Under the pieces are notes generated by a model. The model ran no database searches and had not been told where the DNA came from. It saw only the letters and a list, made by a program, of their open reading frames with translations. 64,000 nucleotides of DNA from Rhodobacterales bacterium (GTDB taxonomy: Bacteria > Pseudomonadota > Alphaproteobacteria > Rhodobacterales > Rhodobacteraceae). The position numbers were made by a program, and so were the translations under genes. The stretch spans positions 3,719 through 67,718 of the forward strand of contig JBBRVJ010000001.1 of assembly GCA_038246975.1 (NCBI GenBank). Reading direction: 5' to 3'. Shown here one piece after another: positions 1-64,000 of this stretch; within the stretch, counting starts at the first letter, position 1, and each line of letters begins with the position of its first letter.

Positions 1-619
1 CGGTGGCGTGGTCGCCCACCCGTTCGATGTTCTTGGCGATGAAATGCAGGTGCATGCAGGCTGTGATGTTGCGCGGGTCCTCAAGCATGTGGGTCAGGAA
101 TTCTCGGAACAGGGCGTTGTACATCTGATCGACCTCGCGGTCGCGCAGGCGGACCTCGGCGGCGAGCCCTGCATCGCGGGCGATATAGGCGTCGAGCGCG
201 TCCTTCAGTTGCAGTTGCACCTGTTTGGCCATCCGGCGGATCGACCCTGCGGCCCCGGCAATCGGGTTCATCTGGGCCAGCACGTTGGACCGTTTGGCCA
301 GATTCTTGGCATAATCGCCACAGCGTTCAAGGCTTGCCGCAATCTTCATCACGGTCAGCACGGTACGCAGGTCCGTGGCGGTCGGCGAGCGCAGGGCGAT
401 CAGGCGGGCACATTCCGAGTTGACCTGTTCTTCGACCGCGTCAATCGCGGTGTCGCCGCGGCGAACGCGTTCGGCCAGTTCCTCGTCGCGCGATTCCAGC
501 GCCAGCGCCGCATCGGACAGGGCGGTTTCCACCAGCCCGCCCATGCGCATGATCATGGCCTGCACGGCTTCCAGATCCCGGTCGAACACCGAGGTGATAT
601 GGGGGTTTTCGATCATCAT
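1..619 (-). CDS. phoU: Phosphate signalling complex protein PhoU (N-terminal ~206 codons; C-terminus lies beyond the window start)
   Basis: Minus-strand translation from ATG at 619 reads MMIENPHITSVFDRDLEAVQAMIMRMGGLVETA...HFIAKNIERVGDHAT, PhoU-like. It is open to the window edge, so it is absent from the ORF track. GAGGGAG Shine-Dalgarno lies just upstream. Last gene of the pst operon. Confidence 0.9.
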   Translation of the reverse strand, partial: MMIENPHITSVFDRDLEAVQAMIMRMGGLVETALSDAALALESRDEELAERVRRGDTAIDAVEEQVNSECARLIALRSPTATDLRTVLTVMKIAASLERCGDYAKNLAKRSNVLAQMNPIAGAAGSIRRMAKQVQLQLKDALDAYIARDAGLAAEVRLRDREVDQMYNALFREFLTHMLEDPRNITACMHLHFIAKNIERVGDHAT

Positions 620-627
620 CTGCTCCC

Positions 628-1425
628 TCAGCCGATCCGGCCGGAAATGTAGGACTCGGTGCGCGGGTCCTTGGGGGTCGTGAAAATCTGCCCGGTTTCG
701 CCGTATTCGACCAGATAGCCCAAGTGAAAGAACGCGGTTTTCTGGCTGACCCGAGCCGCCTGCTGCATCGAGTGCGTGACGATCACCACCGAAAACTGGC
801 TGCGCAATTCGCTGATCAATTCTTCGACCTGCGCCGTGGCAATCGGGTCCAGTGCCGAACACGGCTCGTCCATCAGCAGCACTTCCGGGCTGGTTGCAAT
901 CGCGCGGGCGATGCACAACCGCTGCTGTTGGCCGCCCGACAACCCGGTGCCTGGGGACTGCAAGCGGTCCTTCACCTCGTTCCAGATCGCGGCCTTCTTC
1001 AGACTGGTTTCCACGACCTCGTCCAGCTCCGCCTTGGATCTGGTCAGCCCGTGGATTTTCGGACCGTAAGCCACGTTGTCGTAGATCGACTTCGGGAACG
1101 GGTTGGGCTTTTGGAACACCATGCCGACCTTGGCGCGCAACTGCACCGGGTCCACCCGCTTGTCATAGATATCTTCGCCTTCCAGCTTGATCTCGCCGGA
1201 AACCTTGCACACCGCTATGGTGTCGTTCATCCGGTTCAAACAGCGCAGAAAGGTCGATTTCCCGCAGCCCGACGGCCCGATGAACGCCGTCACCGTCTTG
1301 TCGAGGATATCGACGTTCAGATCCTTGATCGCGTGACTGGTGCCGTAATACACCTGCACGTTGCGCGCCGAAATCTTGTTGCCTTGCGTGTCCACGTCCC
1401 GCTCCACAATGCGCATGTCGTTCAT
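628..1425 (-). CDS. pstB: Phosphate ABC transporter ATP-binding protein PstB
   Basis: ORF 628..1464. Walker [13 protein letters not shown] signature LSGGQQQRL, PstB-like overall sequence. ATG at 1425 preceded by GGGAAGGA is preferred over the TTG at 1464. Confidence 0.95.
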
Positions 1426-1447
1426 GTCTTGGTCCTTCCCGGACAGG

Positions 1448-2809
1448 TTACCAGCGGCGTTCAAAACGGCGGCGCAGCACGATCGCCAGCACGTTCATCG
1501 CGACGAGGAAGATAAGCAGAATGATGATCGCCCCGGAAGAGCGTTCGATGAAAGCAGGATCCGCGCGCTGCGCCCAGCCAAAAACCTGCACCGGCAACGC
1601 CGTGGCGGGGTCGAGAAAGCCTTCCGGCGGCGAGCCCGGATAGTTGTCCACAAAGGCCACCATCCCGATCAACAGCAACGGTGCGGTCTCTCCAAGCGCC
1701 GACGCCAAACCGAGGATGGTGCCGGTCAAAATCCCCGGCATCGCCAGCGGCAGAACATGATGGAACACCATCTGCATCTTTGACGCCCCGATCCCCAAAG
1801 CTGCGTCGCGGATCGACGGCGGCACGGCCTTGATGCTGGCCCGCGTGGCAATGATGATCGTGGGCAGCGTCATCAGCGTCAGCACCAACGCGCCCACAAT
1901 CGTCGAGGAATTCGGCAAACCGGCGAAGTTGATGAAGATCGCCAGACCCAGAATCCCGAAGACGATCGACGGCACCGCCGCAAGGTTCGAGATGTTCACC
2001 TCGATCGCGTCCGTCCAGAAGTTCTTCGGCGCGAACTCTTCCAGATAGATCGAGGCCGCCACGCCTACCGGCACACAGGTGATCAGCACGATCAACATCA
2101 TGTAGGCCGAACCAAGGATCGCCACCCCCAGACCCGCGGCTTCGGGCCGTTGGTCTGACGCGTCTGGCAGCGTGATGAAATCCCAGTTGAAAACCGATTT
2201 CAGCAGACCCGCATCTTTCAACTGGTCCGCCAGTTGCAATTGCTCGGGCGTCACGTTGCTGTCTCGCTGGGCCGTCTCCATCGTCACGCGACCCTTGAGG
2301 TAGCCGTCGATCCGCCCCGTCGCCAGAACCGTTGCGTCAATCGTCGTGCCGACGATTTCAGGGTTGGCCAGAACCAGCGCCCGCAACTTGCCCGCCGCGT
2401 CTTTCGAAATCATGTCGGCCACGTCCTTGTCGGATTGGCCGTCAACCGCAATGCCTTTCTCGGTCAACTCCTTTTGAAACGCCGCCGCCAGAACCTTGTT
2501 GTACCCCAACGTGGTGATCTTCACCATTTCGTCGCGGTTGCGGTTGCCTTGCGGGTCCAGCGTCTCGGCCGTCAACTCCATCGGAAAGCTCATCTTGGCC
2601 TGAAAGAATGCCGACACCCCGTCCGACAGGATGGTGATCAACATGAAACCCAGCGTTGCGAGGCTCAGAACGATGGCCGCAATGCCGTAAGCCTTGAACC
2701 GGCCCTCTGCCGCATTGCGCCGACGCGCAAGGGAAGTCTCGGCCATCAGGGACGTTTTCGGGCGGGCGGATGCGGGTGCGGCCATGCCGCTGGCGGTTGC
2801 GTCGGTCAA
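1448..2809 (-). CDS. pstA: Phosphate ABC transporter permease PstA (long alphaproteobacterial form)
   Basis: 453-aa polytopic membrane ORF between pstC and pstB. The TTG start at 2809 overlaps the pstC stop and is preceded by GGGAG. An internal ATG at 2785 is an alternative start. Confidence 0.9.
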
Positions 2810-4266
2810 TCGTATTGCTCCCGGTATTTGCGCACGACCAGCAGGGCCACGATGTTCAGGGCCAGCGTAATCACGAACAAGGACATGCCAAGGGCGAAAG
2901 CCACCAGCGTTTCAGGCGAGTTGAAATCGGTATCGCCGGTCAACTGGCCCACGATCTTTACCGTCATGGTGGTCATCGCCTCGAACGGGTTCAGGCTCAG
3001 CTTTGCCGCAGCCCCCGCCCCCATCACCACGATCATCGTCTCGCCGATGGCGCGGCTGGCAGCCATCAGACAGGCCCCGACGATCCCCGGCAGGGCCGCA
3101 GGCAACACCACCTGCCGGATCGTTTCCGACTTGGTGGCACCCAACCCCAACGACCCGTCGCGCAGCGATTGCGGCACCGAGTTAATGATATCGTCCGACA
3201 GCGAACTGATGAACGGGATGTTCAAAATGCCGATCACGATCCCGGCCGTCATCACCGACGACCCGCTGTTGCCCCAGCCCAGCGGCTCGGCAAAGTAATC
3301 GCGCAGCAACGGCCCCACCGTGACCAGCGCGAACAACCCGAACACCACGGTAGGGATGCCCGCGATCACCTCGATCAGCGGCTTGACCCAAGACCGCACT
3401 GGTCTGGACGCATATTCTGCCAAATAGATCGCTGCATAAAGCCCGATCGGCACCGACACGATCAACGAAATCAGCGTGATGTACAACGTGCCCCAGATCA
3501 GCGGCCAGATCCCCAACTCCGAGTCTCCCTGGAAGTTCGGCGACCACGTCAGGCTGAAGAAGAAATCCTGATAGGGATACTGCGAGAAAAAGTTGAACGT
3601 CTCTGTCAGCATCGAATAGACGATACCAACCGTCGTCAGGATCGCAATCGACGACGCCGCGATCAACAGCCCAAGCACAGCCTGCTCGACCCGGTTGCGC
3701 GCGCGAAAATCCTTGTTGGTGATCATCAACCCGTAGATCAGCCCGGCCACGGCAATCAGCACCACCAGAATTGTGCGTGCCATGGCACCCCAGGCGATCA
3801 TCACCCGGTATTCCTGTGCGGCGGCCAAAACCTCGCGCGATACGTCCGATCCCAGTGCCACGCCGACACGCGCCAACCGATCCCGCACGTTGGTAAATTC
3901 GGTGCGGATCATGCTTGCATCTTCTTCGCTCATGACGCCCCCGGCGACGGCTGCATCCAGACCGCCCGCTACCCGGCGCACATCCGACATGACGAGCGTC
4001 ATCGAACTGCCATCCGCCACCATGGACGGCGGCAACATGCCGACAATCCGGTTTTCAAGAATGAAGGGCTGGATCATCAGCCACAGCACAAGCGCCGCAA
4101 GCGCTGGTAGCAGAACCATAATCGCCCCGTGCCAACCATAATAGACCGGCAGGGAATGCAATGATTTCGGGTCGCTCTGAACCGAGGCCATCACCCGCTG
4201 GCGGCACAGCACAAAGCCCGCCAACGCCAACACGGTCACAATGACAAGCAACAAAAGAACCGACAT
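2806..4266 (-). CDS. pstC: Phosphate ABC transporter permease PstC
   Basis: Polytopic membrane ORF 2806..4332 directly after pstS. ATG at 4266 (MSVLLLLVIV...) is preferred; GTG at 4332 is the alternative. Confidence 0.85.
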   Translation of the reverse strand: MSVLLLLVIVTVLALAGFVLCRQRVMASVQSDPKSLHSLPVYYGWHGAIMVLLPALAALVLWLMIQPFILENRIVGMLPPSMVADGSSMTLVMSDVRRVAGGLDAAVAGGVMSEEDASMIRTEFTNVRDRLARVGVALGSDVSREVLAAAQEYRVMIAWGAMARTILVVLIAVAGLIYGLMITNKDFRARNRVEQAVLGLLIAASSIAILTTVGIVYSMLTETFNFFSQYPYQDFFFSLTWSPNFQGDSELGIWPLIWGTLYITLISLIVSVPIGLYAAIYLAEYASRPVRSWVKPLIEVIAGIPTVVFGLFALVTVGPLLRDYFAEPLGWGNSGSSVMTAGIVIGILNIPFISSLSDDIINSVPQSLRDGSLGLGATKSETIRQVVLPAALPGIVGACLMAASRAIGETMIVVMGAGAAAKLSLNPFEAMTTMTVKIVGQLTGDTDFNSPETLVAFALGMSLFVITLALNIVALLVVRKYREQYD

Positions 4267-4344
4267 CGGGGATCCTGTTCGCTGGAATATATACGAAGGC
4301 ATCAAAAGATAGGTGGCGCCCGAAGGCACCACCTGTTGTCTGGT

Positions 4345-5400
4345 TTATTCCAGCGGACCCATCGGGGTCTCGGCTTCGACCATCGCTTGGGTCGCAGCCA
4401 GTTCCGGGTCCGATACCAGACCATAAGCGGCCAACGGGCCATCCGGACCGGCCATCTCGTCCGACACGAAGAACGTGATGTATTCTTTCAGGCCGGGGAT
4501 CACGCCGATGTGGGCCTTCTTGACGTAGAAGAACAGCGGGCGCGACACCGGGTATTCAGCCGAGGCGATCGATTCAGCCGAAGGAACGACGCCGCCCATG
4601 GTGGCGACGCGCAGCTTGTCGGTGTTGTTCTGGTAGAACGACAGACCGAACACGCCGATTGCCGACTTGTCGGCGTCGATGCGGGCCAGAGTCTCGGTGT
4701 AGTCGCCGTCGATGTCGACCGACTTGCCGTCGGTGCGCAGTTCCATGCAGGCCTTGTCGGCGGCGGATGCCTTGGCCTTGTCGTCAGCGCCTTCGGCCAC
4801 AGCGGCGAACAGGGCATGTGCGCCCGTTTCCTTGCAACCAGCGATGATCACCTTGGTGTCGAACACTTCACGGGTACCGTGCTTGGTGCCGGGGATGAAC
4901 ATCAGGATCGGTTGAGCCGGCAGGGCGGCGTCAACTTCGTTCCACGCGGCGTTTGCGTTTGCAACCAAAGCGCCATCCTTGGCGACCTGAGCGGCCAGTG
5001 CGCCATAGATGTGTGCCGGAGTGTATGCGAATTCCGGACCGTTCACGTCCGACGCAAACACGATGCCGTCATAGCCAAAGCGGACTTCCATCACCTCGGC
5101 CACACCGTTGGTGGCGCACAGTTCGATGTCCGACTTGGAGATGCGCGAGGACGAGTTGGCGATGTCGACGGTGTTTTCACCGACGCCTTCGCACAACTTC
5201 TTGCGACCGGCGCCCGAACCGCCGCCTTCAACGACCGGCGACGGGAAGTCGAAGTTTTCACCGAAAGCTTCGGCAACGATGGTCGAATAGGGCAGAACGG
5301 TGGACGAACCGGTGACCTGAACCTGGTCGCGCGCATGGCCGACGCCTGCCGACATGGCGACGATGGCCAGCACGGATGCGCTGATTTTCACGGATTTCAT
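4345..5400 (-). CDS. pstS: Phosphate ABC transporter substrate-binding protein PstS
   Basis: 351 aa with signal peptide MKSVKISASVLAIVAMSAGVGHA and a PstS-family body (TGSSTVLPY...). First gene of pstSCAB-phoU. Confidence 0.9.
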   Translation of the reverse strand: MKSVKISASVLAIVAMSAGVGHARDQVQVTGSSTVLPYSTIVAEAFGENFDFPSPVVEGGGSGAGRKKLCEGVGENTVDIANSSSRISKSDIELCATNGVAEVMEVRFGYDGIVFASDVNGPEFAYTPAHIYGALAAQVAKDGALVANANAAWNEVDAALPAQPILMFIPGTKHGTREVFDTKVIIAGCKETGAHALFAAVAEGADDKAKASAADKACMELRTDGKSVDIDGDYTETLARIDADKSAIGVFGLSFYQNNTDKLRVATMGGVVPSAESIASAEYPVSRPLFFYVKKAHIGVIPGLKEYITFFVSDEMAGPDGPLAAYGLVSDPELAATQAMVEAETPMGPLE

Positions 5401-5462
5401 GGATCTCTCCTGAAGAGGTTTGGGCCAAACGACTCAGCCTGCGACTTTCCTAGTGGCGATGA

Positions 5463-5501
5463 ATGTCAGGTTTGTCTCATTTTTGTAACAGTATCATGAC
5501 A
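5463..5501 (-). promoter_or_regulatory. Two tandem Pho boxes (four hexamer direct repeats at exact 11-bp spacing) upstream of pstS
   Basis: The minus strand reads TGTCATgatacTGTTACaaaaaTGAGACaaaccTGACAT. Hexamers begin every 11 bp (plus-strand positions 5496, 5485, 5474, 5463). The proximal repeat lies about 63 bp upstream of the pstS ATG. It resembles the PhoB consensus CTGTCAT-A(A/T)A(T/A)-CTGTCA(C/T). Confidence 0.6.
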
Positions 5502-5633
5502 TAGACAACCGGTGGGTTTGTTGTGTCACAAAGGTGCCGCGACGGGGATGGCCTGCACTCCATGCCGACGAAGAAAACGCCCAGACGTCCATTCCAAGCG
5601 CCCCCTCCTCCGCTTTGGGGGGGGGGAGCCTCG

Positions 5634-6671
5634 TCACCCTGCCGCAGCGACCGGCGTCCAGATCACGTCGTCGATGCAGGGGGCTGCAGTCGCCAGCATC
5701 ACCAGCCGCTCGAACCCCAAGGCGATGCCGCTGGCGGGGGGCATGTGGGCCAGTGCGGCCAGCAAGGATTCGTCCAGCGGATAGCGGTGGCCGTAGACCC
5801 GTTCCTTTTCGTTCATTTCCGCGATGAACCGCCGCCGTTGTTCGGCAGGATCGGTCAACTCGCCAAACCCGTTGGCCAGTTCGACCCCACAGGCATAGGC
5901 TTCGAACCGCTCGGCCAGCCGGCCATCCTGCGCCAAAGGCCGCGCAAGTGCGGCTTCAGCCAGCGGATAACGGTCGAGATAGGTGATCCGGCCCAGCCCC
6001 AGATGCGGCTCGACCCGCGCCACCAAAACCTTGGCCACCATGTCGGACCATGTGTCGTCCGCTGCGGTGGTCAGCCCCGCAGCCTGCATCTGGGCACGCA
6101 TTGCTATTGCATCAGTCGTGCCCCCGGACCCCAGCGTCGCCAGCAGGTCAATCCCGGCATAGAGGTCAAATGCCTCGCACACCCCCAGCCGTTCCGGTTC
6201 CAGCGCCGGGTCGCAGGTCCGGTCGCGGTAGCGCAGCAGCCCGCCGTTGGCGGCCAGCCGCAGCATGGCGGTGCAATCGTCCATCAGGACCGCGTAGTCC
6301 TCGCCCACCCGATACCATTCCAGCATGGTGAACTCGGGGCTGTGCAGCGGCCCGCGTTCGCGGTTGCGCCAGACCGGGGCGAACGCGGCAATCCGGGTCT
6401 CGCCCGCCGCCAGCAGCTTTTTCATCGCGAATTCGGGCGAGGTGTGCAGATACATCGCCCGCCCGACCCCGTCATTGCCGATGGCGGTGGTGGCAAAGCC
6501 GTGCAGATGCGCCTCGTTCCCCGGACTGACCTGCAGCGCCACCGGATCGACTTCGATGAACCCCTGTTCCGCCAGCCACCCCCGCAACCCCGCCTTGATC
6601 CGGTTGCGCGCCAGCAACAGCGGGCGGCGGTCGGCGTGGGTCTGGGGGTGCCACCAATCGGTTGCGGTCAT
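5634..6671 (-). CDS. epmA: EF-P--(R)-beta-lysine ligase EpmA (PoxA/GenX, LysRS class II paralog)
   Basis: Matches E. coli EpmA by eye ([54 protein letters not shown]). Divergent from efp. ATG at 6671 (MTATDWW) is preferred. Confidence 0.85.
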
Positions 6672-6775
6672 GGCTTTGGCTTCTCTCTGGCGAATTGCGG
6701 GCAGATGCGCTAAGCGGCTCGGCAAAGCCTGCGCTGTTTACGCGGCGGGCCCCGCAACCACAAGGAACCGCTTCT

Positions 6776-7342
6776 GTGAAAGTCATCGCCTCGTCCTTGC
6801 GCAAGGGCAACGTCGTCGATCTGGAAGGTCGGCTGTATGTCGTCCTGAACGCCGAAAACTTCCACCCCGGCAAGGGCACGCCGACCACATCGGTGGACAT
6901 GCGGCGGATTTCTGACGGGGTGAAGGTGGCGGAACGCTGGCGCACGACCGAGATGGTGGAAAAGGCCATGGTGGACGAGCGCAACTACAACTTCCTGTAC
7001 GAAGACGGCGAGGGGTTTCACTTCATGGAGCCCACATCTTACGAACAGGTCGCCGTGCATCCCGATGTGGTGGGGGACCAGAAGGTGTTCCTGACCGACG
7101 GCTTGCAGGTGGCGCTCAAGACCCATGACGGCGTCGCAATCTCCATCGAATTGCCGCAGAAGGTGACCGTCGAGATCACCGAGACCGAGCCTGTGGTCAA
7201 GGGGCAGACCGCCTCGTCGTCCTACAAGCCCGCGATCTGTTCGAACGGCATCCGCGTGATGGTGCCGCCGCATATCGGGGCCGGGGTGCGGATCGTGATC
7301 AACACCGACGATTATTCCTATGTGGAACGTGCCCGCGACTGA
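6776..7342 (+). CDS. efp: Translation elongation factor P
   Basis: The GTG start at 6776 gives the 188-aa protein [36 protein letters not shown].... The conserved loop PGKG carries the modifiable Lys (about K33). Confidence 0.95.
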
Positions 7343-7369
7343 TGCTTTGACCAAACCGGAGGGAAAACG

Positions 7370-8215
7370 ATGAAATTGCTGCGCCATGGGCCTGTAGGGG
7401 CTGAAAAACCGGGGATGCTGCACAGCGACGGCACGATCCGCGATCTGTCGGGGCTGGTGCCCGACATTGCCGGAGCGGTGCTGTCGGACGTGGGTCTGGC
7501 GATGCTGCGCGGCGTTGATGCGGGCGGGCTGCCGGTGGTGGCTGCGGGTACACGGTTGGGGCCGTGCGTGGCGGGGACCGGCAAATTCATCTGCATCGGT
7601 CTGAATTATTCCGACCATGCCGCCGAAACCGGGGCGACGGTGCCGCCAGAACCTATCATTTTCATGAAGGCCACCAGTGCGATGTGCGGGCCGAACGATC
7701 CGATCGTGATTCCCCGCACGTCCGTCAAGACCGACTGGGAGGTCGAGTTGGCGGTGATCATCGGCACGAAGGCCAAGTATGTGTCGCAGGACGAGGCTTT
7801 GGCCCATGTGGCGGGCTATGCGATTGCCAATGACGTGTCGGAACGGGCGTTTCAGACCGAACGGTCGGGTCAGTGGACCAAGGGCAAGTCCTGCGACAGT
7901 TTCGGGCAGATCGGCCCTTGGCTGGTGACGCGCGACGAGGTTGCCGATCCGCAGGATCTGGCGATGTGGCTGACGGTGGACGGCCAGACCATGCAGAACG
8001 GCACGACCCGGACGATGGTCTACGGTGTGGCCCATCTGGTCAGCTACCTGTCGCAGTTCATGACCCTGCACCCCGGCGACGTGATCTCGACCGGCACCCC
8101 GCCCGGCGTGGGTCTGGGCATGAAGCCGCCACGCTTTCTGGTCCCCGGCGAGGTGGTGGAACTTGGCATCACGGGTCTGGGCCAGCAGCGTCAAGACGTT
8201 GTGGCAGACGTTTGA
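7370..8215 (+). CDS. Fumarylacetoacetate hydrolase (FAH) family protein
   Basis: 281 aa with a typical FAH-family C-terminal domain (KFICIGLNYSDHAAE..., DWEVELAVIIG, GDVISTGTPPGVG). Confidence 0.85.
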   Translation: MKLLRHGPVGAEKPGMLHSDGTIRDLSGLVPDIAGAVLSDVGLAMLRGVDAGGLPVVAAGTRLGPCVAGTGKFICIGLNYSDHAAETGATVPPEPIIFMKATSAMCGPNDPIVIPRTSVKTDWEVELAVIIGTKAKYVSQDEALAHVAGYAIANDVSERAFQTERSGQWTKGKSCDSFGQIGPWLVTRDEVADPQDLAMWLTVDGQTMQNGTTRTMVYGVAHLVSYLSQFMTLHPGDVISTGTPPGVGLGMKPPRFLVPGEVVELGITGLGQQRQDVVADV

Positions 8216-8274
8216 CGGGGTAAGGCGGTTGAAGCCGTGCGGTTGACCCCCTGCCCTTTCCTGATTCGACGGAT

Positions 8275-8288
8275 TTGATTTCGATCAG
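8275..8288. promoter_or_regulatory. FNR/FnrL-type box TTGAT-N4-ATCAG upstream of cydAB
   Basis: TTGATttcgATCAG lies inside a larger imperfect palindrome ggatTTGATttcgATCAGatcc, about 265 bp upstream of the cydA ATG. One mismatch to TTGAT-N4-ATCAA. Confidence 0.35.
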
Positions 8289-8551
8289 ATCCGGGCGCGC
8301 CTGACAGGGCGGGCGCACTCCCCGCGCCTGCCCCCATTTTCAAAGAGCGGCGGGCACGCAGGCCCGGCCTGATTTGTCTATTCGCCAAATCCGGCAACAA
8401 GAGGATATCCGCCCGCCCTACTTCCTCGCCCCCCCCAACCCATGTCCCCGCTCATGCCCCTGCCCCTGTGACACCTTGCTTTTTGTATGCTATTTTTAAG
8501 CCGAGCGCCCGTGGATGACCTGCCCCTCATCGCCGACCCAAGGAACGCCAC

Positions 8552-9991
8552 ATGGACCTGACTGACCCGCTTATCCTTGCCCGCATCCAATTTGCGTTCA
8601 CCATCAGTTTCCATATCGTCTTTCCGGCGTTTTCCATCGGTTTGGCCAGCTATATGGCAGTGTTGAACGGGTTGCACCTGTTCACCGGGCGGCAGGTGTT
8701 TCTGGACCTGTTCAACTACTGGAAGAAGATCTTTGCCGTCGCCTTCGGCATGGGTGTCGTGTCGGGCATCGTGATGTCCTATCAGTTCGGCACGAACTGG
8801 AGCGTGTTTGCCGACAAGACCGGCCCGGTTCTGGGGCCGCTGATGGGGTATGAGGTGCTGTCGGCGTTTTTCCTTGAGGCGGGCTTTCTGGGCGTCATGC
8901 TGTTTGGCCGGGAGCGGGTGGGCGAAAAGCTGCACTTCTTTGCGACGCTGATGGTGGCGTTCGGCACGTTCATGTCGGCCTTCTGGATCCTGTCGGTAAA
9001 CAGCTGGATGCAGACGCCTGCCGGGTACGGGATGAACGAGGTGGGACAGTTCATCGTGCTGGACTGGTGGGCGGTGATCTTCAATCCGTCCTTCCCGTAC
9101 CGCCTGATCCACATGCTGCTGGCGGCCTATCTGACCACGGCGCTGGTCGTGGGCGGGGTCGGCGCGCTGCATCTGTTGCGCGACCGGCACGAGGCGGGCG
9201 GCAATGCCGGATCGCGGGTGATGTTTTCCATGGCGATGTGGATGCTGGCCATCGTGGCCCCGGCGCAGATTTTCATGGGCGACCTGCACGGGATCAACAC
9301 ACTGGAGCATCAGCCCGCCAAGGTCATGGCGATGGAGGGGCATTACGAAAGCCACCCCGACGGAGCGCCGCTGATCCTGTTCGGCATCCCGAACCCCGCG
9401 GAAAAACGGATCGACTACGCGATTGAAATCCCGAACCTTTCGTCGCTGATCCTGAAGCATGACCTGAACGCGCCTCTGGCGGGGCTGGACACCATCGACG
9501 ATGACAAGGAACCGCCGGTGATGATCGTGTTCTTCAGTTTCCGCATCATGGTCGGCCTTGGGTTCGCCATGCTGGGGCTGGGAGTGTGGAGCCTTTATGC
9601 CCGGTACAAGCGCCGCCTTCATGACATGCCTTGGCTGCATCGGGCGGCGATTGCGATGGGGCCGATGGGCTTTGTCGCGGTGCTGGCGGGGTGGATCACG
9701 ACCGAGGTGGGGCGTCAGCCTTATACCGTCTATGGCCTGCTGACGACCGCCGATTCTGCGTCGAGCATCGGGGCTGCGGCCATCGGGGCGTCGCTGGTCG
9801 CGTTCATCATCGTCTATTTCGCGCTGTTCGGGGCGGGGACGTTCTATATCCTGCGGTTGATGAACAAACCGCCGCATCTGAACGAACCCGGTCTGGACCC
9901 CGGAGAGCCGATCCGTGCAGGCGGCATCATGCCCGCCCCCGCGATGGACGCCAAGGGGGCCTTGCCCACCGATGGGGGGGCCACGGCATGA
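8552..9991 (+). CDS. cydA: Cytochrome bd-type quinol oxidase subunit I (short form, CIO-like)
   Basis: 479 aa, MDLTDPLILARIQFAFTISFHIVFPAFSIGLA..., characteristic CydA N-terminus and GWITTEVGRQP motif. Confidence 0.9.
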   Translation: MDLTDPLILARIQFAFTISFHIVFPAFSIGLASYMAVLNGLHLFTGRQVFLDLFNYWKKIFAVAFGMGVVSGIVMSYQFGTNWSVFADKTGPVLGPLMGYEVLSAFFLEAGFLGVMLFGRERVGEKLHFFATLMVAFGTFMSAFWILSVNSWMQTPAGYGMNEVGQFIVLDWWAVIFNPSFPYRLIHMLLAAYLTTALVVGGVGALHLLRDRHEAGGNAGSRVMFSMAMWMLAIVAPAQIFMGDLHGINTLEHQPAKVMAMEGHYESHPDGAPLILFGIPNPAEKRIDYAIEIPNLSSLILKHDLNAPLAGLDTIDDDKEPPVMIVFFSFRIMVGLGFAMLGLGVWSLYARYKRRLHDMPWLHRAAIAMGPMGFVAVLAGWITTEVGRQPYTVYGLLTTADSASSIGAAAIGASLVAFIIVYFALFGAGTFYILRLMNKPPHLNEPGLDPGEPIRAGGIMPAPAMDAKGALPTDGGATA

Positions 9992-10995
9992 CGTTTGACC
10001 TTCCCACCGTCTGGGCTGGGCTGGTGGCCTTTGCCGTGCTGGCCTACGTCATCCTTGACGGGTTCGATCTGGGCGTCGGCATCCTGTTCCCCTTCCTGTC
10101 CGAGGAAGAGGAACGCGACGAGATGATGAACTCGGTAGCCCCCGTCTGGGACGGCAACGAGACCTGGCTGGTGCTGGGCGGCGGCGGGTTGTTTGCGGTG
10201 TTTCCGCTGGCCTATGCGGTGATCATGCCGGCGCTTTATGCCCCGATCATCGTCATGTTGCTGGGTCTGATCTTTCGCGGCGTGTCGTTCGAGTTCCGCT
10301 GGAAAACCCGGCGGGGCAAGTCCCTGTGGGATTGGGGGTTCTTTGGCGGATCGACGCTGGCGGCCTTTGCCCAAGGGGTGGCATTGGGCGCGCTGGTGCA
10401 GGGTATTCCGGTTCAAGGGCGCGCTTATGCGGGCGGGTGGTGGGACTGGCTGACCCCGTTCAGCCTGTTCACCGGAGCGGCGCTGGTGGTGGGGTATGCG
10501 CTGCTCGGGGCGACGTGGCTGATCCTGAAAACCGAGGATCATGTTCAGAACCGCGCCTACCAGATCGCGGGAATTGTGGCCCCGGCGACGCTTGCTTTGA
10601 TCGGGGTGGTAAGCCTGTGGACCCCGCTGCTGAACGCCGACTATCTGGGCCGCTGGTTCGGCTGGCCGAATACGCTGTATGCCTCGCCCATCCCGATTAT
10701 GGTGGCTCTGGCCGCGTTCCTGCTGCTGCGCGGGTTGAAGGAGCGGCGCGAGTTGTCGCCGTTTCTGGCGGCGCAATCGCTGTTTGTGCTGAGTTTCATC
10801 GGGATCGGCATCAGTTTCTATCCCTATATCGTGCCCGGCAGCGTGACGATCCATGCGGCGGCGGCGCCTGACAACAGCCTGTCTTTTCTGCTGTGGGGGG
10901 CTGCGGTGCTGATCCCGCTGATCCTGATCTACACCGCCTATTCCTATTGGGTGTTTCGCGGCAAGGTGAAGGCGCATTCAGGGGGCTATCACTGA
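9988..10995 (+). CDS. cydB: Cytochrome bd-type quinol oxidase subunit II
   Basis: ATG at 9988 overlaps the cydA stop (ATGA). MTFDLPTVWAGLVAFAVLAYVILDGFDLGVGILFP is a typical CydB N-terminus. 335 aa. Confidence 0.9.
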   Translation: MTFDLPTVWAGLVAFAVLAYVILDGFDLGVGILFPFLSEEEERDEMMNSVAPVWDGNETWLVLGGGGLFAVFPLAYAVIMPALYAPIIVMLLGLIFRGVSFEFRWKTRRGKSLWDWGFFGGSTLAAFAQGVALGALVQGIPVQGRAYAGGWWDWLTPFSLFTGAALVVGYALLGATWLILKTEDHVQNRAYQIAGIVAPATLALIGVVSLWTPLLNADYLGRWFGWPNTLYASPIPIMVALAAFLLLRGLKERRELSPFLAAQSLFVLSFIGIGISFYPYIVPGSVTIHAAAAPDNSLSFLLWGAAVLIPLILIYTAYSYWVFRGKVKAHSGGYH

Positions 10996-11105
10996 TGCCC
11001 AAGCGCCGGTTCCTTTTACAACTGGGCTGGTTCGCCGCTTACTGGCTGGCCAGCATCGTGGCGCTGTCGGTGGTGGCCTATGCCATCCGGCTTGCGATCT
11101 TGTGA
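10995..11105 (+). CDS. 36-aa single-TM protein (DUF2474/CydX-like accessory peptide candidate)
   Basis: The ATG overlaps the cydB stop (TGATG). MPKRRFLLQLGWFAAYWLASIVALSVVAYAIRLAIL has a basic N-terminus plus one hydrophobic helix, a position typical of small bd-oxidase subunits. Confidence 0.55.
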   Translation: MPKRRFLLQLGWFAAYWLASIVALSVVAYAIRLAIL

Positions 11106-11315
11106 GGCGCCCGGACCGATCCGGAACCGCGGATTGAGCGTTTTTCGGTCCGTTGGCTGGACCCTCAGGGCGAAAGCCAACGGGTTCTTCACAATCGCAA
11201 CGATGGGTCATCCGGCCGCAGGTCCCTCGGCGGGCACATCTTCACGCCCATCAAGGCGCAGACAGGCAAACCCCGCAAGAACAGGCGGGCCATGTGTTTG
11301 CAATCGCCAAAAGAC

Positions 11316-11798
11316 CTATGGAAACATCCGCAGCCTCGACACTTCATAGCCGTTGAAGTCCAGAATCTCGCGCGCTGCCACCAACCGATCGGCTGGCAGC
11401 GCGCCGCCCCGGTTCAGGATGAAGCCAAACCGCCCCGAAGGCGTGCCGATCAGCAGCGTCCGTGCGTCGGTGTCGACCCACAGCACCCACCACGGATCGG
11501 GCATCCCCGACACCGCAAAGCGCCCCGGTCCGGTCGGCACCATCGGCCCGCCCACGACCACAGCCTGCCCCGCCAGACAGAGCCGCCCGTCGATCTGCAA
11601 CCGGCCATCGCGTGCCGCAATCGCCACGTCACCACGGCGGCACCCTTCGATCACCGCTAATTCGGCGACCTGCGCCCACTGTCCGACCATCCGGTCCGCC
11701 GTCAGGACCGCACTGGAATAGATCGGCGTCTGCGGGTTGCGAAATCCCGTCACGACTGCCGGATCAGTACAGCCTACCAACAGCAAAAGCGGGATCAT
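11316..11798 (-). CDS. Lipocalin-family outer-membrane lipoprotein (Blc-like)
   Basis: Lipobox MIPLLLLVGC, then a lipocalin-like body (...GQWAQVAE..., WWVLWVDTDARTLLIGTPSGRFGFILNR). The ATG overlaps the stop of the upstream gene (ATGA). Confidence 0.75.
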   Translation of the reverse strand: MIPLLLLVGCTDPAVVTGFRNPQTPIYSSAVLTADRMVGQWAQVAELAVIEGCRRGDVAIAARDGRLQIDGRLCLAGQAVVVGGPMVPTGPGRFAVSGMPDPWWVLWVDTDARTLLIGTPSGRFGFILNRGGALPADRLVAAREILDFNGYEVSRLRMFP

Positions 11799-12304
11799 TC
11801 GATGCACAGCGTCACCCTCTGGCCGTTGTCTTGCAGTACCTCGTTGCACCCGAACATCGGCGATACGGGGGCGCAGGTGCGGGACCGGGCGAGGCATTGG
11901 CCCTCGCAATCGCTTTCGCGGCTGCATTGCTTGCCGCTGTCGCGCAGGGTCTGCACACAGGTCATGGTGCCTGATTGTCCGGCTCGCACCCAGGCACCCC
12001 TGGCTTTTTCACAGGCGATCTGGCCGGGGGATTTCGGGGGCGGCGGTGGGGCGGCTTCGGCTGGTTTCGCGGGTTCGGGGGTCGCGGATTCGGGGGTTGC
12101 GGGTTCTGGGGTCGCGGGTTCGGCGACGGGCTTGGGCGCGGGCGGGGCTGTTTCCGGCATTGCTGTGGCGGGGGCGTCCAGCGACGTCACCGCGATGGCC
12201 CCGACGGTGATCGGGTTGGGTGGCGGCGCGTCGCGGCCCGTCCCCGGCAGGGTCAACTGGCAGGCCGATAGCAGGCAGAAGGTCGCGATCAGGCGCAGGC
12301 GCAT
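11795..12304 (-). CDS. Hypothetical lipoprotein: Pro-rich repeat linker plus 8-Cys C-terminal domain
   Basis: Lipobox MRLRLIATFCLLSAC, an (A/P)TPEP repeat linker, and a C-terminal about 75 aa with 8 Cys. Translationally coupled to the lipocalin gene. Confidence 0.6.
   Translation of the reverse strand: MRLRLIATFCLLSACQLTLPGTGRDAPPPNPITVGAIAVTSLDAPATAMPETAPPAPKPVAEPATPEPATPESATPEPAKPAEAAPPPPPKSPGQIACEKARGAWVRAGQSGTMTCVQTLRDSGKQCSRESDCEGQCLARSRTCAPVSPMFGCNEVLQDNGQRVTLCIE
12071..12122. repeat. 15-bp tandem repeat (~3.5 units) inside the lipoprotein gene
   Basis: gggttcgggggtcgc / ggattcgggggttgc / gggttctggggtcgc / gggttcgg.... It encodes ATPEP-ATPES-ATPEP on the minus strand. Confidence 0.7.
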
Positions 12305-12362
12305 CGGTGTTCCCCCTCACACTCGTCCGCATCTGGACCCGATCCTGCACCGTGGTGCAAGC

Positions 12363-13409
12363 CTAATAGGGCTGCGGATGGGCGCGGTGGGCTCGGTCGA
12401 TCTCGGCCAGAACCTCGGGTGACAAGGTCACGTCGGCGGCCCCGATGTTGACGGCCAACTGATCCGGATTGGTCGCGCCGATGATCGGGATCACCGCAAA
12501 GGGCCGCTGCCGGCAAAAGGCGATCGCCATCTGCGACGGGTCCAACCCGTGACGCGCGGCAATCCCCAGATAGGCGGCGACAGCGGGAAAGACCTGCGGC
12601 GTGATCCGCCCGCCCATCGACGGATTGACCGCACGGCGGGTGCCTTCGGGGATCACATCGCCCGCGTATTTCCCGGTCAGCATCCCCGTCGCCAGCGGCG
12701 AGAAGGCGAGCAGCGGCATGTCCTCGGCAACCGACGCCTCGGCCCAATCGCTGTCGAACTGGCGGCACAACAGCGAATATTCGTTCTGCACCGTCATCAT
12801 GCGCGGCAAGCCATGCGCCTCGGCCAGATGCAGCCAACGCGCTGTGCCCCAGACCGTTTCGTTGGACAGGGCGAGGTGACGGATCTTGCCCTCGGAAATC
12901 AGGTCCTGCGCAGTTTGCAGCACCTCGACCATGTGGGCCTGATCCGCCGCGCGGTCCACTCCGCGCGGGTCATAAGTCCAGATGCCGCGAAAGTGGTAGC
13001 CGGTGCCCCGGTTCGGCCAATGCAACTGATAAAGGTCGATGTAATCGGTTTTCATCCGGGCCAGCGACGCCTCGACCGCCGCGCGCATCACCGCCCCGGT
13101 GATCGGGCGACCGCCCCCGACAGCCGCCTGCCCCCGCCCGGTGACCTTGGTCGCCAGAACCAGCCGATCCCGCCCGCCGCGCGCCGCCAGCCACGACCCG
13201 ACGACCCGTTCGGTATCGCCGATGGTTTCGGCCAGCACCGGGTTGGTCGGATACATCTCGGCGGTGTCCCAGAACGTCAGGCCGTGATCCATCGCCAGAT
13301 CGGCCTGCGCGTGGCCTTCGCTTTCCGTGTTCTGGCTGCCCCAGGTCATGGTGCCAAGGCACAGGGCGGAAACGGTCAGGCCGGTCTGGCCAAGCGGGAC
13401 AAGCTGCAT
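12363..13409 (-). CDS. NADP(H)-dependent aldo/keto reductase (Tas-like)
   Basis: 348 aa, MQLVPLGQTGLTVSALCLGTMTWG...FWDTAEMYP, typical AKR. Confidence 0.9.
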   Translation of the reverse strand: MQLVPLGQTGLTVSALCLGTMTWGSQNTESEGHAQADLAMDHGLTFWDTAEMYPTNPVLAETIGDTERVVGSWLAARGGRDRLVLATKVTGRGQAAVGGGRPITGAVMRAAVEASLARMKTDYIDLYQLHWPNRGTGYHFRGIWTYDPRGVDRAADQAHMVEVLQTAQDLISEGKIRHLALSNETVWGTARWLHLAEAHGLPRMMTVQNEYSLLCRQFDSDWAEASVAEDMPLLAFSPLATGMLTGKYAGDVIPEGTRRAVNPSMGGRITPQVFPAVAAYLGIAARHGLDPSQMAIAFCRQRPFAVIPIIGATNPDQLAVNIGAADVTLSPEVLAEIDRAHRAHPQPY

Positions 13410-13531
13410 CGCGGGTATCCTTTCGGGGTTGGCGGCACCCTAGCGGATGATCGCGCGGCGGCAAGGGGGACGCTACTGGTCACGGGTTGGACCATGCGCT
13501 AAACCGGGCGCACATCGACAAAAGGCGCGCC

Positions 13532-15250
13532 ATGGCACGGATTCTGATCACCTCGGCCATTCCCTATATCAACGGGATCAAGCATCTGGGCAACCTTGTG
13601 GGCAGCCAGTTGCCCGCCGATCTGTATGCCCGCTACATGCGCGCGCGGGGGCACGAGGTGCTTTTCCTGTGCGCCACGGATGAACATGGCACCCCGTCCG
13701 AGCTTGCCGCCGCCAAGGCGGGCAAGCCGGTGGACGTGTATTGCGCCGAAATGCACGCCGTGCAGGCCGGGATTGCGCGCGGGTTCCGCCTGTCGTTCGA
13801 CCATTTCGGGCGGTCGTCCAGCGCGCGCAACCGGGTGCTGACCCAGCATTTCGCGGGCGCTTTGGACGCGGCGGGGCTGATTGCCGAGGTTGTGCAGCAG
13901 CAAGTTTTCTCGATTGCCGACAACCGCTTCCTGCCCGACCGCTATATCACCGGGACCTGTCCGAACTGCGGATACACCGCCGCGCGCGGCGATCAGTGCG
14001 AGAATTGCACCAAGCAGTTGGACCCGACCGACCTGATCAACCCGCGATCCACCATCTCGGGGTCAACCGATCTGGAACTGCGCGACACCAGGCATCTGTT
14101 CCTGCGCCAGCGGGCCTTGCGCGACCGGCTGTCCGCGTGGATCGACAGCAAGACGGAATGGCCGGTCCTGACCACCTCGATTGCCCGGAAATGGCTGAAC
14201 GACGGCGACGGGTTGCAAGACAGGGGCATCACCCGCGATCTGTTCTGGGGTGTGCCGGTCAAAAAAGGCACCGAAGATTGGCCGGGGATGGAGGGCAAGG
14301 TGTTCTACGTCTGGTTCGACGCCCCCATCGAATACATCGCCTGCGCCGCCGAATGGGCCGATGCGACGGGCCAGCCCGATGCCGCGTGGCAACGCTGGTG
14401 GCGCACCGATCTGGGAGCGGATGATGTCCGCTATGTCCAGTTCATGGGAAAGGACAACGTGCCCTTTCATACCCTGTCGTTCCCCGCCACGATCATGGGA
14501 TCGGGCGAGCCGTGGAAGCTGGTCGATTACATCAAGTCGTTCAATTACCTGAATTACGATGGCGGCCAGTTCAGCACTTCTGCCGGGCGCGGCGTGTTCA
14601 TGGATCAGGCGCTGTCGATCCTGCCGTCGGATTACTGGCGCTGGTGGCTGTTGTCGCACGCCCCCGAGAACAGCGATTCCGAGTTTACCTGGGCGAATTT
14701 CCAGACCGATGTGAACAAGGATCTGGCCGATGTGCTGGGCAACCTGGTCAGCCGCGTCACCAAATTCGCCGTTGCCAAGTTTGGCGACACGCTGCCTGCT
14801 GGGGGTGCGTGGGGCGCGCGTGAGATGCGTCTGGTGGCCGATCTGACTGCCGGACTTGCCGCCTATGAGGCAATGATGGATGCGATGGAGGTTCGCAAGG
14901 CCGCCGCCGAATTGCGCGCGCTGTGGGTGCTGGGCAACGAATACCTGCAAGCCGCAGCGCCGTGGACCGTGGTCAAGACCGACCCCGGACAGGCGGCTGC
15001 GATGATCCGGCTGGCGATGAACCTGATCCGCGTGTTCGCCGTGACCTCACAGCCTTTCATCCCAGATGCGGCGGAGGCGATGATGGCGGCGCTGAAAACC
15101 GATGACTGGTCATGGCCCGCCGATATGGCTCAGGCATTGCTGACCCTGCCTGCGGGGCACGGGTTTGCCGTGCCGGAAAACCTGTTCCGCAAGATCACCG
15201 ACGAGGAGAGGGTGGACTGGCAAACCCGGTTTTCGGGTGCGCGCACTTGA
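13532..15250 (+). CDS. metG: Methionine--tRNA ligase (short form without C-terminal appended domain)
   Basis: [21 protein letters not shown] (HIGH-type motif), one Cys4 knuckle CPNCG...CENC, and KFSTS-like QFSTSAGRG. 572 aa. Confidence 0.95.
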
Positions 15251-15396
15251 TCTGGCGGAAAAAATTCCTGTCCGGCACTGTGACGCCGCATCATCATATC
15301 GGCGGAAATCGCCGCAGGACGTCATTTGTCACTGGCATGTCATCAAACTCGGATTTACAGCTTTTCTAACGAAGAGTTTCAGCAAAGGCGCAAGCA

Positions 15397-16584
15397 ATGG
15401 CTCCCGACGGACAGATCATCGCCCCCAACTGCTATGATGCGGACCCTATCCCCGATGCGGCGCGGGCCGAAATCGACAGGCTGCTGACCTCGGGCGATCT
15501 GTTCCGCTACACGGCGGCCGAAGGTGCCCCGGTCGCGCTTTTGGAACAGGAATTCGCCGACCTGCTGGGCGCGCGCTATGCGCTGGCGGTGGCGTCGTGT
15601 TCGGCGGCGCTGTTCTTGTCGCTCAAGGCGCTGGACCTGCCACGCGGCGCCCGCGTTCTGATCCCGGCGTTTACCTTTGCCGCCGTGCCGTCTGCGGTGG
15701 TCCATGCCGACTGCGTGCCGGTTCTGGTCGAAGTGGGCGAGAATTACCGCGTCGACATGGAGGATTTCGCGGCCAAGCTGGGCGACGCGCAGGCGGTTCT
15801 GATCAGCCACATGCGTGGTCACACGTCGGACATGGACGCGATCATGGCGCTGTGCAATGCGGCGGATATTCCGGTGATCGAGGATGCGGCGCATTCGCTG
15901 GGCACGACGTGGAACGGGCGCAACATCGGGACCATCGGCAAGGTCGGATGCTTTTCGTTCCAGTCCTACAAGCTGGTGAACGCGGGCGAAGGCGGCATCC
16001 TGATCACCGACGATCCCGAACTTGCGGCCCGCGCGGTCATCATGTCGGGCGCCTACGAGACCAACTGGAAAAAACATCCGGGCATGCAGAACAGCTATAT
16101 GCTGTGGCAAAACAAACTGCCGCTTTACAACATGCGGATGCAGAACCTGTCGGCAGCGGTGATCCGCCCGCAACTGGAGCTGGTGGCCGAGCGGGTCGAA
16201 AAGGGCCGGTTCAACCACGACCATGTGGCCGATCAATTGAACATGTCGGAATGGCTGGACGTTCCGCCCCCGCTGGCCCCCGAATTGCGCGCGCCCGATT
16301 CCATTCAGTTCAATCTGGTCGGCGAATGGACCGATGCCGAGGCGCTGGACTTTCAGGCGCAAGCCAAGCGGCGCGGCGTGACGGTGCAGGTGTTCGGCCT
16401 TTCGGACGGCAACGCGCGGGCCTTCTGGAACTGGCAGTTTCTGGGCGACGCCCCGGAATTGCCGCGCACGCGAGCAATGCTGATGCGGGCCTGTGACGTC
16501 CGCCTGCCGACGCGGTTGTCACGCGACGATCTGGATTACATTGCGACGGCCATTCTGGATGCAGCGGTTTCGGCGAAACTGTAA
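15397..16584 (+). CDS. DegT/DnrJ/EryC1/StrS-family PLP-dependent aminotransferase
   Basis: 395 aa; EQEFADLLGARYALAVASCSAALFLSL..., SFQSYKLVN (PLP-Lys context). Confidence 0.8.
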   Translation: MAPDGQIIAPNCYDADPIPDAARAEIDRLLTSGDLFRYTAAEGAPVALLEQEFADLLGARYALAVASCSAALFLSLKALDLPRGARVLIPAFTFAAVPSAVVHADCVPVLVEVGENYRVDMEDFAAKLGDAQAVLISHMRGHTSDMDAIMALCNAADIPVIEDAAHSLGTTWNGRNIGTIGKVGCFSFQSYKLVNAGEGGILITDDPELAARAVIMSGAYETNWKKHPGMQNSYMLWQNKLPLYNMRMQNLSAAVIRPQLELVAERVEKGRFNHDHVADQLNMSEWLDVPPPLAPELRAPDSIQFNLVGEWTDAEALDFQAQAKRRGVTVQVFGLSDGNARAFWNWQFLGDAPELPRTRAMLMRACDVRLPTRLSRDDLDYIATAILDAAVSAKL

Positions 16585-16604
16585 GCGGCGGTCTGGTGGA
16601 CAAG

Positions 16605-16658
16605 CCGGGGGGTTTCACACCCCCCGGACCCCCCGTGGGATATTTGGGGACAGAAAAT
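16605..16658 (-). repeat. Intergenic repeat element copy 1 (conserved 5' box plus GC hairpin), starting about 10 nt after the LysR-gene stop
   Basis: The minus strand reads CATTTTCTGTCCCCAAATATCCCACGGGGGGTCCGGGGGGtgtgaaaCCCCCCGG, near-identical to 54812..54862 on the plus strand. Confidence 0.6.
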
Positions 16659-16668
16659 GGGGGGCGGG

Positions 16669-17616
16669 TTACAGGACCCTGAGCGCGCCTTCGACCCATG
16701 GCCACGTCTTGACGGCGGGGGACACCACCTGTTCCGCAATCAGGCCGCGCAGGCGGGTGGCCATCTGGCCCGGCACGTCGCGCAGCACACCTGCCCGTGC
16801 CGACAAGGACAACGTGCGGTCCAGCGGGGCAAAGGGCAGCGGCTGCACGTCGATGGCTTTTGCGAACCGGGCAGCATGGTGCAGGGCCAGCGGGGTCAGG
16901 ATCGTCCACCCCGCCCCGCCCGCCACCATCGCCAGGATGGCATGATAACTGTCGAGTTCGAAGCGGTGTTGCAGGCGCAGGTTTTGCCGCGCCAGATGAC
17001 TGGCAATCTGCCGCCCCATCAGATGCCGCGCGGTATATTGGATCAGCGGCAGGTCCAAAGGCTTGGCCCCTTTGGGCACTACGGCGACAAAGGGTTCGGC
17101 CATCAGCGGATGTACCTCGCGCCAGCCGTCATCGGCGCCTTCGGAGCCGAGGTCGGCCGCAACCACGATGTCGAGCGCGCGGGCCTCCAACTGGTCCAGC
17201 AGACGGTGACTGGCCCCGGTTTCCAGCAGGAAACGGCAGCCGCGCAGGTCTTCGGCCAGACCTGACAGCAGGCGGGGCGTCACTTCGGCATCGAAATCCT
17301 CGATCATCCCCAGCCGGAGCGTGGTCAGCGCCGACATGTCGGCCACGGCCAGTTCGGCCCGCGCCTCGGCTTCGGCATTCAGGATCACCTGCGCGTGGCG
17401 GCGGAACATCGCGCCTGCGGGCGTTACGCGCATCGGGCGCGCGCCCCGGTCGAGCAGGCCAGCGCCCAGTGCCGCCTCGATGCCCGCCAGTTGCTGACTG
17501 ATCGCCGAGGGGCTGACGCCAAGGCGGCGGGCGGCTGCGGAGATCGAGCCTTCTTCGGCCACCGCCAGAAAGACCTCGATCCCCCACAGCGTGACCCGGC
17601 CTTGTGGTTCCCCCAT
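16669..17616 (-). CDS. LysR-family transcriptional regulator
   Basis: The N-terminal wHTH (FLAVAEEGSISAAARRLGVSPSAISQQLAGIE) plus a LysR substrate-binding domain length. 315 aa. Confidence 0.9.
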   Translation of the reverse strand: MGEPQGRVTLWGIEVFLAVAEEGSISAAARRLGVSPSAISQQLAGIEAALGAGLLDRGARPMRVTPAGAMFRRHAQVILNAEAEARAELAVADMSALTTLRLGMIEDFDAEVTPRLLSGLAEDLRGCRFLLETGASHRLLDQLEARALDIVVAADLGSEGADDGWREVHPLMAEPFVAVVPKGAKPLDLPLIQYTARHLMGRQIASHLARQNLRLQHRFELDSYHAILAMVAGGAGWTILTPLALHHAARFAKAIDVQPLPFAPLDRTLSLSARAGVLRDVPGQMATRLRGLIAEQVVSPAVKTWPWVEGALRVL

Positions 17617-17625
17617 GCTCCGGCC

Positions 17626-18177
17626 TTACAGTTTTGACAGCTTTCGCTGCATTTCGGCCAGTTGCTTCTTGATATCGGCCAGTTCTTCGGCGGCGGGATC
17701 GGCGGTTTCCTCCTTGGGGGCTGCGGCGGACCAGCCCGGCATCCCCACCATCATGGTTTTCAGAAATGCCTCTTGCTGTTTGCGCATCGCCTCGAACCCC
17801 GGGACGGCGGCCAGCGGGTTCGGGATCGCAGTCAGGTTTTCGACCATCTTGGCCTGACCTTCACGCAGCATGTCAAAACTCGCGGTCAGAAATTGCGGCA
17901 TCACCGCCTGCATGTTGGTGGCATAGGAGCGCACGAGGTCAGTCAGAACCGTGGTAGGCAACACGGTGTGGCCCTTGCTTTCGTGTTCGGCCACGATCTG
18001 CAACAGATACTGCCGCGTCAGGTCATCGCCCGACTTTAGGTCGACGATCTGCACTTCGCGCCCCGACCGGATGAACCCCGCAATATCCTCGATCGTCACA
18101 TAGTCCGAGGTTTCGGTGTTATACAGACGGCGGCTGGCATATCGCTTGATCAGCAGCGGCTTGGCAGTATCGGCCAT
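17626..18177 (-). CDS. phaR: Polyhydroxyalkanoate synthesis repressor PhaR
   Basis: MADTAKPLLIKRYASRRLYNTETSDYVTIEDIAGFIRSGREVQIVDLKSGDDLTRQYLLQI is canonical PhaR. The ATG at 18177 has a GGAGGGG SD. Confidence 0.9.
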   Translation of the reverse strand: MADTAKPLLIKRYASRRLYNTETSDYVTIEDIAGFIRSGREVQIVDLKSGDDLTRQYLLQIVAEHESKGHTVLPTTVLTDLVRSYATNMQAVMPQFLTASFDMLREGQAKMVENLTAIPNPLAAVPGFEAMRKQQEAFLKTMMVGMPGWSAAAPKEETADPAAEELADIKKQLAEMQRKLSKL

Positions 18178-18196
18178 CCCGGCCCCTCCCATCATG

Positions 18197-18207
18197 TTGC
18201 AGCGCAG
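18197..18207. promoter_or_regulatory. Degenerate PhaR-type site TTGC-N3-GCAG just upstream of phaR
   Basis: TTGCagcGCAG, one mismatch to CTGC-N3-GCAG, located 20 nt upstream of the phaR ATG. Confidence 0.3.
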
Positions 18208-18230
18208 AGAAGTCTAGGGCAGGTGCGGCG

Positions 18231-18271
18231 AAAAAGAAAGGGCGGGCAGCAGGTTCACCCTGCGCCCGCCC
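18231..18271 (-). terminator. Rho-independent terminator after phaP
   Basis: The minus strand reads GGGCGGGCGCAGGgtgaaCCTGCTGCCCGCCC followed by TTTCTTTTT, about 35 nt after the phaP stop. Confidence 0.65.
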
Positions 18272-18305
18272 AAAGCCCGTTGAAAAGGCTTTTCAGATTG
18301 TCAGA

Positions 18306-18755
18306 TCACTTGGCAGCGGTCGCGACTTTTTTCGCGGCGGCGGTGACTTCGGTGGTGGCCTTCTGAGCTACGGCGGTGACCTCGGTCGACATGTCCTTGC
18401 CGGCAGCCAGCATCAGTTCCACGGTCTCCATCTGTACTTTTTTCGCCACTTCGGCGAAAGCGGCCATGTTTTCAGCGGCCATCTCGGCAGCAGCCGACGC
18501 AAAGTCGGTGGCGGCTTTGGTGTAGTCAGTCGGTTCGGTCTTGGCTTTGGAGGCGTCGGCCAGTTTGGCGATCGTCTCTTTTGCCCATTTGGTCGAAATC
18601 TCGGTCGACTTTTCCGCAGCGGCCAATGCCACCGAGGTCAGTTTTTCACCGAATGCGGCCTGGGTCTTGAATGCGTTCTGGAACGCGGACGCATCAACCG
18701 GGAACGAGGCCATCATGTCCTGCATCACTTTGGCGAAATCGGGGGTCTTGTTCAT
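18306..18755 (-). CDS. phaP: Phasin (PHA granule-associated protein) PhaP
   Basis: 149-aa Ala/Lys/Glu-rich helical protein MNKTPDFAKVMQDMMASFPVDASAFQNAFK..., with an AGGAG SD, sited between phaC and phaR. Confidence 0.85.
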   Translation of the reverse strand: MNKTPDFAKVMQDMMASFPVDASAFQNAFKTQAAFGEKLTSVALAAAEKSTEISTKWAKETIAKLADASKAKTEPTDYTKAATDFASAAAEMAAENMAAFAEVAKKVQMETVELMLAAGKDMSTEVTAVAQKATTEVTAAAKKVATAAK

Positions 18756-18825
18756 CGGGGTCACTCCTGAGAGAGGGGGGAGCGCGGTTTCTCGGCGCTC
18801 GGTTTCTGTGCTTCTGATATAGATG

Positions 18826-18836
18826 CTGCACCGCAG
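18826..18836. promoter_or_regulatory. PhaR-type operator CTGC-N3-GCAG, site 1, in the phaP promoter region
   Basis: gatgCTGCaccGCAGcatc; the arms extend to an 8-bp perfect inverted repeat. Confidence 0.5.
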
Positions 18837-18852
18837 CATCGCAAGGGTCTTT

Positions 18853-18863
18853 CTGCGGTGCAG
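18853..18863. promoter_or_regulatory. PhaR-type operator CTGC-N3-GCAG, site 2, in the phaP promoter region
   Basis: ttCTGCggtGCAGcat; the same palindrome as site 1, 27 bp (about 2.5 helical turns) away. Confidence 0.5.
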
Positions 18864-18909
18864 CATAACTTCTGGTTGCACCTGCCAGAGCGCGGATCCA
18901 CAAGACAGA

Positions 18910-20703
18910 TCAGAAACCTGGGTCAGCCGTCACATAACGGCCGGGGGCCGGGGTGGGGTCGGCAAGTGCGGAATCATCGGGCTGTCGCGCGGCAATCTGG
19001 GACCCGGACCGCGCCGCAAGCCAGTCTGCCCAGCGCGGCCACCAGCTTGCCTTGTGAAACTCTGCCACCGCTTTCCATTCCTCGGGCGTGGTCAGGGCAG
19101 TCGTGCTGGTATAATGGCCGTACTTGCCTTTGGCGGGTGGATTGACGATCCCCGCGATATGCCCGGACTGCGCGAGGATGAAGGTCTTGTCGCCCGATCC
19201 CATCTGCCGGACGCCGTTGAAACTGGCTTTCCACGGCGCGATGTGGTCGGTTTCGCAGGCAATCGCACAGACCGGCAGGGTGATGTCGGCCAGCGACGCC
19301 GTCTGACCCATAACCGGAAAAGTTCCTTTGGCAAAGCCGTCCTGCTGGCACAACCCGCGCAGATATTCGACCGCCATCCGGCCCGGCAGGTTGGTGCCGT
19401 CACCATTCCAATACAGCAGATCAAACGCGGGCGGCGCCTCGCCCAGCATGTAGCTGCGAATGGCGGGTTGGTAGATCAGGTCGTTGGACCGCAGAAAACT
19501 GAAGGTCCGCGACATGAAGGTTTTCGCCATGACGCCGTCCACCGCCACCTGCCGTTCGATCCCGTCGACAAAGTCGTTGTCAAGGAACACCCCCACTTCA
19601 CCCGAGTCCGAAAAATCGGTCATGGTGGTAAAGAAGGTGGCCGAAGCGACCGAAGTGTCACCCGCACGCTGCAAGTGCGAAAGCGTCAGACCCAAAGTTG
19701 TACCGGCAATGCAATAACCCACGACGTTGATCTGCGGCTGCGCCGTGGCGCGCCGCACCTCGGCCATCGCACGCAGAAAACCGTCGCGAATATAGTTGTC
19801 CATCCCGATCTGGGCATAGCTCGCATCCGGGTTGACCCACGAGACGACAAACAGGGTGAACCCCTGGTCGACAATCCACTTGATCAGACTGTTTTCCGGT
19901 TTCAGGTCCAGCACGTAGAACTTGTTGATCCAGGGCGGAAAGATCAGAAGGGGCAGAGTGTGCACCGTTTCGGTGGTCGGCGCATACTGGATCAGTTCAA
20001 AAAGAGAATTGCGATAGACCACCTGCCCCGGCGTAGTGGCAAGGTTTCGGCCGACCTGAAACGCAGATGGGTCGGCCAGCGTCACCGTCAATTCGCCCGC
20101 ATGCGCCTCGACGTCGCGCACCAGGTTCTCCAGCCCCTGCACCAGACTTTCGCCATCGGTCGCCACGGCCTTTTCCAGCGCGTCGGGGTTGGTCGCCAGA
20201 AAGTTGGTCGGCGCGAACATGTCGACGATCTGTCTGGTAAAATACTCGACCCGCTTGCGTTCGGCCGGGTCCAGCGTGTCAAGGTCGGTCAGGGCGGTCG
20301 AGACCGCCTCGGCGTTCAACTGGTATTGCTGCTTGAGGAAGTTGAACATCGGATGCGTGTCCCACAGCGGATTGGCGAATCGCCTGTCCTTGGGGCCGGG
20401 GTCGGCGGGGGCCTTGAACTCGCCGTGCAACAGGGGTTGCTGCGCTGCAACGTAATGGGTCAGCGTCTTGCCCCAGAAGCCGATCTGCTGTTCCAGAATC
20501 CGCGCGGGATTCTGCATCATTTCGGTCATATAGGCCGCCGTCGCCTTCAGATAAACCTCCTGGTTGGGGGCCGCCAGCGCCGAATCGGCGGGTTTGCGGG
20601 CGGCAAAGGCCCGGATCAGGCGGTCCGACAACTCTTCCATCCGGGCGATGTTGGCCTGCAGGATCAAAGCACGGGCCTTTGCCTGATTCTCTTTGGTTGT
20701 CAT
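18910..20703 (-). CDS. phaC: Class I poly(R)-hydroxyalkanoate synthase PhaC
   Basis: 597 aa with lipase-like box GYCIAG, typical PhaC N- and C-domains. Confidence 0.95.
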   Translation of the reverse strand: MTTKENQAKARALILQANIARMEELSDRLIRAFAARKPADSALAAPNQEVYLKATAAYMTEMMQNPARILEQQIGFWGKTLTHYVAAQQPLLHGEFKAPADPGPKDRRFANPLWDTHPMFNFLKQQYQLNAEAVSTALTDLDTLDPAERKRVEYFTRQIVDMFAPTNFLATNPDALEKAVATDGESLVQGLENLVRDVEAHAGELTVTLADPSAFQVGRNLATTPGQVVYRNSLFELIQYAPTTETVHTLPLLIFPPWINKFYVLDLKPENSLIKWIVDQGFTLFVVSWVNPDASYAQIGMDNYIRDGFLRAMAEVRRATAQPQINVVGYCIAGTTLGLTLSHLQRAGDTSVASATFFTTMTDFSDSGEVGVFLDNDFVDGIERQVAVDGVMAKTFMSRTFSFLRSNDLIYQPAIRSYMLGEAPPAFDLLYWNGDGTNLPGRMAVEYLRGLCQQDGFAKGTFPVMGQTASLADITLPVCAIACETDHIAPWKASFNGVRQMGSGDKTFILAQSGHIAGIVNPPAKGKYGHYTSTTALTTPEEWKAVAEFHKASWWPRWADWLAARSGSQIAARQPDDSALADPTPAPGRYVTADPGF

Positions 20704-20725
20704 GGTCGCGATACATCCCTATCCT

Positions 20726-20741
20726 TGCTGCAAGTGCAGCA
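20726..20741. promoter_or_regulatory. Perfect palindrome TGCTGCA-ag-TGCAGCA in the phaC/phaZ divergent promoter
   Basis: 7-bp perfect arms with the same TGCTGC/GCAGCA arms as the phaP-promoter sites, but with CTGC-N4-GCAG spacing. Confidence 0.35.
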
Positions 20742-20806
20742 TTGTGACGCCTGTTCCGGGGGCACGTCCCGCACGAGCCGCACGCCCAACCGGGCCGGGA
20801 GACACG

Positions 20807-22105
20807 ATGAAGTATATGTTGACCTACGACCTGATGGAAAGCATGCGCAACACCAATGCGCTGATGGGCGCTGCAGCGCGCACGATGGCATCCTATCCGG
20901 CCTTTGCGCTGTCGCTGAACCCGATGCTGCCGCTGATCGCTGCCTGGGGCTCTGTAACGGAGCGCAGCTTTGAACGGATGGTGGCGAAACCGGACTGGGG
21001 CATCCGGTCAATCGTCGGGCCAGACGGGCAGGACCATCTGGTCGACGTGCAGACCGTGGTCAGCAAACCGTTCGGCAGCCTGATCCGCTTTTTTGTCCGC
21101 CGCCGCCCGCCGACCGGGCGCACCGTGCTGCTGGTGGCCCCGATGTCGGGTCATTATGCCACGCTGTTGCGGTCGACGGTGTCGTCCCTGCTGCCCGACT
21201 GCGATGTCTATGTGACCGACTGGCACAACGCGCGCGACATTCCGGTGTCGGTGGGCAAGTTCGATATCGAGGATTACACGCTGTATCTGGTCGATTTCAT
21301 GCGGCACCTTGGCCCGGAAACCCATGTGATCGCCGTCTGCCAGCCTGCCCCGCTGGCACTTGCCGCGACTGCTTATCTGGCGGCAGAGGACCCCAAGGCC
21401 CAGCCGTGCAGTCTGACGCTGATCGGCGGACCGGTCGACCCCGATGCGGCGGCGACCGATGTGACCGACTTCGGCAGCCGCATCACGATGGGCCAGTTGG
21501 AACAGATCGCCGTGCAGCGCGTCGGGTTCAAGTACAAGGGGGTCGGGCGTCTGGTCTATCCGGGTCTGTTGCAGTTGCAGTCCTTCATCTCGATGAACGC
21601 CGAACGCCATTCCAAGGCGTTTTCCGAACAGATCCTGCGCGCCGCGCGGGGCGAGGCGTCGGATCACGATGCGCACAACCGGTTTTATGATGAATATCTT
21701 GCGGTGATGGACATGACGGCGGAGTTTTATCTGTCGACCGTCGAGCGCATCTTCAAGAACGGCGAAATTGCGAAGAACAGGTTCGTGGTGGGCGGCAAGC
21801 AGGTGGACATCGGGGCGATCACCGATGTGTCCGTGATGACGGTCGAAGGGGCCGAGGATGACATCTCTGCCCCTGGCCAATGCGTAGCGGCGCTTGCCCT
21901 GCTGTCCGGCCTTCCGGAAGCCAAGAAAGCCCATCATCTGGAACCGGGGGCGGGCCACTATGGCATCTTTGCCGGCAAAAGCTGGCGGTTGAACATCCGG
22001 CCGCTGGTGCTGGGGTTCATCGACCGGGCGTCGGGCGAGGGCAGGACGGCGAAGAAGCCGCCGGGCACGGCCAATGGCAAGATCAGCCTCGCCTCATCGC
22101 AGTAG
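20807..22105 (+). CDS. phaZ: Intracellular PHB depolymerase PhaZ
   Basis: MKYMLTYDLMESMRNTNALMGAAARTM...; PHB-depolymerase family sequence of about 430 aa, divergent from phaC. GGGAGA SD before the ATG at 20807. Confidence 0.85.
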   Translation: MKYMLTYDLMESMRNTNALMGAAARTMASYPAFALSLNPMLPLIAAWGSVTERSFERMVAKPDWGIRSIVGPDGQDHLVDVQTVVSKPFGSLIRFFVRRRPPTGRTVLLVAPMSGHYATLLRSTVSSLLPDCDVYVTDWHNARDIPVSVGKFDIEDYTLYLVDFMRHLGPETHVIAVCQPAPLALAATAYLAAEDPKAQPCSLTLIGGPVDPDAAATDVTDFGSRITMGQLEQIAVQRVGFKYKGVGRLVYPGLLQLQSFISMNAERHSKAFSEQILRAARGEASDHDAHNRFYDEYLAVMDMTAEFYLSTVERIFKNGEIAKNRFVVGGKQVDIGAITDVSVMTVEGAEDDISAPGQCVAALALLSGLPEAKKAHHLEPGAGHYGIFAGKSWRLNIRPLVLGFIDRASGEGRTAKKPPGTANGKISLASSQ

Positions 22106-22154
22106 GGCCGGGCTGCAACCCCGATCATCGCGCGGACCCCACCGTCGCGCGCGA

Positions 22155-22865
22155 TTAGCGCAAGAGCATCGGCCCGTTCAGGAAAGCGTCAAGCGCGGCG
22201 GTTACCGCCTCGGGTTGCTCCAATGACGGCAGATGGCCTGCGTCGGGGATGGTCTGCATCTTGCCGAACGGCATCAGCCCCGCGGTAAATTCCTGCCTTC
22301 GCAACGGCACCAGCGTGTCCAGCGCCCCTGCCAGGATCAGCGCGGGGATTTTCACCTTGCGCATGGTTTTTTGCTGATCCGGTCTGCGCTGCAAGGCGCG
22401 CGATTGGCGCAGGAACACGCCCTCGCCCAGACCCAGCGCCATGTCGCGCACCAAGGCCAGAACGTCCTCGCGCCACGGGCTGCAGGCCAAAGCGGTGGCG
22501 GGGATTTCTTCGCGCATCGCCTCGGCCAGTCGCCCCGACCGCGCGGCCACGATCCGCGCTTCACGCGCTGCGGCCGCCTGTGGTGGTTCGGCCAGCGGGT
22601 CGGTCGCCATCAGAACCACCCGCGTCACCCGGTCCGGCGCGCGGCGCACCACGTCCAGCGCGACCTCACCGCCCAAGCCATGGCCGATCAGCGCGAACTT
22701 GGCCGGGGCCGAGGCCAGCACGAACGCGCTCAACGCCTCGACCGTGTCGGCTTGGGTCACCAAGCTGACCTGCATCGCCCGCGCCGCCCCCAAAGCCACG
22801 ATCTGCGGCAGGAACAGGCGCGCATCGGCCATCAGACCGGGGATCAGGACCAGCGGTTCGTGCAT
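22155..22865 (-). CDS. Alpha/beta-hydrolase-fold protein with Gly at the nucleophile position (GHGLGG)
   Basis: 236 aa. The fold motifs are present (LIPGLMAD..., DAGHLPSLE), but the elbow reads LIGHGLGGEVAL instead of G-x-S-x-G. Confidence 0.8.
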   Translation of the reverse strand: MHEPLVLIPGLMADARLFLPQIVALGAARAMQVSLVTQADTVEALSAFVLASAPAKFALIGHGLGGEVALDVVRRAPDRVTRVVLMATDPLAEPPQAAAAREARIVAARSGRLAEAMREEIPATALACSPWREDVLALVRDMALGLGEGVFLRQSRALQRRPDQQKTMRKVKIPALILAGALDTLVPLRRQEFTAGLMPFGKMQTIPDAGHLPSLEQPEAVTAALDAFLNGPMLLR

Positions 22866-23846
22866 CTAAAGGCCAATCGCCCAGTCCAGAATCAGCGCCA
22901 CCACAGGCTCGGTCTGACCCGGCGACAGGATATCGCCTGCAATCACATGGGAGTATGCATCATCCCCCGCCGTCATCTCGCGCAGCGCCTCGGTCGTGGG
23001 GCCGCCCCAGGCCTTGGCGACCGGAGAAATCGCTGCAGGATCAACCACCTGATCCGCCAGCGCATAGATCAACAGCGCGGGCATCCTGGCCACGGAATAG
23101 TCCAGCCCCCGCGCATGGGCGGCCGTTGCGGCCAGCGGGAACAGCGCCGTGGTCGGATAAGACGTCGTCCAGTATTTCGCCTGTTCGGCATTGGCGGGCG
23201 CAAAGCTGCGGGTCGCACCCGCCACAACCGGGGCCCACCACCGCGCCAAGGGCAAGTCCAGCAGGAACGCCGCCGGGCTGTTCAGCGCAAAGTTGGGGCT
23301 GATCATCACTACCCCGGCCAAGTCCTTGGACAGTACCGGGTCCGTCGCCGCAATCGCCGCCAGTGTAGCCCCGGTCGAGGTAGAGATGATCAGCACCCGC
23401 TCGCCGATCCGCCGCCCCACCGCCATCGCCTCGGCCACATCCTCGATCCAGTCACCCGCCACGGGTTCAGCCATCGCGGCACTTCCCCGGCCGTGCCCCG
23501 CAAGCCGGGTGAAGAACAGGTTCGCGCCCAACACCTTGGCGACCTCGTCCGGCACCGGGCGAATTTCTTCGGACGTCGCCGAAAAGCCGTGCAGGTAAAC
23601 CACCGCCAGCGGGGTCTTTGCCCCTTTGGCTCCGGCCCAGATCACCCGCTTGGCAACCCCCGGCACGATATCGGGATAAGCCGCTTCGCGCGCGGCAAGC
23701 CACGCATCCACATCCGCCCCGACCGATGCGTCGTCGAACGCAATCGCCCGGTCCACCGGTTCGCGCGGCGCGAACAGCCAGACGGCAAGGCCCACCCCGA
23801 CCAGCGCCAACAGAACCCGCCCGACCCACTTGCCCGCAGCCCGCAT
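22866..23846 (-). CDS. Membrane-anchored alpha/beta hydrolase (lysophospholipase-like)
   Basis: MRAAGKWVGRVLLALVGVGLAVWLF TM anchor; VYLHGFSATSEE; elbow ISTSTGA. Its stop abuts the next gene's ATG, and its own ATG overlaps the upstream stop (TGATG). Confidence 0.75.
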   Translation of the reverse strand: MRAAGKWVGRVLLALVGVGLAVWLFAPREPVDRAIAFDDASVGADVDAWLAAREAAYPDIVPGVAKRVIWAGAKGAKTPLAVVYLHGFSATSEEIRPVPDEVAKVLGANLFFTRLAGHGRGSAAMAEPVAGDWIEDVAEAMAVGRRIGERVLIISTSTGATLAAIAATDPVLSKDLAGVVMISPNFALNSPAAFLLDLPLARWWAPVVAGATRSFAPANAEQAKYWTTSYPTTALFPLAATAAHARGLDYSVARMPALLIYALADQVVDPAAISPVAKAWGGPTTEALREMTAGDDAYSHVIAGDILSPGQTEPVVALILDWAIGL

Positions 23847-24589
23847 CACACGCCCCCCGAAACCTGTTCCACCGCCTGCCCGATCATCGCCAGACACGCC
23901 GCACTTGAAAAGCGGTGATCCGCGCCCTTGACCAGTGTCAGCCGAATATCCGACCCTGTCGCATGGTCGAGCAGCCGCAACGCCCGTTCCATCGGCACAT
24001 CCACATCTGCCGTGCCCTGCAACATCCTGACCGGAAACGGCAAGGCCAGCGGCGCGCGCAGCACCAGATGCCGCCGCCCATCTTCAATCAGTCGCCGGGT
24101 GATCCGGTAGGGCGCGCCATAATCAGAGGGCAGATCGACAAACCCGCCCGCCAGCGTCGACTTCTGCGCGTTGGAAAACCCGGCCCACATGCTGTCTTCG
24201 GTGAAATCGGGTGCAGCAGCTATCGTCACCAGCCCCGCCACCCGGTCCGGCATGGCGCGGGCCAGCAGCAACGCGATCCAGCCGCCCATGGATGACCCGA
24301 CCAGAACCTGCGGCCCGGTGCACAACGCCAGCACCGCCAAAGCGTCCTGAACCCAGTCCCCAATGCACCCGTCCTCGAACGCGCCGCCCGACCCGCCATG
24401 CCCCGAATAGTCGAACCGCAAGAACGCGCGGCCCTGCGCCTGCGCCCAGTCGGCCAGAAACATCGCCTTGGTGCCGCCCATGTCGGATTTGAACCCGCCC
24501 AGAAACATCACCCCAGGACCCGCGCCTGCGGTCTGATGATAGGCAATCCGGCGGCCCTGCGGCGTGGTCAAATGATGCGGCTTGGCCAT
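23846..24589 (-). CDS. Alpha/beta hydrolase
   Basis: Only the C-terminal 247 aa of track ORF 23846..26503 is credible: MAKPHHLTTPQGRRIAYHQTAG...VGSSMGGWIALLLA...GADHRF. The remainder of that ORF is antisense to thrS. Confidence 0.8.
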   Translation of the reverse strand: MAKPHHLTTPQGRRIAYHQTAGAGPGVMFLGGFKSDMGGTKAMFLADWAQAQGRAFLRFDYSGHGGSGGAFEDGCIGDWVQDALAVLALCTGPQVLVGSSMGGWIALLLARAMPDRVAGLVTIAAAPDFTEDSMWAGFSNAQKSTLAGGFVDLPSDYGAPYRITRRLIEDGRRHLVLRAPLALPFPVRMLQGTADVDVPMERALRLLDHATGSDIRLTLVKGADHRFSSAACLAMIGQAVEQVSGGV

Positions 24590-24718
24590 GATGCCCCCCC
24601 CTTTGGCCCCCGCTATACCGAGCCCATGTTGACAAGACCATGGCCGCAACGCAGAACTCCGCCCACATAACCCGCAACCGGGCGTTTCGTAGACGCCAAA
24701 CCGACGAGGATGCCTTTG

Positions 24719-26680
24719 ATGGCCCAGATCACTCTGACATTTCCCGATGGCAACCAGCGCAGCTATGCGGCGGGCACGACGTCGGCCGAGGTTGCCGCCT
24801 CCATCGCCCCCGGTCTGGCGAAAAAGGCCATCTCCGCCAGCATAAACGGCGCGCATTACGACCTTGCATGGCCGATCCCCACCGATGCGAAAATCGCCAT
24901 CAACACGCTGGCCGATGACGCCGCAGCCTTGGAACTGATCCGCCACGACTGCGCCCACATCATGGCCCGCGCCGTGCAGGATATCTGGCCGGATGCACGC
25001 GTCACCATCGGCCCGGTACGCGACTACGGCTGGTTCTATGACTTCGACCGGGCCGAGCCGTTCACCCCCGAAGACCTTGGCCAGATCGAGGCGCGGATGA
25101 AGCAGATCATCAACGCCCGTGATCCGGTGCGCACCGAGGTTTGGGACCGCGCCCGCGCCATCGCCTATTACGAACAGCGCGGCGAGCCGTACAAGCTGGA
25201 ACTCATCGCCCGCATTCCCGAGGATCAGGATTTGCGAATGTACTGGCACGGCCCTTGGCAGGATCTGTGCCGGGGCCCGCATCTGCAACACACGGGCCAA
25301 GTTCCCGCAGATGGCTTCAAGCTGACGTCGATTGCCGGGGCCTATTGGCTTGGGGATTCCACGCGCCCCATGCTGCAACGCATCTACGGCATCGCCTTCA
25401 GAAACCGTGACGACCTCAAGGCGCACATGACCATGCTGGAGGAGGCCGCCAAACGCGACCATCGCAAGCTTGGCCGCGAAATGGACCTGTTCCACATGCA
25501 GGAAGAGGCACCGGGGCAGATTTTCTGGCACCCCAACGGCTGGAACATCTATGTGGCGCTGCAAGACTACATGCGCCGCCGACAGCGCGCCGATGGCTAT
25601 GTCGAGGTGAACACGCCGCAAGTGGTGAACCGCAAGCTGTGGGAGGCGTCGGGCCACTGGGACAACTATCGCGAACACATGTTCCTCGTCGAAGTCGACG
25701 AAGAAGGCGCGCGGGAAAAGGTGATCAACGCGCTCAAGCCGATGAACTGCCCTTGCCACGTGCAGATCTTCAATGTCGGGCTGAAATCCTACCGCGATCT
25801 GCCGATCCGCATGGCCGAATTCGGCTCTTGCGCGCGTTATGAACCCTCGGGGGCGTTGCACGGCATCATGCGGGTGCGCGGGTTCACCCAGGACGACGCG
25901 CATATCTTCTGCACGTTGGAACAGGTGGAAGCAGAGTCTAAAAAATTCATCGAGTTTCTGGCGCGGGTCTATGCCGACCTCGGGTTCGACAAATGGCGCG
26001 TGAAACTGTCGACGCGACCGGAAAAGCGCGTGGGCAGCGACGAGATGTGGGACCGGATGGAAGCAGCCCTTGCCAACGCCTGCAGCGCCGCCGGGCACGC
26101 CTTTACCATCTTCCCCGGCGAAGGTGCGTTTTACGCGCCCAAGCTGGAATTCGTACTGACCGACGCGATCGGGCGCGACTGGCAATGCGGCACGCTGCAA
26201 CTGGACCCCAACCTGCCGGAACGGCTGGGCGCGCAGTTTGTCGGCGAAGATGGCGCACGTCATACGCCTTTCATGCTGCACCGCGCCTGTCTGGGCAGTT
26301 TCGAGCGGTTCATCGGCATCCTGATCGAAAGCTTTGCGGGCAAACTGCCGTTCTGGATCGCCCCGCGCCAGATCGTCGTCGCCTCCATCGTGTCGGACGC
26401 CGACCCCTTTGTGCGCGAAGTCGTCGAAACCCTGCGCGCGCGCGGACTGCGGGCAGAGGCGGATGTTCGCAACGAAAAGATCAACTACAAGGTCCGCGAA
26501 CACTCGGTCGGCAAGGTTCCGGTGATCCTTGCCATCGGCATGAAGGAGGTCGCAGATCGGACAGTGTCGATCCGCCGTTTGGGTGAAACAATAACCCAGA
26601 CGATTTCGTTACAGGCCATGGTCGACGAATTGGTGGCCGAAGGCATTCCGCCCGACCTGCGCGGCCCGGCAACGCTTTGA
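24719..26680 (+). CDS. thrS: Threonine--tRNA ligase
   Basis: TGS domain at the N-terminus ([16 protein letters not shown]), a class II core and an anticodon-binding domain. The ATG at 24719 has a GAGGA SD at correct spacing. Confidence 0.95.
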
Positions 26681-26876
26681 TTGCAGAACCAAAAATGCTG
26701 GGCCCTCCGGCGCGATTGAAATTTTCGTGATCGACATGTCGAGGAGCATGATTGTTTCACCCGGTCACAGCCCTGTGGGCCTCTGCCGCCAGCGTTGAGC
26801 GATGACAGAAGCCTGCGCTACATTCCCATCATCGCAACAAAAGCGATCCAGACACCCCAACAAAGAGGAAATCCAC

Positions 26877-27164
26877 ATGTCCATCCATCTGAAATCCTTC
26901 GCCGTCGCCGGCGCTTTCGCAGCGGCCTTGTCGGCTGTCGCCGTCCCTGCTTCGGCCGCCGGAAACGAAAAGTGCTTTGGCGTGGCGCTGGCCGGCAAGA
27001 ACGACTGTGCTGCCGGTGCAGGCACCACCTGCGCTGGCACCTCGAAGGTCGATTATCAGGGTGACGCCTGGAAACTGGTCCCGGCCGGTACCTGCGTCAC
27101 GATGGAAAAGGACGGCGGCCGTACGGGCTCGCTGACCGCGCTCGACCGTGATCTCAAGTCCTGA
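26877..27164 (+). CDS. bufA: DUF2282-family secreted Cys-containing peptide (bufferin-type RiPP precursor, BufA-like)
   Basis: 95 aa. Signal peptide [27 protein letters not shown], then [46 protein letters not shown], with 4 Cys in the DUF2282 pattern. AGAGGA SD. Confidence 0.8.
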
Positions 27165-27221
27165 TCTAAACTGCCCCTCCGGCCCCGGGCCGGGGGGGCA
27201 CCTCCCCAAAGGAGCCGCACG

Positions 27222-28070
27222 ATGTTCGACGCCGCCCGCCTCACCCTGCCCAACCTCCCCGGCGTCGGCTACAAACCGCAACATTTTTCGGCAATCCTTG
27301 CCAACGCGGCCCCGGTCGGCTGGCTCGAGATTCACGCCGAAAACTACATGGGCGGCGGCGGGCGGCCTTTGGCCCAACTGCGCCATCTGGCCGAGCGGTT
27401 TGCGATCTCGGTGCATGGCGTGGGTCTGTCGATCGGCGGCGAGGGGCCGCTGGACCAAGACCACCTGAACCGTCTGAAAACCCTGTGCGACTGGCTGCAA
27501 CCGGCCAGCTTTTCCGAACATCTGGCATGGTCCACCCATGACGGCGCGTTTCTGAACGACCTGCTGCCGCTGCCTTACACCGCCGACACACTGACTACCG
27601 TCTGCGATCACATCGACCATGTGCAGACTACGCTGGGCCGCCGGATGCTGCTGGAAAACCCGTCCAGCTATCTGGCCTTTGCCGAGACCGAGATGGACGA
27701 AGTGACGTTCCTGCGCGCCATTACCCGCCGCACGGGCTGCGGTCTGCTGCTGGACGTGAACAACGTCTATGTCTCGGCGATCAATCAGCAAACTGACGCC
27801 AACGCTTATATCGACGCCTTCCCGCTGGACGCTGTGGGAGAGGTCCACCTTGGCGGCCATGACGAGGATGTCGGCGACCATGGGCTGCCCCTGCTGATCG
27901 ATAGCCATGGTGCCGCCATCGTCAATCCGGTCTGGGCGCTTTATGTCCACACCATCGCACGGGGCGGGCCGAAACCGACGCTGATCGAATGGGACAACGA
28001 CGTGCCCGACTGGCCGGTTCTGGCAGCGGAAGCCGCCCGCGCTGCGGCCATATTGGAACAGGTCGCATGA
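27222..28070 (+). CDS. bufB: DUF692 / MbnB-like multinuclear non-haem iron oxidase (MNIO), BufB-like
   Basis: 282 aa; [13 protein letters not shown]...[14 protein letters not shown]...[11 protein letters not shown]...EHLAWS is typical DUF692. AAGGAG SD. Confidence 0.85.
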
Positions 28071-28795
28071 CCCAGTCCAGCTTTGCCGCAGCCCTGCTGA
28101 ACCCCGATGCCGCGACGCCGGCGAACCTGATCGACCCGCAAGGCCGCCCCGCGCCCAAGCGCTTCTCGGTCTACCGCAACAACGTGACCTCTGGCCTGAT
28201 CCGCGCGCTGGAGGCTGGGTTTCCTGTGATCCGCAAACTGGTGGGGCCGGAATTTTTTGCCGCACTGGCCCTGACCCACCTGCGCGCCCATCCGCCACGC
28301 AGCCGGATTATGATGCTGTATGGCGATGACTTCCCCGCGTTTCTGGCGGGGTTTCCGCCCGTGGCCCACCTGCCCTATCTGGCCGATGTGGCGCGTCTGG
28401 AACTGGCGATCCGCCACAGCTATCACAGCGCCGACGCGGCCCCCATCGACCCGGCGGCGCTGTCGGTGCCCGAGGACCGCTTGCTGAACAGCCGCCTGTT
28501 TCTGGCCCCGTCGCTGCGGCTGATCCGCTCGCCTTGGCCGATCCACGCGATCTGGCAGGCCAACACGAACAATGGCCCCGCCCCACAGCCCGCCGCCGAG
28601 GATGTGGTGATCCTGCGCGCCGGATTCGAACCCGCCCCCCACCTGCTGCCTCCCGGTGGGGCTGCGTTTCTGCAAGCGATCCTTGCGGGCCGGACGCTGG
28701 CCGAAGCATTGGCCGCAAGCCCTGACAGGTTCGATCTGACGGCTGTGTTGGCGCTGCTGTTGTCCACCCAATCACTGACGGGAATAACCAAATGA
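28067..28795 (+). CDS. bufC: DUF2063-family MNIO partner protein, BufC-like
   Basis: The ATG overlaps the bufB stop (ATGA). [33 protein letters not shown] is the characteristic DUF2063 N-terminal motif. 242 aa. Confidence 0.8.
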
Positions 28796-29319
28796 CCGCC
28801 TACCTCCGCCTGACCGACTGGCTCGCCGCACAGGACACCATCCTTCCCACCCTCGCCCGCCTGATCTTTGCTGCCGTGCTGGCAGGGTATTTCTGGGCGT
28901 CTGCTCTGACCAAATTCGACGGCTTCCCCTTCACCCTGTCTACCGGCGCCTTTGCGCAGATTTATCCCAAACAGTTCGAGGCGGTAGGCTATGACGCCAG
29001 CCAACTGGGCCTGATACCCTATCTGGTAACGCTGGCCGGGGCCTATGCCGAAATCATCCTGCCGCTGCTGATCGTGCTGGGCCTGTTGACCCGGCTTGCG
29101 GCGCTGGGGATGATCGGCTTTGTGGTCGTGCAAAGTCTGACCGACATCTGGGGTCACATGGCAGGACCGGACACCATCGGCGCATGGTTCGACCGCGCGC
29201 CCGATGCCCTGATCCTGGATCAACGGGCGTTGTGGGTGCTGTTGCTGACCATCCTCGTGGTCAAGGGCGCAGGCCCGCTGTCGGCGGACCGGGGCTTGCG
29301 TCAGTGGGTATCGGGCTGA
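28792..29319 (+). CDS. DoxX-family integral membrane protein
   Basis: The ATG overlaps the bufC stop (ATGA). 175 aa with about 4 TM helices, DoxX-like. Fourth gene of the buf-type operon. Confidence 0.8.
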   Translation: MTAYLRLTDWLAAQDTILPTLARLIFAAVLAGYFWASALTKFDGFPFTLSTGAFAQIYPKQFEAVGYDASQLGLIPYLVTLAGAYAEIILPLLIVLGLLTRLAALGMIGFVVVQSLTDIWGHMAGPDTIGAWFDRAPDALILDQRALWVLLLTILVVKGAGPLSADRGLRQWVSG

Positions 29320-29687
29320 CGCGCCATCAGCGCCAGCACACCGCCCAGTCCGCACATCGCAATCGGGAACATGGTGAAAACGCCAAAGCCGAAGGCAAAC
29401 AGAATCGCCCCCGCCGCCGCCAGCATCAACACGCCCGCCGCCACATTCTGCGACCGCGCCATCGCCGCCCCGGCAATCGCGAGCAGCGGCGCCAGAAAAC
29501 TTGCCAGTTTTATCAGCGCCGGATTCTGCACTTGCTGGGCAAAATCACCGATTGCGCCATTCTTGGCGATGAACTCGGTGTAGCCATAGCCGAAAAAACC
29601 GATGATCATGGCCCAAAGACCGCCAATCAGACCCAAAGTCAGTGCAGCATTCCGCATGGCCACCCAATCCCGCTTGATTTTCAGCAT
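29301..29687 (-). CDS. Hypothetical small membrane protein
   Basis: Gly/Ala/Phe-rich with about 4 predicted TM segments. Start uncertain (ATG 29687 or 29657). The 3' end overlaps the doxX 3' end by 19 nt (convergent). Confidence 0.5.
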   Translation of the reverse strand: MLKIKRDWVAMRNAALTLGLIGGLWAMIIGFFGYGYTEFIAKNGAIGDFAQQVQNPALIKLASFLAPLLAIAGAAMARSQNVAAGVLMLAAAGAILFAFGFGVFTMFPIAMCGLGGVLALMARQPDTH

Positions 29688-29817
29688 AGCTTTGGCATGA
29701 TTTGCCGCGTGATGACAGGCTTTCCGATTTTGATGCCCGACAGAGGCCACGCGGATACGCCTGAATGCACTGGCCACGGCAATCGCGCCGTGGGGAAGTC
29801 GAGTAAGGAGAGACGGC

Positions 29818-30024
29818 ATGCCCACCGGCACCGTAAAGTGGTTTAACAGCACCAAAGGCTATGGGTTCATTGCACCCGACAATGGCGGCAAAGACATATT
29901 CGTACATATCTCGGCCGTGGAACGCGCCGGGCTCAAGGGCCTGAATGACAACCAGAAGATCGGATTCGAGTTGCAATCGGGCCGCGACGGCAAGGAATCT
30001 GCGGCGGATCTGCGCCTGCTTTAG
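29818..30024 (+). CDS. cspA: Cold-shock protein, CspA family
   Basis: MPTGTVKWFNSTKGYGFIAPDNGGKDIFVHISAV, with RNP1/RNP2 motifs. 68 aa. Confidence 0.95.
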   Translation: MPTGTVKWFNSTKGYGFIAPDNGGKDIFVHISAVERAGLKGLNDNQKIGFELQSGRDGKESAADLRLL

Positions 30025-30347
30025 GCGGTGACGGCGGCTTCGACGTCTGCGTCCCAGCCCAGCCAGAAGCGCCCCTGTTCCTCGATCACCGGGCGCTTCA
30101 TCACGGTCGGCTGTGCGGCAATCTGCGCCTCGGGGTCCGAGACGCGCAAAAAGTCGCTGAACCCACGGTAGGTCGTCGATTGCTTGTTGATCAGGCGGTC
30201 GCCGAATTCGATCACCAGACGGTCGATTTCATCCGCTGAAAGGGGTTCGGCGCGCACGTCGCGGAAGGTCACAAACTTGCCCGCCCTTTCCAGCGCCTTG
30301 ATCGCCTTTTTCGTCGTGTCACAGGTCGAAATGCCGTAAACGATCAT
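30021..30347 (-). CDS. ArsC/Spx/MgsR-family protein (YffB-like)
   Basis: MIVYGISTCDTTKKAIKALERAGKFVTFRDV.... 108 aa. Confidence 0.8.
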   Translation of the reverse strand: MIVYGISTCDTTKKAIKALERAGKFVTFRDVRAEPLSADEIDRLVIEFGDRLINKQSTTYRGFSDFLRVSDPEAQIAAQPTVMKRPVIEEQGRFWLGWDADVEAAVTA

Positions 30348-30401
30348 CGCATCTCCTTTTGGTTGGCCCGCCATACACCGTGGCGAAGCTTTGGCAAAGG
30401 A

Positions 30402-30797
30402 TCAGGTGGTCAGCGCCCGTGTGATCGCCACGCCTGCCCAAGCCGAGAAGGCCGTCAGAACCGTGCCCCAGGTGGTATCGACCGCCACCATCGACCAATG
30501 CCAATCCTTCATGATCGCAAAGCTGGTGAACTCATAGGTACCATAAGCCATCGCCCCGATGATCGCCGCCGGGATCAGAATGGGTGCGTCGTTCTTCAAC
30601 CCTTCCCACGACACCAGATAGATCAACCCCGCGACGTAAGCCGCATAAAATGCCGCCGCAGGCCCAAACCGGAATGAGTCCAACATCAGCGCGCCGATAT
30701 GTTGCTGAAACAGCGGCTTCATCACGAAGGTCAGCATGATCGCATCAACGATCAGAAACACGGTTGCGGTCGAGAGATAGAGGATGGCAAGTTGCAT
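30402..30797 (-). CDS. DUF2177-family membrane protein
   Basis: 131 aa with 4 TM segments; ...GAMAYGTYEFTSFAIMKDWHWSMVAVDTTWG is a DUF2177-like motif. Confidence 0.7.
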   Translation of the reverse strand: MQLAILYLSTATVFLIVDAIMLTFVMKPLFQQHIGALMLDSFRFGPAAAFYAAYVAGLIYLVSWEGLKNDAPILIPAAIIGAMAYGTYEFTSFAIMKDWHWSMVAVDTTWGTVLTAFSAWAGVAITRALTT

Positions 30798-30844
30798 AGG
30801 ATTCTCCTTTGCCCTGATCTATACCAAGGCTGCTTGAAGGCAAC

Positions 30845-31690
30845 TCATGCCGCCGCCCATCCGTTCCGGATATGCGCAAATCCTTCGCGGTAGACCGCCT
30901 CGGGCGATTCGGCAAAGTCGCGCCAGACCCTGGTTGCGGCGGCAAGGTCCGGCAAGCCGCGTCCGAAGGATTCAATCGTCAGCCAGTCGTCATAGCCCGA
31001 CGCCTTGATCGCGGCAAAGGTCTCGGCCCACGGCACATTCCCCCGCCCCGGCACGCCGCGGTCATTCTCGGAGATATGCACATGCACGATGTTGCGCAGG
31101 TGTCTGGTGAAAGCCGCGATCGGATCGGTCTCCTCGATGTTGGCGTGAAAGGTATCATACATCGCGCGGATATGCGGGTGGCCGATAGCGTCGATGTGGT
31201 CCGACAGGGCCTGCATCGTGTTCACCAGATAGCATTCGAACCGGTTCAGCGCCTCCAGCCCGATGGTCACCCCCCGCGCGCCCGCATGATCGCCGATTGC
31301 CCGCTGTGCCGCGACAGACCGCCCGATTTCGTCATGGGTCGGCCCAAACCCCGAGAAATGGCCAAGCGTCGAATGCAACGGCCCCGACAGCGTCTTTGCC
31401 CCCAACGCCTGCGCGCAGTCGATCACATGGCGCATCCGCGCGATGCCTGCCGCCCGCGCCGCCTTGTCACCGATCAGGTTCATCCCCGGATCGCCCATCG
31501 CGCTGACCGCCGTGCGGTCAAGGCCGATATCGTCGAGCAACGCGCCAAGCCTCGCATAATGATCGGGATCGCCGTCGAAAATCGGAATCTCCACCCCGTC
31601 GAACCCGGTGGCCCTGATGTCGCGCAGCAGGTCCTCGTGATCCGGCGTGACATTGGTTGTCCACAGGAGCATGCACATGCCGATCTTCAT
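30845..31690 (-). CDS. Xylose-isomerase-like TIM-barrel protein, ketose 3-epimerase (DTE/DPE)-like
   Basis: By-eye similarity to D-psicose/D-tagatose 3-epimerases: LEALNRFE, NT, YDTFHANIEE, HVHISENDRGVPGRGNVPW, VWRD. Confidence 0.8.
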   Translation of the reverse strand: MKIGMCMLLWTTNVTPDHEDLLRDIRATGFDGVEIPIFDGDPDHYARLGALLDDIGLDRTAVSAMGDPGMNLIGDKAARAAGIARMRHVIDCAQALGAKTLSGPLHSTLGHFSGFGPTHDEIGRSVAAQRAIGDHAGARGVTIGLEALNRFECYLVNTMQALSDHIDAIGHPHIRAMYDTFHANIEETDPIAAFTRHLRNIVHVHISENDRGVPGRGNVPWAETFAAIKASGYDDWLTIESFGRGLPDLAAATRVWRDFAESPEAVYREGFAHIRNGWAAA

Positions 31691-31693
31691 GTC

Positions 31694-32755
31694 CTACAAC
31701 CCCATCAAGCGCGCCAGCAACGCCGGATCGCTGCCGCCGCCTGCGAAATCGTCGAATGCCTTTTCGGTCAGCTGGATGATGTGTTTCTGGATGAAGGGGG
31801 CGCCCTCTGCCGCGCCGTCCTCGGGGTGTTTCAGGCAGCATTCCCATTCCAGCACCGCCCAGCGGTCATAGCCATACTGCGCCAGACGCGAGAAGATGCC
31901 GCTGAAATCGACCTGCCCGTCGCCCAGACTGCGGAACCGCCCCGCGCGGTTCATCCAGCTTTGATAGCCCGAATAGACACCCTGCCTGCCCGTCGGGTTG
32001 AACTCGGCATCCTTGACGTGGAAGGCCGAAATACGTTCGTGATAGATGTCGATGAAGGCCAGATAATCCATCTGCTGCAACAAAAAGTGGCTGGGGTCGT
32101 AATTGATGGTGCACCGCTTGTGCCCGCCGACCGCATCCAGGAACATCTCGAACGTCGCCCCGTCGAACACATCCTCGCCGGGGTGAATCTCATAGCCCAG
32201 ATCGACGCCCGCATCTTCATAGGCATTCAGAATCGGCATCCAACGCCGCCCCAATTCGGCAAAGGCCGTCTCGATCAACCCCTGCGGGCGCTGCGGCCAC
32301 GGGTAGATATAAGGAAAGGCGAGGCTGCCGGTAAAAGTGACACAGGCCGCAAGCCCCATATTGGCGCTGGCGCGGGCCCCCATCATCATCTGATCGACCG
32401 CCCATTCCTGCCGCGCCTTGGGGTTGCCATGCACGTGCGACGGCGCAAACCCGTCGAACTGCGCGTCGTAGGCCGGGTTCACCGCGACCAGCTGGCCTTG
32501 CAGGTGGGTCGAAAGCTCGGTCACCTCGACCCCGCCTTCGGCACAAATTCCCTTGACCTCGTCGCAATAGGTTTTCGACTCCGCCGCCTTGGCCAGATCG
32601 AACAGCCGCCCGTCCCAAGTGGGAATCTGCACGCCTTTGTAGCCCAGGGACCCCGCCCATTTGGTGATCGCAGGCAGGCTGTTGAACGGGGCCGCATCCC
32701 CCGCGAACTGCGCCAGAAATATCCCCGGACCCTTCATCGTCGCCGCCATCGTCAT
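31694..32755 (-). CDS. Sugar phosphate isomerase/epimerase-family TIM-barrel protein (353 aa)
   Basis: MTMAATMKGPGIFLAQFAG..., YEIHPGED, NYDPSHF, FHVKDAE, LEWE metal-ligand style motifs. ATG at 32755 preferred. Confidence 0.8.
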   Translation of the reverse strand: MTMAATMKGPGIFLAQFAGDAAPFNSLPAITKWAGSLGYKGVQIPTWDGRLFDLAKAAESKTYCDEVKGICAEGGVEVTELSTHLQGQLVAVNPAYDAQFDGFAPSHVHGNPKARQEWAVDQMMMGARASANMGLAACVTFTGSLAFPYIYPWPQRPQGLIETAFAELGRRWMPILNAYEDAGVDLGYEIHPGEDVFDGATFEMFLDAVGGHKRCTINYDPSHFLLQQMDYLAFIDIYHERISAFHVKDAEFNPTGRQGVYSGYQSWMNRAGRFRSLGDGQVDFSGIFSRLAQYGYDRWAVLEWECCLKHPEDGAAEGAPFIQKHIIQLTEKAFDDFAGGGSDPALLARLMGL

Positions 32756-32980
32756 GCCCTCCGCAAAATGCTGCCCGTTGGCCGTACCGTGCCCAATTGC
32801 ACAGGCCCGCGTCAAGCCACGGCTTGCGGTGGTCATACCAAATTTTTCAGCCACCATCCCACCCGATTGTCGGCATTCAACGCGATAAATCAGTATTTCC
32901 AGTACTTTCACCGCCAGGTCTCCCCTTTCGACAGTCCGCTTGCGAAAGCGTTATCGCTACGCTAGGAATGGATCGAAGCT

Positions 32981-32997
32981 ATCTGGTCCTACCAGAT
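32981..32997. promoter_or_regulatory. FadR-type operator palindrome ATCTGGT-cct-ACCAGAT in a divergent promoter
   Basis: Perfect 7-bp arms. It lies between the minus-strand TIM-barrel operon (start 32755) and the plus-strand operon (start 33063) that contains a FadR-subfamily GntR regulator. Confidence 0.5.
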
Positions 32998-33062
32998 CAG
33001 CCGCCACTTGCCCGCTGCAGATGACGGGCCACGGGGAACCGATACACCACATGGGGGAACTG

Positions 33063-33950
33063 ATGCATCTTTCGACACATAACTGGATGCGGGCCGAACC
33101 GCTGGAGGTCACGCTGCGGCGGATCAGGAAATACGGCTACGAGTCCATCGAAATCTCGGGCGAGCCTGCGCAATACCCGGTCAAGGAAACCCGCGCGCTG
33201 CTCAAGGAACACGGGATTCGCTGCTGGGGGGGCGTCACGCTGACGCTGGGCGAACGCAATCTGGCGGCCAGGGACGAAGGCCAGCGCGCCCGTTCGGTGG
33301 ATTATGTGAAATCCGTGCTGACGATGATCTCTGAACTGGAAGGCGAGATCATCACGCTGGTCCCGGCCACCGTGGGCAAAGTGGTGCCTGATGCGACACC
33401 CGAGGAAGAATGGAAATGGGTGGTCGACGCCACCAGGGAATGTTTCGCCCACGCTCAAAAGGTCGGCGTCAAGGTCGCGATCGAACCGCTGAACCGGTTC
33501 GAGACCTACTTCTTCAACCGCGCCGCACAAGCGCTGGCCTTGGCCGACGCCGTCCACCCCGATTGCGGCGTGTGTCTGGACGCCTATCACCTGAACATGG
33601 AGGAAGCGAACGTCCACGACGCGATCCGCCTTGCGGGCAACCGTCTGTTCGACTTCCACGTCGCCGACAACAACCGCTTTGCGGCGGGCCTTGGCCATTT
33701 CGACTGGAAAGCCATCATCGCCACCTTGCGCGAGATCGGCTATGACGGCGCGCTGACCAACGAATTCGTGGCCCCGGTGGACCGCACGCCCGCCGCGATC
33801 TACCCCGACATGGTGGAACGCAACCCGGTCGATATTTCGCCCGAACAGTTGAAGTTCATTCAGGATCACGGCTCGTCCGTGCTGACCGAGGCGTTCTATG
33901 ACGATCAGATGCGCATCACCGCCGAAACCCTGCTGCCCCTGATCAAGTGA
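33063..33950 (+). CDS. Xylose-isomerase-like TIM-barrel protein (sugar phosphate isomerase/epimerase family)
   Basis: IEPLNRFETYF, LDAYHLNMEE, FHVADNNR, NEF motifs. 295 aa from the ATG at 33063 (alternative 33051). Confidence 0.8.
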   Translation: MHLSTHNWMRAEPLEVTLRRIRKYGYESIEISGEPAQYPVKETRALLKEHGIRCWGGVTLTLGERNLAARDEGQRARSVDYVKSVLTMISELEGEIITLVPATVGKVVPDATPEEEWKWVVDATRECFAHAQKVGVKVAIEPLNRFETYFFNRAAQALALADAVHPDCGVCLDAYHLNMEEANVHDAIRLAGNRLFDFHVADNNRFAAGLGHFDWKAIIATLREIGYDGALTNEFVAPVDRTPAAIYPDMVERNPVDISPEQLKFIQDHGSSVLTEAFYDDQMRITAETLLPLIK

Positions 33951-33954
33951 CCCC

Positions 33955-35124
33955 ATGCGGATCAAGAGCGCCGAAAGCTGGTGGGTTTCGATCCCGATCG
34001 AGGCCGCCCGCCAGCACCGCAGCGACTTCGGCACGCTGACCACCTTCGACGCCGCCATCTTGCGGATCGAGACGGACGACGGTCTGGTCGGCTGGGGCGA
34101 AGGCAAGAACGCGGCCGGGTCGGCGGGGAACTATGCGGGGCTGGTGCATCTGCTGAACATCGAGGTCGCCCCGCAACTGATTGGCCGCCATGCGGGCGAC
34201 ATCACCGCGATCTGGGAAAGCCTGTATAACGGCGTGCGGGCGGGGGCGGCCGCCAGACACGGCCACGCGATGCCCGGCCTGTCGCGCCGGGGCCTGACGC
34301 TGGCCGCGATCAGTGCGGTGGACATCGCGCTGTGGGACATTCTGGGCAAGCATCTGAACCAGCCGATCTGGGCGCTGCTGGGGGGCCGCAAGGCCGACCG
34401 GCTGCCCGCCTACGCTTCGGGTGGCTGGGCCAATGCCGAACAGATCGGCCCGCAACTGCAAAGCTATATCGACCTTGGCGGCTTCAGGTCCGTCAAGATG
34501 CGGGTCGGCTCGATGGACGCCGCCCCCCACATCAGCGCAGCCCGCGTTCGCGTCGCGCGCGCAGCCCTCGGCCCCGGCATCGAAATCGCCGTCGATGCCC
34601 ACGGCACCTATACCGTGGCCGAGGCGAAACGCTTTGCCCATATGGTCGCCGACTGCGACCTTGCGTGGTTCGAGGAACCGGTGATCGGCGACGACAAACC
34701 CGGCATGGCAGAGGTCCGCGCCGCCGCAACCATACCCATCGCCGCAGGCGAATCCGAATGCAGCCGGTTCGATTTCCGCGATCTGATTACCGGCAGATGC
34801 GTCGATATCCTGCAACCCGACCCGGCCTTCTGCGGCGGCATCACCGAAACCATGCGCATCGCGGCGCTGGCGTCCGCCTTCAACCTGCGGTTCGCGCCGC
34901 ATCTGTGGGCTGGCGCGCCATGCTTCTTTGCGGGTCTGCATTGCTGCGCCGCCTCGCCCGCCGCCTTTACCGTCGAGTACTCCTGCGGCGCAAACCCGAT
35001 GATCCACGACCTGTCCGCCACGCCCATCGCCGCGCAGGACGGGATGATCGCCATCCCCGATGGACCCGGCCTTGGGTTGCAGCTATCGGAACGCACCCTG
35101 AAGGAATTCGCAAAGCGCCCCTGA
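33955..35124 (+). CDS. Enolase-superfamily enzyme, mandelate racemase/acid-sugar dehydratase subgroup
   Basis: 389 aa. Metal ligands in DAHG / FEEP / AGES contexts; a K-x-R (VKMRVG) at the KxK position; His in APHLW. Confidence 0.85.
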   Translation: MRIKSAESWWVSIPIEAARQHRSDFGTLTTFDAAILRIETDDGLVGWGEGKNAAGSAGNYAGLVHLLNIEVAPQLIGRHAGDITAIWESLYNGVRAGAAARHGHAMPGLSRRGLTLAAISAVDIALWDILGKHLNQPIWALLGGRKADRLPAYASGGWANAEQIGPQLQSYIDLGGFRSVKMRVGSMDAAPHISAARVRVARAALGPGIEIAVDAHGTYTVAEAKRFAHMVADCDLAWFEEPVIGDDKPGMAEVRAAATIPIAAGESECSRFDFRDLITGRCVDILQPDPAFCGGITETMRIAALASAFNLRFAPHLWAGAPCFFAGLHCCAASPAAFTVEYSCGANPMIHDLSATPIAAQDGMIAIPDGPGLGLQLSERTLKEFAKRP

Positions 35125-35811
35125 ATGTCGGAAAAGAACCTGCTCTCGGATCTTGCGGCCCATCTTTACGCCTCGTCGCACGCGGACAGCGGACGCACGC
35201 CTTCGGAACGCGAATTGGCCGAACATTTCGCCGTCAGCCGGGGGCAGATTCGCGAAACGCTGGCGGTGCTGGAGGCCATGCGCATCGTCGAACGCCGCGC
35301 GAAATCCGGCATCTACCTGACCACGCGCTTTGCCTCGGTCGACGCGCTGGCCCTGTTTGCGCAGGCCGGTCTGCCGCTGGACCCGATCCAGATCTACGAG
35401 ACGGTCGAGTTGCGCAAGATCCATGAAATCAAGGCCGCCGAACTGGCCAGCCTGCGCGCCAACGACGAAAACTTCGACCGCCTGAAACAGGTGCTGGACC
35501 AGTCCGAAGCGCGGATCGCGGCGGGCGAACACCTGGGTGACGAAGACCGCGACTTTCATCTCGAAATTGTTCGCGCGACGCAGAACACCGTGTTTTACAA
35601 CGTCTGCAGCGTCTACTACGCGATCGGGGTCCGCCGCTTGCCGATCTATTTCAGCGACCCGGCCCGTTGTCGCAAATCCCACGCGGAACACCTGCAAATC
35701 TTCGACGCGCTGCGCCGCCGCGATGCCAATCTGGCGCAAGCGCTGATGTCGTCGCATCTTGCCGGGGCCGAGGGGTACTGGAAGGGTTTGATCACCGGAA
35801 AAGCGCCATGA
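35125..35811 (+). CDS. GntR-family transcriptional regulator, FadR (FCD) subfamily
   Basis: ERELAEHFAVSRGQIRETLAVLEAMRIVERR wHTH plus an all-helical FCD C-domain. 228 aa. Confidence 0.85.
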   Translation: MSEKNLLSDLAAHLYASSHADSGRTPSERELAEHFAVSRGQIRETLAVLEAMRIVERRAKSGIYLTTRFASVDALALFAQAGLPLDPIQIYETVELRKIHEIKAAELASLRANDENFDRLKQVLDQSEARIAAGEHLGDEDRDFHLEIVRATQNTVFYNVCSVYYAIGVRRLPIYFSDPARCRKSHAEHLQIFDALRRRDANLAQALMSSHLAGAEGYWKGLITGKAP

Positions 35812-36758
35812 TCGTCTATTCGACACACACCCTCCACCCCGCCGTTACCGCCCGCCTTCGGTCGATCTGCGATTATCGCGTCGGGTCCACCCCGACCGCG
35901 ACGATGGCCGAGGGGTTGGAGGCCGACATCATCATCGTCCGCGCCCCGATCCCGCCGGAATACTTCACCGCTGCCCCCCGGCTGATCGCCGCCGTCCGCC
36001 ACGGCGCGGGGCTGGACATGATCCCGATGGAGGCCGCGACGGCGGCAGGCGTGGTCGTCGCCAACGTCCCCGGCGCGAACGCCAGTACCGTCGCTGAATA
36101 CGCGATCTTTGCCGCCCTGTCGCTCCTGCGCCGCGCGCCGCAGATTACGGCCGCTTTGCGCAGCACAGGATGGACCGCCGCGCGCAACATGACCGAGGAA
36201 AGCCGCGATCTGGCCACCCGGACTTTGGGCATTTACGGTTTCGGCAACATCGGTCAGGCGCTGCACCGCCTTGGCACCGCGTTCGGCATGACAACCGCCG
36301 CCCACACCCGCCGCCCCGAAAGCCTGCCCGCCGATGTGACGCCCCTGACGCTGGACGCGCTGTGCGCCGCGTCCGACGTGCTGGTCATCTGCTGCCCGCT
36401 GACGCCCGAGACGCACGGCTCGATCAACGCCGCACGCATCGGTTCGATGAAACCGGGTTCCGCCCTGATCAACGTCGCACGCGGCCCGATCGTCGACACG
36501 GCAGCCCTGATCACCGCCCTGCAAACCCGCCCGATCAGTGCCGCACTGGACGTGTTCGACACCCAACCCCTGCCCGACGACAGCCCGCTTTGGCGGCTGC
36601 CCAACGTGATGCTGACCCCGCACATCGCGGGCATCACCCAGGACAGCATGTTGCGGATGGGTCGGGGCACGGCTGACGAGGTGGCGCGCCTCATCAACGG
36701 GCACTGGCCGGTCAACCTGTGCAACCCCGGTGTGGTGCCACGGGTGCCGCTGACCTGA
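35808..36758 (+). CDS. D-isomer-specific 2-hydroxyacid dehydrogenase, NAD(P)-binding
   Basis: The ATG overlaps the GntR stop (ATGA). GIYGFGNIGQAL Rossmann motif; catalytic-type R...E...H context (NVARG..., TPHIAG). Confidence 0.85.
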   Translation: MIVYSTHTLHPAVTARLRSICDYRVGSTPTATMAEGLEADIIIVRAPIPPEYFTAAPRLIAAVRHGAGLDMIPMEAATAAGVVVANVPGANASTVAEYAIFAALSLLRRAPQITAALRSTGWTAARNMTEESRDLATRTLGIYGFGNIGQALHRLGTAFGMTTAAHTRRPESLPADVTPLTLDALCAASDVLVICCPLTPETHGSINAARIGSMKPGSALINVARGPIVDTAALITALQTRPISAALDVFDTQPLPDDSPLWRLPNVMLTPHIAGITQDSMLRMGRGTADEVARLINGHWPVNLCNPGVVPRVPLT

Positions 36759-36761
36759 TGC

Positions 36762-37550
36762 CTAAAGGTTGCCCGCCTGCGGCATCCCCAACACATGATA
36801 CCCGCCATCGACCCGCAAAATCTCGCCGGTCGTGCACGCCCCATAGTCCGAGGCAAGGAACACCGCAGCCCCGCCCACCGTTTCCAGCGTCGCATTGACC
36901 CGCAGCGGCGCGTTTGCCTCGGTATGGCGGAACGTGGCCCGCGCGCCGCCAATCGCCGCCCCCGCCAGCGTTTTCATCGGCCCCGGAGACACCGCGTTGA
37001 CCCGGATGCCCTGCGGTCCCAGATCGTTCGCCAGATAGCGCACCGCCGATTCCAGCGCTGCCTTGGCGACCCCCATCACATTGTAATTCGGCGTCACCCG
37101 GTTGGACCCCTGAAAGGTCAGCGTGATCAGCGAACCGCCATCCGGCATCATCTCTGCCGCGCGGCGCGCCACGTCAATGAAGCTGAAACAGGAGATTGAC
37201 AGTGAATTGCGGAAATTCTCGCGGGTGGTGTTGATGAACCGACCCGTCAATTCGGTCTTGTCCGAAAACGCAATGGCATGCACCAGAAAGTCGATCGTCC
37301 CCCACCGCAAGGCCAAGGCCGCGAAACAGGCGTCCAGACTGGCGTCGTTCATCACATCGACGTCGACCAGAAAATCTGATCCGACACTGGCGGCCAAAGG
37401 CTCCACCCGTTTGCCGAACGCCTCGCCCTGATAGGAAAACGCCAGTTCCGCCCCTTCGGCCGCCATCGCGCGGGCAATGCCCCAGGCAATCGAGCGATCA
37501 TTGGCCACGCCCATGATCAGCCCGCGTTTGCCCTTCATCAGATCAGCCAT
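36762..37550 (-). CDS. fabI: Enoyl-[ACP] reductase (NADH) FabI
   Basis: MADLMKGKRGLIMGVANDRSIAWGIA..., typical FabI. 262 aa. Confidence 0.95.
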   Translation of the reverse strand: MADLMKGKRGLIMGVANDRSIAWGIARAMAAEGAELAFSYQGEAFGKRVEPLAASVGSDFLVDVDVMNDASLDACFAALALRWGTIDFLVHAIAFSDKTELTGRFINTTRENFRNSLSISCFSFIDVARRAAEMMPDGGSLITLTFQGSNRVTPNYNVMGVAKAALESAVRYLANDLGPQGIRVNAVSPGPMKTLAGAAIGGARATFRHTEANAPLRVNATLETVGGAAVFLASDYGACTTGEILRVDGGYHVLGMPQAGNL

Positions 37551-37574
37551 TGAGCCGCTCCTGTGCCTGTCGGA

Positions 37575-38804
37575 TCAGTCAAGGTACTTGGACATCAAAA
37601 GCGTGGCATTGGTGCCACCGAACCCGAACGAGTTCGACAGGACCGAGTCAAGCTCCACGTTCTCCTGCAACACCGTGACGATTTCGGAAGGGTCAAGGTC
37701 GGGGTCCAGCGTGGTGATGTTGGCCGAGGCCGCGATGAAATTGCCCTGCATCATCAAAAGGCTATAGATCGCTTCATGCACGCCGGTCGCCCCCAGGCTG
37801 TGACCGGTCAGCGATTTGGTCGAGGACACCGGCGGCGTGTGCCCGCGCCCGAACACCCGGCGGATCGCCTGCATTTCGGTCACGTCGCCGACCGAGGTCG
37901 AGGTGCCGTGGCTGTTGATATAGGCCACCTTGCGGTCTTGCGGCAGGGTGGCAATCGCCAGCCGCATCGACCGCTCGCCACCTTCACCCGAGGGGGCCAC
38001 CATGTCATAGCCGTCCGATGTGGCGCCATAACCGGTCACTTCGGCATAGATTTTCGCACCGCGCGCGCGGGCATGTTCCAACTCTTCCAGCACCACCACC
38101 CCGCCGCCGCCTGCAATCACAAACCCGTCGCGCGAGGCGTCATAGGGGCGCGAGGCGGTCTGCGGCGTGTCGTTGTATTTCGACGACATCGCCCCCATCG
38201 CGTCGAACAGGCACGACAGCGTCCAGTCCAGTTCCTCGCCGCCGCCCGCGAACAGCACGTCCTGTTTGCCCATCTGGATCAGTTCGACCCCGTTGCCGAT
38301 GCAATGGGCGGATGTGGAGCAGGCCGAGGTGATCGAATAGTTCACGCCCTTGATCTTGAACGGCGTGGCAAGGCAGGCCGAGTTGGTGGACGACATGCCC
38401 TTGGTCACCATGAACGGCCCCATCCGTTTGGGCGACCCGGTTTCGCGCACGATGTTGTGGGCGCGGTAGAAGGATTTCGTCGAAGGCCCGCCCGACCCCA
38501 TGATCAGGCCGGTGCGGTCGTTCGACACGTCCGACGGCTCCAGCCCGGAATCCTTGACCGCCTGATCCATGGCGATGAAGTTATAGGCCGCCCCGTCGCC
38601 CATGAATCGCAGGTCGCGCTTGTCGATGTGATCGGCCAGCACGATCTGCGGCTCGCCATGCACCCGGCAGCGAAAACCGTGTTCGGCATAGTCAGGGGCG
38701 GCCACGATGCCGGACTTGCCGCTGCGCAAGCTGGCCTCAACCTCGGCTACGGTGTTGCCGATGGACGAAACGATGCCCATCCCGGTGATGACGACGCGAC
38801 GCAT
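37575..38804 (-). CDS. fabB: 3-oxoacyl-[ACP] synthase I FabB
   Basis: Near-colinear by-eye match to E. coli FabB ([52 protein letters not shown]). Confidence 0.95.
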
Positions 38805-38916
38805 GGGGGCCTCCTCAAGTGGCGTGGGCTATGTTTAAGGCAGTGGGGAGGAGGGGGCAAGCAGGGATGGGTCAAGGGGGCCCAAGCGGTCCTTCCGGTC
38901 TCACGTCATTGCCGTT

Positions 38917-39429
38917 TCAGGCCGGGGCCACGCCATTCTGTGTATAAGTTCGACCATCAGTGGCAAGCCAGACCCCTGCGTCAAAGGAAACCGGGCCTTC
39001 GGGCCAGCAGGCAATCGTTCCGAAAACCCATTGGTCGAATGGCATCGGCATGGCGTCTACGATGCGGTAATTGTCCACCGTGACAAAGCGCAACCTGTCG
39101 CCTGTGTCATAGCCATACCCGTGTCCCGTGCTGTCGGTCGCGACGAGCAGAACATCCGCCTTGGCCCCAAGCTTCAGGATCTGCTGGTCGCGGAAATAGT
39201 CGGATATGGCGCTGATTGGACCGGGCAGGATGACCAGATGCGCAGGAAAATTCTCTGGTTCTTCCGCGCCCTTGATCTCACACGGACCGATTTCGGACAT
39301 CACGCGTTCATATGGTTTGGGAATTCCGCCACAAAACACAAACGGTCTTTGGATCGCATCTGTGTCAGCAACGGTACGATGCCGTATCTGGAGCGCCTGT
39401 TGTCGCGAGAAACGGTCGAATCGCAGCAT
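38917..39429 (-). CDS. Hypothetical 170-aa protein inserted between fabA and fabB
   Basis: The ATG overlaps the fabA stop (TGATG). [22 protein letters not shown]...ATDSTGHGYGYDTGDRLRFVTVDN...; no family recognised. Visibly lower GC than the flanks (by eye). Confidence 0.6.
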   Translation of the reverse strand: MLRFDRFSRQQALQIRHRTVADTDAIQRPFVFCGGIPKPYERVMSEIGPCEIKGAEEPENFPAHLVILPGPISAISDYFRDQQILKLGAKADVLLVATDSTGHGYGYDTGDRLRFVTVDNYRIVDAMPMPFDQWVFGTIACWPEGPVSFDAGVWLATDGRTYTQNGVAPA

Positions 39430-39938
39430 CACGCCTCGCTCAACGCCACCTTCATATCCTTGACCAGATAGATCACCTCGCCGTCCGCCTCGACCCGACC
39501 ATCGGCCACGCCCATCGTCAGGCGGCGGCTCTGGATTGCCTTTGTGAAATCGACGAAGTACCGCAGCATCTTGCGGTCCGGCCGCACCATTCCGGTCAGT
39601 TTGACCTCGCCCACGCCCAGCGCATAGCCGCGCCCCTGCCAGCCGCGCCAGCCGAGGTTGAAGCCGGTCAACTGCCATAGCCCGTCCAGCCCCAGACATC
39701 CCGGCATGATCGGGTTGCCGGGGAAGTGGCACTCAAAGAACCACAGGTCGGGGTGCACGTCGAACTCGGCGACGATATGGCCCTTGCCATGCGCGCCGCC
39801 ATCGGACGACACTTCGGTGATGCGGTCCATCATCAGCATCGGAGGGGCCGGCAACTGGGCATTGCCGGGGCCAAACAACTCGCCCCGCGCGCAGGCCAGC
39901 AGAGCCTGCTTGTCGAATGCCGTCGGAAAATCACCCAT
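39429..39938 (-). CDS. fabA: 3-hydroxydecanoyl-[ACP] dehydratase / trans-2-decenoyl-ACP isomerase FabA
   Basis: 169 aa; [24 protein letters not shown] active-site region typical of FabA. Confidence 0.95.
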
Positions 39939-40151
39939 GCCTGCCGTCGCTCCCGCCCATTCGCCGTCTGTTTCCTATCGCCGCAGGGGCGCGGTGGCAA
40001 GTGCCGGGGGCTCAGGCCCAGCCATACGGCTCAGATCGCCCCCTGCCCCCCCAAACCGCCCGGCCATCGCGGTCACAATGCGGTTTTCCGACTGTATTCG
40101 TTTGAAATTCCCCGCCGCAGTCCTTTATATAACCGGACGGACAGTGATCGG

Positions 40152-40604
40152 ATGCGAGCAATGACGCGGACAGCTCAGGAACGGGGCACGGCTTGGTTGT
40201 CGAACGGGGGCTTGCGGCCTACGCGGCAGCGGCTTGCGCTGGCTGCACTGTTGGTCGGCGACGGCGAAAACCGGCATGTGACGGCGGAAAGCCTGTATGT
40301 CGCCGCCGAAGGAGCAGGCGAGAAGGTCAGCCTCGCCACCGTCTACAACACCCTGCGCGCCTTTTGCGCGGCGGGTCTGATGAACGAAGTCGTGGTCGAC
40401 GGCGCGCGCAGCTATTTCGACACCCGCATGGATGACCATCCGCATTTCTATTGGGAAGATACTCACGTCCTGACCGACGCCCCTGCCGACACGCTGGCCA
40501 TCACTGGCCTGCCGACCGCACCGGACGGCACGCAGATCGCCCGTGTCGATGTGGTGATCCGGTTGAAACGGGCCGAGCTTTCGCCCGCAAGGCAGGCAGA
40601 ATAG
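40152..40604 (+). CDS. irr: Fur-family iron response regulator (Irr-like)
   Basis: GLRPTRQRLALAALLVGDGENRHVTAESLY...LATVYNTLRAF, a Fur-family wHTH. Divergent from fabA, as is common in alphaproteobacteria. Start 40152 or 40161. Confidence 0.8.
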   Translation: MRAMTRTAQERGTAWLSNGGLRPTRQRLALAALLVGDGENRHVTAESLYVAAEGAGEKVSLATVYNTLRAFCAAGLMNEVVVDGARSYFDTRMDDHPHFYWEDTHVLTDAPADTLAITGLPTAPDGTQIARVDVVIRLKRAELSPARQAE

Positions 40605-40775
40605 GCACGCAAGCCCGCCAATGCCGTCCGCCCGTGACGATATCTTGTAATGTCCGCCGATTTTCTGCACCACCGGGGGAACCCCCCGCAGCCTTGCGGG
40701 CTTGGGCCAGCGCGCGATGCGCGAGCCGCCCCAACCGGGCGGCGTCGCGCCAAGATCATGACAAGGGGACACAGC

Positions 40776-41591
40776 ATGTTGATCCGGTTTGGCTATGACA
40801 TCACGGTGTCCTGCGGGCAGGACACTTCCATGATCTGCCTCCTGTCGATCCGTGACGAACGGCGCAGCGATCTGCGGATGGCGGAAAGCGTGGCCCTGAC
40901 GCCGGACATGCCCAGCACCCTGTACCGCGACCTGTTCGGCAATATCTGCCGGCGGTTCGTGGCCCCCCCCGGTTCAATGCGGTTGTGGGGCGACGGGATT
41001 GTCGCGGACTCCGGATTGCTTGATCCGTTTGAACCCATGGCGCATGAAACTCCGATTGCCAACCTGCCCGACGACACACTGCTGTATCTGCTGGGCAGCC
41101 GCTATTGCGAAACCGACCGGCTGAGCCAGATCGCATGGGACCTGTTCGGCGATCTGCCGCACGGCTGGGCGCGGGTTCAGGCGATTTGCGACTATGTACA
41201 TGGCCACATCGCGTTCAACTACCAGAATGCGCGCTTCACCCGCACCGCCTATGAGGCGTGGCAGGAACAGACCGGCGTGTGCCGCGACTTTGCCCATCTG
41301 GCGATTGCCCTGATCCGCTGCATGAACATCCCCGCGCGCTATGTGAACGGCTACTTGGGCGACATCGGCGTGCCGGTGGTGCTGCCGATGGACTATTCGG
41401 CCTGGATCGAGGTTTTTGTCGGAGGGCGCTGGATGACCTTCGATCCGCGCAACAACAAGCCCCGAATCGGGCGGATCAAGGTAGCGCTGGGAAGGGATGC
41501 CGCCGATGTGCCGCTGATCCATTCGTTCGGCCCGCACCTGCTGCAAGAGTTCAAGGTGTGGTGTTACGAAGTCGACGAGGTGCCTGCATAG
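40776..41591 (+). CDS. Transglutaminase-like cysteine protease family protein
   Basis: QTGVCRDFAHLAIALIRCMNIPARYVNGY (Cys nucleophile context) and ...SAWIEVFVGGRWMTFDP (His/Asp region). 271 aa. Confidence 0.85.
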   Translation: MLIRFGYDITVSCGQDTSMICLLSIRDERRSDLRMAESVALTPDMPSTLYRDLFGNICRRFVAPPGSMRLWGDGIVADSGLLDPFEPMAHETPIANLPDDTLLYLLGSRYCETDRLSQIAWDLFGDLPHGWARVQAICDYVHGHIAFNYQNARFTRTAYEAWQEQTGVCRDFAHLAIALIRCMNIPARYVNGYLGDIGVPVVLPMDYSAWIEVFVGGRWMTFDPRNNKPRIGRIKVALGRDAADVPLIHSFGPHLLQEFKVWCYEVDEVPA

Positions 41592-41620
41592 GGCAAAATC
41601 GTCCCGCACAAGGGGTAATC

Positions 41621-41694
41621 TGGAGCGGGCGGCGGGAATCGAACCCGCGTCTTTAGCTTGGAAGGCTAAGGTCTTACCATTACACAACGCCCGC
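41621..41694 (-). tRNA. tRNA-Gly (anticodon UCC), CCA encoded
   Basis: The minus strand reads GCGGGCGTTGTGTAATGGTAAGACCTTAGCCTTCCAAGCTAAAGACGCGGGTTCGATTCCCGCCGCCCGCTCCA. Cloverleaf with 7-bp acceptor, anticodon loop CTTCCAA and T-loop TTCGATT. Very close to E. coli glyT by eye. Confidence 0.9.
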
Positions 41695-41798
41695 TCAGGG
41701 GATCAAGAGTTATTTCATGCCCGTTCCGGGGTCAAGGTGCGACCAACAAATGGAACGAAGATCACGATGGACAAGCCGCAAGCCGTCACTATCGGAGT

Positions 41799-42023
41799 GT
41801 GAGACTGGCTTTCGCACGGCATTTCACAGACGAAAAGGATGCGAGGCTGCCGGTGCTGATCGACGCAATTCGCCAGCGCACGCCGATCACCTGCGTTTCA
41901 AGCCACAACGACTGGGCATCGAAATCTTGCCCGGTCTTTTCCTTGCACAGATGGATCACCCGGGCGTTCGTCGCTGCCGTGAAGACCCTGGCCCATAGGG
42001 CCTCCTTCGGTTCCACCCCCTGA
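41799..42023 (+). pseudogene. C-terminal fragment of an N-acetylmuramoyl-L-alanine amidase (T7-lysozyme / AmpD, amidase_2 type)
   Basis: ...FTDEKDARLPVLIDAIRQRTPITCVSSHNDWASKSCPVFSLHRWI aligns by eye with the T7 lysozyme C-terminus FTPAQMQSLRSLLVTLL...HHEVAPKACPSFDLKRWW (His and Cys zinc ligands kept). Only about 105 nt separate it from the tRNA, so the N-terminal half of the domain cannot be present. Confidence 0.4.
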
Positions 42024-42174
42024 CTGGAAAAGCCCCTTGGCCGTCGAACGCAAGGCCGCTTGACATGAACAGCAGACCGGGTCGAACCTAGGGCAGGTCC
42101 CAACTGACCCCGATCGGTGAGCAATTTTGACCCGCTCGGCTAAAGGCGATCAACTGCGCGTTGTGGATCGAAGC

Positions 42175-43203
42175 CTATCTTGCGCCCCAGGTGTCGGACA
42201 GCCGGTAGCCTTCGGGCCACGGATCAGCCGGGTCGAGCATGTGTTGGTGCATGCCCGTGATCCAGGCACGGCCGGAAATTTCGGGGATCACTGCGGCCCG
42301 ATTGCCGACTGTGGTTTTTCCGACGATGCGCCCCTCGAATGTGGACCCTATGACCGACACGATGGTCAGTCGGTCATCCAGCCCCATCTCTCCCTTGGCA
42401 TAAAGAATCGCCATGCGGGCCGACAAGGCCGTGCCTGTGGGCGAGCGGTCGACTTTTCCGGGCTGCACCGCAACCGCAGATCCGGCGCGCAGCCTGTGCC
42501 CATCCCGGATGACGGGGCCAGCGAAAAGGCAAAACGAGAAATGGGTCCAGTCAGGGTTCTCGGGATGGTGAAACCGCAATTGGGCGTTGGCGGCATTGGT
42601 GATCCTGACGCCGGTCCTGGCGATGAAATGCGCCTCGTCCTCGACCAGATTGAGGCCAAGCGCTGCGGCATCGACGATCACGAAACTGTCGCCACCATAG
42701 GCGGTGTCGACGGTCAGGGTGCCAAGGCCTTCGACCTCGAGCTTTACACCGAGATCGGCGGCAAAGCTGGGCAGGTTCTGCACGTAAATCCGTTCCGCCT
42801 TGCCATTCCTGCAGTCGGCACGCACCTGCACCAGCCCGCCCGGCGCCTCCAGCACCATCCGCGTTTCGGGCTCTTGCATCGGAACGATCCCGGCATCCAG
42901 CAGCACTGTGGCCACGCACATGGAATTAGAGCCGGACATCGGCGGCGTGTCCTCCGGCTCCATGATGATGAAGGCTGCATCCGCAGTCGGGTCCTTCGGC
43001 GGCACCAACAGGTTTACATGGCGGAACACACCGCCGCGCGGTTCATTCAGGACAAAGTTGCGCAGGGTCTGATCCTTGGCGATCCAGCGCGACTGTTCCC
43101 ACAGCGTCGCCCCCGGCGGGGGCAGCACGCCGCCAACTATGACATCGCCAACCTCGCCCTCGGCATGGGCGGAGATCACATGGATCGTCTTGGTGCTGCG
43201 CAT
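42175..43203 (-). CDS. Proline racemase / hydroxyproline epimerase superfamily protein with Ser/Thr instead of Cys/Cys at the catalytic positions
   Basis: 342 aa from the ATG at 43203 (AGGAA SD). Motifs PPMSGSNSM (vs MCGH) and [11 protein letters not shown] (vs DRSPCGTGTSA). Confidence 0.85.
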
Positions 43204-43204
43204 T

Positions 43205-44884
43205 TTATTCCTGACCGAGCCAACTGGGCGACGAAGCGGGGGCAAGCCCGGTCCGTGCCGTTTCCGCGCAATCGGCCAGAGAGCCGAACCGCACTTTGCG
43301 GCCCGACAGGCCGGGCGCGTAATGGGCATATTTGCCCGAATTGGTCATCAGGCTGTGGGCCTTTGGTGGCAGCAGCGGTTCGGTGATCGAACACCAGCAG
43401 ATATCGGGGAAAACCTGCGCCCCGAACGCCTCTAACCGTGCGAGGGTGCCATCCGCGCGGGCATAGGCCAGCACGTTCTGGCCGACCGTCACGATGACTT
43501 CTGTCCCATCCGTACGGTGACCGATGGCCAGATCGGCCAGCGCATGACATTCCGAAAGCGAGAAATGCGGGCTGCCGAAGGCGATCAGATCAATCTGGCG
43601 CGGACCTTGGTTCAGTTCGGCCCACACGCGGACAAGATCGGCGCGGGTCACGGTAAACAGATCAGCCGGTTCGGTGAAATCAGCAGCCTCGGGCGTGTGG
43701 CCCGCCACATGCAACATCGGCGCGGCAGAGGTGGTGCCAAAGGCCGCGCACATCGCCTTGAGGTCATCGCGTGACGGTGTCGTGGCCTCCAGTCCGGTCA
43801 GGATCGGGATGCGGTCCGGCGCGAGTTGCCCGGCGATGTATCCAAGCATCGGCCAAAGCGCGTCGTCATGGCCGGCAGGCAGGTCGATGTGAATCCGCCG
43901 GCGGGGGGCGCGGTTGCCGGTCAGATAAACGCCCGACAGTGGCGCACGCCCGGTCATGGCGATGAAAAGATCAAGGTAGTCGGGGTGTTTCACCGTCCGC
44001 GCCGCCAAGACCGAATTGGCAAAGATCACCGCGTTCGATTCCGACCAACCGATATTTTCGCCCGCCACGGGCGCGGTGTCGAGAAGATAGGGGGCACAGG
44101 TAAAGGTCGGGCGCGCGCCCATCGTGACATAGGCATCCGCCAGACGTGCGGCGCGAAGCCCGAAATCGGGCGGCACGCCCTGAGTCCGCCAATTGCCATG
44201 ATCGACCGAAATTGCGTTCATCGTCGTCGGGATACTGACCCGCCCGCCCATCTCGGCCATCGTTTCGGCAAAGCGCAGGTTCGCGGTATTGGCCAGAATG
44301 CAGCCGTCGATGTGGCCTTGGGTAACATCGACAAGCGCCGGGGCACCCTGCAACGCTGCCATCGCGCAGATCACTTCCATCGCGATGCGCCGGGCGGAGC
44401 CATCCGTCCCGGCCAGCATGGCATGGTCTTCTGGCGAAAGCTCCAGATTTGCGATGGGCAAGGGGGCCAATGGCAGGGCGTTTCCGTCCACGATCAGGGC
44501 GTCTTCCGTCAATTCTGCGCTCTGGCCTGCTGCCGCAATTGCAAACGCCCCGGGACCAAGGCGCAGCACCGGGACGGGGCGGTCAAACATCCGGCCCGCA
44601 ATCATCGCACCGAGTGTCACAACATCCTCTGCCTCGCGAAACACGAAGGCTGCCGGGGCGATGCCGTTCAACGCAAGATCGAGCATCACGCCGCTGCCGC
44701 TGCACGATCCGCGCGTCGTCGGCATCACCAGGACCTTGCCCGCAAGCGACTGCCCGCACAGCGGATGATGCGCGTCGATCACGATGCCCGTCAGCGGATC
44801 GACCCCGCCCCAGAAGCTCAGACCTTCATCGCAAGCCAGAATCCTGCCGGACGCCCGGCCGGGAATGATGGATGTTCCGGTCAT
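43205..44884 (-). CDS. Fused aconitase X (AcnX: DUF126 swivel domain + DUF521 catalytic domain), candidate cis-3-hydroxy-L-proline dehydratase
   Basis: The N-terminal about 130 aa, [56 protein letters not shown], is DUF126-like. The remainder is DUF521-like ([10 protein letters not shown]..., [15 protein letters not shown]). Confidence 0.8.
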
Positions 44885-44982
44885 CGGGCGGCAGGTCGCC
44901 GAGGGGACCGGGCGGTATCAAGCATGGCCTTGCCGCCCCGGGCCGCATCGGCGCTGTCTGGATGCATCTGTGGTGCCTTTTT

Positions 44983-45705
44983 CTAACGAACGTTGGAAAG
45001 AAACGCTCTTGTCTCGGGATGTTGCGGCGCGGTGAAGAATTGGTCCGGAGGAGCGATCTCGGCCAGAACGCCCTTGTGGAAAAACGCCACCCGGTTCGAC
45101 ACGTCGCGCGCAAAGCTCATCTCATGCGTGACACAGATCATCGTCATGCCGTCATTGGCCAACAGTTTCAGCGTATCCAGAACTTCGCCCACAAGCTGCG
45201 GGTCAAGCGCGGATGTGACCTCGTCGAACAGCACATAGGCTGGAGACATGGCCAAGGCGCGGGCAATCGCCATGCGTTGCTGCTGCCCCCCGGACAGTCG
45301 CCCCGGATAGACCGACAGCTTGTCGGCCAGACCCACATGGGTCAGTTGCTTGACGGCAATCGCCTCGGCCTCGGCATTGGTCATGCCAAGCACTTTTCTC
45401 GGGGCAAGCGTCACGTTTTCCAGCACGGTCAGATGCGGAAACGCGTTGAACTGTTGAAACACGATACCGATCTTGCGACGCAGCTTGTTCAGGTCGGTGG
45501 TCTTGGCGTGAACTTCGACCCCATCTACAAGGACGGAGCCCGAGTTGATCTGCTCCAGTCCGTTGATGCAGGTGAGCAAGGTCGATTTGCCCGAGCCGGA
45601 GCCGCCGATGACGGCGACAACTTCGCCTTTATCGACGGTCAGGTTGACGCCCTTGAGCACTTCAAGGGTGCCAAACGACTTATGGACGTTCTTGATTTCA
45701 ATCAT
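44983..45705 (-). CDS. Polar amino-acid ABC transporter ATP-binding protein
   Basis: MIEIKNVHKSFG..., Walker A GGSGSGKST, signature [15 protein letters not shown]. Confidence 0.9.
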   Translation of the reverse strand: MIEIKNVHKSFGTLEVLKGVNLTVDKGEVVAVIGGSGSGKSTLLTCINGLEQINSGSVLVDGVEVHAKTTDLNKLRRKIGIVFQQFNAFPHLTVLENVTLAPRKVLGMTNAEAEAIAVKQLTHVGLADKLSVYPGRLSGGQQQRMAIARALAMSPAYVLFDEVTSALDPQLVGEVLDTLKLLANDGMTMICVTHEMSFARDVSNRVAFFHKGVLAEIAPPDQFFTAPQHPETRAFLSNVR

Positions 45706-46351
45706 CTTCGCGCCACCGTTTTTCGAGTTGGCCACCCAGACGGGCAATTGGAAAGCTCATCAGGAAATAAATCGCACCCACGACCATCAGGATGAACATC
45801 GGTTCCTGAAGCCGTGTAACCAGAATCTGGCCCGACCGCAGCAATTCGATCAGACCCAACCACAGAACCAGCGCCGAGTCCTTCATGACGCCAAGCGTCA
45901 GGCCGATCCAGCTTGGCAGGGCGACGCGCAGCGCCATCGGAAAGACGATGAAACGCATATCCTGACCCCATGTCAGCCCAAGCGACCGGCCAGCGCGGCG
46001 CGTGACGGTCGGCACAGCATCAATCGCGCCCCGCACGATCTCGGTGCAATAGGCCGAAGTATAGAGGGCCAATACGATGCACGAGGTGGCAAAGGGCGGC
46101 ATGTTCAGCCCGGCAATGGCTTGAAAGGCGTTTGCCAGCACCAATTGGATCAGCAGCGGAACGGAGCGGAATACGTCCAGCACAAAGATCAGCGGCAAAG
46201 CGGCCCAGACGCTGATTTGCGCCCGCAGCACGCCGAACAAGAGACCCAGCAGCGTGCCGCCCGTCACAGCAAAGAAGGTAACCGCCAGCGTCATGCCCGC
46301 GCCTTTGAGCAGGAACATCAGATCACTCAGGGTCAGTGCGGTGTCAAACAT
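45698..46351 (-). CDS. Amino-acid ABC transporter permease
   Basis: 217 aa, His/Glu/Gln/Arg/opine-type permease topology and EAA-loop region. Confidence 0.9.
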   Translation of the reverse strand: MFDTALTLSDLMFLLKGAGMTLAVTFFAVTGGTLLGLLFGVLRAQISVWAALPLIFVLDVFRSVPLLIQLVLANAFQAIAGLNMPPFATSCIVLALYTSAYCTEIVRGAIDAVPTVTRRAGRSLGLTWGQDMRFIVFPMALRVALPSWIGLTLGVMKDSALVLWLGLIELLRSGQILVTRLQEPMFILMVVGAIYFLMSFPIARLGGQLEKRWREDD

Positions 46352-46366
46352 CGTGCTTCCCCCCCC

Positions 46367-47032
46367 TCAATACCGAAACAGCCGCGCCGCAAAAAGCCGC
46401 GCGCCGATCGTGACGGCCTTGGTGATCAGATAGTAGATCACCGCCGCAATCGCGAAGATTTCAAAGGTCCGGAAGCTTCGGACGTTGATGTCTTGCGTAA
46501 CCCCGGCCAGATCGGTGTTCATTCCCACCGTTACGCCCAGCGATGTCATCAGGATGGCCCAGACCATCTGGTTCGTCATCGGCAAGAAGGCGATGCGGAA
46601 CATCTGCGGCATGATGATCAGTCGAAAAGCCTGCATCGAGGGCATTCCAAGCGACCGGGCCGCACGCAGTTGGGTCCCCGGAATGGCGCGCAATGCACCG
46701 CGAAAAGTTTCCGCCAGGTAGCCTGCGTTGTTGAAGGTGATGCCTGCCAGCAGCGCCATATAAGGGCTGAGATAAATTCCGTAGGAGCCAAGGCCGAAAT
46801 GCGCCATGTAGATCTGAAACAAGGCCGGCGTGTTGCGCGAAACCTCTACCCAGACGCTGGCGGGGGCCGATGCCCATCGCGACCGCGAGTTTCGTGCCAC
46901 AGCAAGCAGAACTGCGAAAGCGATGCCCATTGCCATCGACAACAGCGTAATCTGCAAGGTCACCAACGCGCCATCCAGCAAAAGCGGAAGCTTCTGAAAG
47001 GCCTGCCGCCACTGGAAAGTATAGTCGAACAT
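46367..47032 (-). CDS. Amino-acid ABC transporter permease
   Basis: 221 aa, a paralog of the adjacent permease. Confidence 0.9.
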   Translation of the reverse strand: MFDYTFQWRQAFQKLPLLLDGALVTLQITLLSMAMGIAFAVLLAVARNSRSRWASAPASVWVEVSRNTPALFQIYMAHFGLGSYGIYLSPYMALLAGITFNNAGYLAETFRGALRAIPGTQLRAARSLGMPSMQAFRLIIMPQMFRIAFLPMTNQMVWAILMTSLGVTVGMNTDLAGVTQDINVRSFRTFEIFAIAAVIYYLITKAVTIGARLFAARLFRY

Positions 47033-47070
47033 TCTGGCACGTCCTCATTGCGGAGGGTCCAAGAAGGACA

Positions 47071-47089
47071 GGAGGGCAACGCGCCCTCC
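47071..47089 (-). terminator. GC hairpin between the SBP gene and the first permease gene (possible intra-operon attenuator)
   Basis: GGAGGGC-aacgc-GCCCTCC, about 25 nt after the SBP stop, followed on the minus strand by a T/C-rich tract. Confidence 0.35.
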
Positions 47090-47114
47090 CGTCCATTCTG
47101 GCATCAGATCCGTG

Positions 47115-47921
47115 TCAACGATAGACGTTATCAATTGTCAGTTTTGGAGCAGTGCCGCCGACCCACTTGTCATAGAGCTCCTGATAGCGGCCAGAGCGGA
47201 CCTGCTGGTTGATGAACAGATCGAGATAGTTCAGCATGCCATATTCCTGCCGCAGGGCGATCAGTCCAACATAATCAACCGGGTAGGGCGCGTCGCCTTT
47301 GATCACCAGTCCTTCGTATTGTCCGCCTTCGACGATCGCCGATGCCACGGTCGAGGTGACGACGGTGGCGTCGATCTGGCCTTGGGAAAGCGCAAGAAAC
47401 ACATCAGCCTGGCTTTGGTAGGGACGGAAATCGCCCGCGCCCCAGCCCTTGACGTTCTCTTCCAGCGCGATGCCTTCGAATGTGCCGCTGACCGAACCGA
47501 CGGTCTTGCCGCTCATGTCTTCGAATTTCTCGATCCCGGCGTCCACCCGGGTCAGGACGACGTTGGTGAAGGCAAAGTAAGGGATGGTAAAACCAACGGT
47601 CTTTGCCCGCTCCAGAGTGTCAGAAGTCGAAGCCACACCCACATCGACACGGCCTGACACCAGCGCCGGAATGCGGTCGGGGAACGGTGTCTCGACGATT
47701 TCTGCCGTCACGCCCAAGGCGGCCGCAAGGTCGTTGCAATAGTCCACGTCAAAGCCGATGGCGTTGTTATCGGCATCGCGCGACCCCATGGGCGGAAAGT
47801 CCAGAACGACAGCGCAGCGCAGCGTCCCAGATGCCATGATGTCGTCAAGCTTGTCGGCGCTGGCCGCGGTCGCAAGGCACGTCGCTGCAAGAAGGCCGCT
47901 CAGAATGATGGATGATTTCAT
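47115..47921 (-). CDS. Amino-acid ABC transporter substrate-binding protein (family 3)
   Basis: Signal peptide MKSSIILSGLLAATCLATAASA plus an SBP_bac_3-like body. 268 aa. Confidence 0.9.
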   Translation of the reverse strand: MKSSIILSGLLAATCLATAASADKLDDIMASGTLRCAVVLDFPPMGSRDADNNAIGFDVDYCNDLAAALGVTAEIVETPFPDRIPALVSGRVDVGVASTSDTLERAKTVGFTIPYFAFTNVVLTRVDAGIEKFEDMSGKTVGSVSGTFEGIALEENVKGWGAGDFRPYQSQADVFLALSQGQIDATVVTSTVASAIVEGGQYEGLVIKGDAPYPVDYVGLIALRQEYGMLNYLDLFINQQVRSGRYQELYDKWVGGTAPKLTIDNVYR

Positions 47922-48022
47922 CTGCTATTCTCCCGTTGTTATGGTTGTCTGTTGATTCGACAGGCTGTTTTCCTGTCGAAACTATGTTCTGCGGCTGGAC
48001 ATGGCACAAGATAGAATTTAGC

Positions 48023-48043
48023 GAATATACTCTTTGTATATTC
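48023..48043. promoter_or_regulatory. Perfect palindrome GAATATAC-tcttt-GTATATTC in the divergent promoter of the hydroxyproline island
   Basis: 8-bp perfect arms in an AT-rich gap between the SBP gene start (47921) and the plus-strand genes. A related site lies at 49249..49267. Confidence 0.45.
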
Positions 48044-48090
48044 TGGCCTCATCCGGTCAGGATCACTGCCCTGCCATCAGCCAGTGAGCC

Positions 48091-48381
48091 ATGACCAGCC
48101 CCGAGGCACTCGCCTTCATTGGCTCCACATCCATCGCCCCCCGACACGGCGAGTTGATTGTAGCGTTCAGTCCCGAACGTTGCGCCGCTGCTCAAGGGGG
48201 GCTGGAACTGACGCGGGCCGAGGCTTTGTTCGACGCGGTTCTTGGGCAGGGTGCGCGGCTGCCGTCACAGCGCCGCTTCGCCGCGCGTGCGGTGTCTGAT
48301 GCAACAGGCATTGCCCTGACCGCAGACGAGATGGCGATGCTGCAGCGGATGAAAGACGCGGGGTCAGGCGAAAAGATCTGA
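48091..48381 (+). CDS. Hypothetical 96-aa protein (weak call)
   Basis: ORF with moderate GC3, upstream of the GntR gene. No recognisable family. Confidence 0.3.
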   Translation: MTSPEALAFIGSTSIAPRHGELIVAFSPERCAAAQGGLELTRAEALFDAVLGQGARLPSQRRFAARAVSDATGIALTADEMAMLQRMKDAGSGEKI

Positions 48382-48523
48382 TGGGGCTGCTGCACGGCCG
48401 AAGACCAGGTGAGGCTAGTCCCCTGATGACCGAAGCAGTCTGCCGGGCCAATCGGTCAAGAGCGGTTGATCTAACCGCGGGGCGGCCATATTCATGCGGC
48501 TGTCGAGATTTGGGGAACAGTCG

Positions 48524-49231
48524 ATGGATGACACTGCCGCCGCCATACCCGAGCGCAAACGGGGCTCCGGGGTCAAGAAGGCCTATGACCTGCTGCGCAG
48601 CGAAATCCTTGATCTGACCCTTCCGCCCGGCAGCCCGATTGACGAGGTCCAACTGGCAGACCGCCTTGGGCTGTCACGCACCCCGATCCGCGAAGCCTTG
48701 GCGCGGCTGGCCACCGAAGGCCTGATCGATACGCTGCCCAACCGTTCGACGATGGTGGCGAACATCGATTTTCTGAACTTGCACACGTTTTTCGACGCGA
48801 TCACCCTGATGTACCGCGTGACCACCCGCCTTGCCGCGCGAAACTGGCAGGACGGTGATCTTGAAATCATCAATGGCCATCAGAAAGACTTTGCTGAAGC
48901 CGTGGCCAGGCATGACGCGCTGGCCATGATCGGCACCAACCGCGATTTTCACGCGGCGATCGCCGTAGCCGGGCGAAACCCCTATTATCTCGGGCTTTTT
49001 GTTCGACTTCTAGATGATGGGCGGCGGCTGTTGCGGCTGTATTACCAATCGTTCAACGACCGCCCCCCGGCATCGGTGATCACCGAACACGAGGATATCA
49101 TCGCAGCGGTCACGGCACGCGACGTCGAAACCTCGGACCGTCTGGCCAAAGCCCATGCCGATCAGATCGTGCGCCAGATCCAGAAGCTGCTGTCATTGGA
49201 TCAACGCCAGAATATCGCGCTTCAGTTCTGA
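48524..49231 (+). CDS. GntR-family transcriptional regulator (FCD domain)
   Basis: YDLLRSEILDLTLPPGSPIDEVQLADRLGLSRTPIREALARLATEGLI wHTH plus a helical C-domain. Start 48524 (alternative 48494). Confidence 0.85.
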   Translation: MDDTAAAIPERKRGSGVKKAYDLLRSEILDLTLPPGSPIDEVQLADRLGLSRTPIREALARLATEGLIDTLPNRSTMVANIDFLNLHTFFDAITLMYRVTTRLAARNWQDGDLEIINGHQKDFAEAVARHDALAMIGTNRDFHAAIAVAGRNPYYLGLFVRLLDDGRRLLRLYYQSFNDRPPASVITEHEDIIAAVTARDVETSDRLAKAHADQIVRQIQKLLSLDQRQNIALQF

Positions 49232-49248
49232 GGTTCCTGTCGACAACA

Positions 49249-49267
49249 AATATACGTCATGTATTAT
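49249..49267. promoter_or_regulatory. Imperfect copy of the ATATAC-N5-GTAT motif upstream of the DHDPS-like gene
   Basis: AATATAC-gtcat-GTATTAT, about 75 nt upstream of the ATG at 49341. It shares half-sites with 48023..48043. Confidence 0.35.
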
Positions 49268-49340
49268 ACATCCACAGGCGAATCCGGGGCGCATCGCCCT
49301 GCCCTCCTGCGATCATTCGACGTTCCCACAGGAGCTTGCC

Positions 49341-50303
49341 ATGAATTCAGATATCTTTGCCGGGGTCATTCCTGCGCTGATGACCCCCTGTACCCCGGAC
49401 CGCGCCCCCGATTTCGACGCTTTGGTCCGCAAGGCCAAGGATCTGGTCGCAGCCGGGATGTCCGCCGTGGTCTATTGCGGGTCGATGGGCGACTGGCCGC
49501 TTTTGACCGACGCGCAGCGGATGGAAGGGGTCGAGCGGCTGGTAAACGCCGGCGTCAGGGTGATCGTGGGCACCGGAGCGATCAATACTGCCTCTGCCGT
49601 GGCGATCACCCGGCACGCGGAAAAGGTGGGCGCACATGGTCTGATGGTCATTCCCCGCGTTTTGTCGCGCGGCCCGTCGCCATCGGCCCAAAAGGCGCAT
49701 TTCAAGGCGATCCTGTCAGCAGCCCCCGGCTTGCCCGCGATCATCTACAACAGCCCTTACTACGGCTTTGCGACGCGCGCGGATCTGTTCAACGCCCTGC
49801 GCGCCGAACATCCCAACCTTGTCGGGTTCAAGGAATTCGGCGGCCCGGCCGATACGCGCTATGCGGGGGAGTTCATAACCTCGGCGGGTGACGGCGTGAC
49901 GTTGATGGTCGGCGTCGATACCGGCGTCGTGAATGGTTACGTCAATTGCGGTGCCAAGGGCGCGATCACCGGCATCGGCGTGGTCATGCCGCATGAAGTG
50001 CTGACGCTCTGCAATTTGTCGCGGGCCGCCGCCACCGGCGACGTCGAGGCCCGCCGGAAGGCGCTTGAACTGGAGACCGCTTTCAACGTGCTGTCGTCCT
50101 TCGACGAAGGTCCGGATCTGGTACTGTACTTCAAGTATATGCTGCATCTGGAGGGCGAACAGGAATATGCGCTGAACTTCATCGAAACTGATGAGCTGAG
50201 CGCCAGTCAGCGCGGCTACGTCGAGGCGCAGGTCAAGCTGTTCAAGACGTGGTATGCCGAGTGGAGCAAGCAAGACGGGGCTGTCGCGCGCTGCCTTGGC
50301 TAA
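49341..50303 (+). CDS. DHDPS/NAL-family lyase, candidate delta1-pyrroline-4-hydroxy-2-carboxylate deaminase
   Basis: 320 aa; IPALMTPCTPD..., GFKEFGG (Schiff-base Lys context). AGGAG SD. Context with a FAD D-amino-acid-type dehydrogenase. Confidence 0.8.
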   Translation: MNSDIFAGVIPALMTPCTPDRAPDFDALVRKAKDLVAAGMSAVVYCGSMGDWPLLTDAQRMEGVERLVNAGVRVIVGTGAINTASAVAITRHAEKVGAHGLMVIPRVLSRGPSPSAQKAHFKAILSAAPGLPAIIYNSPYYGFATRADLFNALRAEHPNLVGFKEFGGPADTRYAGEFITSAGDGVTLMVGVDTGVVNGYVNCGAKGAITGIGVVMPHEVLTLCNLSRAAATGDVEARRKALELETAFNVLSSFDEGPDLVLYFKYMLHLEGEQEYALNFIETDELSASQRGYVEAQVKLFKTWYAEWSKQDGAVARCLG

Positions 50304-50456
50304 GATCGGACGGGCAGGCATGGATAGGTGCCCTGCCGCGCCGTTCCAAGTAAGGGGCCGTGTTGATGGCTTGCATTTCACCGACGCCCATCGCGGCAAG
50401 ATCAAAGCTTGGCGGCGTGCCGCAGGCTCGACGTGCTGCGCGCCTGAAGGATCATC

Positions 50457-51701
50457 ATGACCGCCAAAGTTGACGTGATCGTTGTCGGAGCCGGGGTAAT
50501 CGGCCTTTCGGCTGCCCTTATGGCGCAGGCGCGAGGACTGACGGTCGTGGTACTTGACCGGACCGGCCCGGCAGCGGGGGCGTCGGCGGGCAATGCCGGT
50601 GCTTTCGCGTTCAGCGACATACTGCCGCTGGCCTCTCCCGGCATCTTGTCCAAGGCGCCGAAATGGTTGCTTGACCCGCTGGGGCCGCTGTCGATCCCGC
50701 CCGCCTATGCGTTGCAGATAGCGCCCTGGATGTATCGCTTCTGGCGCGCCTGCTCCCCGGCGCAGGTCGCCCGATCGACGCTGGCCCAAACCGCGCTGAT
50801 GGATCTTTCCAAGGCTGAACTTGTGCCGTTTCTGGATCTGTCCGGAACCGCAGACATGCTGCATCGCAGAGGCAACCTTCAGGTCTATGAGGGGAAGGCG
50901 GAATTTACCGCATCCCTGCCCGGATGGCAGGCCCGCACCGATCATGGCATTGCCTTCGACCACCTCACGGCCTCCGAGATGGCCACCCTTCAGCCCGGGC
51001 TTTCTGCACAGTTTACCCATGGGACCTTCACCCCCGAGTGGTACTCGATTTCCGACCCAAGGCTCTACACACATGCTCTGGCTGATCGTTTCCGTGCCAG
51101 AGGCGGCGAAGTTCGCGTGGCCGAGGTGACGAGGCTTGATCCCCAGGAAAGCGGCGTCGCGGTCTGGCTTGCCACTGGAGATACGCTGCAGACGGGCAAA
51201 GTCGTTCTGGCTGCCGGGGCATTTTCGCACCTTTTGGCGCGCTGTGTCGGCGACAGGATTCCGCTGGAAACCGAGCGGGGCTACAACACAACCCTCCCCA
51301 CGGGCGCGTTTGATCTGCGATTGCAAGTGACGTTTGGCGGGCATGGCTTTATTGCGAGCCCGCTGTCCACTGGCATCCGCATCGGCGGTGCTGTGGAATT
51401 GGGCGGCCTGAAGCTTGCGCCAAATTACAAGCGGGCGGATGCGATGCTGCGCAAGGCGCAGGCGTTTCTGCCCGGCATTGATCCGAAGGGCGGCATGCAG
51501 TGGATGGGCTTTCGCCCGTCGCTGCCCGACAGCCTGCCCGCCATCGGTCGCTCGCGAGCAACGTCGCGGGTGATCCATGCGTTTGGCCACGGTCATCTCG
51601 GCCTGACCCAATCCGCCGGCACCGCACGGCTGGTTGCGGACATGTTGACCGGCGCACCTTCCGCGATCGACCTTACCCTCTTCTCTCCGCAAAGGTTCTG
51701 A
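50457..51701 (+). CDS. FAD-dependent oxidoreductase (DadA-like), candidate D-hydroxyproline dehydrogenase
   Basis: VDVIVVGAGVIGLSAAL Rossmann motif. 414 aa, DAO-family length and motifs. Confidence 0.8.
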   Translation: MTAKVDVIVVGAGVIGLSAALMAQARGLTVVVLDRTGPAAGASAGNAGAFAFSDILPLASPGILSKAPKWLLDPLGPLSIPPAYALQIAPWMYRFWRACSPAQVARSTLAQTALMDLSKAELVPFLDLSGTADMLHRRGNLQVYEGKAEFTASLPGWQARTDHGIAFDHLTASEMATLQPGLSAQFTHGTFTPEWYSISDPRLYTHALADRFRARGGEVRVAEVTRLDPQESGVAVWLATGDTLQTGKVVLAAGAFSHLLARCVGDRIPLETERGYNTTLPTGAFDLRLQVTFGGHGFIASPLSTGIRIGGAVELGGLKLAPNYKRADAMLRKAQAFLPGIDPKGGMQWMGFRPSLPDSLPAIGRSRATSRVIHAFGHGHLGLTQSAGTARLVADMLTGAPSAIDLTLFSPQRF

Positions 51702-52441
51702 CATCTTGGCCGGATCGAGGCGGCCACGCAGGTCGCTGGCTTCCCTGCCATCATATCGTCGGTGGCGGGAAGGGTGCGAATGACCGGTTACAACACAATC
51801 TTCATCGACGACCGCGACCCCTTTGCGCACGGCTTTGTCGTTCAATAAGCCACACGCCTTGGAGTCGGTGCTTTCAAAGATGAAACCGGGACCTCTGCAC
51901 CGAGTTCGAACCGATGGCGTCTCGAGCGACTGTCCGTGTTTACCGCAACATATGGCCAGCCCGGATCGCACTGGCAGGCGGTCATCGCGATTTTGTCGAG
52001 GAACGTCTGTGCTGCCGGATACGGAACGACTGGGTCACGAAGGCCGCCGCCAAGGGCGGCAAGTGCCGGGGAGTCAACGGCATTCCGGGTGGCACACAGC
52101 ATCGGGGTCGTCACACTGCGTTTGATTTAAGCTCGGCCCCGTCGGAACATCGGCTGCTGAGGAATACTGCTTCGACTTGGCGTTCGTCTTCTGGTTGATC
52201 GCGAACCGCGTCGCCAGTCCTCTCAGGCTGTCTGGACCATGCTGATCGCTTGACGGACGGCCTCTGTTGTCGAAGCGCTCCCGTTCCGAACCGGACTTGT
52301 AGAGCTTCCCTCCATTCGCCGGACAGGATTGCACCACCACAGCCGGGGAAGGAACATTCCGGGGCTGTATGAACCCGCCTCAACACCTGCCCGTAAATCC
52401 GCATCAGGCAGCCCCGCCACCCTGCAACGAAACGATCCGCG

Positions 52442-53239
52442 TCACTTGGCGGTGATCCGACCGTCGATGTAAGGCATGTAAGGCGCATTCGCCGCCAGAT
52501 ATTCGGCGGTCACATCGGCAAGGTCGGGGCCGAAATCATCGACGTCCTTCGCATTCACGAACATCTTGAACCCTTCACCGCCCCCCCGGACAAAGTTGTT
52601 GGACACGCCGACATACTCTGTCGCAGGGTCGATCGGCCCACAGGCATCGCCGCCGATCAAGACCATCACCTCCGAAACGCGCGCCCCCACCGGCTGCACA
52701 GGATCGAACATGTATTTCAACCCTGCCACCTGCGGGAACCGCACGGCCCCTTCCTCGATCTGGCTCACACCGTTTTCCAGCGCCGCCACCACATCCGCCC
52801 CGGTGACGGTAAAGGTCGACAGCGTGTTCTGGAACGGCAGCACCGTCCGCACCTCGCCCATCGTGACCGGCCCCGCATCAACAGACGCCCGCAATCCGCC
52901 GCCGTTGGTCAAGGCAATTGTCACCCCCTGACCAGCGACGCGCGCCAGCATGGCGTCGGCCACCAGATTGCCCATCTGGCATTCCCTCGCGCGGCAGGCG
53001 TCGCGACTGCCGTCAATCGCGGCGGCTGCTTCGGCGATCACCTTGTTGCGGATCTGGTCCAGCCGCACCGCCAATTCGGCAATCCGCGCGACGGCAGCGC
53101 TGTCCTCGGCCACCGCCGCGTCCAGGATCAGAGGCTCGCCTGCGGCCATAACCACGACCCCGGCATCATCATATTCCGCCCTGGCCGCCCCCGCCATCCC
53201 GCACAGCACCGCCGCCGTTCCCAAAAACTTCGCCATCAT
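52442..53239 (-). CDS. Secreted 5'-nucleotidase C-terminal-domain protein (no metallophosphatase domain)
   Basis: Signal peptide MMAKFLGTAAVLCGMAGAARA, then ...ECQMGNLVADAM..., NGGGLRA, PFQNTL, GGEGF, which are UshA C-domain motifs. 265 aa. GGAGG SD. Confidence 0.8.
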   Translation of the reverse strand: MMAKFLGTAAVLCGMAGAARAEYDDAGVVVMAAGEPLILDAAVAEDSAAVARIAELAVRLDQIRNKVIAEAAAAIDGSRDACRARECQMGNLVADAMLARVAGQGVTIALTNGGGLRASVDAGPVTMGEVRTVLPFQNTLSTFTVTGADVVAALENGVSQIEEGAVRFPQVAGLKYMFDPVQPVGARVSEVMVLIGGDACGPIDPATEYVGVSNNFVRGGGEGFKMFVNAKDVDDFGPDLADVTAEYLAANAPYMPYIDGRITAK

Positions 53240-53394
53240 CGCGACGCCTCCGGTTCTGAATGAGTTGCAGCAGCCCGGCCCCCCGCAACCGGGCGCTGTA
53301 AAGCCGCATGTTGCCGATCCTGCCCCCGCCCTGCAACATCGGCATGACAGCGCCGCCCGCCATGCAACCATTGACCATTGCACAGTCACAGGGC

Positions 53395-53745
53395 ATGAAA
53401 CCCCCCATGCTGATCCTTAAAATCTTCCGCCGCCCCGAATGGAACGCCTTTGTCGCCGCCGGCGAGACCCTTGGTGCGCCCATCGACCTGACCGACGGGT
53501 TCATCCACTTTTCGACCGCCGCGCAAGTCGCCGAAACCGCCGAGAAATACTTCGGCACCGAAAGCGATCTGGTGCTGGTCGCCTTCGATGATACCAAGCT
53601 CGGGGCCGCCCTGAAGTGGGAGCCGTCACGCGGCGGCGCGTTGTTCCCTCATCTCTACCGCGCGCTGCTGATGTCCGACGTGGTCTGGGACAAATCCCTG
53701 CCTCTGGGCGCCACCGGCCACATCTTTCCCGAGGGTCTGTGGTGA
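53395..53745 (+). CDS. DUF952-family protein
   Basis: [39 protein letters not shown]...LFPHLY is typical DUF952. Start 53395 or 53407. Confidence 0.75.
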
Positions 53746-54803
53746 GCCTGACCGACCGTCTCGCGCTGCTGGCCCTCCACCGCTTCGACCCCGAAACCGC
53801 CCACGGCCTCAGCCTGCGCGCGCTGCAATCCGGCCTCGTGCCGCTGCCGGGCGTGGTCACCTCGCCTCGCCTGCGCACCACCCTTGCAGGCTTGGCGCTG
53901 CCCAACCCGATCGGCCTCGCCGCAGGCTATGACAAGAACGCGACCTGCCTCGCCCCCCTGTCGCGCGCAGGCTTCGGCTTTGTCGAGGTCGGCGCCGTCA
54001 CCCCCCGCGCGCAGGACGGCAATCCGCGCCCCCGCCTGTACCGGCTGACCGGCGACCGCGCCGCGATCAACCGCTTCGGCTTCAACAACCAAGGTGCCGA
54101 CGCCATCGCCGCCCGCCTCGCCGCCCGCACCCCCAACCCCGTCCCAGTCGGCCTGAACCTCGGCGCGAACAAGGACAGCCCCGACCGCGCCGCCGATTTC
54201 GCCGCCGTGCTGGCGACCTGCGGCCCCCATGTGGACTTCGCCACCGTCAACGTCTCCAGCCCCAACACCGAGAAACTCCGCGACCTGCAAGGCCCCGCTG
54301 CCCTCGCCGCGCTGCTGTCCCGCGTGATGGAGGTGCGCGCCAGCCTCGCCAGACCCATCCCGATCTTCCTGAAAATCTCGCCCGATCTGACCCCCGATGA
54401 CCTGGCCCGACTGGCCGAAACCGCCCTCGCCTCGGGCATCCACGGCATCATCGCGACCAACACCACCCTGTCGCGCAGCGGCCTGACCAGCCCCCACGCG
54501 TCCCAGACCGGCGGCCTGTCGGGCGAGCCCCTGTTCGAGGCGTCAACCCGCATCCTTGCCCACCTGTCAAAACTGACCGATGGAAGCCTCCCCCTGATCG
54601 GCGTCGGCGGCATCTCGACCCCCGAACACGCCTATGCCAAACTCCGCGCCGGTGCCTCTGCGGTGCAGTTTTACACCGCAATGGTCTACCACGGCATCAG
54701 CCTCGCCGCAAAAATGGCCCAAGGCCTCGACGCCCTCCTGACCCGCGACGGCTACACCAACGCCAACCAGGTCACAGGCACCGCCGTCAACGACTGGCTC
54801 TGA
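53742..54803 (+). CDS. pyrD: Dihydroorotate dehydrogenase (quinone), class 2
   Basis: The GTG start overlaps the DUF952 stop (GTGA). [46 protein letters not shown] motifs. Confidence 0.95.
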
Positions 54804-54811
54804 CCTTCCTT

Positions 54812-54862
54812 CATTTTCTGTCCCGAAATATCCTCGGGGGTCCGGGGGCAGACAGCCCCCGG
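54812..54862 (+). repeat. Intergenic repeat element copy 2 (conserved 5' box plus GC hairpin), starting 8 nt after the pyrD stop
   Basis: CATTTTCTGTCCCGAAATATCCTCGGGGGTCCGGGGGCagacaGCCCCCGG, near-identical to the reverse complement of 16605..16658. Confidence 0.6.
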
Positions 54863-54899
54863 CGCTGCCCGCAAACGCCCCCCTAAGAATATCTTGCCC

Positions 54900-54947
54900 T
54901 CAAAACGCCTTGCCCTCAGAACGCCTTGCCGTCAAAACGCCTTGAAC
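54900..54947. repeat. Three tandem 16-bp units duplicating the stop codon and last codons of the Lrp-like gene
   Basis: tcaaaacgccttgccc / tcagaacgccttgccg / tcaaaacgccttgaac. On the minus strand each unit reads (G/F)KAF-stop. The third unit is the real gene end. Confidence 0.8.
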
Positions 54948-55168
54948 GTCATCGTGGTCAAAGTCCGCACGATGCCCGGAATGTCGAACAACCGTTCCGA
55001 CAGGTAGTGCCCCACATCGGCCCCATCCGGGATATAGACCTTGGCGATCAGGTCGTACTCGCCCGAGGTGGAAAACAACTCGCTGACCACCTCGCGGTCG
55101 TAAATCGCCTCGGCCACCGCATAGGTCTGACCCGGAACGCAGCGAAACTGCACGAACACACAGATCAT
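54932..55168 (-). CDS. Stand-alone Lrp/AsnC ligand-binding (RAM) domain protein, no HTH
   Basis: 78 aa: MICVFVQFRCVPGQTYAVAEAIYDREVVSELFSTSGEYDLIAKVYIPDGADVGHYLSERLFDIPGIVRTLTTMTFKAF. GGGAG SD, 13 nt after the helicase stop. Confidence 0.75.
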   Translation of the reverse strand: MICVFVQFRCVPGQTYAVAEAIYDREVVSELFSTSGEYDLIAKVYIPDGADVGHYLSERLFDIPGIVRTLTTMTFKAF

Positions 55169-55181
55169 CAGCTTATCTCCC

Positions 55182-56717
55182 TCATTCCGAACTCTCCCCC
55201 TCCAGCGCCAGCGCCGCAGGAACCCGCGCCAGATCGGCGACCGTCAACGGCGCGGTGGGCCGCCCCAGCCGATTGCGCACCACCCAGAACAGGCGCTTTT
55301 CCGCCCGCGTAATCGCCACATAGGCCAACCGCTTCCACAACGGCAACCCGGCTTCGGTCCGCCCCGCCATCGCCGCTGCATAAAGATCGGGCGCAAAGAC
55401 CTGCACGTCAGACCATTGCGACCCTTGGGCCTTGTGGATCGTCACCGCCGCGCCATGCAGGAATGCCGCGCCCATCGTGGCGGCAGAGGGGATGAACGGC
55501 GCTTCCTCATCGGGTTTTTCGATCTTGATGATCGACGCCGCCGAAACTTGCGGCTCCTCCGCCCCCACCACATGCAGCCGCGCGAAACCGGGACGGCTGC
55601 CGGGCCCCAGATAGATCACCTGCGCCCCCTTGATCAGCCCGCGCGCCTCCAGATCGACCCGTTTCTTGCGGTGCTTCAGCGGCAACTCGATCCCATCGCA
55701 GATCAACGGCTCGCCGGGCAGCAGCGCATCCTCCGGCGCGCCATATACGCCGCGAAACGCGGTGATCAGCCGGATGCGCGTCGCATTGCGCCACACCAGC
55801 ACCGGCGAGCGCGCCATCAGATCGCTGTCGACCCGCTCGGCCCAGACCACCCGGTCATCCCGCGCGGCGGCCTGCTGCACCATCGCCTCGAAATCCTCGA
55901 ACCGCAGCCGGTCGTCTGCCAGGGCATGGGCCAGGTCCAGAATCGGATTGTCCTCGGCCTGCCGGTGGATGCGGCTCAGAACCAGCCGCCGCCCCTCGGC
56001 CAGCTTGTCGAACACCATCTCGCCCGAGGCACCCACCGGGGCCAATTGCGCCGGATCGCCGAACAGCACCAAAGTCGGGAAAATCTCGCGCAGGTCGTTG
56101 AACTGCTTGTCGTCCAGCATCGAGGATTCGTCGACAAAGCCTATGTCCAGCGGCTCCTCGCGGCGCTTCCACCCCTTGATGAAATCGCTGCCCTTCAACC
56201 CCGCCGCCGCCAGCGCACCGGGGATGGATGCCACCTGCGCGTGAAACGCAAAGGCCCGGTCCAGCGCCACATCGGTCAACCCCTCGACCACGGGGCGCGC
56301 GCCGACCCCGGTCAGCCATTCGGCGATCCGCTCATATTGCGGATCGTAAAGCGGCGTATAAAGAATGCGGTGGATCGTCGTCGCCGGAACCCCGCGCAGC
56401 CGCAACACGCTCGCCGCCTTGTTGGTGGGGGCCAGAACGGCCAGCGTGCGCCGGTCCTTGCGCCGCCGCCCTTCGTAGTCGCCCGACACCACCTCGACCC
56501 CGGCCGCCGCCAACGCGCGGTACAGCGACCCCAGCAGCATCGTCTTGCCCGACCCCGCCTTGCCGACCACCGCCAACACCTGCGCCTTGCCCTCGGCCAT
56601 CGGGGTCAGCGCGCCGTCGTCCAGATCAATCCCCACGGCCAGCAACTCGGCCGCCACGCGGTCGAATGCCTGTGCCTGATCGTCGGAAAAGGTGATGGTG
56701 GGAACGGCAAGCTGCAT
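55182..56717 (-). CDS. SF1 RecD/Pif1-like ATP-dependent DNA helicase
   Basis: Motifs GKAGSGKTML (I), FVDESSML (II), LFGDPAQLAPV (III), TIHKAQGSQWSDV (V), YVAITRAEKRLFWV (VI). Confidence 0.85.
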   Translation of the reverse strand: MQLAVPTITFSDDQAQAFDRVAAELLAVGIDLDDGALTPMAEGKAQVLAVVGKAGSGKTMLLGSLYRALAAAGVEVVSGDYEGRRRKDRRTLAVLAPTNKAASVLRLRGVPATTIHRILYTPLYDPQYERIAEWLTGVGARPVVEGLTDVALDRAFAFHAQVASIPGALAAAGLKGSDFIKGWKRREEPLDIGFVDESSMLDDKQFNDLREIFPTLVLFGDPAQLAPVGASGEMVFDKLAEGRRLVLSRIHRQAEDNPILDLAHALADDRLRFEDFEAMVQQAAARDDRVVWAERVDSDLMARSPVLVWRNATRIRLITAFRGVYGAPEDALLPGEPLICDGIELPLKHRKKRVDLEARGLIKGAQVIYLGPGSRPGFARLHVVGAEEPQVSAASIIKIEKPDEEAPFIPSAATMGAAFLHGAAVTIHKAQGSQWSDVQVFAPDLYAAAMAGRTEAGLPLWKRLAYVAITRAEKRLFWVVRNRLGRPTAPLTVADLARVPAALALEGESSE

Positions 56718-56767
56718 CTTGTGACCATAGGCGACCCCAGCCCCCAAGGCCAGTCACTGCCCATGCC

Positions 56768-56950
56768 TCAATGCGATTTTGCCCCCGGCGGCACACCGCC
56801 ATCGGGCGGGCCGTCCGACCGGATCCGCGCCACCTCGGCGCGGGCCACGCGCAGCGTTTCATCGACTTTCTGCGCCAGCAACGGCATGTCGTTGGCCAGC
56901 GCATAAGTCCGCAGATCGCCCAGCACTTCAAAAATCCAATCGTGACGCAT
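56768..56950 (-). CDS. Hypothetical 60-aa protein upstream of the helicase
   Basis: MRHDWIFEVLGDLRTYALANDMPLLAQKVDETLRVARAEVARIRSDG.... Helical, on the same strand, 50 nt before the helicase ATG. No family recognised. Confidence 0.4.
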   Translation of the reverse strand: MRHDWIFEVLGDLRTYALANDMPLLAQKVDETLRVARAEVARIRSDGPPDGGVPPGAKSH

Positions 56951-57026
56951 GGGGACCCCTTGCCGGAATACACATCCGACCGGTCGATTATAACAGTCAA
57001 CCGCCGGGTGACGGTATCCACCGGTT

Positions 57027-57045
57027 GGTAAACAACCTGTTTACC
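57027..57045. promoter_or_regulatory. Perfect palindrome GGTAAACA-acc-TGTTTACC upstream of the small-ORF/helicase operon
   Basis: 8-bp perfect arms, 77 nt upstream of the ATG at 56950. No cognate regulator identified. Confidence 0.3.
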
Positions 57046-57190
57046 ATATCGCGACAAAGCTGAGCGGTTCTGCCGCTGACCCGTGCGCCCAAACCACAGG
57101 TTCTGGCCCCGACCTGTCATCCCTGTATCGGCGGCCTGCCGAAATGGTGGCGCATCGGCCCAGATGCAGACCCACCAACGCCGCGTGACC

Positions 57191-58480
57191 TCAGACGCGG
57201 CTGGCCTCCAGCGTGTCCTCGAAGGTGCGCAAGCCGACATGCGGCGCCTGCACCAGCACCGCCATGTTCCCCGGTTTGTGTTCATTCCGCCGCATCAGCG
57301 TGTGGGCGCGCGGAATCTCGGCCCAGGGAAACACCTCTGACATGCAGGGGTCCAGCCGCCGCTCCAGCATCAGCTTGTTCGCCGTCGCCGCCTGTTTCAG
57401 ATGAGCGAAATGCGACCCCTGCAACCGCTTCTGGTGCATCCACATATAGCGGACGTCAAAAGTGCAGTTGAACCCCGACGTGCCCGCGCAGATCACCACC
57501 ATGCCGCCTTTCTTGCAGACCAAGGTCGACACCGGAAACGTCGCCTCGCCGGGATGCTCGAACACCATGTCGACGCTGACGCCCTTGCCGGTGATGTCCC
57601 AGATCGCCTTGCCGAACCGCCGTGCCTCTTTCAGCCAGTCGTTGTACTCGGGCGTGTTGACCGTCGGCATCTGGCCCCAGCAGGTGAAATCCTTGCGGTT
57701 GATCACCCCCTTGGCCCCCAGCCCCATGACGAAGTCGCGCTTGTCCTCGTCGCTGATCACGCCGATCGCATTGGCCCCCGCCGTGTTGATCAACTGGATC
57801 GCATAAGACCCCAACCCCCCCGACGCGCCCCAGACCAGCACGTTCTGACCGGGTTTCAGGTCATGCGGTTCGTGCCCGAACAGCATCCGGTATGCGGTGG
57901 CGAGCGTCAGCGTGTAACACGCCGACTCCTCCCATGTCAGATGCCGGGGGCGCTGCATCAACTGCTGCGCCTGCACCCGCGTGAACTGCGCGAACGACCC
58001 GTCGGCGGTCTCATAGCCCCAGATGCGCTGGCTTGCCGAATACATCGGGTCGCCGCCGTTGCATTCCTCGTCGTCGCCGTCGTCCTGATTGCAGTGGATT
58101 ACCACCTCGTCGCCGACTTTCCAGCGTTTCACCTTGTCGCCGACTTTCCAGACGATCCCGGCCGCATCCGACCCCAGCACCGCGTAAGGGGCCTTGTGCC
58201 CGTCGAACACCGACACGGGCTGACCAAGGCAGGCCCAGACGCCGTTGTAATTGACCCCCGCCGCCATCACCAGAACCAGCACCTCAAGGCTGTCGATGGT
58301 CGGCGTGTCGACCACCTCGATCTGCATCGCGGTTTCCGGCTCGCCATGGCGTTCGCGCCGGATCACCCAAGCGTGCATCTGGGCCGGCACATGGCCCAGG
58401 GGCGGCATCTCGCCCACCGCATACAGGTCTTTCACCGGGGCGTCATAGGCCACGATAGACGAATGGGTATCGAGTGCCAT
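57191..58480 (-). CDS. ccr: Crotonyl-CoA carboxylase/reductase
   Basis: 429 aa from the ATG at 58480: MALDTHSSIVAYDAPVKDLYAVGEMPPLGHVPAQMHAWVIRRERHGEP..., MDR-fold with GASGGLGSYAIQL. Neighbour of ecm. The upstream part of track ORF 57191..59071 is rejected. Confidence 0.9.
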   Translation of the reverse strand: MALDTHSSIVAYDAPVKDLYAVGEMPPLGHVPAQMHAWVIRRERHGEPETAMQIEVVDTPTIDSLEVLVLVMAAGVNYNGVWACLGQPVSVFDGHKAPYAVLGSDAAGIVWKVGDKVKRWKVGDEVVIHCNQDDGDDEECNGGDPMYSASQRIWGYETADGSFAQFTRVQAQQLMQRPRHLTWEESACYTLTLATAYRMLFGHEPHDLKPGQNVLVWGASGGLGSYAIQLINTAGANAIGVISDEDKRDFVMGLGAKGVINRKDFTCWGQMPTVNTPEYNDWLKEARRFGKAIWDITGKGVSVDMVFEHPGEATFPVSTLVCKKGGMVVICAGTSGFNCTFDVRYMWMHQKRLQGSHFAHLKQAATANKLMLERRLDPCMSEVFPWAEIPRAHTLMRRNEHKPGNMAVLVQAPHVGLRTFEDTLEASRV

Positions 58481-58584
58481 GCAGCGTCCTTCCGCAATGC
58501 CGCGCCGCAGAATCGCACGGCTCGGGGCAGGAATACGAACGCCTGCGCAACTTTGCAATAGAAGGATACGGGTTTCGGGTAACT

Positions 58585-59991
58585 TTATGTCTGCCGCGCC
58601 GCAGCATTTCCTTGGTCGGGATCGGGCAAGGCGGGCCGCAGCGCCGCCTCCCCCTCCAGCCGCTGCAACACCGGGGCCGCATAAAACGCCAAAAGCGCCG
58701 CCCCGCCCGGCAACACCGCCTGATCCGCCCCCACTATCCCCCGCGCGATCAGCGGCGCCAACCCCTCGGCCACCGCCGCCTCGATCCCCTGCGGCGGCAG
58801 CTTCAACACCGCACCCAGGCCGCGCAGCCGCGCCGAAATCGCCGCCACCCGGTCGACCAACGCCCCCTCGCGCCCCTGCACCAAGGCCGCCGCGACCAAT
58901 GGCACCGCCAAAACCGGCACCACCCGCACAATCTCGGCCATCAGCCGCGCGCCCAATGCCTCGACCGGCTGTGTCACCCCCCCGGCCAGAAACGCCCGCA
59001 ACGACAACGGCGGCCCGAACCCCGCTGCCGCCGTGCCAAAGCCCGGAAACCGCCCCCGCACGATGCGCCACAGCAACCGCAGACTGAACCCCGCAATCGT
59101 CAACGGCCTGGCGCGGAACTTGCGCACTCCCTCGACCGCCGCCTCGGTCAGCAGCCGGTCCTCCAGCACCCGGTCATAGGCAAGGCCCACCGGCACGAAC
59201 ACCACATCGCGCCCCCCCGGTTCAAACCCCTGCACGATATAGGACAACAATCCCATCCGCGCCGCCCCCACCCGCCCGTCCAGCGACAACCCGCCTTCGG
59301 GGAAAATCGCCTGCACCGTGCCCTCGGACGTCGCCATCTGAACATACCGCGCCAGAACCCGGCGATACAGCGGGTTGTGCGACCCGCGCCTTATGAAATA
59401 CGCCCCCATCGCCCGGATGATCCGGGAAAGCGGCCAGACCCGCGCCCATTCCCCCACCGCATAGGAAATCGCCGACCGCCCCGACACCAGCCAGGTGACC
59501 AGCACATAATCCATGTTGCTGCGGTGGTTCATCACGAAGATAACCGTAGCGCGTGGGTCAATCGCCCCCAAAGCCTGATCCACCGACCCGATCCGCACCC
59601 GGTACAAGGCCCGCGACAGCCGCCGTGTCAGCCGGATCGCCACCCCGAAATACAGGCTGGCCGAAAACCCCGGCACAATTTCGCGCGCATAGCCCTGCGC
59701 CTCGGCAAAGGCGACCTCGCCCGGCACCCCGGTTTCCGCCGCATGTTCCGCCACTGCCTCCATGACCTTGGGGTCATAGACCAGCCGGACGATCATATCC
59801 TTACGCCGGGCAAGGCGAAACGGCTCGATCTTGCGATCCAGCCGCAGGTTCAGCCGCGCTACCATCCGCTCCATCCGCCGCCGCAGAAACCAGCGCAGCC
59901 CCGGCCCGATCACCCGGTCCAACGTCGCCACCGCCGCCAGCAGCAGCACCACTACCAGAACCCAGACCGGAAGCTGCACGGCGTTGAACAT
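58585..59991 (-). CDS. Glycerolipid acyltransferase (PlsC/PlsB-like, HX4D motif)
   Basis: N-terminal TM segment; VMNHRSNMDY (H-x4-D) and FPEGGLSLDG motifs. 468 aa. Confidence 0.8.
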   Translation of the reverse strand: MFNAVQLPVWVLVVVLLLAAVATLDRVIGPGLRWFLRRRMERMVARLNLRLDRKIEPFRLARRKDMIVRLVYDPKVMEAVAEHAAETGVPGEVAFAEAQGYAREIVPGFSASLYFGVAIRLTRRLSRALYRVRIGSVDQALGAIDPRATVIFVMNHRSNMDYVLVTWLVSGRSAISYAVGEWARVWPLSRIIRAMGAYFIRRGSHNPLYRRVLARYVQMATSEGTVQAIFPEGGLSLDGRVGAARMGLLSYIVQGFEPGGRDVVFVPVGLAYDRVLEDRLLTEAAVEGVRKFRARPLTIAGFSLRLLWRIVRGRFPGFGTAAAGFGPPLSLRAFLAGGVTQPVEALGARLMAEIVRVVPVLAVPLVAAALVQGREGALVDRVAAISARLRGLGAVLKLPPQGIEAAVAEGLAPLIARGIVGADQAVLPGGAALLAFYAAPVLQRLEGEAALRPALPDPDQGNAAARQT

Positions 59992-60124
59992 GCCCTGACC
60001 CTAGGGCAGCGGAAAGGTTACGTAAATCCACCCTGCCATGCCGCGCCGCAGCGAATTGACAGCGCCATATTCTTTCGCCATTAACGATCAAATCGTAACA
60101 AAATTACAATCCCCGAGTCGCCCC

Positions 60125-62077
60125 ATGACCAAAGACGCCCCGTGGCTGTTCCGCACCTATGCAGGCCACTCGACCGCCACCGCGTCCAACGCGCTTTACC
60201 GTGGCAATCTTGCCAAGGGGCAGACCGGGCTGTCGGTCGCCTTCGACCTGCCGACGCAGACCGGCTATGACAGCGACCATATTCTTGCCTTGGGCGAGGT
60301 CGGCAAAGTCGGCGTCCCTGTGGCACATCTGGGCGACATGCGCGCCCTGTTCGACCAGATTCCGCTGACCCAGATGAACACCTCTATGACGATCAACGCC
60401 ACCGCCCCATGGCTTCTGGCCCTGTATATCGCCGTGGCCGAAGAACAGGGCGCCGACATCGCCACCCTGCAAGGCACCGTGCAAAACGACATCATCAAGG
60501 AATACCTGTCGCGCGGCACCTACATCTGCCCACCCAAACCCAGCCTGCGGATGATCACCGACATCGCCGCCTACACGCAGAAACACCTGCCCAGATGGAA
60601 CCCGATGAACGTGTGCAGCTATCACCTGCAAGAGGCGGGGGCCACGCCCGAAGAGGAACTGGCCTTTGCGCTGGCCACCGCTTGCGCCGTGCTGGACGAT
60701 CTGAAAGGCAAGGTTTCCGCCGCCGATTTCCCCAACATGGTCGGCCGGATTTCGTTCTTCGTCAACGCAGGCATCCGCTTCGTCACCGAGCTTTGCAAGA
60801 TGCGCGCCTTTGTCGATTTGTGGGACGAATTGTGCGAACACCGCTATGGCATCACCGACGCCAAATACCGCCGCTTCCGCTATGGCGTCCAGGTCAACTC
60901 GCTGGGCCTGACCGAACAGCAACCCGAAAACAACGTCTACCGCATCCTTCTGGAAATGCTGGCGGTGACGTTGAGCAAAAACGCCCGCGCCCGCGCCGTC
61001 CAACTCCCGGCGTGGAACGAGGCGCTCGGCCTGCCCCGCCCGTGGGATCAACAATGGTCGCTGCGGATGCAGCAGATTCTGGCCTTCGAGACCGACCTGC
61101 TGGAATACGACGACCTGTTCGACGGAAACCCCGCCATCGACCGCAAAGTGACCGAACTGAAGGACGGCGCACGCGCCGAACTCGCCCAGATCGACGCCAT
61201 GGGCGGAGCCGTCGCCGCGATCGAGTACATGAAATCCCGCCTTGTCGAGTCGAACGCCACCCGTATCGCCAGGATCGAGACCGGGGAAACCACCGTGGTC
61301 GGCGTCAACCGCTGGCTTGAAACCACGCCCAGCCCGCTGACCGCAGGCGACGGCAGCATCATGCAGTCCGACCCCGACGCCGAGGCGGATCAGATCGCCC
61401 GCCTGACCGCCTGGCGCGCGGCGCGCGACAAAACCGCCGTCGCCACCGCCCTGACCGCCCTGCGCCAGGCCGCCGCGACCGGCGCCAACATCATGCCCCC
61501 CTCCATCGCCTGCGCCCGCGCCGGCGTCACCACCGGCGAATGGGGCGAGGCGATCCGCGCCGCCTTCGGCGAATACCGCGCCCCGACCGGTGTCTCGCGC
61601 AACCCGTCGAACCGCACCGAAGGGCTGGAGCCGATCCGTGAGGCCGTCGCATCCGTCGCCGCCAAACTCGGTCGCCCGCTGAAACTGCTGATGGGCAAAC
61701 CCGGCCTCGACGGCCATTCGAACGGGGCCGAGCAAATCGCCACCCGCGCCCGCGATTGCGGGATGGACATCCACTACGACGGCATCCGCCTGACGCCCGA
61801 ACAGATCGTGGCCTCGGCGCTGACCGAAAATCCGCATGTCATCGGGTTGTCGATCCTGTCGGGCAGCCATGTGGCGCTGGTGGCCGATCTGCTGGACCGC
61901 CTGCACAAGGCGGGCCTGACCACCCCGGTCATCGTCGGCGGAATCATCCCCGAAGCGGACGCTGCAACCCTGCGCGCCATGGGCGTGGCGGCCGTTTACA
62001 CGCCCAAGGATTTCGAGTTGAACCGTATCATGCTCGACATCGTGGCTCTCGTCGACCAACGCGATCTCGCCGCCTGA
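60125..62077 (+). CDS. ecm: Ethylmalonyl-CoA mutase (MeaA), single-chain B12-dependent acyl-CoA mutase
   Basis: 650 aa. Mutase barrel (FRTYAGHSTA..., TVQNDIIKEYLSRGTYI) fused to a B12-binding domain (GLDGHSNGAEQIA, DxHxxG-type). Near ccr. Confidence 0.85.
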   Translation: MTKDAPWLFRTYAGHSTATASNALYRGNLAKGQTGLSVAFDLPTQTGYDSDHILALGEVGKVGVPVAHLGDMRALFDQIPLTQMNTSMTINATAPWLLALYIAVAEEQGADIATLQGTVQNDIIKEYLSRGTYICPPKPSLRMITDIAAYTQKHLPRWNPMNVCSYHLQEAGATPEEELAFALATACAVLDDLKGKVSAADFPNMVGRISFFVNAGIRFVTELCKMRAFVDLWDELCEHRYGITDAKYRRFRYGVQVNSLGLTEQQPENNVYRILLEMLAVTLSKNARARAVQLPAWNEALGLPRPWDQQWSLRMQQILAFETDLLEYDDLFDGNPAIDRKVTELKDGARAELAQIDAMGGAVAAIEYMKSRLVESNATRIARIETGETTVVGVNRWLETTPSPLTAGDGSIMQSDPDAEADQIARLTAWRAARDKTAVATALTALRQAAATGANIMPPSIACARAGVTTGEWGEAIRAAFGEYRAPTGVSRNPSNRTEGLEPIREAVASVAAKLGRPLKLLMGKPGLDGHSNGAEQIATRARDCGMDIHYDGIRLTPEQIVASALTENPHVIGLSILSGSHVALVADLLDRLHKAGLTTPVIVGGIIPEADAATLRAMGVAAVYTPKDFELNRIMLDIVALVDQRDLAA

Positions 62078-62259
62078 TCCCCCTCAGACGCCATGCGCCC
62101 CCCTCCCCGCATGCGAGGGGATGGGGGATGGGGTCCACCGCAAACCCCTCCAATGCTGTCGCGACGGCTGCCCGCCACAAAACCGACGTTTGCCCGACGC
62201 GCGTTTTCGTGTGAACTCCCCCCAACCACCCCGATTCGGGGGCTACGGAGACGGATCCC

Positions 62260-62964
62260 ATGACTTTCCACATCGGTGCCAAACCCGGCGAGATTGCCGA
62301 AACCGTGCTGCTGCCCGGCGACCCCTACCGCGCCAGATGGGCGGCGCAAAAGTATCTCGACAATCCGGTTCTGGTGAATGAAGTCAGGGGAATGCTCGGC
62401 TTTACAGGCACTTGGCACGGCCACCCTGTCACGATCCACGGCACGGGCATGGGGATGCCGTCGATGTCGATCTATACGACCGAGTTGATCAGGGACTACG
62501 GCGCGCAAACTCTGATCCGGGTCGGCAGCGCAGGGGCCATGCAACCACATATAGCGGTCCGCGATCTGGTGCTCGCGCAAGGCTGTTCGACCTACGGCAG
62601 CCCCTCGCGGTCGCTGTTCGGCGATCTCGCATTTGCTCCTGTGGCTGATTTCGGCCTGTTGTCAGCGGCATACAAGGCATCCAGCACAATGGGCGTCCCG
62701 GTCCACGTCGGCGGCATCTACACGTCCGACACGTTCTATGACGAACGGGCCGATCTTTCGGCCCAGTTGCAGCGCCACAACTGCTTGTGTGTCGAGATGG
62801 AGGCTGCCGAGCTTTACACCCTCGCCGCCCGCTATAAACGCCGGGCGCTGGCGATCCTGACCATGTCCGACCACATCCTGACCGGCGAGGCCCTGCCCGC
62901 AGACCAACGAGAAACCAGCTTTGGCGCGATGATCGAACTGGCGCTCAAAGCCGCTTTTGCCTAA
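62260..62964 (+). CDS. deoD: Purine nucleoside phosphorylase, DeoD type
   Basis: [25 protein letters not shown]..., [21 protein letters not shown]. 234 aa. Confidence 0.9.
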
Positions 62965-62979
62965 CCATAAGGAATCAGT

Positions 62980-63963
62980 ATGAAATATCGCCAACTCGGG
63001 TCCGGTGGCCCTATGGTTTCTGCGATCGGGCTGGGCTGCATGAGTTTCGGCGGCATCTTTGGCCCGACCAACCTGAACGAATCGCTGCGCTGCCTGGATG
63101 CCGCCTGGGCTCATGGCATCGACTTTCTCGACACCGCCAACATCTATGGCATGGGCGTGTCGGAAACCGTCATGGGTCAATGGCTTGCGTCCCGCAAACA
63201 CCCCGTCCACATCGCGACCAAAGCCAGCATCGTGGGCGGCCCCAACCGCCGGTTCGACAATTCGGAGGCGCATCTGCGGGCCGAGTTGGAAGGCTCGTTC
63301 AAACGGTTGGGCGTCGACCATGTCACCCTGTTCTACATCCACCGCCGTGAACAGGAACGCCCCTTGGCAGAGGTGATAGGCACCCTGCAAACCCTGATTG
63401 CCGAAGGCAAAATCGGTGGCTACGGCTTGTCCGAAGTCTCTCCGGGCACCCTGCGCCGCGCCCATGCGATGCATCCCTGCATGGCGGTGCAGAGCGAGTA
63501 TTCGTTGTGGACAAGGCAGCCGGATCTGGGAATGATCCAGACCTGTGCCGAGCTTGGCACCACCTTTGTCCCCTTCTCGCCTCTGGCGCGCGGCGCGTTG
63601 GGGCGCGGCAATCTGGACCCCGCGACCTTTGCGGCGACCGATTTTCGCGGGACGATCCCGCGCTTTCACGACCCGGACTGGTCTCTGAACCTGCGCCATA
63701 TCAACGCCTTGCGCACCTATGCCCTTGATCGGGGGTTGACAGCGGCGGGCCTTGCGATGGCTTGGGTGCTGGATCAGGGGCCGCATCTGGTTCCGATTCC
63801 GGGCACCCGCACGGCGGACCATCTGTCGGATTGGGCCGGGGCGTCGGACAGGCCGCTGACGGACGAGGACCGCCGCGAGATCGCCCGCATCATGCCGGTC
63901 GGCTGGGCGTATGGCGACCGCTATGGCGCGGAACAGGCGAGCATGGTAGAGCGGTATTGCTAA
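62980..63963 (+). CDS. Aldo/keto reductase
   Basis: MKYRQLGSGGPMVSAIGLGCMSFGG...DTANIYG.... 327 aa. Confidence 0.9.
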   Translation: MKYRQLGSGGPMVSAIGLGCMSFGGIFGPTNLNESLRCLDAAWAHGIDFLDTANIYGMGVSETVMGQWLASRKHPVHIATKASIVGGPNRRFDNSEAHLRAELEGSFKRLGVDHVTLFYIHRREQERPLAEVIGTLQTLIAEGKIGGYGLSEVSPGTLRRAHAMHPCMAVQSEYSLWTRQPDLGMIQTCAELGTTFVPFSPLARGALGRGNLDPATFAATDFRGTIPRFHDPDWSLNLRHINALRTYALDRGLTAAGLAMAWVLDQGPHLVPIPGTRTADHLSDWAGASDRPLTDEDRREIARIMPVGWAYGDRYGAEQASMVERYC

Positions 63964-64000
63964 CCTGCCGATTTTCAACGGCCTTGCGGGCCGCCGCCGT

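Follow-up and report, generated by a model that had tools for sequence, protein, structure and literature searches.

How is a bufferin operon controlled when no regulator gene is visible beside it? This question is raised by a four-gene operon in a stretch of Rhodobacterales DNA (hereafter the window, meaning the whole 64,000-nucleotide stretch analyzed), for which a preliminary description had left both control and physiological trigger unexplained. Part of that statement stands, as no adjacent regulator was found. The remainder no longer holds as worded, since the leader has a conserved palindrome, a predicted housekeeping-type promoter, and two hairpins. The account of the locus as a whole, a Buf1 operon at a core site between thrS and cspA under the control of a housekeeping promoter, a palindrome, and hairpins, is considered quite probable. 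Features of the locus are listed in Table 1.

Table 1. Features of the buf locus and its flanks, in order of position in the window.
Feature	Position	Strand	Description
thrS	24710-26680		flanks buf operon
GTTTCA half-site-like element	26754-26759	+	consensus gT.ACa; upstream part of leader module
Distal operator-like palindrome, TCACAGCCCTGTGG	26765-26778	.	core CACAGCCCTGTG at 26766-26777
Predicted -35, TTGAGC	26795-26800	+	17 nt upstream of CTACAT; putative assignment
Predicted -10 element, GCTACATT	26817-26824	+	fixed spacing to distal palindrome
Small stem-loop, ATCGC-N7-GCGAT	26831-26847	+	predicted 5' end of bufA transcript; 5-bp stem
bufA	26877-27164	+	95-aa bufferin precursor, DUF2282/BufA1; PF10048 (1e-24)
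GC-rich intercistronic stem-loop, bufA-bufB	27172-27200	+	13-bp stem, 3-nt loop, without T-tract
bufB	27222-28070	+	282 aa; MNIO (DUF692) bufferin maturase; PF05114 MbnB_TglH_ChrH (1.6e-105)
bufC	28067-28795	+	242 aa; DUF2063 partner protein; PF09836 (6e-27)
bufD	28792-29319	+	175 aa; DoxX-family membrane protein; PF07681 (5e-10)
Convergent small membrane ORF	29301-29687	-	~128 aa; 3' end overlaps bufD stop by 19 nt
cspA	29818-30024		flanks buf operon

The genes at positions 26877-29319, bufABCD, make up a bufferin biosynthetic operon of the canonical Buf1 type and represent a known kind of system. Four coupled genes on the same strand had been described, and their coordinates were as first given, with ATGA stop/start overlaps of bufB/bufC and bufC/bufD exactly at 28067-28070 and 28792-28795. 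Through these overlaps bufC is coupled translationally to bufB, and bufD to bufC. The sequence AAGAGGA sits 7 nt before the bufA ATG. The MNIO gene lies beside the precursor gene, the DUF2063 gene lies directly 3' of the MNIO gene, and the DoxX gene is the fourth, a four-gene core that is the standard bufferin cluster in two surveys (PMC11626156, PMC12452194). Profile-HMM searches bore out the DUF2282, DUF692, DUF2063, and DoxX assignments, with Pfam matches of all four proteins above the curated cut-offs (e.g. BufA against PF10048, 86.7 bits, cut-off 22.4; BufD against PF07681, 40.3 bits, cut-off 23.6). BufB also matched NF050167 (MNIO_BufB, 'MNIO family bufferin maturase'), the NCBI equivalog model for BufB, at 375.7 bits (cut-off 310). 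The four Pfam families, the BufB equivalog, and the Cys pattern thus agree on the bufferin (Buf1-type) reading already proposed, and all the defining features of a Buf1 cluster that can be checked from sequence are present. The remark that the class was recognized only recently and is usually annotated as DUF or hypothetical requires revision, as it is no longer obscure: NCBI has a BufB equivalog and a BufA1 family name. The nearest solved structure to BufB in a PDB sequence search was 3BWW, a DUF692 protein (6e-42), and the same search gave no matches for BufA or BufC. An exact look-up of the window BufB sequence found no record, and a look-up of BufA matched only near-identical metagenome contigs.

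The precursor contains Cys at residues 32, 43, 51, and 72 (C-x10-C-x7-C-x20-C). This 10/7/20 spacing was found in 77 of 78 orthologues, and the EKC, C, C, and GTC columns were invariant in the orthologue alignment. By inspection, residues 1-26 constitute a Sec-type signal peptide ending in ASA, with MSIHLK as the basic n-region, followed by approximately 14 hydrophobic residues and by A-S-A before residue 27, which leaves residues 27-95 as the core; this layout was common to all aligned orthologues. More than 7,900 BufA homologues were found, some named by NCBI 'BufA1 family periplasmic bufferin-type metallophore', and the 95 aa of the window protein fall in the 80-120 aa range of the DUF2282/BufA1 family. 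The earlier description of the first gene product as a 95-aa secreted peptide with four Cys in the DUF2282 pattern is therefore confirmed by PF10048 and the spacing, with the signal judged by inspection. An AlphaFold2 model of BufA from 32 orthologues was unusable (mean pLDDT 43.7). In Caulobacter Buf1, 8 positions separate the neighbours of the two heterocycles, and a Trp strand follows after approximately 13 more residues (PMC11626156), a numbering with which the Cys layout of the window BufA agrees. By homology with Caulobacter, BufA would be produced as a 95-aa precursor, and BufB together with BufC would turn the central Cys43 and Cys51 into 5-thiooxazoles in the cytoplasm. The Sec pathway would export BufA, cutting off the 26-residue signal peptide, and the outer cysteines would pair as a disulfide. 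The product of approximately 69 residues would bind copper in the periplasm, with a probable accessory role for BufD (DoxX).

Comparison with known systems separates the biosynthetic genes, which are shared, from their regulatory setting, which is not. The founding bufferin 1 cluster, buf1ABCD of Caulobacter vibrioides (CCNA_03363-03366; PMC11626156), has the same gene order (DUF2282 precursor, MNIO, DUF2063, DoxX) and a precursor that likewise combines a Sec signal with four Cys and has a distance of 8 residues between the central two, and the window BufB matches the NCBI equivalog model built for this family. Caulobacter buf1 adjoins sigF-nrsF, has a SigF promoter (GTAACC-N16-CGAA) as its sole promoter, and is induced by copper and other metals (PMC3511200, PMC11626156). 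The neighbourhood comparison thus recovered the same four-gene core without an adjoining sigF-nrsF in the window, where, unlike in Caulobacter, no SigF promoter was found and a predicted housekeeping-type promoter and an operator-like palindrome occur at a fixed thrS-cspA site. Buf1 operons on plasmids or chromids of Paracoccus (of the same bacterial order as the window), Shinella, and Rhizobium also share the bufABCD core, with BufB 60-65% identical, but differ in having ECF sigma and DUF1109 (NrsF) genes beside them and a SigF promoter at -72 to -80; some operons of this type have tandem precursors, or cupredoxin or cytochrome c neighbours. These are accessory-replicon copies and not the core thrS-linked copy. 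The gig (gold-induced genes) operons of Cupriavidus metallidurans and Legionella pneumophila contain the same gene families and are counted as bufferin clusters (PMC11626156). They are described as induced by gold, copper, and cadmium and are set beside the window by description only; nothing in the window suggests a metal-resistance island. In the HvfABC/oxazolin (Buf_EGKCG) and methanobactin MbnABC systems, an MNIO likewise acts on Cys of a ribosomal peptide to yield copper-binding heterocycles, and the HvfC and HvfX models of NCBIfam weakly match BufC and BufD. The window BufA is unlike the precursors of these systems, having no EGKCG repeats and not being MbnA-like but a single CxxxC-free DUF2282 core. 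Furthermore, BufB fell below the cut-offs of the HvfB (234.6, cut-off 360), MbnB (59, cut-off 325), ApyH, and ChrH models in the NCBIfam scan, and MbnC, unlike in MbnABC, is absent from the cluster.

The location between thrS and cspA was verified by a Pfam scan of the neighbours, and housekeeping genes surround the locus. In 80 Rhodobacterales genomes the operon occupied the same site, with thrS upstream on the same strand in 75 and cspA downstream in 67. In Rhodobacterales, the buf operon belongs to the vertically inherited core, with a fixed location between thrS and cspA. Consistent with the preliminary description, the scanned ORFs of the 64 kb include no sigma/anti-sigma pair, CsoR/CueR-type regulator, or gene for copper efflux. 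Pfam searches of ORFs picked by codon bias, together with tblastn using the Paracoccus SigF/NrsF pair, detected no ECF sigma factor, DUF1109/NrsF, MerR/CueR, CsoR, copper ATPase, or multicopper oxidase, an absence that is not exhaustive as the search left out small CsoR-sized ORFs and stretches without a selected ORF. Since sigF-nrsF was mostly absent beside the operon across the 80 syntenic loci, the absent regulator is the normal state of an order-wide locus and not peculiar to one genome. No regulator gene recurred near the operon or in the insertions that part thrS from bufA in some loci, the contents of which were heterogeneous (sigF-nrsF in a single locus, L015; a sugar kinase, an epimerase, and others elsewhere). 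The convergent small membrane ORF had no match in Pfam or NCBIfam. A homologue was present beside the operon in 34 of the 80 loci; near relatives encode it with a length of 118-128 aa, and in three loci (L044, L059, and L079) it precedes bufA instead of following bufD. Its membership in the buf system is uncertain. A search of the window against Rfam yielded only a tRNA (41624-41694), with nothing credible near bufA or in the leader.

An ungapped leader module is common to 57 loci, the window included. The motif CACR-N4-YGTG, located between -81 and -138 relative to the bufA ATG, was present in 61 of 78 loci, often in tandem copies 15 bp apart, of which the window keeps only the distal one. 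It occurred 76 times in 17.9 kb of bufA-upstream DNA, compared with 28 times in the remaining 888 kb of these loci, a 134-fold enrichment. The R and Y positions vary independently, with A..C and G..T combinations occurring, which agrees with a DNA site and not with an RNA stem. In loci with 0.9-5 kb of other genes inserted between thrS and bufA, the distance of the module to the bufA ATG is still 85-135 nt, and the palindrome therefore follows bufA and not thrS. When the 57 loci are aligned by PWM without gaps, the GTTTCA element keeps the same place with respect to the palindromes, and it is kept as GTTTCA or GTTACA in near relatives of the window. The window palindrome at 26765-26778 is predicted to be a transcription factor binding site. 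Its centre lies approximately 58 bp before the predicted transcription start. The palindrome sites abut the -35 from upstream in an activator-like manner, but a third GTGA repeat is located just downstream of the -35, and the putative factor may either activate or repress. To our knowledge, neither CRP/FNR, whose half-sites are oppositely oriented, nor a LysR T-N11-A box, Pho box, PpsR, RegA, CueR/CsoR, or SqrR fits the palindrome, nor does sigma-54 fit the leader, in which the GG/GC spacing is not preserved. The palindrome likewise does not match the IscR and Irr boxes given for Rhodobacter. A metagenome-wide scan for the double palindrome placed 77 of the 80 matches listed inside long ORFs of GC-rich soil contigs; with no buf locus among the matches listed, these were taken as chance matches that give no information on the regulon or the regulator.

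Downstream of the palindrome, a housekeeping-type promoter, TTGAGC-N17-CTACAT, is predicted from conservation and geometry. The -35 is kept as (A/G)TTGAG in three relatives (L086-L088) and occupies the place of a conserved nTGGCn in other loci, and in 36 of 57 anchored loci the CTA/TTA triplet of the -10 is separated from the distal palindrome by a fixed distance of 52 nt. The alphaproteobacterial housekeeping -10 is GCTANAWC, which the predicted window -10 resembles. A simple consensus scan of 26400-30100 for sigma-70 promoters and terminators did not call the predicted -35 and -10 and returned one promoter-like match, inside bufD. From the predicted promoter, transcription would start approximately 47 nt before bufA, and a putative DNA-binding protein would modulate bufA via CACR-N4-YGTG just upstream of the -35. 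Two palindromes are present in most relatives, whereas the window genome has the distal one only, together with a better -35.

The same observations could be read as a loss of regulation. The operon would then be constitutive, expressed from the housekeeping promoter and by read-through from thrS, and the lone palindrome would be a non-functional remnant of an ancestral operator. In the window and L086-L088, the proximal palindrome was lost as the -35 improved (nTGGCn to TTGAGC), and the thrS terminator, which relatives show as a clear A-tract/hairpin/T-tract, has a degenerate form in the window (z = -0.14); the setting among housekeeping genes also agrees with constitutive expression. As the proximal site is degenerate and the 12-mer palindrome is not significant in the window alone (4 matches, 6.7 expected), the surviving distal copy could be a relic. 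However, the distal half-sites TCACA...YGTG are kept in the window, L086, L087, and L088 while free divergence is seen both in the central 4-5 bases and in the stretch of 17 nt to the -35, which argues for continued selection on the half-sites. Constitutive expression is accordingly regarded as unlikely, but as the strongest competitor of regulation through the palindrome.

Control by a SigF-type ECF sigma factor and NrsF encoded elsewhere, with copper or heavy-metal stress as the trigger as in Caulobacter, is improbable. Such control is documented for Caulobacter buf1 and buf2 (PMC3511200, PMC11626156), the latter distant from sigF and hence a precedent for remote control, and sigma/NrsF genes accompany many Buf1 clusters (PMC12452194). 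Against it, the SigF motif GTAAC-N16/17-CGWW was not found in the 196-bp leader (26681-26876), nor was the Caulobacter sequence GTAACC-N16-CGAA, even with two mismatches or a relaxed pattern, and a search for the Caulobacter SigF promoter across the window gave chance-level matches only; neither sigF nor nrsF was found in the 64 kb. The motif was clear in the SigF/NrsF-linked operons of Paracoccus, Shinella, and Rhizobium (3/3 controls; GTAAC-N16/17-CG(A/T)(A/T) at -72 to -80, without palindrome) and in 6 of 78 Rhodobacterales loci (0.19 expected by chance), spanning -72 to -108 across controls and SigF-type loci together. These six loci sit at the same syntenic site and are all poor in the palindrome module; sigF is absent within 6 kb in five of the six, so remote control does occur in the order. 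The motif and the palindrome module were mutually exclusive, as the motif occurred in 0 of 57 loci with the module and in 6 of the other 21, and the window belongs to the palindrome group. It can be argued that the promoter sequence speaks against SigF-type control of the window operon. Least probable is that the palindromes are RNA-level elements of thrS (terminator or 3'-UTR) or of a gene for a small RNA preceding bufA: each falls within the thrS-bufA spacer and could fold as a 4-5-bp hairpin with a 4-nt loop, and a T-run follows the first half-site in L008, L011, and L022, but the module keeps its distance from bufA despite the insertions, its arms are conserved in sequence and do not covary (non-pairing A..C is common at R/Y), no Rfam family occurs at the palindromes, and the thrS terminator is a distinct, recognizable hairpin farther upstream.

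In addition to the promoter and palindrome, the preferred account would place the bufA part of the mRNA between two hairpins, one at the 5' terminus and a very stable one behind the bufA stop. In the 5' stem-loop, 72% of cells were paired across 43 loci, compared with 14-47% with the partners slid. The covariation score was 0.286 versus 0.206 ± 0.018, and 0 of 500 shuffles reached 0.286, a control that overstates the significance because the sequences used are related. Stem types included ATCGC/GCGAT, GTCGC/GCGAC, GCCGC/GCGGC, and TCACC/GGTGA, i.e. compensatory changes, and the nearest relatives of the window had a G-U wobble variant. The window hairpin itself had z = -1.5, and 19 of 200 shuffled sequences folded equally well. 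RNAalifold predicted no structure on the 5'-UTR alignment because MAFFT mis-registers the variable loops, and the named structure was counted instead. The 66-nt segment with the bufA-bufB hairpin folds at -33.3 kcal/mol, and an equivalent hairpin (stem of at least 9 bp, sequence unrelated) was present in 71 of 76 loci. A dG of -18 kcal/mol or lower was obtained in 66 of 76 loci versus 17 of 379 length-matched coding controls, and a T-rich tail followed the hairpin in only 19 of 76 loci. The hairpins most likely would stabilize the precursor message or attenuate read-through, so that the precursor peptide would be made in excess over the three processing proteins.

The gene cluster itself adds nothing new, as it is one more Buf1 operon recognizable by public models, and knowledge of bufferin chemistry is left unchanged. 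Its value lies in the comparison, which points to an operon fixed across an order with SigF/NrsF control replaced by another conserved cis-regulatory module, and to a promoter type that turns over even among close genera. The hairpins flanking bufA offer a concrete, testable model for precursor versus enzyme levels, and the locus provides defined DNA and RNA targets for mutation and a bait to find the regulator. The comparison also raises the question of a constitutive role of bufferins in copper homeostasis. A broader interpretation is offered tentatively, at somewhat less than even confidence: Rhodobacterales would have turned a bufferin stress-island module into a core housekeeping locus under a factor acting at tandem palindromes, with repeated swaps to SigF-type promoters at an unchanged chromosomal site and with hairpins setting the precursor:enzyme ratio. 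If true, the palindrome would be a handle toward a new metal- or redox-responsive regulator, and bufferins in Rhodobacterales, an ecologically dominant order abundant in marine and freshwater environments, may serve routine periplasmic copper handling (cuproenzyme supply or buffering) and not only emergency detoxification.

The four bufferin genes (bufA, precursor; bufB, MNIO maturase; bufC, DUF2063 partner; bufD, DoxX protein) share one strand, as shown by the ORF listing and by reading the sequence itself, with ATGA stop/start overlaps at exactly 28067-28070 (bufB/bufC) and 28792-28795 (bufC/bufD). All four proteins exceeded the curated Pfam cut-offs: BufA as DUF2282/BufA1 (1e-24), BufB as MbnB_TglH_ChrH (MNIO; 1.6e-105), BufC as DUF2063/HvfC_N (6e-27), and BufD as DoxX (5e-10). 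In NCBIfam, BufB was assigned to the equivalog 'MNIO family bufferin maturase' (375.7 bits, cut-off 310); assignment as HvfB, ApyH, MbnB, or ChrH was rejected, each sister model scoring below its own cut-off. The BufA N-terminus is basic and is followed by a hydrophobic run of ~14 residues up to A-S-A before residue 27, while the core contains four cysteines (C-x10-C-x7-C-x20-C) in invariant alignment columns (EKC...C...C...GTC), with the 10/7/20 spacing retained in 77 of 78 orthologues. This signal peptide-like N-terminus and conserved spacing support the preliminary description of a secreted 95-aa peptide with the DUF2282 cysteine pattern. Structure prediction for BufA gave no usable model (pLDDT 43.7).

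In Caulobacter bufferin 1, BufB and BufC convert the central cysteine pair into 5-thiooxazoles, the outer cysteines are disulfide-bonded, the peptide exported through Sec binds copper, and DoxX is dispensable (PMC11626156); the standard Buf1 cluster is described as a four-gene core (PMC12452194). The precursor layout and cysteine pattern found here fit the characterised peptide, and homologues already carry the NCBI name 'BufA1 family periplasmic bufferin-type metallophore'. By every criterion testable on sequence the operon is a member of the known bufferin family, and the bufferin reading proposed earlier is real and correctly interpreted; by homology to Caulobacter bufferin 1, BufA would share its thiooxazole chemistry and metal binding.

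Features of the buf locus and its surroundings
Feature	Position	Strand	Remarks
PHB cluster	phaR 17626-18195, phaC 18910-20703, phaZ 20693-22105
thrS	24710-26680		flanks bufA side
GTTTCA	26754-26759
Distal palindrome TCACAGCCCTGTGG	26765-26778
Proximal palindrome site			degenerate in the window; between distal palindrome and TTGAGC
TTGAGC, predicted -35	26795-26800		17-nt spacer to CTACAT
CTACAT, predicted -10	26818-26823
Hairpin ATCGC-N7-GCGAT	26831-26847		followed by ribosome-binding site
bufA	26877-27164	+	95 aa; AAGAGGA 7 nt upstream of ATG
Intercistronic hairpin	27172-27200		past bufA stop codon; 13-bp GC-rich stem
bufB	27222-28070	+	282 aa
bufC	28067-28795	+	242 aa
bufD	28792-29319	+	175 aa
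cspA	29818-30024		flanks bufD side

Variants of the precursor and operon were observed among relatives. The orthologous precursor of L010 (4951-5253) lacks the two central modifiable cysteines (...NDGGDDPAIAAGTS...) and its gene lies 747 nt from bufB; this bufA looks to be decaying or repurposed. Tandem bufA genes, noted as occasional in the literature, occur in L035 (~5128-5514) and L073 (~5228-5548), both upstream of the annotated bufA, and in L212 (3317-3912), the second precursor gene of the pairs ending ...LDRDLPA directly ahead of the main bufA. In five loci (L027, L044, L048, L059, L079) the bufA products are 115-132 aa long, with an acidic C-terminal extension of 20-35 residues after the normal core that shares the motif LEA(D/E)GY..(L/I)(A/N)RDLPEG. 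In the genus-level relative L087, short unrelated ORFs were called in the expected bufB and bufC region (3289-4712) with bufA and bufD intact; the maturase could be interrupted there, or the contig misassembled.

The operon lies between thrS and cspA, as first reported; beyond cspA follow genes of the ArsC and DUF2177 families on the opposite strand. Candidate ORFs selected by codon bias over the whole 64 kb, a set leaving aside stretches with no selected ORF and small CsoR-sized ORFs, included no ECF sigma factor, DUF1109/NrsF, MerR/CueR, CsoR, copper ATPase, or multicopper oxidase by Pfam, and tblastn with the Paracoccus SigF/NrsF (ECF sigma/anti-sigma) pair gave no match in the window; the reported lack of an adjacent sigma/anti-sigma pair, CsoR/CueR-type regulator, or copper-efflux gene was thereby upheld. 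The contents of the 64 kb were pstSCAB, epmA, efp, cydAB, metG, an aminotransferase, a LysR gene, phaR-phaC-phaZ, three alpha/beta hydrolases, thrS, the buf operon, cspA, sugar-isomerase-like and enolase-family genes, two GntR/FCD regulators, fabA, fabB, and fabI-like genes, a tRNA, hydroxyproline-catabolism genes, pyrD, a helicase, methylmalonyl-CoA mutase, and others. The three hydrolase genes are consecutive between the PHB cluster and thrS (22155-24601, minus strand), a run kept in the genus-level relative L086, and the single tRNA gene (41624-41694, minus strand) was the sole Rfam family match (62.7 bits). A small ORF on the minus strand (29301-29687), a predicted multi-pass membrane protein with no family match, is convergent with bufD and shares 19 nt with its 3' end; homologues adjoin the operon in 34/80 loci and lie upstream of bufA in L044, L059, and L079, thus accompanying it in two arrangements.

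A genome-collection scan with BufB yielded more than 580 relatives, of which the best 80 (all Rhodobacterales/Paracoccaceae, 71-80% identity) were compared by tblastn of the window proteins. Upstream thrS on the same strand was present in 75/80 loci, downstream cspA in 67, a nearby ArsC-like gene in 66, and the upstream hydrolase in 57; the gene order over 20 kb was reproduced in near-identical and genus-level metagenome contigs. No regulator gene recurred next to the operon across loci, and a sigF-nrsF pair was found in just one of the 80 Rhodobacterales chromosomal loci (L015), inserted between thrS and bufA. An operon without an adjacent regulator is therefore the rule for Rhodobacterales and not a quirk of this genome, unlike Caulobacter and the plasmid/chromid Buf1 operons of Paracoccus, Shinella, and Rhizobium, in which ECF sigma and DUF1109 genes directly adjoin the operon.

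Reading of 230 nt upstream of bufA in all loci revealed a palindrome, CACR-N4-YGTG, with 76 copies in 17.9 kb of bufA-upstream DNA (61/78 loci); the rest of these loci, 888 kb in all, holds 28 copies, so that the upstream DNA is enriched 134-fold. It is always positioned 81-138 nt before the bufA ATG, and paired copies (distal and proximal) are spaced exactly 15 bp in every two-copy locus. Ungapped position-weight alignment brought 57 loci, the window among them, into a single register with the consensus gT.ACa-N5-TcACG-N4-CGTGa-N2-CACGg-N4-CGTGA-n-TGGC-N2-gt.A-...-ggCTA. A conserved CTA (CTA or TTA in 36/57 loci) lies 52 nt past the distal palindrome and is similar to GCTANAWC, the housekeeping -10 element of alphaproteobacteria. 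The module belongs to bufA, since it still adjoins this gene in loci with 0.9-5 kb of unrelated genes between thrS and bufA. Purine/pyrimidine positions of the arms vary independently, A..C combinations being common, which fits a putative protein-binding DNA site and not an RNA stem. The palindrome does not match the Rhodobacter boxes given for IscR and Irr, and we know of no operator motif that it does match. When metagenomes were scanned for the double palindrome, all matches lay inside coding regions and were attributable to chance.

A SigF-type promoter, GTAAC-N16/17-CG(A/T)(A/T), was found 72-80 nt before bufA in all three SigF/NrsF-linked positive-control operons (Paracoccus, Shinella, Rhizobium), none of which carries the palindrome (0/3). 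The same motif occurs in six Rhodobacterales loci (L001, L005, L007, L009, L015, L046; chance expectation 0.19), distributed as 6/21 module-poor loci versus 0/57 module-bearing loci. Because the motif is confined to module-poor loci, one chromosomal site holds either of two putative alternative control modules, and the apparent switches are recent since L005 and L046 rank among the closest relatives of the window by ThrS identity. SigF control of the window operon is unlikely, the motif being absent from its bufA leader region. In five of the six loci (L001, L005, L007, L009, L046), each thrS-linked, neither sigF nor nrsF was found within 6 kb. One palindrome is retained farther upstream in L001 (-138) and L007 (-130), so both control types may coexist in one locus.

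The 12-mer of the window is unremarkable on its own (4 matches, 6.7 expected), and the case for its palindrome rests on comparison between loci. In the three genus-level relatives (L086-L088), both half-sites of the distal palindrome and TTGAG at -35 are kept, but divergence has affected the centre of the palindrome and the 17 nt that separate it from the -35, which suggests that the single remaining palindrome is still under selection. In other loci the -35 position is occupied by the weaker nTGGCn and the proximal palindrome is intact. The ancestral promoter may thus have depended on an activator and have become more self-sufficient in the window. The putative palindrome-binding protein could instead be a repressor, a reading that a third GTGA repeat just downstream of the -35 would allow. 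Upstream of the module, the thrS-bufA spacer contains a perfect 12-bp palindrome, TCGACATGTCGA (26731-26742), identical in the near-identical contigs L081-L085 and not seen in more distant relatives. The thrS terminator is clear in relatives (L087, L011, L039, and others) as an A-tract, a GC hairpin (GCGCCGG...CCGGCGC), and a T-tract; at 26681-26730 of the window it is degenerate (GCTGG...CCGGC, displaced T-run, fold z = -0.14), and read-through from thrS into bufA may consequently be higher.

Hairpins were detected on both sides of bufA. Directly downstream of the predicted -10, a small stem-loop occurs across loci as ATCGC/GCGAT, GTCGC/GCGAC, GCCGC/GCGGC, TCACC/GGTGA, and GGCAC/GTGCC, with a G-U variant in the nearest relatives. 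In a 43-sequence alignment, 72% of cells were paired versus 14-47% with partners slid, and the covariation score was 0.286 versus 0.206 ± 0.018 in shuffles (0/500 as high). The 66-nt segment with the intercistronic hairpin of the window folds at -33.3 kcal/mol; stems of at least 9 bp, unrelated in sequence, occupy the same place in 71/76 loci (medians: 12 bp, -23 kcal/mol, start ~12 nt past the stop), and 66/76 segments reach -18 kcal/mol or lower versus 17/379 length-matched coding controls. Most do not read as classical terminators, since just 19/76 have a T-rich tail. Both hairpins could stabilise the bufA mRNA segment, or partly halt transcription or 3' decay, which would leave precursor in excess over the maturation proteins. 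Such an excess of precursor over enzyme is known from other RiPP operons. A term search of the bufferin paper (PMC11626156) gave no mention of hairpins flanking bufA.

The operon belongs to a well-described family and is in itself no surprise. Modestly new and directly testable are its status as a core locus in Rhodobacterales, the alternative conserved putative operator, mutually exclusive with SigF promoters, and the hairpins on both sides of the precursor gene.
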